A DNA stretch of 60,298 nucleotides from positions 1 to 60,298 of the IMG/VR virus record IMGVR_UViG_3300047387_000084; one strand, 5' to 3'. The DNA comes from a virus. Its lineage: Duplodnaviria; Caudoviricetes. Below, piece after piece: positions 1 to 60,298 of this stretch (positions within the stretch are counted from its first letter, which is position 1; the number at the start of each line of letters is the position of its first letter). A program made the translations under genes and the position numbers. The notes beneath the pieces are model-generated. The model was not told where the DNA came from. It ran no database searches and was given only the letters and a program-made list of their open reading frames with translations.

Positions 1-2143
1 GGCCGTTGAGTTGTTTTCCTCCATTTGTGTCAGAGCCGATGTGCAGCTTGCTTGCCGTAAGAAAGTTGCCGGTGTGTGGGAATGGAGCAGTTTGATTGCT
101 CATGGTGGCGGCAGAACCGTCCTGAGAACCCTCCATGGTGTTAGAGTTATAGCTCAAGGCTGTTCTCAAAAGAGTCCCCGCAGCTAAACGACCGTAGTTT
201 AACACGTTAACTCCATCATAACTAAGGAGCGGAGACGAAGAGCCTAGATTTTTGTAGGCAAACCGCTGATTATCGGCTGACCCATAGATAAGTGAGTTAG
301 CACCATCAGCATCGTTGAAAATAAACTCAGCGTAAAACGTTCCTTCTGAGCTTGAAAAGAAGTCGGTGAAGGCCGTCCGCGATGCCGGTGCGCCTGATGT
401 CGGGATGAATCCAGTCGGTGAGCTACCGAGTTCAACTTGAGGCATCGCGATTTCAATTGAGTCGCCAGAGGTAACTATATCGACGCCGAAGTTAACATTT
501 CCACCACCTGATTTACCTGTGAATGTCGCGGTAAACTTTTGGAATTCACTCGTAAGGGAAATTGATTGCTTTGCTGTGGGTGAACTTAAATAGATGATGT
601 TACAACCACCGCTTCCCGAGACGCGCCTTGCCCAGATTGATGCTGTATAAGTCGCCCCGTTGCTTGTTGGAACAGGAATGTAATAAGCCGCATTTGCTCC
701 AGTAGAGGTAATTACGCGAGACGCATTTAATGAATAACCACTTCCGGCAGATGAGTTAATCAGATACTCCTGCCACCCTCCAGAAAAGTCAGAATGAGTT
801 ACGAGGTTTGTCGAATCAGGGTCAATGCTAAGGTTGTCAGCGGCTCGCGTTCTTGCAGCGGCGTCACCGCCTGCTGTCGGTATGTAGGACGTGGCGACAC
901 TTCCGGCTTCGACTTGAGGTAGTGCAAAAAGAACTGAGCGTGTGCCTAACTCAATGTCAGGGTATAATTTAAAATAATCGACTGAAGAAAAAGATGCTGA
1001 TATTCGCCACCATCCGTCTCCGTGTTCTTTAATATCATAACCTGCCGGAGAACCGTCTAAAGAATGATAACTGGCACCAGCTTGAGTAAGATTAAAAGTT
1101 ACCGCTCCAAAACCATCGCTGTTTATGCTAACTCTTGAATCGGTCGAATCTCTCTTTACATATACACTTATTGTTGTGACTGAAGAGGAGCCTATGTAGT
1201 CTTGAATCCGCCCATAGGTTTCGCTTGCTGTAACCCTAAGAGCATTTTGCGATTGGAAAGGAGATGTAATATCTGTTTCTTGTTTTGTGGAACTTTGTAA
1301 ACCCCAGCCAGAAGAAAAATCAGTGTTCGTTACCAAGTTAGTTGCCGACGGCTCCACCAGAATCATCGGCACTCGTGGGCCGAAGGTTGCCCCTGTGATA
1401 AACTTCGGGCTGCCCGTTGTGTTCGCCACGAAGTCGTATTCAATCTCACCGTCAACAACTTGAGGCGTTGAGTATTCAAGGACGTTATCAATGGTGTGTG
1501 TTCCTAATTCAACTAACCCTATACTAACATTACCTCCTCCGACTTTACCGGAAAAAGTAACAACTATTTTTTGAAAATTTGAATCTAAATTTATTACGGA
1601 ATGATTATTAATAGGTGAATTTTGAGACCAAGCTCTAAACCCATTGCCTCCACCATTAGAAACTGAACGAACAAAAAAACTATAAGTATAATTTTTCCCC
1701 TCTTCTGTATTTATACTGTGTTTGAGCTGTGCAGTATTGCCTGTAGTAGTCCAGCGCAAAATAGGCTGACCATTCAGGGTTTCACTTTGAACACTGCTAT
1801 TTGAGAGGTAGTGGCTCCAATTACTAGAAAAGTCCGTATTCCCAACGTTTTGAAAGACCGTCGGAGTCAACTCGGCTCCCTGAGTGTGGTCAACGCGCAC
1901 CGTGTTCGCACTAGCTGACTGTATGACTCCATTGGCATCGGTGAACGTTGCAACGCCGCTGCGGTTCGCTGTGATAACGTCGAGCGACGATGGGACCGAT
2001 GGATCTAAGTCCAGTGTAAACGCCTCAAGCGTGCCTTTCATCGACGTTTCTGAGTCGAATAAGAGATACGGGTCCAAGGATAAGGGGTTGAAGGGGATTA
2101 CCCCACCCTTAGTAATACCTAAGCCGAGACCGAGACGTGACAT
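1..2143 (-). CDS. Fibre/spike protein with repeated carbohydrate-binding-like beta-sandwich units; runs off the window start (3' partial)
   Basis: Absent from the ORF track because it has no stop in the window. ATG at 2143 (MSRLGLGLGITKGG...), frame open wherever I checked. Repeated units of the type TNLVTxxDFSxGW...PQVExGSxxTxxIPT. Confidence 0.75.
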   Translation of the reverse strand, partial: MSRLGLGLGITKGGVIPFNPLSLDPYLLFDSETSMKGTLEAFTLDLDPSVPSSLDVITANRSGVATFTDANGVIQSASANTVRVDHTQGAELTPTVFQNVGNTDFSSNWSHYLSNSSVQSETLNGQPILRWTTTGNTAQLKHSINTEEGKNYTYSFFVRSVSNGGGNGFRAWSQNSPINNHSVINLDSNFQKIVVTFSGKVGGGNVSIGLVELGTHTIDNVLEYSTPQVVDGEIEYDFVANTTGSPKFITGATFGPRVPMILVEPSATNLVTNTDFSSGWGLQSSTKQETDITSPFQSQNALRVTASETYGRIQDYIGSSSVTTISVYVKRDSTDSRVSINSDGFGAVTFNLTQAGASYHSLDGSPAGYDIKEHGDGWWRISASFSSVDYFKLYPDIELGTRSVLFALPQVEAGSVATSYIPTAGGDAAARTRAADNLSIDPDSTNLVTHSDFSGGWQEYLINSSAGSGYSLNASRVITSTGANAAYYIPVPTSNGATYTASIWARRVSGSGGCNIIYLSSPTAKQSISLTSEFQKFTATFTGKSGGGNVNFGVDIVTSGDSIEIAMPQVELGSSPTGFIPTSGAPASRTAFTDFFSSSEGTFYAEFIFNDADGANSLIYGSADNQRFAYKNLGSSSPLLSYDGVNVLNYGRLAAGTLLRTALSYNSNTMEGSQDGSAATMSNQTAPFPHTGNFLTASKLHIGSDTNGGKQLNG

Positions 2144-2148
2144 GCCGA

Positions 2149-2397
2149 TTATACTTGTTTGTATGCGAGAACCTTACCTGAACTCAGAGTGAAGGCAGTA
2201 ATTTGACCGTAGATAACCGTCCCCGAAGGAATGGAAATTGAGGTTAACGCTCCTTCTAACTCAGGCCAAGTCAGAGCTGAGAACGTAGCATCCTCAAGGA
2301 TCTGCAAAGCGCAGAACTCGCCAGTAGTGGCGGAGGTGTCTGTAACGATCTTAGCCCCACGTTGTCCGAAGGTCTGTTTGTCGATGTTGTTAGTCAT
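2149..2397 (-). CDS. Small virion-associated hypothetical protein (82 aa)
   Basis: Beta-rich ORF tightly packed in the structural block. Confidence 0.6.
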   Translation of the reverse strand: MTNNIDKQTFGQRGAKIVTDTSATTGEFCALQILEDATFSALTWPELEGALTSISIPSGTVIYGQITAFTLSSGKVLAYKQV

Positions 2398-2458
2398 AAA
2401 TTAAATAATGTTTGGGTTGTTTAACTGTGAGTTTTAGTTCGTGAAATGTCGAAACATT

Positions 2459-4783
2459 TTAAATTATATTGAGAATAGCAGACCCTGATCCTGATGGGTC
2501 TAAAGAAAGTCGGGGCTTGGCGGCTCCTCTGGCGGCGTCTAGCTCCTCGTCCAGAAGCTTTTGACAGATCGTCCAGTGGTATTGAGCGCGTTCTAAATCA
2601 GCGTTGTCCTCTGCTAGCATGCCTAAAAGGCCGTGTTTAATAGCGTTTAGGTTACCTAGATAGATTAGGTCGTCTTGAACAAGGACAGGCTCCCACGCCC
2701 TCTTGAGTAAAAGCTTAATGTTCTTAACCTCAGCGGACGGATTACTAAACCGGAATCGACGGTAGCGAGCTACGCCGTCTCCTTTGACTACGGCTAGTGT
2801 TGTGGTTGAGGAAGTGTCTCCTGCGTATCGCCGAGACCCATTGACCCCCCCAACCGATGACGGCTCTCTTGGAGGGACGCTCATCTTCATGACATAGTTC
2901 GCCTTTTGAGGGGCCATGTAGATGGAATTACCATGAACCGCACCGTAAGAATACCAAGAGTCAGTGGCGGTATTAGTTTTAGCACCTGATCCAGTAAGTT
3001 CAGCCGATATTTCTTTATACCCTATCTCATCCGTTGCCGGATCTATCCAAAATATGTAAGGAATCTCAAAAGGGACTGAGTAGACAATACCGTCTGGGCC
3101 TAATACAGACGAAAACGATTTATTAAAGTAAACATCTACCTCACTAGAAGTCCCGCTGAAATAAGTATTTTCACGAATCCGTAGAGCCGCCGGAAGAGGG
3201 ATCTCAGTTGCAGTATCATTAGACGTATCAATTTTAAGGATTGCGTTTGCGTGTCTAGGGAAACAGTAGATACAGCCATTTGACGGCACGAATGTGCCTC
3301 CAGAGTATTTATTCCAATACGGGTGATGAATAGTAATATTAGAATCAATTTTGCCTGTGTAATACGGCTCATTTCCGGTGATAAGGTCACTACCGACTGT
3401 TACCGAATCATTAGTAGGATTAACAATTACAATTTTATCAGCCCCGTAGGGGGTCAAATAAATTTTACCGTTTGCTGCTTTCGTAGCCCCGATATAACTA
3501 TCGTAAACCCACCTAAAATTATTCTGTGAGGTTGAAATATCATCAATCTCACTAACCCAATTAGGGCGGACATCATAAATACCTCCTGTTCTATTACCGC
3601 TAGAATCAGTTGGGAAGTTAATCGGTAATTCTGTTCTCCCCCAAGGAGAAACGTGATTCGTAGTAGAGGTCGCATCAATGTCAAATTTTACAACATACGG
3701 TGTTGAAACTTGATCATTAGTAACGGTAGCCCCTCTACTATATACTGAGGAATAAATATTGCCGTTGGTTTCAGCTCCCCCTCTCAAATGTTCGGGATTG
3801 TATCCTAAGTAGGAATCAGTAGCTACTGAAGGATTACCCACTGGAGGTGCGCTAATGTAAGGATCTCCAACGGTTCCCGCAGCAGAGGGGTTAATCTTCA
3901 AATAACTATTATAACCAGAAGCGTTCGCATAAATAAACCCGTCGCTAGCGTTTAAAGTATCGACAAGTTTGCTTCCGATTAAAGGGGGGTTAGCACTTGT
4001 TCCGGCGACTGCGCCCCCATTACTTGTCGTATCCGTTACGGGATCTATAACTAGTAAGAAGTCCTCGTGGTAGGGAGGGCAAAAAAGCTTATCACCACCA
4101 TTGGCAATACCACGCCATTTACCATCCCGATTTCCGTTTAAATCACTGCCGATCAACTTAAAAGTTAGGTGTGAACCAGAGACTGTTGAAGCCACAGCGG
4201 AGACCTTAACTTCTTCGGAAACGTCAGCAAAACTAACAGACTTGATACTGACGACTTTATTGACAAGAGTAGACAAAGAGGCCGTCCCATTTAGGTCAAA
4301 CGTGTGGCTCTCAACATCGTCCTCACCGACCGCAAAATCAGTTTCTTCTCCATAAACGACTGTGACCGAACCAGTAGTAGGTAAAGTCGTTTTTGGCGCG
4401 ATTGGCTCGACTACGATATAATAGACATCTGTGTCTGTTTTATGAACTAAATCCTCTTTAGCCTCGTGGAAACCATCGTCCACAACACCGAAAATAGGCG
4501 CTGGTCCTGATTTCGCGTAGCCAGAAATACGGTAATCATGCCACTGAGAACGAGCTTGAACCGGAGAATCTTGTAACATCGCGCCTAAAAGGCTCTCAGA
4601 ATGCTCAGGCAACGCGAAATAATCGTTCGTAGTGTCGATAGAATGGTCGTAGAGTAGATCTTTCCACATCCCCATCCCATACAGGCGGGGCATGACTAGA
4701 TTCAGCTTGGCTACAAGATCTTCGTCAGGCCGGACGTATTCAGACAAGGCTTTAGTTACGGCCTTTACGGTCAAAGCTGGCAT
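2459..4783 (-). CDS. Head-tail adaptor/tail-tubular-like protein with an inserted beta-propeller domain
   Basis: Helical N- and C-terminal parts resemble podoviral adaptors; the middle has repeats like GxxxxxNGKIYxxPxxAxxIxxIxP. Confidence 0.55.
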   Translation of the reverse strand: MPALTVKAVTKALSEYVRPDEDLVAKLNLVMPRLYGMGMWKDLLYDHSIDTTNDYFALPEHSESLLGAMLQDSPVQARSQWHDYRISGYAKSGPAPIFGVVDDGFHEAKEDLVHKTDTDVYYIVVEPIAPKTTLPTTGSVTVVYGEETDFAVGEDDVESHTFDLNGTASLSTLVNKVVSIKSVSFADVSEEVKVSAVASTVSGSHLTFKLIGSDLNGNRDGKWRGIANGGDKLFCPPYHEDFLLVIDPVTDTTSNGGAVAGTSANPPLIGSKLVDTLNASDGFIYANASGYNSYLKINPSAAGTVGDPYISAPPVGNPSVATDSYLGYNPEHLRGGAETNGNIYSSVYSRGATVTNDQVSTPYVVKFDIDATSTTNHVSPWGRTELPINFPTDSSGNRTGGIYDVRPNWVSEIDDISTSQNNFRWVYDSYIGATKAANGKIYLTPYGADKIVIVNPTNDSVTVGSDLITGNEPYYTGKIDSNITIHHPYWNKYSGGTFVPSNGCIYCFPRHANAILKIDTSNDTATEIPLPAALRIRENTYFSGTSSEVDVYFNKSFSSVLGPDGIVYSVPFEIPYIFWIDPATDEIGYKEISAELTGSGAKTNTATDSWYSYGAVHGNSIYMAPQKANYVMKMSVPPREPSSVGGVNGSRRYAGDTSSTTTLAVVKGDGVARYRRFRFSNPSAEVKNIKLLLKRAWEPVLVQDDLIYLGNLNAIKHGLLGMLAEDNADLERAQYHWTICQKLLDEELDAARGAAKPRLSLDPSGSGSAILNII

Positions 4784-4789
4784 GGGATA

Positions 4790-4818
4790 ACTTTACAATT
4801 AGGGTAACACAAAGTCAA
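4790..4818 (-). promoter_or_regulatory. Sigma70-type promoter, probably leaderless
   Basis: TTGACT-17 nt-TAAAGT, ATG 6 nt after the -10 box. Confidence 0.7.
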
Positions 4819-4856
4819 TCACTGAGAAATTCTTTAAATTACATCAGATAAATGCT

Positions 4857-5054
4857 CTAAACCCATACCTTCCCGTATCCAAGGAGTAAAATCATTTGTA
4901 TCGATTGAGATCTGCATCGGTAGCAGAGCGCATCAGGATTTGACCAACAAGTATCCCATCCTTTTTTAGAATAAAATTCTTTTAAAGAATTTATTCTCTG
5001 GCGTTGTTGTTTACCCCAAAATTTAATTGTCGTTGTAAAACAAACTTTTTTCAT
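4857..5054 (-). CDS. Hypothetical protein (65 aa), possibly frameshifted
   Basis: AT-rich ORF starting 1 nt after the GT32 stop. Confidence 0.4.
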   Translation of the reverse strand: MKKVCFTTTIKFWGKQQRQRINSLKEFYSKKGWDTCWSNPDALCYRCRSQSIQMILLLGYGKVWV

Positions 5055-5055
5055 A

Positions 5056-5721
5056 TCACCAGTTATGAGTCCAGTAAGTAACTGCGTAACTTTTAGGGTA
5101 TGCTTCTTTCAAAAGATCTACACATTCCCAGTCAATGCTTCTAGCTACTCGATCACATTCAGGATCCCCCCACGCTCTAGGATAAATTAAATCGTGGGAT
5201 AACAGAGTATGATTAGGTTTATGGACATCAACAGCCCAATTTAAGCGGTCAGGTCCAGCTACTTGTTCTGTTGATCTACTAACTTTTTTTGCTAAATCGT
5301 TAAAAGCATCGAAAGCCATAGCTAACCAAAAGGTATCCCCTTTAGGGGAATACATCCAAGCATTTGGTAGTGGTTGTCCGGAATTATTGTGCTTACCTAA
5401 AACTATATGGTCCCCTAATGGGGTTAGTAGAGCATCCATATCCTTCAAGCAAATGAAGTCCATATCCGCATAAATACCCCCATGCTTGTGTAGGTATAGT
5501 AATCGGCATAAGTCCGATTTTATTACGCCCTTCTTAACTTTTTGGAAAATATCCCAAAACATAGGGTAATCATCTCGAACTAATCGTTCGTTATCCTCAT
5601 CAGTCCAAAACTTATATTCCCAATCAGGACTCATGTTTTTCCAAGAGTCTTGCCACGATTCCCTATAAATGTTACGGGGGATGTCGTAATCTTTCCAAGT
5701 CTGATGTATGATTTTTTCCAT
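5056..5721 (-). CDS. GT32/OCH1-like DXD glycosyltransferase
   Basis: KIIHQTW, WEYKFWTD, SDLCRLLYL..HGGIYADMD and GP motifs. Confidence 0.9.
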   Translation of the reverse strand: MEKIIHQTWKDYDIPRNIYRESWQDSWKNMSPDWEYKFWTDEDNERLVRDDYPMFWDIFQKVKKGVIKSDLCRLLYLHKHGGIYADMDFICLKDMDALLTPLGDHIVLGKHNNSGQPLPNAWMYSPKGDTFWLAMAFDAFNDLAKKVSRSTEQVAGPDRLNWAVDVHKPNHTLLSHDLIYPRAWGDPECDRVARSIDWECVDLLKEAYPKSYAVTYWTHNW

Positions 5722-6393
5722 CTACCAAAATTTTGTTTCAAGTGTTTTACCACTGATATTCGACGCACCAGCTCGCTGGCCTACGACCCACTCTTTTGGG
5801 CAGTAAACTGGCCAATCCTTGCGTCGGTGGGCTAATTCAAGCTGGTGGTCAATGTGCTTGTTCGTGTTACGGTAGTCCGTCGCATATGATATATGGCGGT
5901 AAAACGACGTGAAAGTAGACTGATTAACGGCGTAGGCGTGCGTCCTGTTAATAGAGTTCCCGACAATTACATTAGGAGAGTCAGTAGGTGTGGGGTCTCG
6001 GCGGTGTTGACCACCTAAATAGATCTGCCCCCAATCCTCCGGCACGTCTTCCATGAACTCATTGAGCTTCTCTAAAGAGTCTTCCTTAAATATCACGTCG
6101 TCTTCTAATACCAATACGTTGTTCAAAGACATATTGTAGCGGTCATCTCTAGTATGGATGACATCCTCCAGAATCCTTTGATGCGAACGTAAACAACCCC
6201 ACGCGCCTCTGCCAGAACCCCAGTCAGCCGGACAGGTTGTCCAGTCTCCGATTATAGCAGGATAATAGTAAACCCAGTCATTATTAGCCATTCCGGTTTC
6301 TTCCAGATGCTTCTTCGTCTCTTCGAGACGATCCGGTCTATGGGCGCAGTTGATCACGTAAACGCGGTCAAACCAGTCAGTTAGATTCTTCAT
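5722..6393 (-). CDS. GT25-family glycosyltransferase
   Basis: VYVINC..RPDR, GAWGCLRSH, LVLEDD, IYLG, THAYAVN and IDH motifs. Confidence 0.9.
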   Translation of the reverse strand: MKNLTDWFDRVYVINCAHRPDRLEETKKHLEETGMANNDWVYYYPAIIGDWTTCPADWGSGRGAWGCLRSHQRILEDVIHTRDDRYNMSLNNVLVLEDDVIFKEDSLEKLNEFMEDVPEDWGQIYLGGQHRRDPTPTDSPNVIVGNSINRTHAYAVNQSTFTSFYRHISYATDYRNTNKHIDHQLELAHRRKDWPVYCPKEWVVGQRAGASNISGKTLETKFW

Positions 6394-6908
6394 GGGTTTC
6401 CGTCTCCTTCAGATACTGAGGATGAACTTTTTGATGATCCTGAAGAGCTAGAGCTAGAGGCTGAAGAGCTAGAGGCTGAAGAGCTAGAGGCTGAAGAGCT
6501 AGAGGCTGAAGAGCTAGAGGCTGAAGAGCTAGAGGCTGAAGAGCTGGAACTAGAGGCTGAAGAGCTAGAACTAGAGGCTGAAGAGCTAGAACTATCAGGA
6601 CTACAAGGGGAATCATGAACGGTAACCTCTATGGTTACAGTAGATGAAGAAGACGAAGAAGAAGACGAAGACGAATTACTGCTTGTATAGGTTCCCGAAG
6701 CATCATTTTCACTGGAACCTCCCTCCCATTGCTGGAAAAACACATCGAGTATTATCCATTCCGAACTACCGTTCCAATAAAGGGTATAAGACGCAGCAGC
6801 AGTATAGTATTGAACGCTGTCGTCCCAATACAAGTCGATGGGGTCTCCGCTCACCCCATCGTCAGTGACGACGAGCCGCGCCCTACACTTTCCGTTCGGT
6901 GCCGCCAT
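6390..6908 (-). CDS. Poly-serine protein (172 aa)
   Basis: In register with neighbours (4 nt overlap with the GT25 start); small beta domain plus two Ser tracts. Confidence 0.7.
   Translation of the reverse strand: MAAPNGKCRARLVVTDDGVSGDPIDLYWDDSVQYYTAAASYTLYWNGSSEWIILDVFFQQWEGGSSENDASGTYTSSNSSSSSSSSSSSTVTIEVTVHDSPCSPDSSSSSASSSSSSASSSSSSASSSSASSSSASSSSASSSSASSSSASSSSSSGSSKSSSSVSEGDGNP
6443..6594 (-). repeat. Tandem 15/21-bp repeats encoding SSSSA units
   Basis: (gaagagctagaggct)n on the + strand. Confidence 0.9.
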
Positions 6909-8087
6909 TTATTCTCTCGGGTAAGCTGAGTTAATAAAGTTCTCGTTAGCTATGAACTGCTCTTTACTACGCTCAGGCATATCAAACCCTCTAAAGCCTT
7001 TACGGGTTCCGGTCAGTTTCAAAGTTACCTTAGAAGGCCGTAAAAAAGATAAAGGCCACGCCGAAAGAATCACGTTGTTCTTCTCAACCACCGCACCAAC
7101 TGATCCAGCCTTGTCGCCGGATATTCCTGTAACAGTCATCGAGTCCGGTTCACACACTACCAAGAACCTGTCATCGATTCGGGCTACTGTATTGGCTCCT
7201 TCTAACGGCACATCCCTCATCACGAACTCAAAGAGAACCTCATTGGATTCCATCGTGAACAACGCACCGTATCCTTTGTCATGCCAGTCCATAGGCACAA
7301 TAGCGGTAGATTTGTCAGAACCGGATGAAGAGGAAGAAGAGGAAGAAGAGGAAGAGGAAGAAGAGGAAGAGGAAGAGGAAGAAGAGGAAGAGGAAGAAGA
7401 GGAAGAAGATGAAGAAGAATCTTCCTGAACACCAAAAGCTGTTAACCAGTAAACGTCAGTGGATATGTTTTGGTCTAGGTTTTCTATCTCATAACCAACG
7501 TCTTCCGAAGCTCCTACCCCTTTAGGGGCTACATAACCAATCTTAACGTAGAACTTACCGCCGTTGTCATTAGGTAAATTTTGTTGTGGGGGAGGATCGC
7601 CATTCCCATCATCCCCTCTAATATCACATAAAGTAACAGCACCTGAACTGTTAGTCTCCCAATAAAGATAAACATTACCCCGCCAGTTCAGTCTATAGAA
7701 CTTGTATCGGTTTTCTAATGGACTGTTTGCTGGCGGCTCTAAATTAGACGGAGTGACTACTTGTGGGTTGCCTATACCAGTCTGCGATACCAACCCGTCC
7801 GTATTAAACACCATCCGGTTAATCTGATGCACTAGAACACCGTAATAAATGTGTATCCCTTCCTGACCACTAACAGCAGGAGCAGGCCGCAAGGCAAACG
7901 GATACGGCTTGTAAGCTGGATCTTCAGGACTAACACTCCCAGTCGTTGTGTCGTAGTTGTCATCAAAATCACCCGTAAAGTCACGCGGACCTTCAGGCGC
8001 ACCCTCTAACGGTATCGGTAGAGGAATATCAGAACTGTCTTCGGGCTTCATGATGGAGGATAAACAGTTACTGTCTCCATGAGCCAC
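6909..8087 (-). CDS. Structural protein with a >30-residue poly-Ser linker and a C-terminal chaperone-like domain
   Basis: Poly-Ser at about 7325-7422; the C-terminal domain shares DSMTV and GxRK with the fibre at 10542-13319; true start may be 8051. Confidence 0.65.
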   Translation of the reverse strand: MAHGDSNCLSSIMKPEDSSDIPLPIPLEGAPEGPRDFTGDFDDNYDTTTGSVSPEDPAYKPYPFALRPAPAVSGQEGIHIYYGVLVHQINRMVFNTDGLVSQTGIGNPQVVTPSNLEPPANSPLENRYKFYRLNWRGNVYLYWETNSSGAVTLCDIRGDDGNGDPPPQQNLPNDNGGKFYVKIGYVAPKGVGASEDVGYEIENLDQNISTDVYWLTAFGVQEDSSSSSSSSSSSSSSSSSSSSSSSSSSSSSSSSGSDKSTAIVPMDWHDKGYGALFTMESNEVLFEFVMRDVPLEGANTVARIDDRFLVVCEPDSMTVTGISGDKAGSVGAVVEKNNVILSAWPLSFLRPSKVTLKLTGTRKGFRGFDMPERSKEQFIANENFINSAYPRE

Positions 8088-10324
8088 CCACCCCTAAACG
8101 GTTTTACTTCTGAAGATATGATGTGTGGCTCCCATGTCGTTACGTTGGTTGCGTTCTTGTTATAGACTGCACCTGTGTTATTCCAAGTCTCGTCGCTATT
8201 AATACTTACAGTGAAGTATAATGATGGGTGGAGGGTCGGAGGTATATCTAAAGTGAATAACGGGTTCTTAATCGAGATCACTTCTGGTATTGGTTTCTCA
8301 CCTGCCTCTAAACCAACTGGTTGAGTCGTAGACCAGCTAATATCAACTACTGCTTTACATGGACCTCTGAAGGCGCCTTTTGAATAGAGAACTCTAGGAT
8401 AAGTTCTCGCGCCACCAGACCTCAAGTTCCATACATCAAACTGAACGTCTTGTAAAATGGGTGGGAAAGCATAGTTAACTACTGTCTCGTAACGAAGGCG
8501 AGCGCATGCATTAGGCGCGTAAGTCGATGTCTCATCATCAGGGCGGTAATTAATAAAGTTGTAAGTTAGATCTATAGGGTCAAGTTGATACCCTTTTACA
8601 AAATAGTCTGGTATACTGTCGCTGGAATCTGTGGGGCGCGTGCTTTGAGCTGCATATTCAACATCCAGATCCGAAATCATTCGGTTTATGTCATTATAAT
8701 TTCTAGGTGCGCTTACGAATCCTCCTTCTCCTCCTCCTCCTACACTAACGAGACCTATTAAGACACACTCTCCATTAATTACAGCCACTATCGGATTACC
8801 CGAATCGTTATTTACTAAAGCTTCATACCACGACGAATAGGTGCTACTAGGTGACCCCCCAAAAAACTTACCATAATTAGCAGAGTGATCCGCATCAGAT
8901 GGTGTGTCATATGCGTCAGGAGTTGGGTCAACGAAGTGTTTAAATTGAAGAAACGTGAGTTTTCTTACAAGGGCTTTTTCTTCTTGGTCCGTCCCAAACA
9001 CTAAAAACTCATTACTGCTACCAGCGTCCCATGTAGTGTTTGTAGTTGAAGGGAAATAACTAGAATCAAAATACTGATACGCATTGATCGGTAAAACTTT
9101 TACTGGTTCGATAGACGCAGGTAGCTCTTGGTCTAATAACGCAATTCCAAAGTCTCCGTCATCATGAGAGGCTTGACCTGTTTGAGCGTTGGGATGAACT
9201 TTTACAGCTATAATAGTGCGCTCAATTAAAACATCATGCTTGGTAACAAAATAAACTTTATTGCCTACAACATACGGGGCGTGTTCAGTGTATAGAACAT
9301 GTCGTTTAGTAACGGCTACACCCCCCATCATTTTCTCTTGACCCGTTCTACTATTCCACGCAACAAAACCTGTCAGACCTTTTAAACCATGCGCCCAACA
9401 ATTTGTATTCCTTTGAAGGTTAGATTGAACAGTGTAGGGGTCAAAAATATTTTGAGCGGTTGAGGGACTCTTTCCAGATAATCTATTACTGACCTCTGCG
9501 CTCATGTGAGTCTGGAGACTCACCCTAGAATCATTACCAGAAGTAGGACACTTAACAACCTCCTGCTCAGTAACGGCAAACCAGTTGTCTGATAACTGCT
9601 GAACAGTGCGGATCGTGCCGGAATTCATGCCCCAGTAGGGTGTATTGTTAGCTGGTGGGCCAACGTAGGCATTATCTGGATTATCTTCTAATTGCGCGAT
9701 TGTTGGGTTTTGTGTCGTATTCCCACCTATTACCACAGTAGCTTCAGATACGACCTCGCCTCCATAATAAAGTATCTGTTTAGTCTCGTTCGTCGTCTTG
9801 AAGAACTCATCAAAGTCTAGACGAGACAATGGAACCTTCTTCACGTAAACCCGTTGCTCGACGACATACAGGCCGTTTAGAATCTTGTCGTTTAGAGGAA
9901 TCTGCTTACGCTCCGCCAGAACGTGTGTGCCACTGAACTTGCCTGTTGGAGTATCTGGCATAGTCGCTCCCATTGCGGGAACGGTAGAGCTAAACTCGCT
10001 ACGACGGATTACGTAATCACGTGAAACAGCGTCGAACTTAGTGCCGCCAATATCAGCCTCACTGTAAGACCAGTTGTCGTTGTCCTGCTCTAGCTGGTCA
10101 GCCGCGTAGTAGTAACGGTAGTAACGAGTCTGGTCGTCTGCTGCTTCAATATGAACCAGTCGGTGGTTTGGCCACTTTTTGTAGTCGGGGTGGTTAGACC
10201 CGTATTTAGGAACATCAGGCCCAACCCTCTCCGCATCAACGGTTTCAAAAAAGAGGATGTCGTTAACATTCGGGGTAGGGAATGTAACGACTGACTGTCT
10301 CTGTGGGGATGGGTTAAGGGCCAT
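8048..10324 (-). CDS. Tail protein with an inserted trypsin-like serine protease domain
   Basis: VTKRHVLYTEH, DFGIALLD and NDSGNP give His-Asp-Ser in trypsin order. Confidence 0.65.
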   Translation of the reverse strand: MALNPSPQRQSVVTFPTPNVNDILFFETVDAERVGPDVPKYGSNHPDYKKWPNHRLVHIEAADDQTRYYRYYYAADQLEQDNDNWSYSEADIGGTKFDAVSRDYVIRRSEFSSTVPAMGATMPDTPTGKFSGTHVLAERKQIPLNDKILNGLYVVEQRVYVKKVPLSRLDFDEFFKTTNETKQILYYGGEVVSEATVVIGGNTTQNPTIAQLEDNPDNAYVGPPANNTPYWGMNSGTIRTVQQLSDNWFAVTEQEVVKCPTSGNDSRVSLQTHMSAEVSNRLSGKSPSTAQNIFDPYTVQSNLQRNTNCWAHGLKGLTGFVAWNSRTGQEKMMGGVAVTKRHVLYTEHAPYVVGNKVYFVTKHDVLIERTIIAVKVHPNAQTGQASHDDGDFGIALLDQELPASIEPVKVLPINAYQYFDSSYFPSTTNTTWDAGSSNEFLVFGTDQEEKALVRKLTFLQFKHFVDPTPDAYDTPSDADHSANYGKFFGGSPSSTYSSWYEALVNNDSGNPIVAVINGECVLIGLVSVGGGGEGGFVSAPRNYNDINRMISDLDVEYAAQSTRPTDSSDSIPDYFVKGYQLDPIDLTYNFINYRPDDETSTYAPNACARLRYETVVNYAFPPILQDVQFDVWNLRSGGARTYPRVLYSKGAFRGPCKAVVDISWSTTQPVGLEAGEKPIPEVISIKNPLFTLDIPPTLHPSLYFTVSINSDETWNNTGAVYNKNATNVTTWEPHIISSEVKPFRGGWLMETVTVYPPS

Positions 10325-10338
10325 GATGTGATTAGGTT

Positions 10339-10524
10339 TTAGGTTTCTTCGCCTTCATCTTCAGCAGCTTCTTGCAGAGAGGCTCCAGCTTCTTGGAGCT
10401 TCTTTGTAAAGTGAACAGCGGCTTCAGCGACTTGAAGACCTGCGGCTTTCGTCGCGAGATCGATTAACTTTATAAGGGCTTCGATTTCGTTGGTGTTTAG
10501 GGAAAGTTCAATATTATCTTCCAT
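10339..10524 (-). CDS. Small helical hypothetical protein following the fibre
   Basis: MEDNIELSLNTNEIEALIKLID...; start refined from the ORF track. Confidence 0.6.
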   Translation of the reverse strand: MEDNIELSLNTNEIEALIKLIDLATKAAGLQVAEAAVHFTKKLQEAGASLQEAAEDEGEET

Positions 10525-10541
10525 ACGTAAGAAAGTTTGCA

Positions 10542-13319
10542 TTATTCTTCGTCGGTTGCAAGGGTTTCTTCGTCTTCTTCAACTGCTTCAGACTCTTCTA
10601 AGCCCTCGACTTCTCCTGTGTCGTCAATTTCTATTTCTAGTTTATCTATGTCTTTTCGTTCTCCATACACCACATAGAAATAATTAAGGAGTGTTTCTGT
10701 ATCTGACCCTACAGTCACTTCCCCGTTATCCGCGATATCTTCAACATAAAGATTTTGGTTGGGGCCGATAGCTGTGAGTTCTACCGTCATGGAATCGAGG
10801 CGGACTAAACCACTCCAATAATCTGGCATCTGAATCGTGTTTGATTGACTTCTTCCTCTAAAGTAAACTGCAATTTCCGGCCCCTCAATGCAAGAATGTA
10901 TTAATCTCTTACCTTCTTTAGTTGGGTGTTTTATTGAGAAGTTTTTAGTAGTTCCTACAATAACACCATCAACTGTAAGATTAGAACTATAAGCGTTGAT
11001 ATTACCTCTAGAAATCCTAAACACTTCAGTTGCTTGGCCAGCGGTAGCACTACCGTAACCAAATGTAACTATCTTCTGACTACCGCCTGAGTTAGGCGAT
11101 TGAACATATAAGACATAGTTACTTGCTGCGGTGTCGCGTGTTATTAAGCTATAACTAGTGCTGCTGGAGTCAGTCCGAAATGCGTTTGCTTCGACGATCC
11201 CATTAACATCAACAGCACTACTACTAACTGTCCCTGTAAACGTAGGGCTGGCAAACATAGTCGCCTTACTTTCGTTTGTTACGTTACCTAAGCCAACGTG
11301 TGTCTTACTTACGCCACTAACCGTACCTGTAAAGGTAGGGCTAGCAAACATCGTAGCCTTACTTTCGTTTGTTACGTTACCTAAGCTAACGTCAGTGGCT
11401 GTTACGCTTGTTAAGTAGTTCTGACCTTTAACATACTCCGTAGTAGCTACTTTAGTTGTGTTATCACTTAACGTAGGCGTAGGGGCTGTAGGTGCGCCTG
11501 TAAAGGTAGGGCTAGCTAAGTTCGCTTTGAGATTTAAAAACTGGTTTGTTTCAGTCTCTGTGTAATAGCGGCTATCTAAATCTGTGCTAGAGGCTGTTAA
11601 GTAAGTCCCTAAGTCACTAATCTGGGACTCCGTAATAGAAAGCTCTCCTTGGTGTTGCGTGACACTAGCCTCAGATATGTTATCCGCGTGTATGTCCGTG
11701 GAACCTTGGTCCGTCGTCCAGTCAACTATCTGAGCAGCGGCAGGAGTGCCACTTATAGACGAGTAAGGGATCGTAGGTAAGTTATTTACATGTATGTCTG
11801 TAGATCCTTGGTCCGTCGTCCAGTCTATTATCTGGTTGCCACTAGGTATCGTAGGTTTTCCACTTAAAGACGAGTAAGCTATCGTTTGCCCTTTAACATA
11901 CTCCGTAGTAGCTAATTTAGTTGAGTTTTCACTTAACGTAGGTGTAGGTGCTGTAGGCGTACCTGTAAACGTAGGGCTGGCAAACATCGTAGCCTTACTT
12001 TCATTAGTTACGTTACCTAAGCCAACGTGTGTCTTACTTACACCACTAACTGTACCTGTAAAGGTAGGGCTAGCGAACATCGTAGCCTTACTTTCGTTTG
12101 TTACGTTACCCAACCCAACGTCAGTAGCTGTTACGCTTGTTAAGTAGTTCTGGCCTTTAACATACTCCGTAGTAGCTAATTTAGTTGAGTTTTCACTTAA
12201 CGTAGGTGTAGGTGCTGTAGGTGTACCTGTAAAGGTAGGGCTAGCGAACATCGTAGCCTTACTTTCGTTTGTTACGTTACCCAACCCAACGTGTGTCTTA
12301 CTTACACCACTAACTGTACCTGTAAAGGTAGGGCTAGCAAACATCGTAGCCTTACTTTCGTTTGTAACGTTACCTAACCCAACGTCAGTAGCTGTTACGC
12401 TTGATATATAGTTAGGGTCGGACGAAGGAACCCAAGAAGGGGTCACATCTGCGTTGGTAGCTCCGGTATATCCTAAGTCGGCTAACGTCAGTGTCCTTTT
12501 AGTTGCGCTAGCTGAAGTTACATGACCTAGCGCGTCACTCGTAAAAGCAATAGCATCTACAACGTCAGCTCCTGTCGCGTCTACTGAAATAGTCCTAACT
12601 GTTTGAGTCGGGTGTATGAATTTGTTAGCGTCCGCATCTCCAGTATAACCAATGTCAGCTAACAATATCGGCCTAGTAGTGATCCCCGTCACACGACCCG
12701 ACGTATCGGATGTGAATGTATCTAAGACGTGCGCCCCACTAGTATTAATATTCCTCGCTGTAAACGATGTCGGTAGGACGTATTTGTTGGCGTCCGCAGC
12801 TCCGGTATACCCTAAGTCAGCTAAAGTAAGCGTCCTAGTCGTGATATTAGTTACATGGCCCGCAACATCAGAGGTAAATTCATCTAATACAGACGCTCCA
12901 CTAGTATTAATACTACGGGACGTGTAGGTAGGGTGGACGTATTTGTTGGCCTGAACCGCTATCCCGTCCAGCTTAGTGCCGTCTACGGAAAGATCTCGCC
13001 CATCTACCGTCCCGCTAACCGTTATAGCGGCGAAGGTAGGGGAGTCCGTCGTATTTAAATTCTGATCAAACGGATTAGCCGACGAGGATGACCCCGTAGA
13101 CTGGTCAATCGTTAGCAGTATATTGTTGTCCTGAACCGTTATTGACGGGTCTGTCGAGCCGGTAACGGTAAGCAATGAAGTAGGCGTGTCACTAACCGTT
13201 AAAGTTAAATCATCGCTAGCAATGGTTAACGGGGCGCTAGTGCCACTGACAGTCAGACTGTGTGTGGGGGTTTCACTAACGGTTAATCCATACTCATTCT
13301 CATTTACTGTTAAAGACAT
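10542..13319 (-). CDS. Long tail fibre with shaft repeats and a C-terminal intramolecular-chaperone-like domain
   Basis: Six V(G/S)LGNVTNESKATMFASPTFTG repeats, three PTAPTP..ATTEYVK repeats, C-terminal KNFSIKHP..LIHSCIEGPE..YGERKD. Confidence 0.85.
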   Translation of the reverse strand: MSLTVNENEYGLTVSETPTHSLTVSGTSAPLTIASDDLTLTVSDTPTSLLTVTGSTDPSITVQDNNILLTIDQSTGSSSSANPFDQNLNTTDSPTFAAITVSGTVDGRDLSVDGTKLDGIAVQANKYVHPTYTSRSINTSGASVLDEFTSDVAGHVTNITTRTLTLADLGYTGAADANKYVLPTSFTARNINTSGAHVLDTFTSDTSGRVTGITTRPILLADIGYTGDADANKFIHPTQTVRTISVDATGADVVDAIAFTSDALGHVTSASATKRTLTLADLGYTGATNADVTPSWVPSSDPNYISSVTATDVGLGNVTNESKATMFASPTFTGTVSGVSKTHVGLGNVTNESKATMFASPTFTGTPTAPTPTLSENSTKLATTEYVKGQNYLTSVTATDVGLGNVTNESKATMFASPTFTGTVSGVSKTHVGLGNVTNESKATMFASPTFTGTPTAPTPTLSENSTKLATTEYVKGQTIAYSSLSGKPTIPSGNQIIDWTTDQGSTDIHVNNLPTIPYSSISGTPAAAQIVDWTTDQGSTDIHADNISEASVTQHQGELSITESQISDLGTYLTASSTDLDSRYYTETETNQFLNLKANLASPTFTGAPTAPTPTLSDNTTKVATTEYVKGQNYLTSVTATDVSLGNVTNESKATMFASPTFTGTVSGVSKTHVGLGNVTNESKATMFASPTFTGTVSSSAVDVNGIVEANAFRTDSSSTSYSLITRDTAASNYVLYVQSPNSGGSQKIVTFGYGSATAGQATEVFRISRGNINAYSSNLTVDGVIVGTTKNFSIKHPTKEGKRLIHSCIEGPEIAVYFRGRSQSNTIQMPDYWSGLVRLDSMTVELTAIGPNQNLYVEDIADNGEVTVGSDTETLLNYFYVVYGERKDIDKLEIEIDDTGEVEGLEESEAVEEDEETLATDEE

Positions 13320-13666
13320 TAGAAGTCGGTGATGTTATTCTCTATCTGTAAATCCCCGTAAATTAGGCGGGTTGTGTTCCCACTGCTTTCTATACGGAAC
13401 AAATCCCACTTATAGCGGGCGTTTCCATCTAACTTCAGTGTCTCTGCTTTAGGTAGCTTTACTGAAACAGTGGCGGGGTTTGTAGCGTTTGTAATACTTA
13501 CTGTGAACGTCGCGACGAGGGGCTTCCCCGCATCACGACGGACTTCTGCTTTAAAAGTGTCGCCCGTTAAATTTACAGCAGCACTTCCAGTGCTTGCTGC
13601 TATCGTTAATGTGAACGAAAAATCTTCGCCGCGACCTACTGTAATGTTATGTTTTGCTGCTGCCAT
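13319..13666 (-). CDS. Fibre attachment/BppU-like small beta protein
   Basis: NITVGRGEDFSF...YKWDL...RLIYG pattern, directly upstream of the fibre. Confidence 0.6.
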   Translation of the reverse strand: MAAAKHNITVGRGEDFSFTLTIAASTGSAAVNLTGDTFKAEVRRDAGKPLVATFTVSITNATNPATVSVKLPKAETLKLDGNARYKWDLFRIESSGNTTRLIYGDLQIENNITDF

Positions 13667-13696
13667 CAGTCATAGCCTTCTCTACGGCGATGACGA

Positions 13697-13725
13697 ATCC
13701 TACCTTATACAACCATTTTTGTCCA
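13697..13725 (-). promoter_or_regulatory. Sigma70-type promoter for the tail operon
   Basis: TGGACA-17 nt-TAGGAT just downstream of the capsid terminator. Confidence 0.5.
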
Positions 13726-13741
13726 GCGTGCGGTTACAGCC

Positions 13742-13785
13742 AAAAAGAACCCCGCTACCCGTTTTAGAGACAGGTAACGGGGTTC
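13742..13785 (-). terminator. Intrinsic terminator after the major capsid gene
   Basis: GAACCCCGTTACCTG...CGGGTAGCGGGGTTC stem followed by TTTTT. Confidence 0.85.
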
Positions 13786-13807
13786 GTGTTAAGTGTTAAA
13801 CAGTCAA

Positions 13808-15106
13808 TTAAGCTGCTGGTGTGGTCGAAGTCCGGTCGAACACGATGACGTAACCAAACTCAGTTTTGATAGGCTTGGTTGCGCTTGCGAGAACCCCACG
13901 GAAGAAACCAATGGTTCCGTCTGGGTTGGTGATCTCGTTAACGATGTTCTTCCAGTCAAACTTACCACGGTAGTTGACAGGATCGAAGCTGATTCCAGCT
14001 CCCCCAGTCATAGGGTTAGGGATGAGGGCTTCGCAAACTTCAGGGTGAAGAATGAAGGCGGTCTCAAACTTAGCTGACTCATACGCTGGGTTAGGGGCAA
14101 CAACGCCACCAGTCGCGTCAGAAGATGCGATGTATGGGTCAACAGCAACGAGGTGGTCACTACCATCGATAGCAGCTTGGAAGCGAGGAGCAAGATCATC
14201 AACAAGGTGGTAGAATCCACGGAAGGACTTCTCAATACCTAGTGGGGCGATAAGCTCACTAACCTTAGCGTTGTTGTATCGAACATCATCGCGGAAGTTA
14301 GTCTCAGTCTGAAGCTGGTAAGAAGCTTCAGAAGAAAGGACGAGTGAGAATACTGGACGACCGTTCTCACGACCGTAAGAGTTAGTACCTGCACCAGCGC
14401 GGATAAGCTGGAAATACGCCTTATCGAGGATAGCATTCGAGATGTTAGCATTGATATCTGCTCCATCAGTACCTGCGTCAACGTCAATCGCGGTAGCTGC
14501 GCTTCCTTCTTGTCCAGCGCGGAACTCAGAAGCAGCAGTCTTACAAAGGACGAAGTTGTCAGCAACCTTATCGAACTCATCACGGTAGCGGTTCTCCCAA
14601 GTGTTACGGGTAACTTGCGTCATGATGTCCATGATGGCGCGAAGCTGCTCCTGACGGTGTGCAGCGAAACGGAGGTCTTCAAGCGAGATGCGAGGAGACT
14701 CAATCACAGCACGCTCAAGCTTAAATGACTTCAGTTTCTTAGTGAACTTAACGAAAGAGCGTTGGTCAGAACCATCACCACGGCCACCAGTTGCGTCATT
14801 AGCACCACCAACAAGGTTACCAGAACCAAGAGCGGTAGACCCAAACTGGCCAGAAACATCATTCCAAGAAGCTCCGAGAGTGTCGGGATTACTAGAAAGA
14901 TCCGAAGCAGCAACAGCACGGTCGTAAACGAGCGTGGTCTGCTCATATCCCATCCCATCGGGAAATGCGGACTGTTTAGTGAGGTCCAACCATGGAGAGG
15001 TGTGGAGAGTTCTTCCATGGATATCGCTGCTGATGCGGTTAGCCTCTTGAGCGAGGATTGTGTTAACGGCGGCGGTTCCAGCGGAACCAAGATCAAATGT
15101 AGACAT
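13808..15106 (-). CDS. Major capsid protein
   Basis: About 432 aa, follows portal and scaffold, own promoter and terminator, biased codon use; ATG at 15106 preferred over the ORF-track start. Confidence 0.8.
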   Translation of the reverse strand: MSTFDLGSAGTAAVNTILAQEANRISSDIHGRTLHTSPWLDLTKQSAFPDGMGYEQTTLVYDRAVAASDLSSNPDTLGASWNDVSGQFGSTALGSGNLVGGANDATGGRGDGSDQRSFVKFTKKLKSFKLERAVIESPRISLEDLRFAAHRQEQLRAIMDIMTQVTRNTWENRYRDEFDKVADNFVLCKTAASEFRAGQEGSAATAIDVDAGTDGADINANISNAILDKAYFQLIRAGAGTNSYGRENGRPVFSLVLSSEASYQLQTETNFRDDVRYNNAKVSELIAPLGIEKSFRGFYHLVDDLAPRFQAAIDGSDHLVAVDPYIASSDATGGVVAPNPAYESAKFETAFILHPEVCEALIPNPMTGGAGISFDPVNYRGKFDWKNIVNEITNPDGTIGFFRGVLASATKPIKTEFGYVIVFDRTSTTPAA

Positions 15107-15178
15107 TGTTTTAAATAAATAAGGGTTTGCGCTTCCAGCCAACGTGGTCGGAAACTAAAAGAGTTTAGGGCGAACCTC

Positions 15179-15260
15179 TTAGAACTAATCAATGGCTAGA
15201 GCAACCGGAGTTTCTATGTGCTTTACCAGTTGTTTAGAACTATTTAAGGCTAGAGCAACC
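15179..15260 (-). repeat. Two-copy bipartite direct repeat in the capsid 5' UTR
   Basis: GGTTGCTCTAGCC-n5/6-TAGTTCTAA at 15234-15260 and 15179-15206. Confidence 0.85.
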
Positions 15261-15274
15261 CAACTGATACGCGC

Positions 15275-15302
15275 ATATTAACACTGTCTGGCGATCTGTC
15301 AA
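15275..15302 (-). promoter_or_regulatory. Capsid promoter
   Basis: TTGACA-16 nt-TAATAT with an extended TGn. Confidence 0.7.
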
Positions 15303-15307
15303 CGGGG

Positions 15308-16549
15308 TCACACAGCACCCAAAGCAGCATTCACTCGCTCTTCAAAGCTTGCGCTATCTGATACTCCGGCTCCGGCTGCTGGTGCTTTAGTCTGGCCAGA
15401 CATCGCTGGCTCCGCGTCCTCATACTCAGCAAGTCGGTCAGTCAATGACTCAACTTCTTTCCTCATTTCAAGATACTGTCGAACAACCGTCGGGAACACT
15501 TGGGCTGAGACCGCATTGTAGGCGTGGTCAACAGGATGGAGGACAGTAGGGTCAGTCTCTGATGCCTTCTGCTGGATGGCTGACATGTCAAGACCTTCGA
15601 TTCCTTTGAGGAAAGGTAACTTTTCTTGGACTTTTTCCACGACATTCTTAGTAACTGTCTCTCTGATTTGAGCTTGTTCTGCGGCGGCGGCTGATTGTTG
15701 CTGCTCTTCAAGCTGCTTCGCTTCTGCCAATGCTGCATCTGCGTTCTCATAAAGCTGCTCACGACGTTGTATAATAGGATCAATGTCTTCCATGATCCTG
15801 TAAATCTTTGCCTTATCGCGATCACTAGCATTGGGTAAAAGCTCAGACAACTGCTCTTCCTGCTCTTGTGGATCGTCTAACGACAACACGTCAATCAAAG
15901 CATCCGAATCAACCTCGTATTTGTCAGCAATCTGGTCTGCCTGCTCAACGAGAGCTTCCAACGGCTGTGATACCGCCTGCTGATACGCTTGAGTTTGCTC
16001 TAGATTAGATAGAGCCTGCTGCTGTTCATATTCAGCAAGCCTTTCTTGTAGCTGCTCAACATCCTTGTTCTCAGCAAGTCCCGTCAACTCCTGAATCTTC
16101 GATTCGTATTCCTTCGATTGCTGACGCAACTGCTCCAACTCAGAACGGTTTGTCTTTAACTCAGTCTTGAGTTCCTTAAATCGATTAGCCGCTTTAGGAG
16201 TCCAGTCGTCGCCGATGTCCTCTGTCAAATCTTTCGTTAGGTTATCTAAAGGATCATCCGATTCCTTAACCTCGTTTCCCGTATCCTGAACCTCTTCCGA
16301 CGATTCCTCAGCCACTGGTTCCGTTTCAGGCTCTGCGGCTGGTTCCGGCTCTGCGGCTGGTTCCTCTGCAACAGGTTCTGGCTCTGCGGCTGGTTCTGGC
16401 TCTGCGGGTGCTTGATCAAGGTTAGAAAACGCTGCTTCTAACGAGGCTTCAAATGAAGTCGGTTCAGCGGCATTAGGTAAAGCATCTACATTAGTTGGTG
16501 CTTCTACGGCTTCAGTGGCCTCTACGGCTGCTTCTACAGGTGCGTCCAT
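15308..16549 (-). CDS. Capsid scaffolding protein
   Basis: Acidic, Pro/Ala/Glu-rich N-terminus, coiled coils, located between portal and capsid. Confidence 0.75.
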   Translation of the reverse strand: MDAPVEAAVEATEAVEAPTNVDALPNAAEPTSFEASLEAAFSNLDQAPAEPEPAAEPEPVAEEPAAEPEPAAEPETEPVAEESSEEVQDTGNEVKESDDPLDNLTKDLTEDIGDDWTPKAANRFKELKTELKTNRSELEQLRQQSKEYESKIQELTGLAENKDVEQLQERLAEYEQQQALSNLEQTQAYQQAVSQPLEALVEQADQIADKYEVDSDALIDVLSLDDPQEQEEQLSELLPNASDRDKAKIYRIMEDIDPIIQRREQLYENADAALAEAKQLEEQQQSAAAAEQAQIRETVTKNVVEKVQEKLPFLKGIEGLDMSAIQQKASETDPTVLHPVDHAYNAVSAQVFPTVVRQYLEMRKEVESLTDRLAEYEDAEPAMSGQTKAPAAGAGVSDSASFEERVNAALGAV

Positions 16550-16851
16550 TCGTCTGGTTGGTTAGTTTTTGTGGTGGAGGGCCGATGAGTCAGCTTCTCC
16601 AAATCATTAAAGGCGTCTCTGTATCCCGCATACCAAGCCAGTTTATGGCTGTTGGCTTGCGGGTCGGAATCTAAAGAGGTTACAGTGGGGCCAGAAGCTT
16701 CCTTAAGGATGGCAACAGCTTGTTGAAATACAGGATCATCGATGAGTTCCTGTAAATGTGTTACAGACTTAATGTCGTTAAACCACCGCTCCAGTTTGAT
16801 TGGAACGGCAATCTTCTTTGCTGCTTTCTTTGCGGCCTTCTTTGCTGGCAT
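16534..16851 (-). CDS. Hypothetical head-morphogenesis protein with an AKKA-repeat N-terminus
   Basis: TAATG coupling to the portal stop. Confidence 0.65.
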   Translation of the reverse strand: MPAKKAAKKAAKKIAVPIKLERWFNDIKSVTHLQELIDDPVFQQAVAILKEASGPTVTSLDSDPQANSHKLAWYAGYRDAFNDLEKLTHRPSTTKTNQPDEWTHL

Positions 16852-19073
16852 TATTCTGATTCACGAAACTTCAAAGCCGCTTCCGCATCACGGATCGCTT
16901 GCTCTTGGTCGAACTTCTTCTGCTTAATAGCCATCTCAAGTTCAGCCTTCTGCTGTGCAATCTGCATATCGACTTGCGCCTTCTGTAGCTTCATATCTAC
17001 CTCAGATGCTTGAGGTTGTCCACCCTCTTCTTCAGAAATTTGCTGTTGTTCTCTCTGGATCTTCTCCAACGCCTTCATGGTGTTGTTGATCGCTTCCTCA
17101 GCATACTGTAGAATCTGCTTCGCGTTCGACACTACGGCCTCCAATGCGGGATCTCCAGCAGCGTATTGAGCGGTCTCAGCAATGTGCTGGTAAAGTGCCT
17201 GCAATGCCGGAAGAACCTGCTGTGGATCAGCCTGTCCTTCGTTGATGGCCTGAATGAACTGCTGCAACAACGGAACGTGTAGCTGCAAGTGCTGGCCATG
17301 TAGCTCGCTAGAGACAACCGGAACTGGCTGGCCTTGTTGCAATTGCTGGTTCTCAAGATAAGCGATCTTGGTGTCTACCGTTTGCCTGTCGTCTTCTTGC
17401 GCCGGAACGTAGCGATCCGCGAGGTCGTGACCGACACGAGTGCTAACGATGTCACGAGTAAGGTTGCGGCGACCAACGTCGTCGAATTGGCCACTAATTC
17501 CTTGAAGCTCGCGAAGCGAGACGAGTCTGTTTGCGTGCGATCCATTACCAATGGAACGAACTGCTTTGGTCTGTGCGACATCTAATTTCTTAATGAATTC
17601 TTTTTCTACGCCCCGCTTCTCACAACGGTCGAAGAAATCTTTAATCGCCGCATCAGGCCGCTTGACCTGAACAATACGGCGGACCATCTCGCGCATAAGG
17701 CGAGTCCAACTTGAGTAGAAGAGGTTTAGCGTTGAACCACTAATCCGTGTAGCCACATCCATGTCCGCCACAACCTGCATCTGGTTCTTGTATGGCGAAG
17801 TCTGGTTCGGTCCATACGGCGACATCGTGTCGGTGTTTAGCGAGAGCTGTTGCGTCAGATCCTGCAAGGCTGGCTGGACTGCCGTGCCTAAGTTAGGAAT
17901 AGCCTTCTCGACAATCTTTACGTTAGGTGACATCACTGCATATGCGCCGTAGAATGTGAAGCTGAGTTCGTCTAGAGAGCGTTGGTTCTCTGGCTGAATC
18001 ATAACAGCCGAAGCTAACATCGCGCCGTCAATCTGCTGGCAACGAAGCCTGTTACTTGTCTGAACGTGAGCGAAGATCCGCTGGCCGAGTCCTCTAATCG
18101 AATGATAAGTGCCGTTACTCCCGACTCCGTAGGTGAAGAAGATATAGGCTTGTTCAGGAGAGTCGTAGCGACTGATCTTCTTGTATAGGAAATCTTTAGG
18201 ACTAGACTCAGCGGAGATGTAGTGACTTACGCTACCGTCGATCTCCCGCACCCAGTAATGCAATACGTCAACGGTTGGGTTCTGGATGCCAGTGTAGAGA
18301 TCGTTGTTCTTGATCTCAGCCTGCAATGCCTCGTAGTCAGAATATGTGTTGCCAGACGTATAGGCGCGGCCCGAAGTCTTGACGTTCTCCATCATGACTC
18401 GCTTGACCTCTGCTACGTTCCAGCCGACCGCTTTAGCGGCTTTCTCGTTCTTAATGAAGTGGTATAGCTCGTGTAACTGATATTGGCGGCGACCTACAGC
18501 GATGTCGATACCATTCTCCGAAGCGGCTGACTGTCGCGGAATAAGTATGTCAGCGAAACCGCCGACACGGAACTTCCAGTCTTCCGGTGAGTCGAAGTAG
18601 GCAATACCTACGCCGTGCTTGATGAACTGCGTGCAAAGACGAAGGTAGCTACTGTGGAACTCTGGCCAGCGGCGGAAGAGGTTTGTCAGCTCTTCCGCTA
18701 CGATGTCCTCCTTTGGCTTTGTCTCGCTTCTCTCGCCCGTTGTAGCCTTTACCTCCACTAGCTTCTCTAAAGAGCTGTAGAGGTCAACGTAGGCCGAAAG
18801 AGAGATGTCTAGCAAACGCTGGGCTTCGCCGAAGTTCAAGTTGGTCTTGAGTCCCTGACCACTAGCCGCTAACTGTGATTGGCTGTATGGGGCATTGCCG
18901 TCAAACATACTGTCAATCCGAGAACGGTTAACAGCGGACTTCTCATCAGCGCGGAGCAAGGTTGCAAAGATGCCTATAGCTGCTTTTACATCCTTGAGAC
19001 GTGTTTCAACAGGCTTACCCTTCTCATCAAGGCTCCCTAAGTCGAGGCCGTCTAAGTCAATTAAGTTTGACAT
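16851..19073 (-). CDS. Portal protein
   Basis: About 740 aa, helical, Gln-rich C-terminal coiled coil as in P22-like portals, upstream of scaffold and capsid; start refined to the ATG at 19073. Confidence 0.75.
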   Translation of the reverse strand: MSNLIDLDGLDLGSLDEKGKPVETRLKDVKAAIGIFATLLRADEKSAVNRSRIDSMFDGNAPYSQSQLAASGQGLKTNLNFGEAQRLLDISLSAYVDLYSSLEKLVEVKATTGERSETKPKEDIVAEELTNLFRRWPEFHSSYLRLCTQFIKHGVGIAYFDSPEDWKFRVGGFADILIPRQSAASENGIDIAVGRRQYQLHELYHFIKNEKAAKAVGWNVAEVKRVMMENVKTSGRAYTSGNTYSDYEALQAEIKNNDLYTGIQNPTVDVLHYWVREIDGSVSHYISAESSPKDFLYKKISRYDSPEQAYIFFTYGVGSNGTYHSIRGLGQRIFAHVQTSNRLRCQQIDGAMLASAVMIQPENQRSLDELSFTFYGAYAVMSPNVKIVEKAIPNLGTAVQPALQDLTQQLSLNTDTMSPYGPNQTSPYKNQMQVVADMDVATRISGSTLNLFYSSWTRLMREMVRRIVQVKRPDAAIKDFFDRCEKRGVEKEFIKKLDVAQTKAVRSIGNGSHANRLVSLRELQGISGQFDDVGRRNLTRDIVSTRVGHDLADRYVPAQEDDRQTVDTKIAYLENQQLQQGQPVPVVSSELHGQHLQLHVPLLQQFIQAINEGQADPQQVLPALQALYQHIAETAQYAAGDPALEAVVSNAKQILQYAEEAINNTMKALEKIQREQQQISEEEGGQPQASEVDMKLQKAQVDMQIAQQKAELEMAIKQKKFDQEQAIRDAEAALKFRESE

Positions 19074-19081
19074 ACTTGGCG

Positions 19082-19110
19082 AGTATATTGAATTGACAGG
19101 CAATGTCAAT
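19082..19110 (-). promoter_or_regulatory. Portal promoter with an inverted repeat over the -35 box
   Basis: TTGACA-16 nt-TATACT, ATG 8 nt later; ATTGACA-n5-TGTCAAT palindrome. Confidence 0.7.
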
Positions 19111-19546
19111 CATTGGGGTAAGCCTCCTCCATGATCTTCTCCATGCGAACCCAGTGGGCGCGACCGTCTTGTGTGCGGAGGCGAGCATACTCCTTTTCTC
19201 CGAAGTCCTTAGTGTTCACTAAAAAAGGATGGCCCCTATACCGCTTACCAGTATTCCGGTATTTCCAAACCGCACCGTAAGGCGTTACCTTGTAATCGGG
19301 GTAACCTGCGACTACGACAAACTCCTCATCTGGTAGTCCATACCGAACTACAGAGGGGTTGTTGTGGTTTACCCTCCTATACACACCACCATCGTCAGTA
19401 ACAAAAGAGTGGTATTTTAGGTTTTGCCAATACCGCTTTATCTTTTTGTCGGTTTTGAGGTTGAATATGTAATTATCATCGGTCAAAGCGTAATGTGATG
19501 CGCCTTCGATGGGCTTCCAGTTTTTCGGTATCTTGTAATCGATCAT
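19106..19546 (-). CDS. Tandem NUMOD4-like protein without an HNH active site
   Basis: WKPIEGASHYALTDDNYIFN and FVVVAGYPDYKVTPYGAVW units. Confidence 0.6.
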   Translation of the reverse strand: MIDYKIPKNWKPIEGASHYALTDDNYIFNLKTDKKIKRYWQNLKYHSFVTDDGGVYRRVNHNNPSVVRYGLPDEEFVVVAGYPDYKVTPYGAVWKYRNTGKRYRGHPFLVNTKDFGEKEYARLRTQDGRAHWVRMEKIMEEAYPND

Positions 19547-19560
19547 ATCTAAAGGGGTAA

Positions 19561-19637
19561 AAAAAACTTTTCTCTGAGGCTCTTAGTACTCTATAATATA
19601 TTATACAGTACTAAAGGCCTAGAAGAAAAGTTTTTTA
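19561..19637. repeat. ~76 bp imperfect palindrome, copy 1
   Basis: AAAAACTTTT..TTAGTACT-C-TATAATATATTATA-C-AGTACTAA..AAAAGTTTTT; near-identical to 40595-40670. Confidence 0.95.
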
Positions 19638-19895
19638 TTGGGTTTTGAGTGCCGCTTTTCTAGCACTACGTTTAGCCATGATTTTAGCTCTGTTTTTATG
19701 GTAATACTCTTTGTTGTAGTTACTTACACGTTTTTTGAACGCCTCATATTCCTCTGGTTCAAGGACTTTGCTTATCTCCAACTTCCGAGAATAGCTGTAT
19801 TTCGTCTTCCGGTAGTAATCATTTTGGTAATCGAGACGCTTTTCCCGATTCTTTAAATAGTATTCTTTTTTCTTTTTCGGGTCGTATTGGGCCAT
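19635..19895 (-). CDS. Small basic helical protein (KEYYxKNR repeats)
   Basis: Lys/Tyr-rich repeats like those N-terminal to phage HNH nucleases. Confidence 0.65.
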   Translation of the reverse strand: MAQYDPKKKKEYYLKNREKRLDYQNDYYRKTKYSYSRKLEISKVLEPEEYEAFKKRVSNYNKEYYHKNRAKIMAKRSARKAALKTQ

Positions 19896-19900
19896 AGCCG

Positions 19901-19929
19901 ACTCTATCCGATAGCTGGACCTTCGTCAA
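19901..19929 (-). promoter_or_regulatory. Sigma70-type promoter, probably leaderless
   Basis: TTGACG-17 nt-TAGAGT, ATG 5 nt later. Confidence 0.65.
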
Positions 19930-19939
19930 TTTTTTTCTA

Positions 19940-20240
19940 AACATAGATATATACATGTGCCAGCTCGCGCAAAAAAGCGCACCCCCACCCGTGGCGTATC
20001 ACGTATCACGTATCACGAACCCTGATCCATGAACTCTGTTCATGGTTCAGGAAAAATGTTTAGGGATTCGGGGTTCACCCTTCGGGTGAAGGCTCTTCAG
20101 GAGAGATTCCGTTGGAATGTCGATTGAACCCCGAATCCCGTATCCCTATGCACGAATCCGTGTGCATGTATACGTGTGCATGTATAGGCGCAGCGCGCAC
20201 AGTCATCGAAGATGACGAGAGGATGAGTCGATGGCCTTAG
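19940..20240. other. Structured non-coding region at the strand switch (candidate genome end/origin/early control region)
   Basis: (CGTATCA)x3, several hairpins, 15-bp inverted repeat, (GTGTGCATGTATA)x2. Confidence 0.6.
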
Positions 20241-20243
20241 AGG

Positions 20244-20711
20244 GTGATGACAACAAACAACAATACAAAAACTAGGTTTATTAAAAACAGTTGGATTAGA
20301 AACGGTGACATAATCGTCAATGACAGATTGAGGGTTAGAGGCTTCACCCGAAAAGGGGAACTATTGTTTCACGAAACAATAAGCCGTAGAACCCTTCCTT
20401 CACGGAGGGTGCATGACCACCTAGCGAACAAGGTATCTCTCGGTAGAGAGATAAGTAAGATGGCTGAAAACAACAAAGTTGCTATCGTTCATGGTGGGAG
20501 AGACTGCGACGGAGTCGAAACCAACGGTCTCGTATCCATTCTTCCAGCCACCATCTCTCATGTTGAGAGATGGATCACTGAACTGTTTGAATGGTCCGAA
20601 GGACCAACTTGGTGGGAGTTTGAAACTCCCACAAAGGCTAAGAAGATTGAGCAGTCTCATAGAGACAGAGTCATGGAAGCCCACGAGGACGGCCACGCTT
20701 GGAGCATCTAA
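20244..20711 (+). CDS. Early hypothetical protein
   Basis: First + strand ORF; C-terminal GRDCDG...EGP...EDGH region. Confidence 0.65.
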   Translation: MMTTNNNTKTRFIKNSWIRNGDIIVNDRLRVRGFTRKGELLFHETISRRTLPSRRVHDHLANKVSLGREISKMAENNKVAIVHGGRDCDGVETNGLVSILPATISHVERWITELFEWSEGPTWWEFETPTKAKKIEQSHRDRVMEAHEDGHAWSI

Positions 20712-20730
20712 ACCCCAACCATAACAAGTT

Positions 20731-21084
20731 ATGACTGAATTAGAAAACGAATATTACGAAGTAATCGTAGAAACCAACCAGACACTAGAAGACCTAAGAT
20801 CTTATCTTAGTTCTTCTAAGTTTAGAAATGATACGAAGGTGCAAGTAAGCGATGTCCTACGTTATCTAGATAACGTAGATATTGACCTTGAATCCCTTGA
20901 TCCAGAAGCTGAGTGGAACAAGCGTAAGCTTGAATTTCCCTTCCTTCCGCAGCCTCTTCGGAGGCTGAATGCCAGAATCCTCTCCTTCATACTTAGGAAG
21001 CCGTTTGGAAAACGACACCGCCATGAAGAGACGATCACCTACAAGCTAGTGGACACAGTCCACTTTAATCACCTGATCGCCTGA
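20731..21084 (+). CDS. Early hypothetical protein
   Basis: Preceded by the conserved start-associated palindrome. Confidence 0.7.
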   Translation: MTELENEYYEVIVETNQTLEDLRSYLSSSKFRNDTKVQVSDVLRYLDNVDIDLESLDPEAEWNKRKLEFPFLPQPLRRLNARILSFILRKPFGKRHRHEETITYKLVDTVHFNHLIA

Positions 21085-21090
21085 TCCTGC

Positions 21091-21133
21091 AGCCTGCCCG
21101 CTGCTCCCTTTTAAAGGGAGTGGCTGGACGGCT
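21091..21133 (+). other. Long intergenic hairpin
   Basis: GCTGCTCCCT-TTTAA-AGGGAGTGGC core, extendable, no U-tract. Confidence 0.6.
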
Positions 21134-21159
21134 CGATAGCCTTAAGAATTGAAACCAAA

Positions 21160-22395
21160 ATGAAAGTCCGAATCTACTTCAACCTCCACCGTAAATGCCT
21201 CTCTGTCCAAACCCAAACGCCTAAAGGATGGCGTGTTTGGAAGCATATGTCCGAGGCTCATCTTGAGAACGTCACCTTTAAAGTCAGCGAAGCTGGTCGG
21301 CAAAGGGTCTTGCGAGAGGGCAAGAAGAACGTCCATGCCTACATCATCGGCGATCTTGTCGATGGTAAGCCCCTCACCGAAGGTGAGACTGTAACTTACA
21401 ACCCCTATAAGTTCTCGTCCTTTGTCCTAAAGGACACTGAAGCTCCAATCCACAAAGCTGATAAGCTTTCTATCGTCGGAAGGACGATCACGATTCCAAA
21501 ACCAAAAACCATGACTACTACCGTAAAACATAAAACCCTGATAGCCTTCTCTCAAGCTGCCTTGGCAGCAACCAAAGAAGGAAAGACTGTGGCTATGCCA
21601 CAAGAAATCAAGACTGCCAGTAAGCATTGGCAGAATTGCTTTGCAAACTTTATCCTGTGGCAGCATTCCCTTGTCACTAGTGACGAAGCCGGAATCGCCA
21701 TTGGTGTGAAAGGCAAAGCCTTCGCCGCGAATGGTAACAAGAAACTACCGTTTCTAAGCTGGTCTTCCATGCCACTCATGGACTGCGGCGGAGCCGGAGA
21801 ATGCAAGAACTTCTGCTACAGCCTGAAAGGCTGGAGGAATGTCCACCCTTTCTTCCGCCAACTTCGCAACAGTCTCTTACAGAGATTCCGGTTTGATCTT
21901 GTCCAAGCAGAGCTTGACCGTGTCTTACAGACAAAGCAATTCAAGTCACAATCGAAGATTGACTTCCGACTCTTCGTAGACGGTGACTTCGACTCTGTCG
22001 AAACGGTAGACAAGTGGATGTCCTTACTTCGTAACAAGCCGATCTTGAAAGCCTACGGCTACAGCAAAAGCTGGGAAGAACTTGCCAGTTTCACTGGAGA
22101 GTGGCCTACAAACTACCGTTTGAATCTCTCAAATGGCAGTCGATTCAATGAGAACAGCGGGATTGCAAGACGTGTTCTTGCCTTGCCGATCACGAGAGGA
22201 TGGTTCAAAGCAATCGGCTCCAAAGGAGGGGTCGAATACAATACGACAGAATACAGACAGAAGGCGCGAGAATACGCCAAAGAGGCGGGATTAAAGCGTG
22301 TCTTCGTATGTTCTGGTCTCTGCGGTGAATGCACTCCACAAGGCCACTTCTGTGGCTCAGATAACAAAGCTGACGTAGTCATCCTGACTCACTAA
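21160..22395 (+). CDS. Fusion of a small conserved phage domain and a Gp88-like Cys-rich domain
   Basis: N-terminal YFNLH..GRQRVLREGKKNVHA; C-terminal GNKK..C-x5-C-x3-CY..R...GDF..YSK..NLS..C-x3-C-x2-C. Confidence 0.65.
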   Translation: MKVRIYFNLHRKCLSVQTQTPKGWRVWKHMSEAHLENVTFKVSEAGRQRVLREGKKNVHAYIIGDLVDGKPLTEGETVTYNPYKFSSFVLKDTEAPIHKADKLSIVGRTITIPKPKTMTTTVKHKTLIAFSQAALAATKEGKTVAMPQEIKTASKHWQNCFANFILWQHSLVTSDEAGIAIGVKGKAFAANGNKKLPFLSWSSMPLMDCGGAGECKNFCYSLKGWRNVHPFFRQLRNSLLQRFRFDLVQAELDRVLQTKQFKSQSKIDFRLFVDGDFDSVETVDKWMSLLRNKPILKAYGYSKSWEELASFTGEWPTNYRLNLSNGSRFNENSGIARRVLALPITRGWFKAIGSKGGVEYNTTEYRQKAREYAKEAGLKRVFVCSGLCGECTPQGHFCGSDNKADVVILTH

Positions 22396-22428
22396 TCCCG
22401 AACCACTAAACCCAAACCATAATAAATT

Positions 22429-22749
22429 ATGACAACAGACGTAAAAGAGAACAGAACACTAGCAGCACTCAGCAACCTTCTAGGTTGTAGGGTAGAGGAA
22501 ATACTCGGAGACCTCCCCCCATTGGGGGAGGCAGGAGAAGTCAGACTCCCTATAGAGACTCTGTCTCACGATGAGGAGAGATTTACGGTGACAGAGGATG
22601 TATATTTAAACTTCAACCGTCTCCCGTCCGGTCGGATAGGTCGGTGGAGGATGACATCCATCGACGCAGACGAAAGCTCCCCCACCTTTGGGGAGCGCAT
22701 TATCGCCACTGGCAAAGGTCAGTTCAAAACCACTCAATTCAAATTATAA
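22429..22749 (+). CDS. Early hypothetical protein
   Basis: Start-associated palindrome variant. Confidence 0.65.
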   Translation: MTTDVKENRTLAALSNLLGCRVEEILGDLPPLGEAGEVRLPIETLSHDEERFTVTEDVYLNFNRLPSGRIGRWRMTSIDADESSPTFGERIIATGKGQFKTTQFKL

Positions 22750-22775
22750 CCCCGAACCCCGAACCCCGACCAAAA

Positions 22776-23006
22776 ATGAAAACAATTAAAGTAACGACAT
22801 TAATCTTCAAGACTGATCCCAATACGCTGGATCGCTTAATGGATGACTATTCCGATAGCGGGTATGTGAATACCTGCGGTGGTGACATCATCATCGATCT
22901 CACCTACATCGAAGATGACCCCGACCAGTTCGCTCACTTCAGTGAGATCACTAGCCTCTCTAAAAGTGACGTTGAAGGTGCGAGCTATGTGTGCTGCTAC
23001 GCCTAA
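22776..23006 (+). CDS. Early acidic hypothetical protein
   Basis: ATG at 22776 after (AACCCCG)x3. Confidence 0.6.
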   Translation: MKTIKVTTLIFKTDPNTLDRLMDDYSDSGYVNTCGGDIIIDLTYIEDDPDQFAHFSEITSLSKSDVEGASYVCCYA

Positions 23007-23025
23007 CCCCGAACCATAACAAGTT

Positions 23026-23208
23026 ATGACAATAGAAGTAATCCAGAAAGACGTGTACGGAAACACGCTGACATATGTGGCAGATGCCGCAGTGCAGCGA
23101 TCCATACAGAAGCTGACAGGACGAAAGTCCTTGACCGATGGTGACATCCAAGCTCTAAAGGAGTTAGGTTTCACCTTTAGATTAAAAATAATGACCGTAT
23201 CAATATGA
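23026..23208 (+). CDS. Early hypothetical protein (60 aa)
   Basis: VYGN..Y...LTGRKSLT...ALKELGF; start-associated palindrome. Confidence 0.7.
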   Translation: MTIEVIQKDVYGNTLTYVADAAVQRSIQKLTGRKSLTDGDIQALKELGFTFRLKIMTVSI

Positions 23209-23435
23209 GTAAGAATGTATATGAATGGGGCCTGACTTTAAAGTCGGGCGTTGAAATTGTCTCTCCTGAGTTGGCGAAGCTCGCCCCGTGGAGGGAGGAA
23301 GCTACAAGCCTGTATCTAGCCTGCGATACCTTTATCAAAGGCTATCTAGTCTCCCGTAGTTTGGCATACTCAAACGGCGATTACCTCGCCCAAGTGCCAG
23401 ATAAATTCCAATTGGAGTGGGAATCTAACCTATAA
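23205..23435 (+). CDS. Early hypothetical protein
   Basis: ATGA overlap with the previous stop. Confidence 0.55.
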   Translation: MSKNVYEWGLTLKSGVEIVSPELAKLAPWREEATSLYLACDTFIKGYLVSRSLAYSNGDYLAQVPDKFQLEWESNL

Positions 23436-23441
23436 CAAGTT

Positions 23442-23567
23442 ATGACATATAGACAACTAACGTGGACAATCGTCGGATTCATTCCGGCGGTTGCCGCCCT
23501 GCATGCCATCGGCATTGACACAATCGTCCGAGCCGTGATCCAACTGCTATTTAATGCTTTTGGGTAA
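23442..23567 (+). CDS. Small hydrophobic protein (41 aa)
   Basis: MTYRQLTWTIVGFIPAVAALHAIGID...; start-associated palindrome; below the ORF-track cutoff. Confidence 0.55.
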   Translation: MTYRQLTWTIVGFIPAVAALHAIGIDTIVRAVIQLLFNAFG

Positions 23568-23588
23568 TAAACAATAACCAAATAAAAT

Positions 23589-24305
23589 ATGACTATGAGT
23601 ATGAAACTCCACCAAATACACGGGAAGAACCGCTACTGCGGACCCGCCGCCATCTCCGCAATCACCGGAGCATCCACGGATGACGCAGCCTACGCCATCC
23701 GTTGCCGATCAGGACAGAGATTCGTCAAAGGATCTGAAGACCGCCATGTCTTAGAAGCCCTCCTCGAATCAGGAGTATTCGCCGAAAGGGCCTACTCCGC
23801 CCCGACAGGCAAAGGTTTGACCTTCGCCCAATGGCGTAGACACAGCAAAGGAGATCGTAAGGCTGGTGTGGTCTTTCTCGTCATCGCTGGCAACCATTAT
23901 CAGGTAGTGTCAGGACGTAGAGCGACCTGCGGGAGGCTTCGTGAGATTGTGAGCATCGCTGACAAACGTCTCAAGCAGCGTGCTAGAGTATGTGCAGTGT
24001 GGAAGCTGATTGCGCCCTCCAAAATCACACCTCCAGTCCAGCCTAAACGGACGAAGGACCGCCATGCCAGTGCAAGAGCGAAAGCTCGACGGCTTGCGAA
24101 GAAGCATGGGTGCCTGATCGATGTCGAATACATGGGGTCAGCTTATGAAACTGACTATTGGGTGTATGGCCCTGACCATGTGGAAGCGGACAAGGACTAC
24201 CCATACGAAGGTGATCACATCTGCTACCACTGGGAAGATGTTGTTGAGCGGATCGAGGACATCGCCAAGTTTGAAGCTAGCATGGCTAAACCACTAAAAG
24301 TTTAA
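23589..24305 (+). CDS. C39-like (papain-fold) peptidase-domain protein
   Basis: YCGPAAISA and LVIAGNHYQVV. Confidence 0.55.
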   Translation: MTMSMKLHQIHGKNRYCGPAAISAITGASTDDAAYAIRCRSGQRFVKGSEDRHVLEALLESGVFAERAYSAPTGKGLTFAQWRRHSKGDRKAGVVFLVIAGNHYQVVSGRRATCGRLREIVSIADKRLKQRARVCAVWKLIAPSKITPPVQPKRTKDRHASARAKARRLAKKHGCLIDVEYMGSAYETDYWVYGPDHVEADKDYPYEGDHICYHWEDVVERIEDIAKFEASMAKPLKV

Positions 24306-24322
24306 AAAGTGGTGAAAAGAAG

Positions 24323-24411
24323 TTGACTGCCTGCCAGATAAGTGGCAGCTTGCCCCCGTCGGTCCTACCACAACGGTAGGGCCGTAGGGGACCAGAAGGT
24401 CCGAATAAACC
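24323..24411 (+). promoter_or_regulatory. Possible promoter plus structured leader
   Basis: TTGACT-17 nt-CAGCTT, then hairpins CGGTCCTACC-ACAAC-GGTAGGGCCG and GGACC-AGAA-GGTCC. Confidence 0.45.
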
Positions 24412-24434
24412 AAAACCAAATAGAAAATAACATT

Positions 24435-25460
24435 ATGTCTGGAATTAAAGAAATCGATAGCGTCCTCATCCCACAAGGTTCCGAATACCGTATGTATCAC
24501 GGTTTGGAGAAGGAGTCTGAAGGCGAGTTCATCACGCCCCGTGATGCGAAGGAGAACGGAGTGTTCTTCCCGATCAGGATGGCAGATGTGTATGCCACCA
24601 TCAATGGGGAGTCGATCCCGCTCGACAACCACAAGCACCTCATGGCAGATACTGCTGATGGTCTTGTGCCACTGCACATGGCGACGAAGAAGTATCAAAA
24701 GATCGAGAATGAGACCTTCGCGAGACCCGTTGTGAATGCCCTCAGACAGTCTGCGCCGGACTCGAAACTGTCCGCGATGGGGACTCTGAACGGTCTCAAG
24801 ACATTCTTCATGAGCTTCAAGATGGACGATCACACCATCAATGGTGAGAAGCATAGTGGCTACCTCAACGTAGTAGGGGGACACAACGGAACTGCGAACC
24901 GTGTGTTCCTGTCGGACTTGCGCTTGTGCTGCTCTAACAGCATCCACGCTGCCCTCGCTGGCAGTAAAGGATACATCGACCTAAAGGTCACCCACAGTGG
25001 CAACGTGGACATCAAGTGTGCCGATCTCACGAAGGACATCACTGGCCTGATCGAGCAGCGGAAACACTTCGCCGAAGCGATGGGGATCCTAGCCACTCAG
25101 AAGGTGGTCGAGCAGGACATCTCAGCTATCGCTGCTGGATACTTCATCAAGAGTGCTGGCAAGGTGGACAAGTTCTCAACCCGAACCCTGAATGCCGTAT
25201 CCGGTATCACGGATCTCGCAATCAGAGGCAGGGGTAACAGTGGCGAGACCATGTATGACGTTCTCAACGGAGCGACCGAATACTGGACATCCGGTGACGG
25301 TGTAGGGCGTGATACGTCTAGCTCTGCCAAGGCATACTCCAGTGAGTACGGCACTGCTGCGAAGCATAAGGTGAACTTCGCTGACTACCTGCTCACCTCA
25401 CATGATGAGTCCTCTATCGAGGAAGGCCATCGTGTTCTCACTGCTACCCTCAATGGCTAG
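24435..25460 (+). CDS. DUF932-like protein
   Basis: KYQKIEN, GTLNG, HNG, RLCCSNS, HSG and YDVLNGATEY motifs; start refined to 24435. Confidence 0.75.
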   Translation: MSGIKEIDSVLIPQGSEYRMYHGLEKESEGEFITPRDAKENGVFFPIRMADVYATINGESIPLDNHKHLMADTADGLVPLHMATKKYQKIENETFARPVVNALRQSAPDSKLSAMGTLNGLKTFFMSFKMDDHTINGEKHSGYLNVVGGHNGTANRVFLSDLRLCCSNSIHAALAGSKGYIDLKVTHSGNVDIKCADLTKDITGLIEQRKHFAEAMGILATQKVVEQDISAIAAGYFIKSAGKVDKFSTRTLNAVSGITDLAIRGRGNSGETMYDVLNGATEYWTSGDGVGRDTSSSAKAYSSEYGTAAKHKVNFADYLLTSHDESSIEEGHRVLTATLNG

Positions 25461-25461
25461 T

Positions 25462-25513
25462 GATTCTTGATACACTGCCCCTTCCCGTCGGAGGGGGCAG
25501 CAATCAGGAATTA
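25462..25513 (+). other. Long intergenic hairpin (terminator or processing site)
   Basis: ATTCTTGAT..CTGCCCCTT...AGGGGGCAG..ATCAGGAAT. Confidence 0.6.
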
Positions 25514-25536
25514 ACCTGAGACTGAATAAAGAAAAT

Positions 25537-25728
25537 ATGACTGATATAAATGACCTGATCATCGCTTTGCGAAGCCAATCAAATACCTACGAAAAGTTGC
25601 TGGAGAAGAAAATAAAAATGGAGCAAGAATTGGGGCGGCTCCAAGATGAGACCATCGACTGCCGCCGCGCTCTCACTGTCCTGCAACAGACCCTCGAATC
25701 CCGATTCTCTGACTTAGATGAAAAATGA
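25537..25728 (+). CDS. Small coiled-coil protein
   Basis: Heptad pattern, A-rich start context. Confidence 0.6.
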   Translation: MTDINDLIIALRSQSNTYEKLLEKKIKMEQELGRLQDETIDCRRALTVLQQTLESRFSDLDEK

Positions 25729-26122
25729 TCAAATGGATTTCTGTGATCTCCTGAAACCCTGCACCGGATGCAAGGAGATATTGCTGAAGACCGAATTCAA
25801 CAAGGATGCCGGAAAGGAAGACGGATTGCAGACGCAGTGCCGTGCCTGCAAACACAAAGCACAGCGAAAGGACTACCTTAAAAAGAAAGATGTCTACGCT
25901 GACCGAAGGAGAGCCGCCTACAAGAAGTCACCCGAGAAGAAGAGCGCACATGAAGCCGTGAGGCGGGCGATCAAGAAGGGTGTTCTTACGAGACCTACAT
26001 CTTGCACCAAGTGCGGTAACTCTCAGATGAGAATCGAGGCGCACCACCACAAAGGCTACGCTAAGGAGCATCAACTAGACGTTGTCTTCCTATGCACCTC
26101 TTGCCATCGAGCTAGTGAGTAA
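25718..26122 (+). CDS. Zn-finger/HNH-like endonuclease
   Basis: Four CxxC motifs and EAHHH..Y...LDVVFLCTSCH. Confidence 0.7.
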   Translation: MKNDQMDFCDLLKPCTGCKEILLKTEFNKDAGKEDGLQTQCRACKHKAQRKDYLKKKDVYADRRRAAYKKSPEKKSAHEAVRRAIKKGVLTRPTSCTKCGNSQMRIEAHHHKGYAKEHQLDVVFLCTSCHRASE

Positions 26123-26148
26123 AAATCTAACCAACAAACCAATAAACT

Positions 26149-26403
26149 ATGACTACAATAATGCCAATAGAAGTGGCTCATCTTGAGCTGTCTCAACTAC
26201 AGAAGTCCCTCGGCCTACTAGCCGGATGGGAGACGTTAAACTACCACAAGGAGAGCAACATGTGCTGGCTCTCCAACCGGACCTTGAGCCGTGTCGTCTA
26301 TCTGGACGCCGCGAAGTATGGCCCGATAGTGGAAATCCTGAACGAGGTCGCTGACCTTGAAGAACACATGTCCGTCTTCATCGGACACAACCACACTGAC
26401 TAA
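26149..26403 (+). CDS. Hypothetical protein
   Basis: AACC/A-rich start context. Confidence 0.6.
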   Translation: MTTIMPIEVAHLELSQLQKSLGLLAGWETLNYHKESNMCWLSNRTLSRVVYLDAAKYGPIVEILNEVADLEEHMSVFIGHNHTD

Positions 26404-26702
26404 TGAAATACGCTAGCCAATCCAATAAGCCGGACTGGTATCGTTCCGACGATACCAAACTATATCACTCAGCCACGTCAGGCTCGTCGCCGTTCAATGA
26501 ATGGTACGAGTTCGACGATAGGGCAGAAGCCCTCGAACTTTTTGCAGATGAAATTAAACTCGAAAATTTCTGTTGGTTAGGTGGAGAGATCTTCCACATC
26601 GAAGATCTGACCTACGATGAGATCTCTGAAGGTTTCATCAGGCTTGAGAAGGCTCAACCTGCCGACCTCGATGAGGTAGTTCAATCAGTCAGTAGATTCT
26701 AG
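26403..26702 (+). CDS. Acidic hypothetical protein
   Basis: TAATG coupling. Confidence 0.6.
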   Translation: MKYASQSNKPDWYRSDDTKLYHSATSGSSPFNEWYEFDDRAEALELFADEIKLENFCWLGGEIFHIEDLTYDEISEGFIRLEKAQPADLDEVVQSVSRF

Positions 26703-26704
26703 CT

Positions 26705-26842
26705 ATGGACTATTTACAAATCATCGGCCTGATACTAATGGCTCCGCTTACTATGATAGTAGTCGTAACGAACATGGCTAGAACAGAAGCCCGCCGCCTC
26801 CGCAAGATGAGGGAGCGGGCTGACCGAAAGCGACATGTTTGA
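26705..26842 (+). CDS. Small single-pass membrane protein (45 aa)
   Basis: MDYLQIIGLILMAPLTMIVVV followed by a basic tail. Confidence 0.55.
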   Translation: MDYLQIIGLILMAPLTMIVVVTNMARTEARRLRKMRERADRKRHV

Positions 26843-26915
26843 TTACATTCAGGCTACGATGCCTTTCGTAATATTTCTAGCGATTATGTTGTTGCTGGAC
26901 TACTTAATGAACTAA
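26835..26915 (+). CDS. Very small hydrophobic peptide (26 aa)
   Basis: MFDYIQATMPFVIFLAIMLLLDYLMN, overlaps the previous stop. Confidence 0.4.
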   Translation: MFDYIQATMPFVIFLAIMLLLDYLMN

Positions 26916-26966
26916 ACCCACCGGCCCTACCCTACTAAAGGGGGGGCTTTTAAATTATACCAACCT

Positions 26967-27338
26967 ATGAAAAATAAAACACAAATCTGTTCCATCGCCC
27001 CTTATCTTCTTCACCACCAGTGGGTCTTTGACTCTGACAAACACGGCCTTTACGAAGAGGCTTTCGTTTGCGGTATGACTGAGATCATTGACGCCGTCCT
27101 CGAAGATAATGAAATCGTACCGATCTCCGTTGCATCTGGATTCAGGCTCACATTCTCCTCGAAAGCGTGGCCAAACTCCACTCATTCCCTCAAGTGGATA
27201 GGTGAAGAAGATGGTGGAAATGTATACGAGATCAGACTAAAAGAAGGCTACACAATGCAAGGCTGGTTATGCCCTGCATTGCATTGCTACTTTGACAAAG
27301 CCCCAAAAGAGATCCACGTCGGGGTCGAGAGCTTCTAG
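26967..27338 (+). CDS. DUF6717-like protein
   Basis: IAPY...WVFD...EAFV.G...GFRLTFS...GWLCPAL..YF..AP. Confidence 0.7.
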   Translation: MKNKTQICSIAPYLLHHQWVFDSDKHGLYEEAFVCGMTEIIDAVLEDNEIVPISVASGFRLTFSSKAWPNSTHSLKWIGEEDGGNVYEIRLKEGYTMQGWLCPALHCYFDKAPKEIHVGVESF

Positions 27339-30300
27339 TCTTCCAGCATGAGGTAGCGTGGCTGCTTGTCTCTCTCCTCATAAAGGAGAGAGGCACGGTC
27401 AGCATGACCTCGTTGCATCAGACCGTCTGCGAATCTCTTATTGATATCTGGTCGGTCCATAGCTCCGAAGAACATCAAGCGAGCTTTGTCTTTTCCAATA
27501 CCGTATTGCTTCATCACACTAGCTTGAGTCCCGATATTGACGCCTAGTTTTTGGAATCCTTTAGTGACCCGATATAACTCATTGTTAAGAGCCATGCGAC
27601 CCCTGAGATCATTCTCATAGACTTCGCGGACATCATCATCGGTGATGGGCTTATCACTGTAGAGTTTAAACTTCTGATCAGTAACATCCTTGAGACGTGA
27701 TTGATGGTCCCGTAAGAAGCGTCTGAACTGTTGCTCTGCATCGACTGAGTGTAGCTTAACCGGAAGCATACCATCCAGTAATTCTCCATATGGAGAGTCC
27801 GAGAACTTATCGTAGTCTGCTAGGTATGCGTTGAAGGCTTCCTTTCCGTCTTTTAGCAGTCGAGGTTCATAAGCACCTTCAAGTAGATACCTCATCATCT
27901 TTGTGGATATAGTGAGGAAACCATCGGCTTCTGGTATGAAAATCCGGCGACCAGTTGTAGCGTCTCGATTATCTCTAAGATCAAGTAGTGATCCCGCCAA
28001 GATCTGATCGTCGAGATACTGGTCAAGGAATATACCCTTCAAAAAACTGAAAGCAGCGTCCCCGACGTTCCCCTTTACAAGATCTTCAAAACCACGCATG
28101 ACTGGATCGGCTAACAAGCTGAACGGGTTAAGGTAAGTCAGGTCGATGGAAGTTAAATCATCAGAATCTCCAAAGTAGAAGAAGGTATGCCCTTTAAGGT
28201 ATGCAGGCATTGACTTACGAAGAGCTTCGTCCTCATCGTCCCCAATCCCCAGCAACCACGCAAGAGCGTAGGCGGATGTCGAGGATACCCCGAACAACAT
28301 GGCATTCATAGATTTGAATCTTTTCTTTCCTCTAGCCTGTATGGCTGGGTTGTTGCTGGCTTTTTCTTCTTTAGCTAAAGTATACGTATTGTAAACGATC
28401 CTAGGTACTTCAGCTTTGAATCGAAGGAAAGGGGCTAACAGTAAGCCAAAGTTACCTTTCGTTAGTTCTTTGACGATTGGAGGAGCCTGACTCAAAGACT
28501 GTGCAGTCATCTTAATTTTCTTTGCAGCCATCCGCTTTAAAGCGTAGTCATCCATCTTTCCGATATCAGAGTTAGGATATTGCTTCTTAGCTTTTCTGAG
28601 AACGTCCAGTTCATGTTCAAAGTAGGCGATCTTGAAAGAACCGTCGATAGATGCGGATAAACCAGCCAACTTTTCCTCTGTGCCTTTGACGAATTTTTTG
28701 ATGTCTGCACTAGCAGGGACACGTTCAAAAAATTTATTGAGTTTCGACAACTTCGCTTCTGGAGAGACCTCACCAGATAGCAACTCACGGATCATGCCCG
28801 CTCTCAGTTCATCCCCAAACACACCTAAACCAACAAGCTCAGTGAGGTAAGCATCCATTTTATTGGGGTCTTTCCACTGCTCAAGTGAGAACGACAATGA
28901 GTCTGTTAAAACGTTCCAACTCCCGCTCATCCCTTGTGCAGGACCAAAGAAGAGGGCGTTACCTAAAATGTTTCTTAGGTAGAAACCTACGCTACCGAGA
29001 GTTTTTAATAGCATCGACTTACCTGTCAGATTCTGTAACGTCGCCGCGATTGAACCTACGGTTCGTTGAGCCGTGCTACTCGACAACGAACCGCCGACAG
29101 GGCTAACCACATCCTTCAGATCCTCGAACAATTCTTTCTTCACATATAGATTATGGAGCGGGTCATTTCGATTAGCACTAGGTTTAAGCTCTGTGTAAAG
29201 CTCTGGGTTCTTTCTAGCTTCGTTAGGCTCCACTAAGAAACCTTGCTTCTTACCTACCTTTGCTAGGTTGCTGCGGAAGACCTGCTCTGCCGCTAAGTTC
29301 GATACAGTAGAGAACGTCCTGACAATCAAGTCAGTGCCAGACTCAGCACCATACTCTCCGAGAAGATCGCGGAGGGGTTTTTGTAAATCCTTTCTTTTTG
29401 TTAGGTTCTTAACTACTTTCGAGTATCGGCTACTCACTGCGGAGTCACCAGAGATCACCCCTTCGTATCTAGAGATAAATGTTTCGAGAACATTCTGGGC
29501 ATAGGTTCTCCCATTACCAGCCTGCTTGTTTGCGTCACGGAGGGCTTTGTCTGCGGCTTTATCAGCCTCAGAAGCAGACTCTCCTCTTTGTAAAGCAGCT
29601 TCGCGTGTTTGTTTCTTGAGATTATCCTCAAAGAAATCCATTGCGGCTAGGCGGATCTTGTTATATTTTGCATCCTCCTTGACCTTCTTAGCAAAGGTAG
29701 GGTCACTAAAAATCCTATACGCTCTAGTGATGTAGAACCCACCCGTCTGATCAATACGGATCTTCAGTTCTTTGGATATACCTGCATCAGAAAGTTTATT
29801 CTGGATAGGTTGGATTAACTCCTTACGCATACTCACGATCAACCTAGCAAGCTTAGGTGATATTCTGGACAGAGTTTGTACCGCTTTGTTTTTAGTGTCT
29901 TCAATTGAAGAGATAGCATTCTGTTCTGCGTCAGATATGTTCTTGTTACGGAGTTGTTTCGACGTAGATATTTGAGTTTTCTTCTCAGCTTTTGTTAGTT
30001 TGTCATTTTTTTCGATTAACTCTTTCCTAGCTTTATGCGCTGCTTCTTCTTTAGCGTAGAAGGTATCACTGACAAGGTTACCGTCGTAGTAGCCTTGCGC
30101 TTCTGCGATGGTGTTAAGGAGATCCTTAGTCAGCGTGATGTTCTCATCCTTTACAACAGCTTTAAACTTGGATTGGAAAGCTTTGACCGCAGAGATAGAT
30201 GCCCGTTTGAACTCATCTCGCTGTTCGATTAGATCGCGAACCGGAGATCCGACATCACCTTTTAGTATTCTAGCTAACCACGTATCTGGCTTCTTATATG

Positions 30301-33300
30301 TCTGGAATTCAGCCATCGGCATTTCCAGAAGTTTGACCACATTTGAGAAGTCGAGGTTGGATATTAGAGTTGTAGGCACCCCTCTGGAAGCGAACAATTT
30401 GAAATCAATCCCCATGTCGGATGCACGATCATTGAAGTCGTCACGAAGTGCCTCGATGTTTACATCAGGTTGTTCTTTAGCTTGTTTATACTCAGCAACT
30501 AAAGCCCTGACTTCTTTCTGTCTCAGAAGTATGGGGTGGATGGTTTGCTTTGCGTAGGCTTGAAGTGAATCACTACCGTCGGTGAGATCAAAAGTAACAT
30601 CGACCGACTCACCAATATCTTTCCAAGCATTCGCCGCCTTATTATTCTGAGATGGTCTTCCTGCTTTTAGAGTCTTAACAAGGTCGATGTTTCCGTTAGT
30701 GTCTTTGATTGCGACGCTCTCTAAAAAGTCCGCGCTCTGAGATACCTGATTTGCGATATTGGATGCTTCCTCACGAAGCTTTTTAAGGATTACTTGTTTC
30801 TTGTTTTCTGGTAAATCCGCGAAAAACTTCCTTTTATTGAAAACAATTTGATCAACTAAGTCATCCGCAAGCTCCGTAGTATATTCGGGATCACGAGATT
30901 TAGAAATTATTTTCTGAATTAGTTCTGGGTTATTTGGTCTGAAACCTAGTTTAGGCCAAGTAGAATACCCATTCATCGCGAACGATTGATTGAGTTTTGA
31001 TTGTTCGAGGAACTCTCCCTTGTCGGTGTCAGATTCTTCCTCACTCAGAGTTTGTGCTATGTTATTGAAACTACTTACAATCCTTCTTTTTAAAACACTG
31101 CCTTTATTTGACCCCGCAGCTTCAGTGATAACCTTCTCTATACCAGCCTGTTCACTAACCATGATCAAGGCGGTCATCAAATCAGACGAGAATCCTTTAG
31201 AAGCCTCTGTTTTGTTCACCATATACCCAACGCTAATTTCTTTTGATGGGCGAATCTCAGTATCTTGTAACTCAGCTATGGTCTTTCCAGAAGGATCGAC
31301 AAGTCGGATGTCGATATTAAACGCACCAGAATAGTCGTCTTCATAAACATCAACCTCAGCCTTATAGTTATCGTTGCTCAGAGATTTAATTGCGCTTACA
31401 ATCGAGCCTAAGTTAATATCAGGGCTGACAACATCGAGATCGACTGGCGTAAACTGTGAGACGCCGCTAAGTTCTTCAGCTAACTCTTCTTGAATAAGAG
31501 ATTCTATCTCGTCATCATCACGTAATCTCCTAATTGCACGAGCATCTTGCTCATCAATGTCTCCTCTTTCTAGTGCAACATCAACCCTATCTCGCTCGTC
31601 TATTACAAACTCAGAGGCATCATTCATCCTCAGGCGCGCTCTCCTCATGAGAGTGTTTGGGTAGTCAACAGGAATAGAAGACGCATACAACCTCACTGCG
31701 CTCTCCGCTTGCTCTTGTAGGACAGTAGCTTCTTCGATTGGGTCGTAATTCGTAAGTCGAGCGAACTCTAATGCAGAAGCATCAGGGTCGTCTACGTCTA
31801 AACTCTGGAGATCTGTTGATCTGTTGAAACCTATGTTCAAGAGAGTTGCTTCTCGATCTACCTTCATAAGAAGGCTATCTAAAGCACTAGAACCCCTATT
31901 CATCTGCTTTATAGCAGCAAGCTTGGAGAAGTATGCGCGGATGTATCGCGTGATAATAGCTAACAAGCTAGGTTTGCTAGACCAGAAGTCGTAATCCTCT
32001 TCGGTTGTTGTTCCAGTCCGAACCTTTTCAAGGTGCATACGGAGCTTCTCTTCAGCTAAACGGCTCGCTTCTATGGTTATTCGCCTAACTACTTCGGGAT
32101 CTGTGTCCTCCGTTATTTGGGTTTGAATTAAATCAATAGACGCATCACGATCCGCTTCATTACGGTAATAAGCATTTGCTACCTCTATGAAGTCTGTCTC
32201 ATCAAACGTAGAGATATACTCTTGGATCTCTTTTTTGGTAAGCGCGTTGTAAGACGCAACGTGCGCCAGCTCGTGATTGAGAAGAGTCTCTACGTATACT
32301 TTTGAACCGAGCAAGTCAAAGTTTTCTAGATCTTGCATCAAGATTCTAGGATTAATCTGAACTGTGTTTCTAATTGCAGAAGCAGGTGAGTCCATTCCCA
32401 TGTCAATAGAAACCTCAACACCCAACGGAAGGCGGTTCTTGAGATGTAGCATCACAGCCTCCATCTTCCTTTGATCTGTTGTAGTTAGATCGCCAGAATC
32501 TTGGATAGTATCAATGACGTTATCAATATTCTCGTCAATCTGAACTTGTTCAGGATCTGGCTGAGACTCAATCTGCTTTGGAGTCAATGTTTCACGAGTT
32601 TGATCCTCTTGAACTCCAACAACCTCTGTGACATCTTCAATATCTTGAGCGGCGGCTTCCGCCGACTCCATAGCCGCTTGTGAAGGCGGCACAGCAGTTG
32701 CCCTGAAGGGGGTCTTACTCAGAGAGATAACATCCGAAAGTGCTTCCGTGTAAATGTTCTTCTCGCGACCAGTGATCTTACGGAACATCGAGATAAGGGA
32801 CTCCATGATCCTCTTGAAGAATCCTCGCTGTCCAGCAGGTGGTTCTAGGCTCTTGATATGGGCCTGAAGTTTAGGTGACAACAAAAACTTCGCCAAGAAC
32901 TCATCGAAGTTCTCGAACGCATCCTCCATGACAGGAGTAGATATCTTGCTTTTGCGGTATTCCTTCTCTGCGAGAGTGAACAAGCTTTGAAGTCTCTGGC
33001 GAGCAGCTCTTTGATTCTCGTTGAGAGATTCTTCAGGCTTGCTCGCTACATCAGAAAGAAAGGCGTGGACATACTCTTCCAGAAGAACATTTTCCAGACC
33101 CAAACCATTACCCGTTCTCAAGTTCACGTATACAACGTGCCTACCGTCTTTAAGAAGAGAATGTTGTCCAGCTACTGAATATAGACTTTCACCCATCGAG
33201 AACTCTACGCTGCGGATAAATGCCTCGTCTTCCAGAAGCAGGTCAGCGACTAATTTATGAGATTTACGGTCACTCGTCTTGGCGATCTTTTTGAGAGCGG

Positions 33301-36300
33301 AGACAATCGATTCAGGGTCTCCGTCTACTAGACCAAGCCTTTCAACATCAACTTTGTTTTGTTGCTCAAGGGCAGCTCTGACTTCTTCAGAGACGTGTGC
33401 GCGAGAGAACCTCCGTCTTACAGCTTGGTCCATTGACTTGATGAAGTTAGTTGCATCCCTACGACTAAAATCACGGCCAAGCGAGTTACCCATGAGTCTT
33501 TGAATTTCAGTGATTGCTTCTGAGTTATTCAAGGGATTACCTTCATACCGATAAGTAAGGAAGCTAAGATAAAGGGCGTCTTTGATATTTACACCAGCGT
33601 CAAGTGTCTCGCTCTCAAGTCTACTTACAAATTGCAGAACTTCTGGGCGGGAAGTGTGGCTCCCCGTTCCGAGATAGGTTCCGAGATGAGCCATAAGATC
33701 AGGAGTAGCCATCTCCGAAACAATCCCACGTTGGCGTGGAGTAGCGTTTGGCTGAATAGCCTCTATGTAAAGATCGACAATCGACGCCCTCAAGCTAGGT
33801 GAAGCATCAATCTGTTCCACCATTCCTGTGATAGCACTCTTGAGAGTCTTGTAGAATGTGTTCTTGTCTATTGTGTCAGAAGCATCAACAGAACCTAAAC
33901 TTCCAGAATAAGCGACATCTTGCTCCCCCTCACCATAGATATCTTGTTGTGGGTCTGGGATTTGTTCCAGATCAAAGTCAGCATTGTTAACTTGGATGTC
34001 CTTCCCTTTCTGAACTCCTCTAAGCTTCTCTTTCGCAATGTAGTTCTTTACCTTCGCTTTGAAGATAGAGTCGAAAGTAGGCATTGAACCCGCCTTGAAG
34101 GCGTCGTTGCCAAAGACTTGAGAATCAATAAACGCGATAATAGAATCAGTGTGTGTATTACCCTTACCAGCAATAAACGGTTGTACCGCTTGAGCGAGTT
34201 CAACTTCAGAATCAATACCCACTCTGGAAAGAAGAGCTTTCTTAAATACTCCTTTACTTTTCTTAGTATTCTTAACCCTTACTTCTCCAGCAACCTTTTC
34301 AACAAAATTAGCCAATGATCCTTCAGCTTGACCTTTCAATTCATAGAGATGAAGAAGTCTTACATATTCCAGATAAGCTTCGTTGAAAGCAATGTCTGCA
34401 TTGGTGTCATCGAGAAGATCGTATCCTTGCTGCAAAGAAGCACCTCGCGATCCTTGTAGGAGAGCTTTACGGAGTCCTTGATCTTCTTTAGACTTATCAT
34501 AGAAGTCATCAAGTTGTTGTTTTACATCCCCGAAGGTAACACTCCGGTCAGAGACATCTTGAGTGAAGCCCCTCTCGTTAATCTCACGAGTCCCGTAGGG
34601 CATGACAACGTCATCCTTAGTGGCTTCAATGAACGGAATCCGAGTTAGTTTCTCGATAGCGGCTGCATCGAACTCCAAACTCTTAATTGGGGTAACAGGC
34701 TCAACTGCTGTCTCAACTCCAATTCCAGTGTCTGAAGGCTTCAGGACATCAATAACATAACCACCACGAACTTTGATCGAAGGGTTTATATCAAACACAT
34801 TCACCGAATCGGGAACAGGGATACGGATTTCGTGAGCGAGCATCTCCGCCATAGTGACGGGGTCGTTATTGAAAATACCGTTGCCACGATTATCAAGGAA
34901 ACCTTTGACTTTACCTTTTGAAACTTTGCTTGTTGAAGGGTCGAAGCGGGTAATCGCTCGCATTCCGGTAAATTTACTAGCGTAGTATTCTGACTTGATA
35001 TGTGGATACTTACTGAAGATCTGCTTCGCAAGAAACTCTGACTTGTCTGCAAGCTTCTTTGTTGTGAAAGGGACACCGTAAGTTTTATTGGAGTTGAAAC
35101 GAACAGGGAAACCTGTCTCAGCTAGATCAAGGACTGCCTCAACGGCGTCTATCTCTTCGACAGTGAACTCATCACCAGACTTAAATATGTTTCTATCTGG
35201 CTGGTCGATAAACTGGACTTTTAGAGAACTAACCTCTTCAACTTCATCTTGTTCTACAACATATTCAGCATCGATAAAAATGTCCCCTGTTGTTTTCTCC
35301 GCGTTCTGTATAGCTTTCTTATCTTTAGCGTTCGGGAAGTTTTCTAGTTTTTCTGGTGAGTTAAGGAAAAGGACTTCATTAACTTTACGGCGAAGAACTT
35401 TATCTGGAGTTTGTTGGATCGTAGAGATAATTTCTTCTGTGTCCTCCCGCTCTTTTTGATCAGCTTTAACCACATCCTCAGCAGCTTTCTGCTGAGAGGC
35501 TTCGTCTAAACGATCAAGAGATGCTACAACAGAATTGCGGATTTCAATAGCTACCTTTTGTTCTGTAGTTACTTCGGCTTCGGGGTCCGCTGTATCTGCA
35601 ATAGAAATAATTTCTGATATAGACTTGTTTTTCAGATCTTCCGGCAAGGTGGCCCCAAAATCATCAGATATCGTAGTAGTAATCTGTTCAACCTCTTCTG
35701 GAGCTATTGCGTCAAGACGTTGTCCGACACTCAAAGTAACTGCTTCGGGCTGCACTTCTTCACCTAAAAGCGGGGCTGATTCATCCCTCACCCTCGCCGC
35801 AAGTTTATATTGAGTTTCAAGAACAGCAGCAGTAATAGGACTACCAGTATCGCGTAAGTTTTCAGAAGCTGATTCAAAAATGTTCCTTCTGAAATCTACT
35901 TCTTGTTGTTGGCGCATCGAAGCATCCAACTTAAATCTGGAACCAACTTTTTGCACGGCGGGTGCGCCTGCTCCTAATACACCTCCGATAACCATCGCAT
36001 CGAAAGTCTGTTCTAGACGATCCATCATTGGGGTATCTTGGTCTAAAGCGGCGTCCTCAACGTAAGAATTAATGAACTGGTCGAGACCTTCTTCCATTGC
36101 TTCATCACCGAAGTTTCGGCCAATAGATGATAGTAGACCGAACTTACCCCCTTTGGCTTGAGACTTTTTAATGGTTGATTTAAGGACGGACTTGACTTTA
36201 TCTGTAGTGAAAGTTTCAGCAAAATCGTCTACGCTATTTAAGACAGTTTTAAACTCTTTAAAAGACATACCACGTAAGAAGGCGTCGTCGATACCACCAC

Positions 36301-38350
36301 GACCAAGAAGGCTGAATCCTGATGTGATAACGCCAGTAATTGTCCCGCTAAGAAGACCTGCTCCTAATGCTCTATCGTGGATCTGTTCCTTAGAAAGATC
36401 AGAAGACTGCCTCAAGGCGTTTGTGACTGTTCCATATGTTGAGGCTCCTGATCGTGTCGCCGCTGGAATAAAAATAGCCGTCTGGACTCCTAGTTTACGA
36501 GCAAGTGAATTATTATAAGCCTTTAGAGCGTCATTTGCTAGCTTCCCGTCAATTTGTTTAAGAGAAGCCTCGATGACTTCCGATAAGGGTTTGGAAGAAC
36601 CACCTCTACCAATAATTCTAGGAGCCGATTTAATCACATTTGAAGTGATATTTTTAGTAAGAGCTTTGATTCCTGCAACAGATCCTGCCCTCGCCGTTAC
36701 ATAAGCTGCGCCACCAACACCCCCTACAGGGGCCGTTCCAGCAGCCAGTAATCCCGTCGCTAAAAGATCTGTAGTCATAGGGGCGATTGCTTCTAAGATC
36801 TCCGCCGTATAACCATATTCCTGATTAAAGAGTTTAGCGACTTCTCTCCGGTCGGAAGCATCCTGAGAAGCTTGTGCTAAAACATTAGCTGCGCTTTCAT
36901 TACCAAACGCAGCAGGGACTGCCGCTAAAAGCGTTGCAGAACCTTCAACAACCGAAGATAATATACCTTTTGTCCTCTCCCAATAAGTGCTGTAATTATC
37001 TTTATCTTTTAAGAACTCATTTAAGATCTCGTGATTCTGTTTTCCATTAGCACGCCCTTCCATAAGAGCTTCACGCCATTCATCGTCCACACCACTCCGA
37101 CTAAGAACTCGGTCATATTGAGCGAAGTTACTATTTAACAAAGAAGTTCTCTGAAGTCTTAGCTGCTCGAAAATCTCTGGGTCAAGATCTGTGCGTGCTT
37201 TCGCCATCGCTTCAAAAGCGTTCTCATTTACAAGAGCCGCAGAGTGGACAACTGGAATACCGGTGGAGGTCATTCTAATATTTTTACCGGCTTCTTCACC
37301 TTCGTATAAATCAAAGAGGCTAGTGCTAGAAGCCTCCTCCAGAACTAAATAGTCATAAGCATTCTTAATATCCTCATAAGAAAACTCTTCACCTTCAGGG
37401 ACAAATGAATAAGAATCTAGCTTATCTTTCAACTCATGAACAACACGTTGGTTGCTAACCGCCTGCAATTCTTCCATCTGCTCATCACGCCTCTCCTTCT
37501 CTTCAGAGAAGAACCCAAAAAAAGCATCGCTGATGTCGTCTAATTTACGGGCAGTCCAGTCCATAAGACCTTCATCTTCTCCTTCAGATAAGTTCTGAGC
37601 GTGTGCTTTAATCTGGTCAGAGAAAACAGAATCTTCTTTAGCAAGACTAGATAAAACATTACGGGCTTCATTGAAGCGATTATATTTAAATCTCTGCATC
37701 TTCGTGCCTGCGACAACTTCGAGTTGCCCTTGAGCGAGATAAGCATCTGCTAGGGAAACACCTCCCGCTTTAGACGCTTCAAGAGCCTCACTAAGGCTCA
37801 TCTTAGTTGCGGCGTCCCCCGCAAGAATCACGCGGTTTCCTTCTGCGTCGGTAGTTGCAATGAATGGTAGCTCACCGGAGTGTAGCATTTTTCTCTTCGC
37901 AGTCTCATATTGACGGTCTAAAGCATTATTAGCTGCGACCTCCATCTGCTGAAGTTGCTCATCCCCTTCAGATAAGGTGTCACGGGCCGCTTTATACTCG
38001 GTCAGAATTCCCCAATCACTACTGTTAGTATCAATATGGCTTTGAGCTAAATTAAGTCTGGTATCAAATGAGGCTGTTGGGGCTGAAGAAAGATTTTTAA
38101 AACCCTCATAGTCTCCTTGTTCTAGATGACCGTCTTTAACCAGAGAACCAAACAGTCCTTGCTGGATATCAACCTCCATTTTTGGTGATACGAGACCAGC
38201 GTCAATATACGATTTACGTAGATAATTAGCGTAATCTAGTTTTCCCTTAACAGGATCTACAATCTGCTTGTCAGCCGACCATTGTGAAAATTTAAGATAC
38301 TCTGGCTTTGCAGAGCTTAGGGCTTGCAGCGTTTTTTCGTAGTCAGTCAT
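27335..38350 (-). CDS. Giant polyvalent ejection/internal virion protein (3671 aa)
   Basis: No Cys seen; zincin motifs EEYVH and HELAH; GNAT-like segment; Gly/Ala hydrophobic stretches; helical C-terminus. Confidence 0.8.
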   Translation of the reverse strand: MTDYEKTLQALSSAKPEYLKFSQWSADKQIVDPVKGKLDYANYLRKSYIDAGLVSPKMEVDIQQGLFGSLVKDGHLEQGDYEGFKNLSSAPTASFDTRLNLAQSHIDTNSSDWGILTEYKAARDTLSEGDEQLQQMEVAANNALDRQYETAKRKMLHSGELPFIATTDAEGNRVILAGDAATKMSLSEALEASKAGGVSLADAYLAQGQLEVVAGTKMQRFKYNRFNEARNVLSSLAKEDSVFSDQIKAHAQNLSEGEDEGLMDWTARKLDDISDAFFGFFSEEKERRDEQMEELQAVSNQRVVHELKDKLDSYSFVPEGEEFSYEDIKNAYDYLVLEEASSTSLFDLYEGEEAGKNIRMTSTGIPVVHSAALVNENAFEAMAKARTDLDPEIFEQLRLQRTSLLNSNFAQYDRVLSRSGVDDEWREALMEGRANGKQNHEILNEFLKDKDNYSTYWERTKGILSSVVEGSATLLAAVPAAFGNESAANVLAQASQDASDRREVAKLFNQEYGYTAEILEAIAPMTTDLLATGLLAAGTAPVGGVGGAAYVTARAGSVAGIKALTKNITSNVIKSAPRIIGRGGSSKPLSEVIEASLKQIDGKLANDALKAYNNSLARKLGVQTAIFIPAATRSGASTYGTVTNALRQSSDLSKEQIHDRALGAGLLSGTITGVITSGFSLLGRGGIDDAFLRGMSFKEFKTVLNSVDDFAETFTTDKVKSVLKSTIKKSQAKGGKFGLLSSIGRNFGDEAMEEGLDQFINSYVEDAALDQDTPMMDRLEQTFDAMVIGGVLGAGAPAVQKVGSRFKLDASMRQQQEVDFRRNIFESASENLRDTGSPITAAVLETQYKLAARVRDESAPLLGEEVQPEAVTLSVGQRLDAIAPEEVEQITTTISDDFGATLPEDLKNKSISEIISIADTADPEAEVTTEQKVAIEIRNSVVASLDRLDEASQQKAAEDVVKADQKEREDTEEIISTIQQTPDKVLRRKVNEVLFLNSPEKLENFPNAKDKKAIQNAEKTTGDIFIDAEYVVEQDEVEEVSSLKVQFIDQPDRNIFKSGDEFTVEEIDAVEAVLDLAETGFPVRFNSNKTYGVPFTTKKLADKSEFLAKQIFSKYPHIKSEYYASKFTGMRAITRFDPSTSKVSKGKVKGFLDNRGNGIFNNDPVTMAEMLAHEIRIPVPDSVNVFDINPSIKVRGGYVIDVLKPSDTGIGVETAVEPVTPIKSLEFDAAAIEKLTRIPFIEATKDDVVMPYGTREINERGFTQDVSDRSVTFGDVKQQLDDFYDKSKEDQGLRKALLQGSRGASLQQGYDLLDDTNADIAFNEAYLEYVRLLHLYELKGQAEGSLANFVEKVAGEVRVKNTKKSKGVFKKALLSRVGIDSEVELAQAVQPFIAGKGNTHTDSIIAFIDSQVFGNDAFKAGSMPTFDSIFKAKVKNYIAKEKLRGVQKGKDIQVNNADFDLEQIPDPQQDIYGEGEQDVAYSGSLGSVDASDTIDKNTFYKTLKSAITGMVEQIDASPSLRASIVDLYIEAIQPNATPRQRGIVSEMATPDLMAHLGTYLGTGSHTSRPEVLQFVSRLESETLDAGVNIKDALYLSFLTYRYEGNPLNNSEAITEIQRLMGNSLGRDFSRRDATNFIKSMDQAVRRRFSRAHVSEEVRAALEQQNKVDVERLGLVDGDPESIVSALKKIAKTSDRKSHKLVADLLLEDEAFIRSVEFSMGESLYSVAGQHSLLKDGRHVVYVNLRTGNGLGLENVLLEEYVHAFLSDVASKPEESLNENQRAARQRLQSLFTLAEKEYRKSKISTPVMEDAFENFDEFLAKFLLSPKLQAHIKSLEPPAGQRGFFKRIMESLISMFRKITGREKNIYTEALSDVISLSKTPFRATAVPPSQAAMESAEAAAQDIEDVTEVVGVQEDQTRETLTPKQIESQPDPEQVQIDENIDNVIDTIQDSGDLTTTDQRKMEAVMLHLKNRLPLGVEVSIDMGMDSPASAIRNTVQINPRILMQDLENFDLLGSKVYVETLLNHELAHVASYNALTKKEIQEYISTFDETDFIEVANAYYRNEADRDASIDLIQTQITEDTDPEVVRRITIEASRLAEEKLRMHLEKVRTGTTTEEDYDFWSSKPSLLAIITRYIRAYFSKLAAIKQMNRGSSALDSLLMKVDREATLLNIGFNRSTDLQSLDVDDPDASALEFARLTNYDPIEEATVLQEQAESAVRLYASSIPVDYPNTLMRRARLRMNDASEFVIDERDRVDVALERGDIDEQDARAIRRLRDDDEIESLIQEELAEELSGVSQFTPVDLDVVSPDINLGSIVSAIKSLSNDNYKAEVDVYEDDYSGAFNIDIRLVDPSGKTIAELQDTEIRPSKEISVGYMVNKTEASKGFSSDLMTALIMVSEQAGIEKVITEAAGSNKGSVLKRRIVSSFNNIAQTLSEEESDTDKGEFLEQSKLNQSFAMNGYSTWPKLGFRPNNPELIQKIISKSRDPEYTTELADDLVDQIVFNKRKFFADLPENKKQVILKKLREEASNIANQVSQSADFLESVAIKDTNGNIDLVKTLKAGRPSQNNKAANAWKDIGESVDVTFDLTDGSDSLQAYAKQTIHPILLRQKEVRALVAEYKQAKEQPDVNIEALRDDFNDRASDMGIDFKLFASRGVPTTLISNLDFSNVVKLLEMPMAEFQTYKKPDTWLARILKGDVGSPVRDLIEQRDEFKRASISAVKAFQSKFKAVVKDENITLTKDLLNTIAEAQGYYDGNLVSDTFYAKEEAAHKARKELIEKNDKLTKAEKKTQISTSKQLRNKNISDAEQNAISSIEDTKNKAVQTLSRISPKLARLIVSMRKELIQPIQNKLSDAGISKELKIRIDQTGGFYITRAYRIFSDPTFAKKVKEDAKYNKIRLAAMDFFEDNLKKQTREAALQRGESASEADKAADKALRDANKQAGNGRTYAQNVLETFISRYEGVISGDSAVSSRYSKVVKNLTKRKDLQKPLRDLLGEYGAESGTDLIVRTFSTVSNLAAEQVFRSNLAKVGKKQGFLVEPNEARKNPELYTELKPSANRNDPLHNLYVKKELFEDLKDVVSPVGGSLSSSTAQRTVGSIAATLQNLTGKSMLLKTLGSVGFYLRNILGNALFFGPAQGMSGSWNVLTDSLSFSLEQWKDPNKMDAYLTELVGLGVFGDELRAGMIRELLSGEVSPEAKLSKLNKFFERVPASADIKKFVKGTEEKLAGLSASIDGSFKIAYFEHELDVLRKAKKQYPNSDIGKMDDYALKRMAAKKIKMTAQSLSQAPPIVKELTKGNFGLLLAPFLRFKAEVPRIVYNTYTLAKEEKASNNPAIQARGKKRFKSMNAMLFGVSSTSAYALAWLLGIGDDEDEALRKSMPAYLKGHTFFYFGDSDDLTSIDLTYLNPFSLLADPVMRGFEDLVKGNVGDAAFSFLKGIFLDQYLDDQILAGSLLDLRDNRDATTGRRIFIPEADGFLTISTKMMRYLLEGAYEPRLLKDGKEAFNAYLADYDKFSDSPYGELLDGMLPVKLHSVDAEQQFRRFLRDHQSRLKDVTDQKFKLYSDKPITDDDVREVYENDLRGRMALNNELYRVTKGFQKLGVNIGTQASVMKQYGIGKDKARLMFFGAMDRPDINKRFADGLMQRGHADRASLLYEERDKQPRYLMLED

Positions 38351-38379
38351 AGCTGAATAATATATGTTAGGGAGAATTT

Positions 38380-39342
38380 CTATTCGTCAAAAGCGGACTG
38401 TAGCCCGATCACTGGCTCAGGGCTATATTGAGCTAGTTTGTTAGCGATTAAATCATTCGCTAGTTTAAGGAGATCTTGGTCTGAACGCCCTTCAATAAAC
38501 TTATCTGGAGAAGGAAAGTTAGATAACAAAAACCTAAGAGAACTTTTAAGTCGAGATTTAGAAACAGCGTCTAATTTAGGCTCTTGCCCAGCTACCTTAT
38601 CCTGTGTTGATTGATCGAACTTTAACTGACCTAGACTTGTTTGGAAGGATTTAATATTACTAATGTAGGATTTAGTGGCTTCCTCAGAAGCTTTTTGTCT
38701 AGATAGCCCGAGAGTTTGTTCTTGCGCCTGCTTCCCTGCCTTCATCATTATCTCTTCAGCAGTTGAAACTTCCCCACTTCGTTGGGCTATTTCTTTTGCC
38801 ATATCAAATTCACCTATCTTGGAGGCTGCTTCGACAAGAGATAATTCACGGGCTTCGAGTTCTTTTTGCCTCTTCTCTTCAAAGAGTTGCTCTTCTTTCC
38901 GCTGTTTCTCAGAAAAAGACTGGGCCTTCAAGACATCCCCCGCAGAGCTAAACAACTGATTCAAAGAAGAACCAGCAGCCATATAAGGAGCTACTGACAT
39001 TGAGATCTTTCCTAGCTCCACAAACTTTTCGTTTGTATTGATTGTGTCGTCTTCAAAGATAGAATTAATTTTATCAGCTACTACAGGGCGCATAGCCAAA
39101 GCCTCATTCTGAGCCTCTGCTCTTTTCTTCGCCTGATCAAATTCAAATTGCTGACGCCTAAACGAAAGATCTTGAATATCCATGTTTTGTTGCTGTTGCA
39201 TCAGCTTCATCGTCTGCTGCTGCATCGGCAAAACAACCTCCTGCCGATAACGCATCGTTTGATCAAAAGCTCGCTCACCAGCAAGCATTGGAAAATACTG
39301 CTGCTGGAGGGGTGCTATATCCTGATTGTAATCTATGGCCAT
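38380..39342 (-). CDS. Putative internal virion/ejection protein
   Basis: Helical, Gln-rich, Cys-free, upstream of the giant gene. Confidence 0.6.
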   Translation of the reverse strand: MAIDYNQDIAPLQQQYFPMLAGERAFDQTMRYRQEVVLPMQQQTMKLMQQQQNMDIQDLSFRRQQFEFDQAKKRAEAQNEALAMRPVVADKINSIFEDDTINTNEKFVELGKISMSVAPYMAAGSSLNQLFSSAGDVLKAQSFSEKQRKEEQLFEEKRQKELEARELSLVEAASKIGEFDMAKEIAQRSGEVSTAEEIMMKAGKQAQEQTLGLSRQKASEEATKSYISNIKSFQTSLGQLKFDQSTQDKVAGQEPKLDAVSKSRLKSSLRFLLSNFPSPDKFIEGRSDQDLLKLANDLIANKLAQYSPEPVIGLQSAFDE

Positions 39343-39347
39343 TTTCT

Positions 39348-40247
39348 CTAAGATACTTGCTCTTTTCTTAAACGTATAGGTTGTTGGAGAGCCATTCTAC
39401 GCGCATCAGCTTCCTTTGCGCGTCTCTCAGTTTCAGTCAGGATCTTATCCTGCTTCTGTGCTTCTCGCGCAGCTATAATTCTTTGGGTCATTCTCTGCCC
39501 ACGGGCAGCGGGGGTGTCGATTGAAGGCTCCTCCATGCGGGCCATCTCCCCTCTCATAGCCATCTGTTGAGCAGCAGCACCGTAACCTTGACGACGGAGC
39601 CTCCGAGCAGCTCTACGGAACTTACCCGATGCAGGCCCGATAGGGCGAGCTTTTTGACGGAGAGGAGACCCACTACCGATTTCATAGTTTGGGTCTTGCA
39701 TGGCTTTTAATGTGGCAAGCCCAGTCCCAAACTCCCTCTGAAACAAGACTTTCTGAGCAGCTTCTTCTTTAGAGGTAGCTCCTGTTTCAGCTACTGCTTC
39801 TTTTTCTTTAGCAGCTTTTTCTTGATCGAACGCCTTCATTCCTAAATCGACATAAGATTCTCCCAAAGAAGTGGCGAGGGCTTTCATCGGATCTGAAATA
39901 TCTTCTTTAGTTTCTTCAGGAAACATAGACAACCCAGCAAGAGATTCACCTGCTTGTTCCACAGACATCTTAGTATCTCCTCTAGGGATGACGGACAAAT
40001 CAGATAAATAATCACCTGCTTGTGCCGTAGACATCTCATTATTTTCTTCTTTAGGGATGGCTGATAAACTATCTAAATAGTCACCCGCTTGTTGCACAGA
40101 CATTCCAGTATCGTTATCGAGAGCCTCGTTTACCTTAGCTTCGGCTTGAGCTTTTGCTTCTGCTTCTGCTGAGGCCGCAGCCGCAGCTTTTGCTTTTGCT
40201 CTTTTCTCTTTGTCGTTATCAACAGGGTTGTTATTATTTTCAGACAT
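39348..40247 (-). CDS. Putative internal virion/ejection protein with three MSxxQAG repeats
   Basis: Ala-rich, Cys-free; ATG at 40247. Confidence 0.6.
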   Translation of the reverse strand: MSENNNNPVDNDKEKRAKAKAAAAASAEAEAKAQAEAKVNEALDNDTGMSVQQAGDYLDSLSAIPKEENNEMSTAQAGDYLSDLSVIPRGDTKMSVEQAGESLAGLSMFPEETKEDISDPMKALATSLGESYVDLGMKAFDQEKAAKEKEAVAETGATSKEEAAQKVLFQREFGTGLATLKAMQDPNYEIGSGSPLRQKARPIGPASGKFRRAARRLRRQGYGAAAQQMAMRGEMARMEEPSIDTPAARGQRMTQRIIAAREAQKQDKILTETERRAKEADARRMALQQPIRLRKEQVS

Positions 40248-40249
40248 AA

Positions 40250-40543
40250 TTACCAAAGTTTTTTACACGCCCAATAGCGTGCGGTTGTTTTATCTTTTGC
40301 AGTTTTGCAGTTGTGCCTAGCTCGGAAATTAGCTCGACGTTTAGGGTTCTTGTGTTTTGTAAAATCGCTGTAATCTCGGTGGCCGTAGCCGACTTTCTTG
40401 ATTTTGTCGCCCTCCTTACCTAGAACGACAAATTTCTTTTTCGATCCTTTTGGCGCACGCTTCGGCTTATTGAAGCCCGCAAAAGTCTCGCCGTGGTATT
40501 GGATACGGCCAGACGGGAGCCTCTTGAAACGCTTATTCGCCAC
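40250..40543 (-). CDS. Small basic protein, DUF5754-like
   Basis: KKKFVV...GYG..DYSDFTKHK...RRANFRARH. Confidence 0.65.
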   Translation of the reverse strand: MANKRFKRLPSGRIQYHGETFAGFNKPKRAPKGSKKKFVVLGKEGDKIKKVGYGHRDYSDFTKHKNPKRRANFRARHNCKTAKDKTTARYWACKKLW

Positions 40544-40549
40544 AGGCAG

Positions 40550-40578
40550 AAGATACAGGTTTTAGGGAAAAGTGTCAA
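40550..40578 (-). promoter_or_regulatory. Sigma70-type promoter, probably leaderless
   Basis: TTGACA-17 nt-TATCTT, GTG 6 nt later. Confidence 0.7.
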
Positions 40579-40594
40579 TCTTCGGGATTCTGGT

Positions 40595-40670
40595 AAAAAA
40601 CTTTTCTCTGAGGCTCTTAGTACTCTATAATATATTATACAGTACTAAAGGCTTAGAAGAAAAGTTTTTA
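40595..40670. repeat. ~76 bp imperfect palindrome, copy 2
   Basis: One internal substitution relative to copy 1 (GGCTTAG vs GGCCTAG). Confidence 0.95.
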
Positions 40671-42458
40671 TCCGAGTAGGCTACTCTCTGGATTATTGAG
40701 TGCGCCACTAAGCGTTTTTATCGAAACCTGTTTCCTGAACCCCGAACCCTTTTCGTCTTTTGGTGGATCAACAGCCACGAGTCCTAAACGCTGGCGAGCG
40801 CAATCGAGAGCAAGGAACGCTGCGTCCGCTAAGTCAGGCGACCTGCCAAACCTAGCTTTAAACTCTACTTTTGATTCAATTTTCACTCTTAGCGTGCCTG
40901 TTCCTTTAGTCATATCGTAGTTTCTGGCACACATTTCTTGTGCAAGGTCAGAGGATACACCGTAGATTTGCTTAGTTCTAAGCAGTTCTTTGCCGACGAA
41001 CCAGAGTTCTGACACTCTATTAGTGTAGAGTTCTGCTCCGGTAAGCTGACTGTTCATACTAACTCTCTTGTCGGAACCTTTTCCGCCAAAGGTAACGCGC
41101 ATGAAGTCGCTCGACCACTCACCAGCCAGCACGTCACAGAATGGCGCACCCGCTCCGGTGGAGTCGAGAGCCACATTATTGGCAGAAATATTCCTACGTT
41201 TACAGTGATCAATAATTTGGTGGACAATCTGGTAGGTTCGGGGAACCGCTTTATTTGTAGCATCATCGTTTAGGTGTATGGATTCGCCTAACTTGCAGAC
41301 ATACTGACCGTTTCGAGCGTAACCAACTTCAGCGGTATACATAATAGTCCTGTCGCCGCCGTTCGTGAACGCCGGATCGATTCCGGCAACGGTGGTCGGC
41401 TTCTCTGCCCAATCGACTTCGCCCATCGCACCACCCTTAGTTAGCTCTGCTTCTGAGTAGATTCCGGTTGTTTCGTCGCTATCGAAGAAAACGGCTCGGA
41501 CCATTCGCATATAGCCTCTGGATTCCGGCCCTAATAACGCCCTGTCCTCTGCTAGCTTCTCAGCGGTTGGTAGCCAAGGAAACTTAACTTCTCCTAACGT
41601 AATATTAGGACTGCGCTCCCCATCAAGTCGGAGGTAGTGGCCTTTCCATTTCGTGGTCCATCTGTCAGCGGTCTGCGTATCTATAGACTCCCACCCCTTC
41701 TTAGGTTCTGACCAAACGCCGAAAGCGTCGAATCGGCTATTCGGGTTGGACATACCGATCATCTGGAAGAACGGGTTCTTCGATAAGTTGGTCAGACCAG
41801 CCTGTAAGATACTTTCAGAAAGTTCTGAAAGTTCATCACCAATCATAATTACCCGCTTCTGCTTGATACCGATAAATTTGCCGATTGCCTCTCGCGTCTT
41901 CGACTTCTCCGCCGCGATAAGTGATAATCCAGCTCTTTCGATAAGTGTCCCGTTCTCATCTACGTAAGCGGCGTTACCGATTGAGTCCCGTATCTTGATT
42001 GGCGCACCGTCGATCACGGACAACAAAGACATGACTGAACCCCAAATCCTTTTTCGTGCTTCCCGTAAGGTGGTTGATGTCATCAGGACCAGTGTATCGC
42101 GTGGCTGACTTAGCCATTGGACGATCCCCCATGCGGCCATCGTATGTGATTTACCACTACTGGCGGAACCGCCGATAGCGAGATACTTATGCTTAATTGC
42201 AGCGCGTATCATTTGCTCTGCCCAAGGATGGCGGACCATCATCTTCTCCGGCAGTTCTTCTCTATTCCAAAGTTCATCGCAGATCCTCCAAAAATAAAAC
42301 TCCTTAGCCTTATCGTTAGGGTGATGGGCAAAGCCATACAATAGAGCAGTGAGGAGACTGGTAGGCTGGATCATGAGTCCGCCTACGTCCATTTTCTTGT
42401 TAGTGGGGTCGATACGCGGCTCTAGAACGCGCTTGCGCTTGTCTGCTTCTGAAGGCAT
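40668..42458 (-). CDS. terL: Terminase large subunit
   Basis: Walker A GSASSGKS, Walker B MIGDE, SNP coupling motif, nuclease GIDPA and SPDLADA; ATG at 42458. Confidence 0.9.
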   Translation of the reverse strand: MPSEADKRKRVLEPRIDPTNKKMDVGGLMIQPTSLLTALLYGFAHHPNDKAKEFYFWRICDELWNREELPEKMMVRHPWAEQMIRAAIKHKYLAIGGSASSGKSHTMAAWGIVQWLSQPRDTLVLMTSTTLREARKRIWGSVMSLLSVIDGAPIKIRDSIGNAAYVDENGTLIERAGLSLIAAEKSKTREAIGKFIGIKQKRVIMIGDELSELSESILQAGLTNLSKNPFFQMIGMSNPNSRFDAFGVWSEPKKGWESIDTQTADRWTTKWKGHYLRLDGERSPNITLGEVKFPWLPTAEKLAEDRALLGPESRGYMRMVRAVFFDSDETTGIYSEAELTKGGAMGEVDWAEKPTTVAGIDPAFTNGGDRTIMYTAEVGYARNGQYVCKLGESIHLNDDATNKAVPRTYQIVHQIIDHCKRRNISANNVALDSTGAGAPFCDVLAGEWSSDFMRVTFGGKGSDKRVSMNSQLTGAELYTNRVSELWFVGKELLRTKQIYGVSSDLAQEMCARNYDMTKGTGTLRVKIESKVEFKARFGRSPDLADAAFLALDCARQRLGLVAVDPPKDEKGSGFRKQVSIKTLSGALNNPESSLLG

Positions 42459-42461
42459 AAT
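42433..42461 (+). promoter_or_regulatory. Promoter for the terS-like/replication operon, probably leaderless
   Basis: TTGCGC-17 nt-CATAAT, ATG 7 nt later. Confidence 0.55.
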
Positions 42462-42468
42462 TAAATCG

Positions 42469-43110
42469 ATGTCTGAAAAACCTATACGAGAGTGCGAGGC
42501 TGAAGCCTTGCGCCTTAACAAAGAAGGTTACAGTAATAGTGCGATTGGTCAACACATTGGGGTCCACCGCAATACAGTCCGTAAATGGTTAAAGAAACAC
42601 GGAGTCGCCGCTAAGATGAACGGAGACATGGTAGATGGTAAAGTTCTCGACAACCTGATTCATAATACAGACATCAAAGAAGAACACCTAAAACCAGATG
42701 CTGACAAAGATCAGCTCAAAGAGGATGTTGAAGAACACTTCAACGAGACGATGAGTTCCGCTATTGTCGAAGAGCGGTTCCGTGCATCCAAACAAGAGGA
42801 TGTTACCCTCAACGAGATAGCCGAAGCACAGAACTCTCCGGCTGATAAATACCAACACTATATCGCCGCAGCCGGAATTAAGTTGTTGCGGGACTCTATA
42901 AAGACTTTACGTGGGCCGAGAACCATTCGTGAGATGTCAGAACTCGATCAGCTCATTAGACGTAACTTAGGTCTTAACGCAAAGACTGGTGGTGGGACTA
43001 GCAAAATGCAAATCGATATTTCTATCCTAAATAACTCTAAGGCAGACAAAGGCGGTGGTGCGATCAGGCAGAAAAAAACGATTGACGCGGAGACCGGAAA
43101 CGAGATTTAA
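42469..43110 (+). CDS. HTH protein, putative terminase small subunit
   Basis: N-terminal HTH GYSNSAIGQHIGVHRNTVRKW, helical middle, C-terminal beta strand; adjacent to terL. Confidence 0.6.
   Translation: MSEKPIRECEAEALRLNKEGYSNSAIGQHIGVHRNTVRKWLKKHGVAAKMNGDMVDGKVLDNLIHNTDIKEEHLKPDADKDQLKEDVEEHFNETMSSAIVEERFRASKQEDVTLNEIAEAQNSPADKYQHYIAAAGIKLLRDSIKTLRGPRTIREMSELDQLIRRNLGLNAKTGGGTSKMQIDISILNNSKADKGGGAIRQKKTIDAETGNEI
42525..42552 (-). promoter_or_regulatory. Candidate terL promoter inside the terS-like gene
   Basis: TTGACC-16 nt-TAACCT. Confidence 0.45.
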
Positions 43111-43120
43111 TATTATTACA

Positions 43121-43351
43121 ATGTTCCAAGACCGTGAGCCAGAGGTAGGGCCGAAGTTTATTACCCGAATTGATGAGGGGGCGGACTTCCGTTTTCCGAT
43201 AGATACCGCCGATGGCCTTTGGTATCGTGTGAAGCCTTCAACGGCTCGCGAAGTATTTTACTTGCAATCGTTGCCGAAAGGGATCAGGATTCTTGTACCT
43301 GCTGAAGGCGATGGCCTACTAGTCAGAGGAGACTCAATACCTGTAAAATGA
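43121..43351 (+). CDS. Hypothetical protein
   Basis: ATG at 43121; ATGA coupling to the next gene. Confidence 0.6.
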   Translation: MFQDREPEVGPKFITRIDEGADFRFPIDTADGLWYRVKPSTAREVFYLQSLPKGIRILVPAEGDGLLVRGDSIPVK

Positions 43352-43761
43352 AACCAGAAACACTATTTCGTCTTCACCAAGAGACGTGCGCGAAAACGCT
43401 CGACATTATGCGAGCAAAGAACAGCGACTACTGCGGGGGTGAGAACACTGTTGACGCACTCGCCAACTTTAAGACTGCTAAATCACTTGGCCTCCATCCG
43501 GTCACCGGACTCTTGTTAAGAATGCAAGATAAGCTGATGCGTATTAAATCGTTCGTTAACGATGGTGAGCTAAAAGTAGCCGGTGAGTCAGTTGACGATG
43601 CCTGTGAGGATCTCGTGAACTACTCTATTCTAGCGAAAGCGTTACTTAGTGAAGAGCGTGAGTGTGGCACTTGCAGTAATCCAGTTTCTGGTGGTGAGTG
43701 CGACAATTTGTATTGTCCTGAGAAATTTCATAGAATTCCTCCGGTCAAATTAAACCATTAG
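43348..43761 (+). CDS. DUF1599-like (nucleotide-modification-associated, all-alpha) protein
   Basis: KNSDY...NF...RMQDKLMR...ESVDDACEDLVNY. Confidence 0.75.
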   Translation: MKPETLFRLHQETCAKTLDIMRAKNSDYCGGENTVDALANFKTAKSLGLHPVTGLLLRMQDKLMRIKSFVNDGELKVAGESVDDACEDLVNYSILAKALLSEERECGTCSNPVSGGECDNLYCPEKFHRIPPVKLNH

Positions 43762-43765
43762 TCTT

Positions 43766-44251
43766 ATGGTGGTCGGGATCGACAACGGACTCGATGGTGG
43801 ACTTTGTGCGATATCTAAATATGATGGCGGCATCATCGATAAAATTCGGATGCCAACTCTCCAGATGTCGAAGAAAAAAGAAATCGACATCCGTTCAATT
43901 AACCAGTGGCTCCTCGATTTTAATACACCATTCGATCTCGCCATCGAAGAACCATTAGCTCACGCAAAAAGCAGCCAAGCTGTTAGATCAATGGCTATTA
44001 GCTTTGGTAAGCTAATTGGTATGGCTGAGTCACACGAGTATCCAGTCATGCGTGTGAGCGTCCATAAATGGCAAAAGCATATGCTTGGTCGGACGCCAAA
44101 AGGTAAAACCAAAGAAGCAGCTTTAGCATTGGCTGATTCACTCGCGCCAGAAGAGAACTGGCTTGCAAACAAGAGGTGTAAAAAACCTCACGATGGGATG
44201 ATCGATGCCTACCTTATTGCCCAGTATATTTGGGGCGGTAAAAAAAGTTGA
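43766..44251 (+). CDS. RuvC-like Holliday junction resolvase
   Basis: VGIDNGLDG, IEE, W(Q)K and DGMIDAYLIA. Confidence 0.8.
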   Translation: MVVGIDNGLDGGLCAISKYDGGIIDKIRMPTLQMSKKKEIDIRSINQWLLDFNTPFDLAIEEPLAHAKSSQAVRSMAISFGKLIGMAESHEYPVMRVSVHKWQKHMLGRTPKGKTKEAALALADSLAPEENWLANKRCKKPHDGMIDAYLIAQYIWGGKKS

Positions 44252-44305
44252 ATTTTTTCTGGACATAGAAAGTCGTCTAAATTATTTGTCTGTGTATAGA
44301 CAATA

Positions 44306-45598
44306 ATGAAGACATTATATCCGAAACAACAAGAGGCTTTTGAGTTTTTCTTAGCCAAACACAAGATAGGACTTAACTCGTTAGATACGAGCCACGTCGG
44401 AACTGGCAAGACCATCGTAGCTTGTCACCTCGCTAAAATTCTCAAGAAGCCAGTCGCAGTAATTTGCCCGAAGGCAGTGATTCCATCTTGGGAGCGTGAA
44501 CTCACTGAGTGTGGTATGGAGCCGCTGTTCGTTCTTAACTACGAGAAGATCCGTAACGGTAAGACGGACTTCATGTCCAAGAGGGGCAAGAAAATCATGA
44601 AGTGGAACTTACCGTCTGATACGTTAGTGTTGGTAGATGAGGTCCACAAGTGTAAAGGACCATACACTCAAAACGCGCAGTTGTTAGTTTCGCTCGTAAC
44701 TCAAGGTTACTCAGTCCACGCGATGTCCGCGACCGCTGCCGAAGACCCTACTGAGATGCGCTCGATTGGATTCTCTTTAGGTTTACACAACCTAAACAAA
44801 GCAACAGGTGGTATTAAGAGTTGGTATTCGTGGATGATGCAATACGGCTGTTTGCAAAATGAGTGGGGCGCGTGGGAGCTTCACCGTAAGACTAAACTTA
44901 AAAAACTTAACAAAGTGATGTATGGGAAAAATGTGAAGCGTCTTACGGTAGACGATTTCCCTGATTCCTTTAAAGCGAACCGTGTATTCGTGGAACCTGT
45001 AGCTTTTACCTCTGCGGCTAAGATCGCGAAGGCGTATGAGAAGCTTGACATTACACCGGAGATCATTGAGCAATACTTACTAAATGGGTCGGTGGGTGAC
45101 AGTGAGTGGGTGCTAGTGAATTTATTACGCGCACGTCAACTAGCTGAATCACTCAAAGCTAAGGACATGGCTGACATAGCTAAAGACTATATAGAGCAAG
45201 GCCATAGCGTTGTCCTGTTTGTTAATTTTTCAGATACCGCTGAAGTCCTTTGTGGCCTCCTAGATTGTCCTGCTATCGTCGGTGGTCAGTCGGCTCAAGA
45301 AAGGCAGGAGATTATAGATGATTTTCAGGCAGACAAGCAGCACGTTATTGTCGTAAACATTGCAGCAGGCGGAACGGGTATCTCTCTACACGACATCAAC
45401 GGTAACCGCCAACGAATCTCGTTGATCTCACCGACCTTCAACGTCAAAGATCACTTGCAAGCGTTGGGGCGCATACATCGCAACGGGGCAAAAAGTGACG
45501 CCATCCAGAAGATTCTGGTTGCAAGTGATTCGATAGAAGAACATGTTATGCGTGTTGTTGAACAAAAGTCAGATAATTTAAATACTCTTCACCAATGA
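44306..45598 (+). CDS. Superfamily 2 helicase
   Basis: GTGKT, DEVH, SAT and QALGRIHR. Confidence 0.9.
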   Translation: MKTLYPKQQEAFEFFLAKHKIGLNSLDTSHVGTGKTIVACHLAKILKKPVAVICPKAVIPSWERELTECGMEPLFVLNYEKIRNGKTDFMSKRGKKIMKWNLPSDTLVLVDEVHKCKGPYTQNAQLLVSLVTQGYSVHAMSATAAEDPTEMRSIGFSLGLHNLNKATGGIKSWYSWMMQYGCLQNEWGAWELHRKTKLKKLNKVMYGKNVKRLTVDDFPDSFKANRVFVEPVAFTSAAKIAKAYEKLDITPEIIEQYLLNGSVGDSEWVLVNLLRARQLAESLKAKDMADIAKDYIEQGHSVVLFVNFSDTAEVLCGLLDCPAIVGGQSAQERQEIIDDFQADKQHVIVVNIAAGGTGISLHDINGNRQRISLISPTFNVKDHLQALGRIHRNGAKSDAIQKILVASDSIEEHVMRVVEQKSDNLNTLHQ

Positions 45599-45753
45599 AA
45601 ACAGAGAAATACTTAACTACAAAAGAACAGATGAAAGTTCAGTTGCTACGGCACGAGGTTGAGATGCTTACTAAAGCGATTAGTCGGACTGCTACTAGGC
45701 GAGACAAGCTAAAGAGGAAAGCCGATGACATCCTAAGCCGAGTCGAAAAATAA
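45595..45753 (+). CDS. Small basic coiled-coil protein (52 aa)
   Basis: ATGA overlap with the helicase stop; fills the gap. Confidence 0.55.
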   Translation: MKTEKYLTTKEQMKVQLLRHEVEMLTKAISRTATRRDKLKRKADDILSRVEK

Positions 45754-45755
45754 TC

Positions 45756-46076
45756 ATGACAAAATTAAAAAATATTGCGGTGTCCGTAGCACACCTGCTG
45801 GAAGCGGGTATCACCCAAACAGAGCGTCTTTCAATGCTCGCGTATATCGCATCTAAGGACGGGGTTGATACGGGAGAAGTTGGTAAAGCCTTTAAGTCTT
45901 CCCGCGCTAAAATTTATGGGGCGATGACCGCGATGCAAAAAATAAACCTGACCCGACAAGAACTCAGAGTCGAAATGCAAGATGGCGTCAAAAATAAAGT
46001 CGGCTACTGGCACGCCACTCCTTACGCTAAGGACGTATTGAGTAACTTCTATAGCTCATTACAGCTTATAAAATGA
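45756..46076 (+). CDS. Winged-helix-like protein
   Basis: TGEVGKAFKSSRAKIYGAMTAM followed by a beta hairpin. Confidence 0.5.
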   Translation: MTKLKNIAVSVAHLLEAGITQTERLSMLAYIASKDGVDTGEVGKAFKSSRAKIYGAMTAMQKINLTRQELRVEMQDGVKNKVGYWHATPYAKDVLSNFYSSLQLIK

Positions 46077-47170
46077 GTAACCAACCGGACCATCAAAGCA
46101 GGGGTCACGCGGAATTTTCTCCTTCGAGCCTGAAGTATGTAGCCGCCTGTGCGGGTTATCAAGGACGCGATGGCACATCTGCCGCCGCTGAGATGGGGAC
46201 TAGAATTCACGAGGCTCTCGAAGTCTTCGACCCTTCTGCTCTCCATAATGAGGAGGAACTCGCGATCTACGAGCAGATCGTAGAGATGGAAAAAGACTTC
46301 ATGACTAACTTCGGTGAAATAGTAGAAGAGCTTAACGAGATCCAAGTTGAGGTCGCCTTAGATGGCACTGAGACATGGGGAACCTGTGACCGATTCCTGA
46401 TCCTCAAAGGTGGTGACCGCGCCGTCATGGCAGATTACAAAACCGGAATCAGTATCATCGATCCGCCAGAGAAGAACTGGCAGGCTAAAGCTTATACAAC
46501 TGGAGCATTCCAGAGGTATGCAGACATTAAAGAGATCGTCTTCGCGTTTTACGTGCCGCAGCACAACGCAACATTACACCATACGTTTACGCGAGACGAC
46601 CTCCCTACTCTGGTTGAAGACCTCAGCCGTGTTATCATAGCAGGCGAAAAGATTCGACCGAAGTGGGAGTCTGGCACTCCAGAACTGGAGGAATGCACTC
46701 CAACGCAATACTGCCGTTTCTGTAAACACGAGGATGTATGTCCTGCGTTAGGTGGTCTCGTTATAAGTGTAGCCAAGAAGCTAGATACCACGTTACCGGA
46801 CATCGACCCTACTGACGTAGATAATCCGGCTAGACTCTCTGAGCTATTTAACATCGCAAAGATTGTTGAGAACTGGTCTATGTCCATTAAACGTAAAACA
46901 CTTGACGCTCTTAAAGACGGCGAGAAGCTTGACGGGCTTAAACTTCGCTCGATGGGGCGGACCCGAAAGATCTCTGACAATGCTACTTTTGTAAAAATTG
47001 CAGAAAAATACGGAATTGATCTGGACACGCTGCTAGAACAAGTTAACGTTCCGCTCGCCAAGGTTGCCAAGAAAGCGGGAGCCGATAGCAAACAAACTTT
47101 CCTCGACGAATGTGAAGATGCAGGAATCGTAGAAACATCCGACGAGCGACACTGTGTCGCGACTCAATAA
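46073..47170 (+). CDS. PD-(D/E)XK exonuclease, DUF2800/Cas4-like
   Basis: SPSS, GTRIHE, GTCD, DYKTG, QxxxY and CRFC..CP. Confidence 0.85.
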   Translation: MSNQPDHQSRGHAEFSPSSLKYVAACAGYQGRDGTSAAAEMGTRIHEALEVFDPSALHNEEELAIYEQIVEMEKDFMTNFGEIVEELNEIQVEVALDGTETWGTCDRFLILKGGDRAVMADYKTGISIIDPPEKNWQAKAYTTGAFQRYADIKEIVFAFYVPQHNATLHHTFTRDDLPTLVEDLSRVIIAGEKIRPKWESGTPELEECTPTQYCRFCKHEDVCPALGGLVISVAKKLDTTLPDIDPTDVDNPARLSELFNIAKIVENWSMSIKRKTLDALKDGEKLDGLKLRSMGRTRKISDNATFVKIAEKYGIDLDTLLEQVNVPLAKVAKKAGADSKQTFLDECEDAGIVETSDERHCVATQ

Positions 47171-47190
47171 ACCAAACCAAAATAATTGAT

Positions 47191-47847
47191 ATGGCTAAAA
47201 CCAAAACCCAAGAAGTCGTTGCTGCCGAGACCAATACTGGTCTTTCCACCAACGTAAGCGGAATCGAAATCGATGTAGAAGACATCGAGATTCCACGAAT
47301 CAACGTATGCCAGAAGATGTCCCAGTCTGACGCTCCCGTCGGCTCTATTCTCTTCGACAAGACATACGAGATTGCTCCACCGGACACTCCGGTTAAGACG
47401 ATTACTGTCGCCGCCGTAAAAGGCTGGCGGGAGAACATCCCCTTCGATGAAGAGGACATCCCCCGCATCGCTTGGTCTAAATCTGAGTCTGACGCTATTG
47501 CAGCAGAGTCACAGTGGGATATGACTGAGTTCGCCGAGATCACTCTCCTAATGCGCCAGCCTGAAGGTAGTGATAATGATGAGGCGTTTCAGTTACCTAT
47601 TGGCGACCACAACTATGCGTTGGGTAAGATAAATGTCGGTAAAAACGCATACCGTTCAACCTACAAGCGTCTTGCGACATTCGCCGCTCTTCAGTCTGGA
47701 ATCCCTATTCATAGCAAAATATGGAACTTCGTTTCTGAAGAACTTAGCAAGGGTAAATACACTTGGTTTAATCCGTCACTTACCGTGACTAAGGAAGAAG
47801 CCGATGAAGATGTTACCGCCTTTGTTAAAAACTTTCTTGGAGCGTAG
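47191..47847 (+). CDS. Putative ssDNA-binding/annealing protein
   Basis: DIEIPRINVCQ motif; position between exonuclease and polymerase. Confidence 0.55.
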   Translation: MAKTKTQEVVAAETNTGLSTNVSGIEIDVEDIEIPRINVCQKMSQSDAPVGSILFDKTYEIAPPDTPVKTITVAAVKGWRENIPFDEEDIPRIAWSKSESDAIAAESQWDMTEFAEITLLMRQPEGSDNDEAFQLPIGDHNYALGKINVGKNAYRSTYKRLATFAALQSGIPIHSKIWNFVSEELSKGKYTWFNPSLTVTKEEADEDVTAFVKNFLGA

Positions 47848-47849
47848 TT

Positions 47850-48041
47850 ATGACTGACGAAGAGAAAGAACAAAAAACCCGTGATCTCCTTCTCGAAGAG
47901 ATCAAGATGCTCGACGGCATGATCGCTGAAGTCGAGGATCAGCTCTCCCAAGTCGGAGCCAACTTGAGAAAGTTGAGGGTAGTTCGGGAAGCACTCCAGC
48001 ATGTTACTGGCGAGCAGACTGAATTAGATTTGGACTCGTAA
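47850..48041 (+). CDS. Small coiled-coil protein
   Basis: Heptad pattern. Confidence 0.6.
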   Translation: MTDEEKEQKTRDLLLEEIKMLDGMIAEVEDQLSQVGANLRKLRVVREALQHVTGEQTELDLDS

Positions 48042-48062
48042 TAAATAATACTAGTTGAAAGC

Positions 48063-48109
48063 AAGCCCGCCGCAGAGTTTTCCAATTTTTTCTTTGCGGT
48101 GGGCTTTTT
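48063..48109 (+). terminator. Intrinsic terminator
   Basis: AAGCCCGCCGCAGAG...CTTTGCGGTGGGCTT followed by T-tract. Confidence 0.75.
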
Positions 48110-48129
48110 CTGCTCACAAATAAACTTAT

Positions 48130-49887
48130 ATGATTACATACGCATTAGATTTTGAAACCTACTACGACAAGCATTGCTCGATACGGAAGCTTGGCCCGTT
48201 AGGATACTTTTCCCATTACGACTTCGATGCTTATATGGTGAGCGTCGTTGGTGATGATGGATACGAATGGGTTGGCCATCCTGAAAATTTTGACTGGACC
48301 ATGCTTAACGGCAATATCGTCCTGTCCCATAACGCATCATTTGATGAAACACTTTACCTCTACGGCATAAACTATGGTTGGTGGCCTAAAGTAGAACCTT
48401 CCGAATGGCACTGCACCGCAGACATGGCTGCTGCTGTAGGTCTGCCAAGATCGTTGAAGAACTCAACTGCGGAAGCTTTCGACTTAGAGATCTCCAAATC
48501 TACTCGCGATAACATGTCAGGTAAGACGTGGACTGGTATGACTAAGGAGTTCCAGAAGGAAGTAGAAGAGTATGCCATCAAGGACTCTGTTCTCTGCCTC
48601 CGTCTATGGAAGGCTTACGAGTCTAAGTGGTCTCAGTTTGAGCGCGACATCAGCGTCACAAACCGACGAATCGTCCAAAGAGGGATACCGATTGATGTGG
48701 ACGCTCTTCGTAAAGCGAAAGAGACAATCAATGAACTTATCTTTGAAACTGAGAAGGCTATCCCTTGGGCTGATGAAAAGCCCTTACTTAGCCGTAAAGC
48801 ATTCGATGAACACTGCATCAAACTCGGCATCGAGCCACCCGCCTCTCTAGCTAAAACTGATGTTGATGCCCAGAGGTGGATTCTCGCACACGGTCATAAA
48901 TACAAATGGATCGAAGCTGTAACGAACTGGCGGCGCATCAACACGATTAAGAAAAAACTCGATAGCTTCGATCACGCTACCATGCCGGACAATCGATACT
49001 ATGGCGGTATCATGTATTTCGGCGGACACACTGGTCGCTTCAGTGGTAGTGGTGGTAATCTCAATCTCCAGAATTTGCCGAGAGAAGGTATGTTCGGAGT
49101 CAATATGCGTAACTTAATTACTGCTCCTGAAGGTAAGAAGCTAGTTGTTGTTGACCTCTCACAAATCGAAGTCCGCACTCTATGCTGGCTGTCAGGTGAC
49201 CGAGACACGATGGACGCTATCGAAGCATCCGACGACATCTACGAAGCATTCGCAATCCAGTTCGGCTTATGGTCTAAGGATAAAGGAGTCTTGAAGAAGG
49301 AGAACGCCAAGCTGAGGCACAAAGTCAAGGCTCTTGTATTAGGATGCGGCTACGGTGCGGGTGCAAAACGGTTTGCTGAGATGTACGATATGCCCCAGCA
49401 AGAAGCTCAAGACGCTGTCAACCTCTACCGGAGGAAGCTCGCGAAGGTTCCCCGCTACTGGAAGAAACTGGACAAAGAAGTCGATAAAGCGTATAATGCT
49501 GGTCGCCTGTCTCTGACACTCCCGTCAGGAAGGTCGCTTAACTACGGAAATCTTCGCAAGACTCTGGCTCAAGGACGAGTCCAGTTTGTCTCCAGCATCA
49601 ACCGGAATGGCCAGAAACGCATCATGAAACTATGGGGTGGAGTCCTCGCTGAGAATCTATCTCAGGCTTTGGCCAGAGATATTTTCAGTTTTATGATGTT
49701 AGAGATCGACAAGGCAGGCATAGATATTATTTTCCATGTTCATGATGAAGTAATCTGCGAGTGTGATGAAGATAAAGCCGAAGAGACCCTACAAAAAATT
49801 AACCAAATTATGTCCACTCCTCCTGAGTGGATTAGCGATATTCCTCTGGATGCAGAGGGAGAGATTCTAACCCAATACCAAAAATAA
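48130..49887 (+). CDS. polA: Family A DNA polymerase with a 3'-5' exonuclease domain
   Basis: DFET, HNASFD, TGRFS, DLSQIE, KALVLGCGYG and HVHDE. Confidence 0.92.
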   Translation: MITYALDFETYYDKHCSIRKLGPLGYFSHYDFDAYMVSVVGDDGYEWVGHPENFDWTMLNGNIVLSHNASFDETLYLYGINYGWWPKVEPSEWHCTADMAAAVGLPRSLKNSTAEAFDLEISKSTRDNMSGKTWTGMTKEFQKEVEEYAIKDSVLCLRLWKAYESKWSQFERDISVTNRRIVQRGIPIDVDALRKAKETINELIFETEKAIPWADEKPLLSRKAFDEHCIKLGIEPPASLAKTDVDAQRWILAHGHKYKWIEAVTNWRRINTIKKKLDSFDHATMPDNRYYGGIMYFGGHTGRFSGSGGNLNLQNLPREGMFGVNMRNLITAPEGKKLVVVDLSQIEVRTLCWLSGDRDTMDAIEASDDIYEAFAIQFGLWSKDKGVLKKENAKLRHKVKALVLGCGYGAGAKRFAEMYDMPQQEAQDAVNLYRRKLAKVPRYWKKLDKEVDKAYNAGRLSLTLPSGRSLNYGNLRKTLAQGRVQFVSSINRNGQKRIMKLWGGVLAENLSQALARDIFSFMMLEIDKAGIDIIFHVHDEVICECDEDKAEETLQKINQIMSTPPEWISDIPLDAEGEILTQYQK

Positions 49888-52082
49888 TGACCTACAGATA
49901 TTTGCGTAACTTACGCGACAGTAAAGCCCAGAAAGCTAATGCCCTCAATAACCTGAAGCTAGCTAAACCAAACTTTAAGAATAAAGCAGACTACCGAGAA
50001 TGGTGTAGCAATAGTAATACTGATCATGTATTCTATTCTTGTGTCGAAGGGCGTGCGCCTTCTAAACGAGTCAGCAACGACAACCCTGTCCACAAGATTC
50101 ACGGAGTAGTAGCCGATTACGATGCGCCCGTTGATTGGAAATCTTTTCAGAATAAACTAGCGAATGCCTGTGCCTCTATTCCGACTCCTACATGGGCCAG
50201 CCGAACCCAAAGTGGTTACCTACGACTGGTTTGGGAATTTGAAGCTGTTATACCAATCGATCCATCTATGTATGACTCGTTTATGGGCTACATAAACAAG
50301 GCTTTGAAGATGGATAAGTTGTTCGCTGGATTTGATAAGACTTCGCTAAAACCTAATCAATATTTTGAGTTAGGTGAAGATTGGATTAAAACCGGAAACG
50401 AGACCCCAACAGGCATAGTCCACGCCTGCCTATCGAAAGCTGTATCTTCTAAGCCGCCAGAGTCTTCTGACACATCGATTCCGTTAGACGTAGTCGCAGC
50501 AGAAGTCGAATCCCGATTCCCGAATCGCTGGTTCGGTGAATTTGAAGTTGGAGCCAGAGGTCCACTATTCTGGATCGATGACGGCATCGACCGAGACGGT
50601 TGTCAGGTTGTTGAAGATGGCATCGTCTGTTATTCAGATAGAGCGGGTAAAGGATTCATGAGCTGGTCAGAGATCTTTGGAAATTCATTCGTAAAAGACT
50701 ACGAGACCAAGAAGCTAGCTAACCTACTCGACGAATATTGGTTTAATGGTAAGACCTTCTTCAAGCTTCTGTATGGTAACGCTGTTTCAATACCGAAGGA
50801 ACAACTTCTTCTTGAGCTGCGTCAGGCGGGCTTCTCTGTCAGAGTAAGAAGAGGGAGAGCAATCAGTGAAGTAGAAGAAGCTCTTCTGACAGTCAGTAAC
50901 AACAACCGGATTGACGAGATCGCTCCTGTCGTGTTCTCAAACGAACGCATTGTATCATATAACGCTAGCCGGATTCTCAACTGCTCTAACCTAGTTCCAG
51001 TTGATCCTGACTCTGACGGTGACCCATCGAAGTGGCCGTTCCTTCATCAATGGTTGAATCAGCTATTTGTGAATAGCTCAAAGAACCCAGCCTTAGATTA
51101 CTTTTACTCTTGGATGCAGCGTTTCTACACTGCGGTCTTGGATAGGGTTCCGTTACAGGGACAAGCTTTGCTGCTGGTCGGGCCGACAGGTCGCGGCAAG
51201 TCGCTATTGTCGAACAAAATTATCAGCGGACTTGTTGGGGGTTTCTCTGATGCGTCTGACTATCTATCTGGTCAGACGAAGTTCAACAAAGACTTAGGTA
51301 AGGTAGCGTCTTGGGTCATTGACGATACCACCTCAGCAGCAAGCTTTCAAGACCAGAGACGTGCGACTGAACTACTCAAACGTGCGGTAGCCAATCCCAG
51401 AGTAGAGTATATGGCTAAATATGCAGACGCTATGTCGATACCTTGGACAGGACGAGTTATCTTGTCACTGAACATGGACGCCAACTCGTTGTCAGTGATT
51501 CCTTCTCTGGATACCAGTAATCGAGATAAGCTCATGGCCTTGTTGATTGCTGAGTCATCTACAACATCATTCCCACCTAACGCCCAGCTAGAGGCTACCA
51601 TCGAACAAGAGCTACCTCACTTTGGTAGGTTCTTACTCGACTGGAAGGTTCCTAAAGCGGTAGAAGATGTTGGTCGATTCGGGGTTAGGTCATATATCGA
51701 CCCCACAATCGCGGATGCCGCTTACGACAATAGTAGCCGTAGCTCGATTGCAGAGTTGGTCGAGTTCTTTGCCAAGCGTTGCCGTGAAGTTTATCCTGAC
51801 TTAGATCGATGGAGTGGGACTCTCACTGAGTTTCAGGTAGTGGTCCACGACTTGAACAACGGGCGTGATGTTGGTTCTTCCCGTAATCTAGAGTTTTGCC
51901 GCAGAGGGATGATAACTCTTGAAGAGGCAAGTCGGGTTAATAACAAGATCCGCCCCGTTAATTCTAGAGGACAAGGCGGCGGTAAATTGTGGAGCATTGA
52001 CCTGAGTGAGATTTATGATATAGGTTATACAGAGGATGACAAACGTAGAGCTTCAGATCAGGCGACAGGAACTCTGCGGTGA
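49887..52082 (+). CDS. Primase-helicase (primase-like N-terminus, SF3/D5-like ATPase)
   Basis: VVADYD..SRTQSG..RLVW; GPTGRGKS, WVIDD and SLN. Confidence 0.8.
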   Translation: MTYRYLRNLRDSKAQKANALNNLKLAKPNFKNKADYREWCSNSNTDHVFYSCVEGRAPSKRVSNDNPVHKIHGVVADYDAPVDWKSFQNKLANACASIPTPTWASRTQSGYLRLVWEFEAVIPIDPSMYDSFMGYINKALKMDKLFAGFDKTSLKPNQYFELGEDWIKTGNETPTGIVHACLSKAVSSKPPESSDTSIPLDVVAAEVESRFPNRWFGEFEVGARGPLFWIDDGIDRDGCQVVEDGIVCYSDRAGKGFMSWSEIFGNSFVKDYETKKLANLLDEYWFNGKTFFKLLYGNAVSIPKEQLLLELRQAGFSVRVRRGRAISEVEEALLTVSNNNRIDEIAPVVFSNERIVSYNASRILNCSNLVPVDPDSDGDPSKWPFLHQWLNQLFVNSSKNPALDYFYSWMQRFYTAVLDRVPLQGQALLLVGPTGRGKSLLSNKIISGLVGGFSDASDYLSGQTKFNKDLGKVASWVIDDTTSAASFQDQRRATELLKRAVANPRVEYMAKYADAMSIPWTGRVILSLNMDANSLSVIPSLDTSNRDKLMALLIAESSTTSFPPNAQLEATIEQELPHFGRFLLDWKVPKAVEDVGRFGVRSYIDPTIADAAYDNSSRSSIAELVEFFAKRCREVYPDLDRWSGTLTEFQVVVHDLNNGRDVGSSRNLEFCRRGMITLEEASRVNNKIRPVNSRGQGGGKLWSIDLSEIYDIGYTEDDKRRASDQATGTLR

Positions 52083-52263
52083 GTTTTGGGTAGAACTACG
52101 TGAAGCTATGGAAAAAGTCGGAGGAGACCCGTCAATCATAGACGCTTACGTAGACGCTCCGTTAAGTGAGTTTGTAGACCTCGTGGCACCAAACGGAATA
52201 AGGCCCGTCTTTAAAAGGGCGGGCCATGTTCACTACAATATATTACCGCCGGATGAGGAGTGA
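52036..52263 (+). CDS. Hypothetical protein
   Basis: Last ORF of the + block. Confidence 0.55.
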   Translation: MTNVELQIRRQELCGEFWVELREAMEKVGGDPSIIDAYVDAPLSEFVDLVAPNGIRPVFKRAGHVHYNILPPDEE

Positions 52264-52761
52264 CTTGAAAGCGTCAGGCCGACGAGTCCTCTTTATTTCG
52301 ATGTTATAGCCATCAGCCTTGAATCGAAACCCGTCTGCGTCACACTCGCCTCGCTCGTTAAATCGTTTCTTATGTATGATGGACTTTTTAGGGGACCACC
52401 CGCAGAGCCATACCTTTCGCAGACCTTTGTGGACTCGCGTGAAGAAGTATACGTCAGCTTCAAACTTACTGAACCTTGTCCTGACAACGGAAGCATTATA
52501 GTTTAGCTTAGGTGGGGTGTTGCAGCTCTTAGCCTTAACGTCAACCTTGAGACCTTTATATTCGTAGTCGTGAGTGTAGGACTTGTCTCCTACGTAGTTA
52601 AACTGTTTAAAAGTATTCTCAAAGGCGACCTCACCTAAGAAGCCAGTCATGTTACCTTTGCCGTTAGTGAACGATGTTCTGAGGTTACCTAAAGCGTCAG
52701 ATCTCCGGCACGCCTCCGCGACATCTTCTGGTGTAGGTTTGTAAAGTATGAACCGACTCAA
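52243..52761 (-). CDS. PD-(D/E)XK restriction-endonuclease-fold protein
   Basis: GFLGEVAF...HD...VDVK. Confidence 0.65.
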   Translation of the reverse strand: MSRFILYKPTPEDVAEACRRSDALGNLRTSFTNGKGNMTGFLGEVAFENTFKQFNYVGDKSYTHDYEYKGLKVDVKAKSCNTPPKLNYNASVVRTRFSKFEADVYFFTRVHKGLRKVWLCGWSPKKSIIHKKRFNERGECDADGFRFKADGYNIEIKRTRRPDAFKSLLIRR

Positions 52762-52772
52762 AATTTATTTGG

Positions 52773-53990
52773 TTAAACATCAAACTCAAGTTTGATCGCT
52801 CTAGATGTCCCAGCTAATCCTAAATAAACGCTATTGCCTTTAACTAAGGCTGCTGTCGAGTAACCTGTTCCGAGGCTCATTATGCCGGAACCTTCTTTGG
52901 CTGTAGCTTTACCATCCTTAAATTCATTCTCGTAATCTTTCCATTGGAACTCAAGCGTGTTGGGGTTAATCCGAAAACATTTCGTATCTGCCCAGAATGC
53001 GCTATATAGCCAACCATCAGGCCCAAGATAGCCGTTGAAGTTTTTGTTTTTATTAGCAACCGACAGGTAGTCTTCTGGTAATTTAAATTCTTGATATGAG
53101 TCGTCTTCGCAGTTGATTACTAAAAACATTTTACCTTGTCGCGGTAGGCAGAAAATTTTGTTCACCGCCTCAACATAGGTAGCTCCTACATATTTGACCG
53201 AGAAGCCGTATACACCAGACGTAACTGGTAGGCCGTCTAGATATTTAAACCTTCCGTTTTTGTCGATCTTTGCGACACTCGTTCCGAGTGCGGGCGGCAT
53301 GTAAATCTCTCCCTTCTTGTCAGTAGCTGCTCCCCAGATGTGGTTAAAATTCGCGGGCCTGTTCGGCTTAGGTGGTGTGAAAGAAGATACTTCTTGTGTG
53401 TTCGTATTGTATGTGAAGATCTTGAGTGTCCTCGTATACGATGGCATATAAATTATTCCGTTGTTTCCTTCGGCTCCCGACCGCACTTGCGGACTCATCT
53501 TGAATTTCTTTTCTACAGAAATAGATCCTGTCTTCCTATTTAATCTAGCTATCGAACTGGCGTAGGCGGGCAGAAAATAAGTGTAGCCGTCTGACGCTTC
53601 TACATTCCCAATGAACCCCTTGTATCCCGTATCCTGTTTCTCGATTCGGTCAGCCGCAGTATCGGTTTTAATATGCACGTCTGACTTATAACCTAGTGAA
53701 TGGATTGTGCCGTCATCGCTAAGACCCATCGTGCGGGTCTTTGTCAGGTTCCCTTTAAACTCGCCATCTAGATACTTGAAGCGGGGCCAAGGTGTAAAAC
53801 TAAAACTAGAGCTAGAGCTAGAGCTAGAGCTAGAGCTGGAGCTGGAGCTAGAGCTGGAGCTAGAGCTGGAGCTAGAGCTGGAGCTAGAGCTAGAGCTGGA
53901 GCTAGAGCTAGAGCTAGAATCTTCTTCCTTAAGATTTTTTAAAATCTCTTGAAGAAGTTTAATTATTTTTTCTAGTGCTTGGTAGATCAA
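52773..53990 (-). CDS. Poly-Ser-linked beta-propeller protein
   Basis: Short amphipathic helix, >35 Ser, then repeats such as GAATDKKGEIYMPP. Confidence 0.7.
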   Translation of the reverse strand: MIYQALEKIIKLLQEILKNLKEEDSSSSSSSSSSSSSSSSSSSSSSSSSSSSSSSSSSSSSSFSFTPWPRFKYLDGEFKGNLTKTRTMGLSDDGTIHSLGYKSDVHIKTDTAADRIEKQDTGYKGFIGNVEASDGYTYFLPAYASSIARLNRKTGSISVEKKFKMSPQVRSGAEGNNGIIYMPSYTRTLKIFTYNTNTQEVSSFTPPKPNRPANFNHIWGAATDKKGEIYMPPALGTSVAKIDKNGRFKYLDGLPVTSGVYGFSVKYVGATYVEAVNKIFCLPRQGKMFLVINCEDDSYQEFKLPEDYLSVANKNKNFNGYLGPDGWLYSAFWADTKCFRINPNTLEFQWKDYENEFKDGKATAKEGSGIMSLGTGYSTAALVKGNSVYLGLAGTSRAIKLEFDV

Positions 53991-54274
53991 AATTTACCTT
54001 TCCTACGGCGGATGTTTTTAAGGATCTTAGCTGTTTTCCTATGCTTTGCGGTCTTCTCCGCGATACTTTTAGGTTGCTTAACGTATTGTTTACCCGCCTT
54101 CATGCCTTCTCTTTTCTTCTGACTAGTGCGGGAATACTCTTCACTAGTCAAAGCTTCACGCGCAGCCTTCGGCAAATACCGCTCACCCGTTTTGAGCGAC
54201 GGTTTACCAGATTTGGTTCCCCATTTCTCCCGTGTCCAATTGTCGAGAGACCTCTGTGACCTGCGTTTTGGCAT
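53987..54274 (-). CDS. Basic protein, DUF5872-like C-terminal half
   Basis: SLDNWTREKW.TKSG...ERYLPK...GKQYV. Confidence 0.7.
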   Translation of the reverse strand: MPKRRSQRSLDNWTREKWGTKSGKPSLKTGERYLPKAAREALTSEEYSRTSQKKREGMKAGKQYVKQPKSIAEKTAKHRKTAKILKNIRRRKGKF

Positions 54275-54474
54275 TAGTATCTAGACTTAGGAGTAGCCCG
54301 TTTACGGATTATTTTATTAGCCTTCTTCTTAGTAGAAGACTTAGTCGATGGTTTACTTGCTGGCTTTGCGTGTCCGTATCCTTTTTTCTTCATATTTAAA
54401 TGTTGTTCGTAAGTGTTGGCTTTATAAGCCTTTCCAGACTTATCATACATCATGTGTGGTTTGAATTGTTTCAT
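54274..54474 (-). CDS. Small basic protein (66 aa)
   Basis: MKQFKPHMMYD...; TAATG coupling on both sides. Confidence 0.65.
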   Translation of the reverse strand: MKQFKPHMMYDKSGKAYKANTYEQHLNMKKKGYGHAKPASKPSTKSSTKKKANKIIRKRATPKSRY

Positions 54475-54653
54475 TAGTCTCTGTATCCTCCTCCTGCTTT
54501 CTTGTATCGTGCTGCTAGTAGCTGCGCTTTGCGGGCTGACCACTGGCCAGCTCTACCGCCTTTTGTTCCTGCTTTGATTGAATTAAACAACCGCTTCCGC
54601 ATTGTAGGCTTCGTGTAGTTGCCCGCTTCATTGACTCTTGATTTCTTCTTCAT
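54474..54653 (-). CDS. Basic protein, DUF5872-like N-terminal half (59 aa)
   Basis: YTKPTMRKRLF...GTKGGRAGQWSARKAQLLA..YKKAGGGY; missed by the ORF track. Confidence 0.75.
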   Translation of the reverse strand: MKKKSRVNEAGNYTKPTMRKRLFNSIKAGTKGGRAGQWSARKAQLLAARYKKAGGGYRD

Positions 54654-54937
54654 TTTAAGCGTTTAAGGATTCGTTCGTAGGCCGGAAAGAAAACCTCGTC
54701 GATGCAGCGGATACAGGCTTCTTCTTGAAAGCTCTCGCAGAACGAGATGCCTGAGATATGGAAGGCGGCGTGTAACATTTCATGGCGTAAGGTTGGTATG
54801 ATTTGATTTTCTGGTAGTTTCTTATGTAACTGGATTATTCGTTTTTCGTGTAAGTATTGTCCGTAGCAATCATCTAGCTCAGTCCTGTGGATCTTGATCC
54901 GCTGACCAGCGATCATGACTGACTTTAGTGTTTTCAC
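54650..54937 (-). CDS. Minimal zincin-like metallopeptidase
   Basis: TLRHEMLH...EE. Confidence 0.7.
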   Translation of the reverse strand: MKTLKSVMIAGQRIKIHRTELDDCYGQYLHEKRIIQLHKKLPENQIIPTLRHEMLHAAFHISGISFCESFQEEACIRCIDEVFFPAYERILKRLK

Positions 54938-55149
54938 TTCTTAGATCTGTTTCTTGATTTACTGAGTAACCTTAAATTTTTACGTGAGTTGTTTTTTGGA
55001 TTTCCATCTTTGTGGTCAACGTCTTTACCTTTGACCCGCTTGCCTAAAATCTTCTTCATCTTTCGGCGTGCGCCATTACGGCTAGCCCGATTCTTTTTCT
55101 GTTCCGGTTTACCTTGGTAGTTGTCGTATTCTTTTCGGTAGTTTCTCAT
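54934..55149 (-). CDS. Small HNH protein
   Basis: DVDHKDGNPKNN...NLR...NR. Confidence 0.75.
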   Translation of the reverse strand: MRNYRKEYDNYQGKPEQKKNRASRNGARRKMKKILGKRVKGKDVDHKDGNPKNNSRKNLRLLSKSRNRSKK

Positions 55150-55799
55150 GCGTTGTTAAAGTATTCGACAATCGCTTGCGCGTATACGTCGGCTAGTAGT
55201 GAGTGCTTTGCGTCAAAGAGAACCCATTCCTTCGGGGAACTCCCGAAGAAAGGCTCACATATCACGGCGGGGGGCGAGACGCCTCGCAAGAACCCAGCCC
55301 CTCGACCATCGGGCTCAATCGCTTTTACGCCTCTGTCCTTCTGCACTTTAAAGGTTTCAGAATGTGCCTTACAGAAGCAGTCAGCTAAACGCCGTCCGTT
55401 ATTACTTGTGTGGTAGTAGAGGTATTCGTAGCCCTCTGCTTCGGAGCTTGAGTAGCTGTTGAAGTGAAGCTCAATCGCTATATCACACTTCTCTTTCGCT
55501 ACGCTTTGTGTGACCCAATCTATCGCACGGCTGTAGCTTTCCGACGGGTAGTCATTGAATACAACAGACTGGATTCCTTGGTGGCGTAAATGGTATTGTA
55601 AAAGATCGGCGACTTTTTTGTTGTAAGCCCACTCACTAACGCCCCCGACAGATACCGCCCCCCTATCTCCAATACGGCTGTGGCCAACACAAATCGCGAC
55701 TTTATTAAGCTTCTTAACCTTCTTACACCTAGCAGCCTTAGCCGCTTTGTAGGCGGCTATTAATTCTAGAATCTTGTCTAGTATTTGGCTCGGTTTCAT
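55146..55799 (-). CDS. Endolysin, N-acetylmuramoyl-L-alanine amidase (Amidase_3)
   Basis: VGHS, E..YN, IELHFNS and ICEPFF. Confidence 0.9.
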   Translation of the reverse strand: MKPSQILDKILELIAAYKAAKAARCKKVKKLNKVAICVGHSRIGDRGAVSVGGVSEWAYNKKVADLLQYHLRHQGIQSVVFNDYPSESYSRAIDWVTQSVAKEKCDIAIELHFNSYSSSEAEGYEYLYYHTSNNGRRLADCFCKAHSETFKVQKDRGVKAIEPDGRGAGFLRGVSPPAVICEPFFGSSPKEWVLFDAKHSLLADVYAQAIVEYFNNA

Positions 55800-56023
55800 T
55801 TCGCGATGATGATGGCGCGACGGTAGCTGTAGTCGCTATGAAACTTTTGACCACTACCAACGAAGATGCCTTCCTTAAACTGATACTCAAAACCTTCAAT
55901 TAAGGTCACTGTTGGTGGATCGTAGAGCGCACTTCTGTTCAAAGCGGTAGCGTCGAGATAACCTTTCGAGACGCAGCTTGGCAGCAGGAGAGCCATCAGC
56001 AGCGAGGTCGTCAATTTCATCTT
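55796..56023 (-). CDS. Lipoprotein, o-spanin candidate
   Basis: MKLTTSLLMALLLPSC lipobox; overlaps the upstream ORF in another frame. Confidence 0.6.
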   Translation of the reverse strand, partial: KMKLTTSLLMALLLPSCVSKGYLDATALNRSALYDPPTVTLIEGFEYQFKEGIFVGSGQKFHSDYSYRRAIIIAK

Positions 56024-56105
56024 CCAACTCATAAATGTATTTTCTTCTTTTCCAGTTAAGGGTAGCTACGTATGCTTTAATCAGCTCAGTGAGTAGCTTG
56101 ATCAT
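55896..56105 (-). CDS. i-spanin candidate
   Basis: Amphipathic N-terminus plus coiled coil, overlapping the lipoprotein gene. Confidence 0.45.
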   Translation of the reverse strand: MIKLLTELIKAYVATLNWKRRKYIYELEDEIDDLAADGSPAAKLRLERLSRRYRFEQKCALRSTNSDLN

Positions 56106-56449
56106 TTCTTCTCTTTGGAGAAATAAAAACCAGATTTAGGGTCTTTATAGATGCTGTATCCTGCTTCCTTCTCCCCTTTTTCTGTCATATGCCACGTTTT
56201 GTGGCGACGTCCTTTTAGTAACCTACCGTCTTTAGGGCTTCTGCTTGGCCAGTGTCCAGTTTTGTCTGGTTTCAAACCGTGAGCCTTAGCAGTAACATAA
56301 TCATACCCACTCCCTTCAGGATCAAACTTAGCATCCGCTTTATCGGCAGCTTTCACTGCCGCTCCCACCTTTTTAGCGGCAGCTTTAGCGGCAGCTTTAG
56401 CGGCAGCTTTAGCGGCAGCCTCTACGCTTTCTGTAAACGAGTTAATCAT
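56102..56449 (-). CDS. Hypothetical protein with AAKA repeats
   Basis: (AAKA)n followed by GHWPSR...LLKG..H.TW. Confidence 0.65.
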   Translation of the reverse strand: MINSFTESVEAAAKAAAKAAAKAAAKKVGAAVKAADKADAKFDPEGSGYDYVTAKAHGLKPDKTGHWPSRSPKDGRLLKGRRHKTWHMTEKGEKEAGYSIYKDPKSGFYFSKEKK

Positions 56450-56625
56450 TTTTCCTTAGCCTTGAACACATTAAGGGCTAGCCAGTCAACGATTTTATAT
56501 GCCTTACCAATAAAAGTATCGTCCTTCGGTGTAGGGGTAAGGGCAGCGATAGCAGACGCAGCGGCGATTACGGCAGTAACAACTCCAAAGAGCTGATCTT
56601 TGTTTTCTAAGATGTAGTTTATCAT
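56446..56625 (-). CDS. Holin-like membrane protein (59 aa)
   Basis: GVVTAVIAAASAIAALTPTPKDD...WLALN; ATGA couplings; below the ORF-track cutoff. Confidence 0.65.
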   Translation of the reverse strand: MINYILENKDQLFGVVTAVIAAASAIAALTPTPKDDTFIGKAYKIVDWLALNVFKAKEK

Positions 56626-56801
56626 TTCTTGCGGTTTTTAAATTTCTCGATTGCTGTTATAGCAGAAAGGACGGCGATAACCAAGCCGAGAAAAGTTGAT
56701 ATTAATCGGATTCCCATATCCAGATCTTCCGGCAAGGTAGACATAAACGCTACCGCAGATGCAGTGATACCAGATATAGGGTGTGTGATGTGGTGAAACA
56801 T
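56622..56801 (-). CDS. Small membrane protein, holin candidate (59 aa)
   Basis: MFHHITHPISG...LISTFLGLVIAVLSAITAIEKFKNRKK. Confidence 0.6.
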   Translation of the reverse strand: MFHHITHPISGITASAVAFMSTLPEDLDMGIRLISTFLGLVIAVLSAITAIEKFKNRKK

Positions 56802-57133
56802 TACATTTCAGTAGGTGCGGGTTTAATTGATAAGAAGGTAGGCTCAGTAAGTTCTTCAACTGTTCCGGCGTTAAGTGGGCCTTCTAACATCTGGTCGTCA
56901 GCTTCAGTGAACCGCCAACAATCAATAGCGATGAGTTTGCCGGAGCCATCTGTAGCTTCTGCAAGGTTTTCTACAGGAGGTAAGCCCGTCAAGGTGTTCG
57001 GGGTCGGGTAACCACGAGACTGATCCACGCCAGCTACGAGAGCGGTGTAAATATTAGGCTGAACCACGTAATACCGGAAGCCCGTGTCGGCTCTTGATTG
57101 TTCAATGTCAGTTAAGGGTGCGTCAGGGTCCAT
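56801..57133 (-). CDS. Fibre-associated acidic protein
   Basis: TAATG couplings downstream of the fibre. Confidence 0.6.
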   Translation of the reverse strand: MDPDAPLTDIEQSRADTGFRYYVVQPNIYTALVAGVDQSRGYPTPNTLTGLPPVENLAEATDGSGKLIAIDCWRFTEADDQMLEGPLNAGTVEELTEPTFLSIKPAPTEM

Positions 57134-57456
57134 TAGTCAGGTAGTTCAAGTTCGTCGAGAAGCTCAAGGTCTTCTTCGATAGGTGGCTCCCAGCGTAGTC
57201 GTTGTAGGTAAGTGTCTAGGTCGATTTCCTCAATGCCATCCAAGGTGAAATCATCACTGTCAAGGATGCCACTGCGTTTAACACAATACAGGCGGTCGCT
57301 GTTGGTCTCAGGGTCTAAGAAAGTCTTATCCCAAAGAGCCAGCCACCGTTCGCTTTGTTCGTCTGGTAGGTTCCTTGCGGTGTTACCAGCGGTCGTTAAG
57401 GTCTCGTAGGAGTCCTGATTGCTGAACCTAAAGAATCGATGAGTTTCGTCTGTCAT
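57133..57456 (-). CDS. Fibre-associated acidic protein
   Basis: Immediately downstream of the fibre. Confidence 0.6.
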   Translation of the reverse strand: MTDETHRFFRFSNQDSYETLTTAGNTARNLPDEQSERWLALWDKTFLDPETNSDRLYCVKRSGILDSDDFTLDGIEEIDLDTYLQRLRWEPPIEEDLELLDELELPD

Positions 57457-57459
57457 TTT

Positions 57460-60298
57460 TTAAAGTGTTACGCCATTAACAATTATTACCCAGCCTTTGG
57501 ATTTAAGCGAGGCGAGTGTAGAGTATGCTGGTGTGCCGGTAGCTGTATTATATTTAATAGTTATCTCTGGACCCGTTGAAGGAGCCGATTGACCGCTGGT
57601 GTTAATTGAAACCAGAATGTTCTCCACGCTTGCCGCACTCAGTGCGTTGTTGTCGAGCCATGTATTTAAGAAGCAATAATCTTGCGGAGTCCCCATTGTG
57701 TCGAATGCGTTGGCGGGGAAATCGACAAGAGACTGACAGTTTTGGAAGGCTGTCTGGAAATCATCGCCTTTGCTCAAATCTAAGTTTGAAGGCAGTGTGG
57801 TGAGAGCCGTGCAATTTTTGAATGCGCTTGTGAAATCAACAGAACTTGCCGAAGTTCCTAACAATGTCCCATCCTCAATGGTTGTAATGCCCGAGCCGCT
57901 CCAAGTAAACCTAAATACTGTGACGTTTGGAGCTTCAAGTTTTCCAAAATTCGTTAATGAACTACACCCCATCCAAGTTGAGTTGAGACTTGTTGCGCTC
58001 GGAAGCTGCATTGAAGGAAAGGTCGTTAGGCTACTGCAATAATACCAACATAAATCAAAACTAGAAGCGTTTGAGAAATCACATTGCCCAAATTGCTCAA
58101 GCGATGTTGCCTGAAAAAACGCCTGATTAAAATCGGTGCCAGTGCTTAAATCCAAAGCAGGGAAACTCGTAAGCCCACTACCTCGCCATGCGTCTACAAA
58201 GCCGACTCCTGTTTTATTGGTGCCAAGTTTTATGTCTGAGGGGAACGAGGTCAGTTCATGGCAATCCCTCCACGCGCCGTTGAAAAATTTACCGTTACCA
58301 AGGTCCAAGGCAGGGAAAGAACTCAGTGTAGTGTCACGCCATGTATCAGTAAACTGAACGTCCCCAGTGGCCGCAGTTCCCATTTTTATGCCAGCGGGGA
58401 ATGATGTTAAAGGTGACGAAGTGAAAGAATTCGCAAAGTTGGTGCCAGTGCTTAGGTCGAGCGGAGGAAAGCTTGTAAGTCCACTTTGCTGCCATGCGCT
58501 CGTAAAGTTCACATTGTTGGCGCTCGTGCCGAGCTTTGCGCCACTCGGGAATGATGTTAGGGCCGAAGTGCCTTGCCATGCGTTTAAAAAGTTCGTGCAA
58601 TTTGGAGCTTGAAGTGGAGGAAAGATTTCAAGAGAGGCACAGAATCGCCAGCCCTCTTTAAATGAGGTGACGCTTGAAGTGTCTACCTGTTTGAATTCAA
58701 CAATATCATTCCGGCTCTGCCAAAACTGTTGGACACTACTCGCGCTTACGGCATCTGAAGCTCCTCTATCAATTAAGAGTTTGCGAGCCTCTTCAATATC
58801 AGCACCAGTTGCTGACGCGGGTAACAAGATAATTCCGTAAAGGTCGCCGACTGACCTTATAACGCCAGCGTTACCCAAAAGGTTTAACTCAGTGACCGCA
58901 TCGTTGTCCACGCGATACGCAAAGGTGCCGAGTGACGTGCCGACGATTTGCCAGCCAGCTAATGGTTGTGATACTCCGTTTTTAAAATTAAGGTGTTCCG
59001 CTGCGTCATTAAAGGTGATGGTGTAGCCGTCGGTCGAAGGTTGGTCGTTCTGTGTCTCTTGAATAAGCGTCAAGTTGCTTCTAACATCAGTATCACCGTT
59101 ATCAGAGCCAGTGATATAGCCGTCGAGACGGTTACCGCCACCAAAGTTGGTGAAGTTTCCGGTGAACGTAGCTTTTTGCGGGTCAAAGAAATAGTAGCCT
59201 TGTGAGTCAATGAGACTAAACACGTTGTTCCTATTATTAATATAATTACGAACTGAGTCAGCTTGGGCGTCGGTGATGGTTGCAGGGAAGAGTGCTAGAT
59301 ATTCTAGGTCGATGTTAGCAGAGTCTGCTCCGGCTAAACTAGCCGCTGCGATGGTATATTCTTCTGCGCTTATTTGGTCCATTGTGTCGGTCCTATTTCT
59401 TTCGTCAGCGTTGTTCGCCCGACTTCTTTGCGCTCCTGCTTGAAATTTTATCTCATGTAATATATCACCGTTGGTATCGTCAAACATCCCGTCATGCTGT
59501 GTCTTCCAACCTGCGTAGTATGAAGCAATGTCATCGGTAGATAGACGCGCACTTACAATAAAACCCGTTGAGTCATGTCCTGCCTGACCAGTCGAATTTA
59601 TCGCGAACACGCGACAAGTCGATTCACCCCCATTACCAAGCACACTAAACGCTGCAAAGAAATAACCGCTATCAATTGTTTGGTTTAAAAGACCTCCAAT
59701 CGCGCTATTAGTCCCAGCAAACCGCAACACCGGCTTCTTGATAATCGTGGCTGGGTCGTTGCCGGACTGGTTGATTGTTACCACTTGGCCAGTCGCGCAT
59801 TTTATCTTGGTGTCCCCGTGGCGACCAATGGCCGTGAAGTCGATGTTGAGTTGCTCAGTGCCGCCGATAGATAACGTGGCTTTCTGGATGTATCCGTTTA
59901 GTGGAAGAATACTTGTTGAAAACTGACCGTTGAAAGAAAGGTGTGTAAAAGTTAAAGCCGAGCTACTAGCCCTTGACGCTATCACAGCATCGTTTTGTTT
60001 CAGAGTGATTGTTCCAGAAGTCCTTTCAATTTTAATATTTGAAACTCCTAAAGCTAAAGGTGAACTTAAAGAAGCATTAAAACCGCCAATGTAGAAAGAA
60101 CCGTTGTAAATTGCCAATCTATGGTCTGCGTTAGCTCCACTCAAAAAGTGTAGATTAGTGCCACTAACTAAATAAACATCCATCTCTAACACGAAGTCAT
60201 CGTTGGCTCCAATAGTCGGAAAGGTAACAGCCGGAGCGTTCCCAGTGGTGACCGGAAGATAACAATAGCCTTTACCATCAATCAGCGGCAACGCTTTA
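57460..60298 (-). CDS. Receptor-binding fibre/spike with LamG-like domains and C-terminal BspA/DUF285-like leucine-rich repeats (5' partial)
   Basis: Frame open to the window end; repeats LTSFPxLDLSxGTxFxxAW. Confidence 0.75.
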   Translation of the reverse strand, partial: KALPLIDGKGYCYLPVTTGNAPAVTFPTIGANDDFVLEMDVYLVSGTNLHFLSGANADHRLAIYNGSFYIGGFNASLSSPLALGVSNIKIERTSGTITLKQNDAVIASRASSSALTFTHLSFNGQFSTSILPLNGYIQKATLSIGGTEQLNIDFTAIGRHGDTKIKCATGQVVTINQSGNDPATIIKKPVLRFAGTNSAIGGLLNQTIDSGYFFAAFSVLGNGGESTCRVFAINSTGQAGHDSTGFIVSARLSTDDIASYYAGWKTQHDGMFDDTNGDILHEIKFQAGAQRSRANNADERNRTDTMDQISAEEYTIAAASLAGADSANIDLEYLALFPATITDAQADSVRNYINNRNNVFSLIDSQGYYFFDPQKATFTGNFTNFGGGNRLDGYITGSDNGDTDVRSNLTLIQETQNDQPSTDGYTITFNDAAEHLNFKNGVSQPLAGWQIVGTSLGTFAYRVDNDAVTELNLLGNAGVIRSVGDLYGIILLPASATGADIEEARKLLIDRGASDAVSASSVQQFWQSRNDIVEFKQVDTSSVTSFKEGWRFCASLEIFPPLQAPNCTNFLNAWQGTSALTSFPSGAKLGTSANNVNFTSAWQQSGLTSFPPLDLSTGTNFANSFTSSPLTSFPAGIKMGTAATGDVQFTDTWRDTTLSSFPALDLGNGKFFNGAWRDCHELTSFPSDIKLGTNKTGVGFVDAWRGSGLTSFPALDLSTGTDFNQAFFQATSLEQFGQCDFSNASSFDLCWYYCSSLTTFPSMQLPSATSLNSTWMGCSSLTNFGKLEAPNVTVFRFTWSGSGITTIEDGTLLGTSASSVDFTSAFKNCTALTTLPSNLDLSKGDDFQTAFQNCQSLVDFPANAFDTMGTPQDYCFLNTWLDNNALSAASVENILVSINTSGQSAPSTGPEITIKYNTATGTPAYSTLASLKSKGWVIIVNGVTL

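Follow-up and report, generated by a model that had tools for sequence, protein, structure and literature searches.

Virions of mycobacteriophages are reportedly O-glycosylated in the cytoplasm, with capsid or tail-tube subunits as the targets. In the serine-rich repeat proteins (SRRPs) of Gram-positive bacteria, priming is carried out by the GtfA/GtfB pair. Polyserine linkers occur in carbohydrate-active enzymes of Saccharophagus and Teredinibacter which are secreted and are not known to have an adjacent glycosyltransferase.

These systems, together with collagen-type glycosylation, can be set beside the locus described here. The mycobacteriophage glycosyltransferases are likewise phage encoded; as summarized in PMC13313380, their proposed or demonstrated substrates are structural proteins of the phage itself. 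According to PMC6973325 and PMC7948813, SRRPs carry serine-rich repeats that are O-glycosylated intracellularly by dedicated glycosyltransferases encoded alongside the substrate; the repeats include the SASASE type, as in one relative of our locus (L009), and extension enzymes differ between strains. The polyserine linkers of Saccharophagus degradans and Teredinibacter turnerae, which are homopolymeric or nearly so, likewise join independently folding domains and mark shuffling points (PMC2386152, PMC2699552). Collagen-type enzymes (human COLGALT1/GLT25D1; mimivirus R655 and R699) have the GT25-type GT-A fold that is predicted for the enzyme studied here. According to PMC9546862, mimivirus encodes repetitive structural proteins plus enzymes that glycosylate them, the collagen-type acceptor is hydroxylysine in collagen repeats, and the activity of R655 itself is stated not to have been assayed.

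We analyzed a DNA stretch of 60,298 nucleotides (the window), a lytic-looking uncultured marine phage of ~60 kb. No match was obtained when the region (blastn) or the fibre-like protein pS392 (tblastn) was compared with 50,697 phage records, and the DNA polymerase is at most 28% identical to that of any cultured phage. A region in its tail operon is best explained, from gene content and comparison with related loci (numbered L001 onward), as the core of a tail-fibre decoration module. Virion O-glycosylation of serine-rich segments would be the best reading of this module, with a probability of roughly one in two.

Organization of the locus within the tail operon

Four abutting ORFs on the minus strand, encoding the 392-aa and 172-aa proteins pS392 and pS172 and two putative glycosyltransferases (GT25-like and GT32-like), lie within the tail operon (Table 1). 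The 172-aa ORF starts one base past the stop of the 392-aa ORF, the GT25-like gene overlaps the 172-aa ORF by 4 nt (ATGA), and the GT32-like gene directly abuts the GT25-like gene (gap 0). The preliminary description of this DNA had poly-Ser ORFs abutting or overlapping GT25 and GT32 genes, and the coordinates, gap and 4-nt overlap agree. It had also placed them in a tail operon, which is backed by the PHROG tail-fibre matches at the operon head, by a match of 13319-13666 to an L-shaped tail-fibre assembly family (with an LtfC match just under the cut-off), and by a match of 2-2143 to tail-protein phrog_5939 (E 6e-27).

Table 1. Coordinates of features in the window.
Feature	Position (nt)	Strand	Remarks
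prop774	2459..4783	-	320-aa conserved tail protein (1-195 + 654-774) with an inserted propeller-like domain
GT32-like glycosyltransferase	5056..5721	-	221 aa; putative variable second enzyme
GT25-like GT-A glycosyltransferase	5722..6393	-	223 aa; putative constant enzyme of the module
pS172	6390..6908	-	172 aa; accessory protein
Tag GSSKSSSSVSE	6408..6440	-	Window's copy of [YFW]GS[ASE]KSx[SG]S[VI]SE
pS392	6909..8087	-	392 aa; fibre-like protein
GSDKST junction	7305..7322	-	aa 256-261; opens the conserved C-terminal tip domain
32-Ser run of pS392	7323..7418	-	aa 224-255, unbroken; TCT/TCC repeat; interdomain linker
p758	8048..10324	-	Conserved structural protein upstream, family unknown
Tail fibre protein, operon head	10542..13319	-	925 aa; PHROG tail-fibre families, E down to 7e-21
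pS405	52773..53990	-	405 aa; short N-terminal segment, 38-Ser run, propeller-like repeat domain

Candidate glycosyltransferases

The GT25-like protein matches PF01755 (Glyco_transf_25; E 2.4e-7, 31.3 bits against a cut-off of 24) in an alignment that spans residues 63-120 only; five scanned distant homologues or fusions pass the same family. It carries EDD at aa 97-99, and E97, D98 and D99 are invariant in an alignment of 16 sequences (A2). By Foldseek, the solved structures closest to its AF2 model (pLDDT 85.5, pTM 0.86) belong to protein-directed or viral enzymes, human COLGALT1 (E 1e-10, TMq 0.62-0.65) and R655 of mimivirus (E 1.7e-10), a point in favor of the virion-glycosylation reading; these neighbors mirror which GT25 members have structures. 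Matches to structures 9evj and 9crz (COLGALT1/R655 type; profile E 7e-5) are at only ~19-21% identity. The protein is therefore predicted to have a GT-A fold of the GT25 type with an acidic metal/nucleotide-sugar motif. The subfamily comprises 454 representative clusters at E <= 1e-30.

The PHROG families matched by this protein are labelled 'glucosyltransferase, moron/auxiliary', and there is a weak match to DUF1599 ('nucleotide modification associated') at 43348-43761 (24.6 bits, cut-off 25). Both would suit enzymes that glycosylate the phage DNA in the style of the T4 glucosyltransferases. We regard this as highly improbable, as the genes lie in the tail operon rather than a replication module, the predicted fold is GT-A of the GT25 type, and such a role would not account for the link with serine-rich structural proteins. 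Pfam and PHROG scans found no integrase, hydroxymethylase or sugar-nucleotide genes in the window, which weakens both the DNA-modification and the seroconversion readings.

The GT32-like protein matches PF04488 (Gly_transf_sug, GT32-type DXD region) over residues 24-99 (E 1.1e-16, 61.7 bits, cut-off 23), with DMD at aa 86-88. Only one of 12 relatives (L001) has a homologue, at 73% identity. Across relatives, the slot after GT25 holds GT32, GT8, a second GT25, a GT2-methyltransferase fusion or a UDP-galactopyranose mutase (E 4e-50). Fusions occur as well, namely GT25-sulfotransferase (L134) and GT25-GT32 (L083), the C-terminal half of the latter being 34% identical to our GT32-like protein. Variation this extreme in the position of the second enzyme suggests that phage surfaces diversify in a serotype-like manner. 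The GT25-like gene, as judged from gene order across the relatives, is the constant, translationally coupled partner; an initiating transferase, which had at first seemed to be lacking, is not missing in principle.

Serine tracts at domain junctions

Serine-dense stretches (at least 9 Ser per 20 residues) are confined to pS392, pS172 and pS405 among the window's 66 non-overlapping ORFs, a clustering far beyond chance. Serine makes up 73 of the 172 residues of pS172 (42%), with runs of 11, 6, 6 and 6, and pS405 has its 38-Ser run at aa 25-62 (nt 53805-53918). The codon repeats differ by tract, being TCT/TCC in pS392, a 15-nt AGC-TCT-TCA-GCC-TCT unit in pS172 and a TCT-AGC hexamer in pS405. Because these repeats are different and mixed, serine appears to be kept at the protein level rather than to stem from a single slipped triplet.

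Both flanks of the pS392-type junction could be located in 104 of 120 close homologues; in these the junction is a short acidic stretch of Ser, Asp, Glu and Gly, 14-45 residues long with a median of 18. Set against these homologues, the long pure poly-Ser run is an extreme form of a linker. The preliminary description had taken the tracts for a mucin-like brush; they are not brushes alone, positioned as they are as interdomain linkers in 104 homologues.

Alternatively, the tracts could be plain linkers or recombination joints, with the glycosyltransferases directed at, for example, host envelope glycans (LPS, capsule, S-layer). Their purpose would then be a superinfection block or progeny release, and the tail operon would merely be a late, highly expressed cassette. 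In line with this, the tracts lie exactly at domain borders where domains are swapped, linker length and S/D/E/G/T content drift freely between homologues, and distant members have Gly/Ser-type linkers. Some GT25-like genes have no serine-rich neighbors, PF01755 is an LPS-type family named for LPS enzymes, and GT25-like homologues occur in Verrucomicrobiota genome records. We nevertheless hold this explanation to be rather unlikely in view of the comparative data presented below, and no membrane, lysogeny or integrase genes lie beside the enzymes.

The swapped domain is a propeller in several cases: it lies within prop774 in the window and within the serine-rich protein preceding GT25 in L007, L009, L010 and L020. 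The repeat domain of pS405 is related to the prop774 insert and is 25% identical by tblastn to propeller-type ORFs (E 1e-14 to 1e-18). Serine-rich homologues of pS405, which itself has no tag, were confined to relatives that carry GT25 or to one truncated upstream (L168, L172, L177, L179). That pS405 is a third poly-Ser protein is confirmed by its 38-Ser run, but its remoteness from the enzymes (~46 kb), which counts against the glycosylation reading, holds in window coordinates only: in L001 and L003 the third poly-Ser gene shares a late operon with the glycosyltransferase cassette and follows it at a distance of ~3.5-4 kb.

Conserved peptides in the fibre and accessory proteins

The predicted architecture of pS392 is an N-terminal beta domain (~aa 60-221), the 32-Ser linker and a C-terminal beta-sandwich tip (aa 256-392). 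Its AF2 model has a mean pLDDT of 62, with domain cores at 70-90. A Foldseek search returned nothing at E <= 0.001, the N-terminal domain and GSDKST region being barely covered where the model is weak, and a profile search against sequences of solved structures gave chance-level matches only (E >= 0.01). By VIA-align, the tip domain matched 7eea (Z 7.3, 71 residues, 2.3 A), discoidin I (Z 6.0) and R-pyocin fibres (Z 5.4-5.6), values below 8 that may reflect just a common arrangement. With these middling Z scores, the modelled domain may resemble the C-terminal tips of tailspikes and fibres, and lectins. Homologues of pS392 are present in 13 viral loci, and the tip domain is found in at least 282 proteins, every one annotated as hypothetical. 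GSDKST is invariant in 17/17 aligned fibre proteins (alignment A3, invariant block GSDKST..IVP..W), with tip-domain identity to the window copy falling to 39%. By analogy with endosialidase-type tail fibres, GSDKST might conceivably be an autoproteolytic chaperone site; this reading was set aside, and the Pfam scan gave no match to Peptidase_S74.

The accessory protein pS172 begins with a small domain (aa 1-102), continues with serine-rich repeats and carries a conserved tag at its C-terminal end. L001, L003 and L005 have the N-terminal domain at 93-97% identity; elsewhere among the relatives its place is taken by a propeller, Ig-like domains or nothing (as in the 84-aa counterpart in L006), the Ser tract and tag being retained. 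Among ORFs lying up to three positions upstream of a GT25-like gene, 25 contain the tag pattern, against 0/557 for the other ORFs of the same loci. It was found N-terminal, C-terminal or internal in very different proteins, high-GC contigs included. We ruled out that the tag is a by-product of the GT25 ribosome-binding site, since it is also internal, N-terminal and present in a high-GC contig. The SEGDGNP codons do contain GGAG. By these alignments, GSDKST and the 12-residue tag are two invariant peptide marks that travel with the module; they are new here and provide precise experimental handles.

The two marks share a GSxKS[ST] element, and it is conceivable that this element is the acceptor, through the Ser/Thr beside Lys or the Lys itself, and that the Ser runs are mere spacers. 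The invariance of GSDKST in a diverging tip domain and the retention of the tag at varied positions in very different proteins would fit, and COLGALT1 and R655 belong to lysine-linked collagen glycosylation (PMC9546862). This is improbable in our view, because scans of the window turned up neither a lysyl hydroxylase nor a 2OG oxygenase, the tag persists where unrelated enzymes replace GT25, and a tag protein is lacking in L059 and L060, where GT25 and the tip domain are present. The lysine hydroxylation route was rejected, as no hydroxylase was found among the window genes. The tag accompanies the tip domain even where other enzymes replace GT25, so that its role may lie in assembly and not in acting as a sequon. 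A complex prediction for GT25 with pS172 aa 128-172 scored 0.00, without controls, and has no bearing either way.

It is also imaginable, if doubtful, that the enzyme glycosylates both tag and leash and that the lectin-like tip domain captures the glycosylated tag. Any tag-bearing domain (propeller, Ig-like or small beta) could then be hung on the tail by a sugar-coated Ser leash, and the conserved trio of tip domain, tag and neighboring sugar enzyme would work as a plug-and-socket system from which modular receptor-binding tips are assembled. If true, this would be glycan-mediated virion assembly, a principle undescribed for phages, and the system appears widespread in marine phages that possibly infect Verrucomicrobiota.

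Comparative linkage of enzymes and serine-rich proteins

Returning to O-glycosylation of the serine-rich segments, GT25 is present in 12/12 close relatives extending past pS392 (identity 82-94%), always behind a serine-rich ORF whose N-terminal domain differs (small, propeller, Ig-like or none). Across 64 viral contigs (GT25-like identity 29-94%), 52/158 ORFs in the three same-strand positions upstream of GT25-like genes were serine rich (at least 11 Ser per 20 residues) versus 3/557 other ORFs, counts that are not phylogenetically independent and much of which is synteny within related cassettes. The linkage persists on deep branches, where GT25 identity is 33-40%. On the GT25 tree the Ser-linked state occupies several deep branches, and 5 changes suffice to explain the 60 labelled rows; shuffling the labels 500 times gave a mean of 16.3 changes and never a count as low as 5. 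A serine-rich neighbor is lacking in 19/60 classifiable GT25-like loci, so the enzyme family can dispense with such tracts. These genes still lie in virion modules, beside a tail fibre, head-tail adaptor or major head protein.

For the reciprocal test, 31 loci with at least 1.9 kb downstream were found via the fibre tip domain. A GT25-like gene was present in 25 by profile search and in 2 more by tblastn. The remaining four had a sulfotransferase, GT2/GT7C, GT32/Caps_synth or methyltransferase above the Pfam cut-off, along with weaker matches to Stealth, pyruvyl-transferase and O-FucT. Within the window's clade, GT25, tip domain and Ser tracts are all present in 17/20 loci and all lacking in 2/20. 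The last (L189) keeps the Ser proteins and has a 676-aa methyltransferase-domain protein in the GT25 slot, with no recognised glycosyltransferase. In the sister clade, not one of the three features is found in any locus (0/33).

Were the tracts plain linkers and the enzymes aimed at host glycans, the 52/158 versus 3/557 enrichment and the whole-module loss in the sister clade would go unexplained, and there would be no account of other sugar enzymes replacing GT25 behind the same fibre and tag proteins. The comparisons support treating both glycosyltransferases, together with the serine-rich structural proteins, as a single unit that is gained or lost whole in this phage family, although joint gain and loss may reflect physical linkage because the genes adjoin. 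The co-occurrence check proposed in the preliminary description, by enrichment and by whole-unit presence or absence, supports a functional unit; the expected association stands as one unit in the family but not for the GT25-like loci without a Ser neighbor.

Proposed mechanism and significance

Recurrence of the four-gene unit across many phages unrelated to one another makes it probable that this phage coats its own tail fibres with sugar. In the scheme that we favor, pS392 would consist of a lectin-like distal beta-sandwich hung from the N-terminal domain via a flexible serine-rich linker, and pS172 would be an exchangeable accessory protein that combines a variable domain with a serine-rich leash and the conserved tag. 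Two soluble GT-A enzymes, made together with them from one transcript, would attach O-linked sugars to the serine-rich segments while these are still in the cytoplasm, either ahead of tail assembly or in its course. Of the two, the constant GT25-like enzyme may add the first or core sugar and the variable second enzyme (GT32 in the window) may extend it; since the second enzyme varies, we propose that relatives carry different glycans. The outermost tail linkers would thereby become stiffened, protease resistant and hydrated. The gene anatomy, the enzyme families with their conserved DXD-type motifs and the genomic linkage, which is tight, deep and reciprocal, are observed. The role of the serines as acceptors, the identity of the priming enzyme and the purpose of the glycan (shielding, adhesion or host-surface mimicry in the preliminary description) are points that we infer.

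Should the serine-rich tail parts carry glycans, self-glycosylation would reach beyond actinobacteriophages and be common among abundant marine phages that have not been cultured. A coat of this kind would influence how the phage adsorbs, how stable its particles are, how well they resist proteases and how grazers or host defences recognize them. The host is possibly a member of the Verrucomicrobiota, and the family distribution provides a clue to which phylum hosts this group of phages, which has no close cultured relative.

Comparison with known systems

A literature search by title and abstract (virion glycosylation, polyserine linkers, Ser-rich fibre glycosyltransferase) returned no description of this module. 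Compared with collagen-type systems, the window has neither a collagen repeat nor a hydroxylase. With the SRRPs the locus shares a serine-rich repeat protein encoded beside glycosyltransferases. However, SRRPs are exported via the accessory Sec system (PMC6973325, PMC7948813). In the phage, a GT25-like GT-A enzyme is the candidate for priming, and what is produced is a virus particle. Neither the GtfA/GtfB pair nor the SecA2/SecY2 export families appeared in Pfam/PHROG scans of the window ORFs. The SRRP system is thus an analogue of this locus and not a fellow member. The mycobacteriophage system differs in its hosts, which are Actinobacteria there and probably Gram-negative marine bacteria here, and in its enzymes, which here belong to a different family (GT25-like plus a variable partner). 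The putative targets here are tail-fibre linkers and a tagged accessory protein. Finally, unlike those of the polyserine carbohydrate-active enzymes, the linkers here travel with sugar enzymes and a conserved tag.

Genomic context of the tail cassette

The window covers all or most of a phage genome. It encodes terminase, a family A DNA polymerase, helicase, exonuclease, an Amidase_3 endolysin, a tail fibre, and tail proteins, and no cultured phage has a polymerase more than 28% identical to the one encoded here. Because ORFs on the same strand overrun both ends, and related contigs measure 55.8 to 61.4 kb, the 60.3-kb window may be a complete, circularly permuted genome. The genes for the serine-rich, fibre-like protein pS392, the accessory protein pS172, and the GT25-like and GT32-like enzymes abut or overlap in the late operon at exactly the coordinates reported in the preliminary description.

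Positions of the late operon genes and of other ORFs discussed in the text
Feature	Coordinates	Strand	Remarks
Tail fibre	10542-13319	-	First in late operon order
67-aa ORF		-	Late operon, between tail fibre and p758
p758	8048-10324	-	Late operon, structural protein
pS392	6909-8087	-	Late operon, after p758
pS172	6390-6908	-	Late operon, after pS392
GT25-like gene	5722-6393	-	Late operon, after pS172
GT32-like gene	5056-5721	-	Late operon, after GT25-like gene
65-aa ORF		-	Late operon, between GT32-like gene and prop774
prop774	2459-4783	-	Late operon
Tail protein	2-2143	-	Last in late operon order; overruns window end
Terminal ORF	57460-60297	-	Overruns window end
pS405	52773-53990	-	Third poly-Ser protein
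3671-aa ORF	27335-38350	-	Single ORF, no Pfam match
DUF1599-matching ORF	43348-43761	+	Weak match
HNH or endonuclease VII-type gene	19106-19546
HNH or endonuclease VII-type gene	25718-26122
HNH or endonuclease VII-type gene	54934-55149

Elsewhere in the genome, the size of the 3671-aa ORF is reminiscent of the virion-packaged giant proteins of some podoviruses. A possible hint of DNA modification in this phage, unconnected with the tail cassette, comes from the weak DUF1599 match ("nucleotide modification associated domain 1"; 24.6 bits against a cut-off of 25), whose neighbours are a RuvC-like resolvase and a helicase. The three dispersed HNH or endonuclease VII-type genes are possible homing endonucleases.

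Serine-rich proteins and their partner enzymes

The serine tracts claimed in the preliminary description are real: pS392 has an unbroken run of 32 serines, pS172 has serine at 73 of its 172 residues, and pS405 has an unbroken run of 38. Among the 66 nonoverlapping ORFs of the window, tracts of this kind were confined to these three proteins, and the DNA repeat under each is mixed-codon and different in all three genes.

In an AF2 model (mean pLDDT 62; domain cores, 70 to 90), pS392 has two beta-rich domains with the serine run between them. Across 17 homologues with 32 to 94% identity to it, the strongest alignment block, GSDKST-x-IVP-xx-W, lies immediately after the linker; the protein ends in NSAYP. 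Its C-terminal, or tip, domain aligned with the cyanophage Pam1 tailspike (Z 7.3, 71 residues, 2.3 A), discoidin I (Z 6.0), and R-pyocin fibres (Z ~5.5), scores that possibly reflect only a common arrangement. As modeled, the domain looks like a lectin or the distal beta-sandwich of a tailspike or fibre, and because the Z scores were middling and a Foldseek search with the pS392 model gave no significant match, we call it fibre-tip-like, outside any named family. pS172 consists of a small conserved N-terminal domain, serine repeats, and a terminal GSSKSSSSVSEGDGNP. The GT25-like protein has a confidently predicted GT-A fold (AF2 pLDDT 85.5), with human collagen galactosyltransferase COLGALT1 and mimivirus R655 as the nearest solved structures and an invariant E97-D98-D99; the GT32-like protein has a strong DXD-region match, with DMD at residues 86 to 88.

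Conservation of the cassette among relatives

With pS392 as query, 13 viral contigs were retrieved, and in all 12 that extend past this gene a GT25-like gene follows (82 to 94% identity, higher than the 61 to 86% for pS392 itself). The ORF immediately 5' of GT25 was serine-rich every time, mostly with a 4-nt overlap, and its folded part is not constant: it is a small domain in the window, a propeller-like domain in L007, L009, L010, and L020 (L numbers denote loci or contigs of relatives), and Ig-like domains in L032 and L034 (PF16403, E 7e-27), and it is missing from L006, where the ORF encodes an 84-aa Ser/Thr/Asp protein. By comparison with L001 (9920-10882), the 774-aa prop774 is a conserved 320-aa protein carrying a ~450-aa propeller-like insert at aa ~205-637. 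The presence of this same propeller in prop774 and in the relatives' pre-GT25 proteins shows that the serine tracts are points where modules are shuffled.

With this conserved 320-aa tail protein, encoded downstream of the cassette, as an anchor, we fetched 80 loci. The window's clade (anchor identity 55% or more) contributed 20 loci with 2.5 kb or more upstream, of which 17 had GT25, the tip-domain protein, and serine-rich ORFs together and two (L190 and L191) lacked all three. The remaining locus, L189, keeps the tip domain, serine tracts, and the protein bearing the conserved peptide tag described below, and its enzyme slot holds a 676-aa protein with a methyltransferase match only. In the sister clade (anchor 37 to 47% identical, same surrounding gene order), not one of GT25, tip domain, tag, and plus-strand serine-rich ORF was found in any of 33 loci with at least 2.5 kb upstream; a 79-aa opposite-strand ORF in two of them was counted as spurious. 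Serine-rich homologues of pS405 (L168, L172, L177, and L179) were confined to loci that bear GT25 and to one locus truncated upstream.

The association also holds over greater distances. A wider GT25 alignment led to 64 viral contigs of 6 to 211 kb with a GT25-like gene (29 to 94% identity), and the co-occurrence that the preliminary description had proposed to look for was found: serine-rich ORFs (11 or more Ser within a stretch of 20 residues) made up 52 of the 158 ORFs that occupy the three same-strand positions upstream of GT25 versus 3 of 557 others. On the maximum-likelihood GT25 tree, the serine-linked state spans several deep branches with 5 changes, compared with an average of 16.3 for shuffled labels (0/500 as low); in both the counts and the tree, the numbers are not phylogenetically independent. 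Reciprocally, the tip domain retrieved 41 loci, 31 of them with at least 1.9 kb downstream. Profile search found a GT25-like ORF in 25 of these, and two more are contigs with an earlier tblastn match. The other four (L127, L135, L139, and L140) carry different carbohydrate-type genes, with matches above the Pfam cut-off to sulfotransferase, GT7C/GT2, Caps_synth with GT32, and Methyltransf_24, and matches below it to Stealth, pyruvyl-transferase, and O-FucT.

The preliminary description had named two patterns as counting against glycosylation. Serine tracts kept without the enzymes were found in at most one locus; enzymes without tracts do exist in some lineages of the wider family. The latter comprise 19 of 60 classifiable GT25-like loci, falling in two nested clades (L068-L080; L071/L077), L085, L088, and a basal group. 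In three such loci the gene was still located in a virion module: in L070 it lies near a tail fibre, and in L095 it follows a head-tail adaptor, between the major head protein on its upstream side and the tape measure on its downstream side. A PHROG search of its neighbours in L071, L085, and L088 gave no match.

Conserved peptide marks

Besides GSDKST, the serine-rich partner protein is marked by the tag [YFW]GS[ASE]KSx[SG]S[VI]SE, which matched 25 ORFs near GT25 versus 0 of 557 others. Both marks are previously undescribed. The tag is C-terminal in the window's family, directly behind the start methionine in distant phages (MSYGSAKSSGSVSES...), and internal in further phages; it also occurs in one high-GC contig, and in L140 the fibre and tag proteins are fused in a single frame. 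In L127, L135, L139, and L140 it accompanies the tip domain although GT25 has been replaced, so a role in assembly or docking is no less likely than one as a recognition site for the enzyme.

Variation in the sugar enzymes

The slot after GT25 is hypervariable among close relatives. It holds GT32 in the window and L001 (with a faint GT32-like match in L011), a second GT25 in L002, GT8 in L005, L006, L007, L008, and L013 (three of the five slightly below the Pfam cut-off), and a 430-aa protein combining a Methyltransf_24 domain with a sub-cut-off GT2 match in L009 and L010; in L003 it is empty. GT25 is fused to GT32 in L083 and to a sulfotransferase in L134. An additional UDP-galactopyranose mutase (PF03275, E 4e-50) in the cassettes of L008 (13546-14538) and L012 (2908-3900) implies that galactofuranose is part of any glycan made there. 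Sulfotransferase domains, one of them that fused to GT25, lie behind the same fibre and tag proteins in L127, L134, L135, and L140; together with Stealth-like matches under the Pfam cut-off in this set, they suggest sulfated or phospho-linked sugars in some phages.

Linkers or acceptors

In the 104 of 120 close pS392 homologues with both flanks identifiable, the stretch from the N-terminal domain to GSDKST spans 14 to 45 residues (median, 18) and is 44% Ser, 13% Asp, 10% Glu, and 9% Gly. Judged against these, the 32-Ser run is the long, pure extreme of a flexible acidic linker. Such data fit a plain linker and, equally, a glycosylated linker of the cellulase type. It is possible that the tracts are plain linkers and that the enzymes act on another target, a reading with which GT25-like genes lacking a serine neighbour are also compatible; given the joint presence and loss of tracts and enzymes, we consider it less likely than virion self-glycosylation.

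Taken together, the comparative evidence bears out one part of the preliminary description, that the serine-rich tail proteins and sugar enzymes belong together, and they likely form a functional unit. Virion self-glycosylation, with the serines as putative acceptors, is to us the best explanation of these gene patterns, at a probability of roughly 0.5.

Host lead and relation to known systems

When prokaryotes were scanned at one genome per species, 21 of 26 GT25-like loci were labeled Verrucomicrobiota. The whole module (tip domain, tag, and GT25) was present on four short contigs from such genome records, three labeled Verrucomicrobiota (L142, with an 87% identical enzyme, L144, and L159) and one Acidobacteriales (L146); these could be prophages, or contigs of phages that ended up in MAG bins. 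The Verrucomicrobiota labels are a lead toward the host, short of an assignment. Luteolibacter and Haloferula genome records (L145, 6327-10643; L147, 6057-10643) have a GT25-like gene of ~355 to 365 aa just upstream of large ORFs (1439 and 1529 aa, each truncated where the locus ends) with long Ser/Gly-rich tracts.

The putative glycosylation system described here differs from known phage virion glycosylation in enzyme family, in acceptor architecture, and in probable host group.
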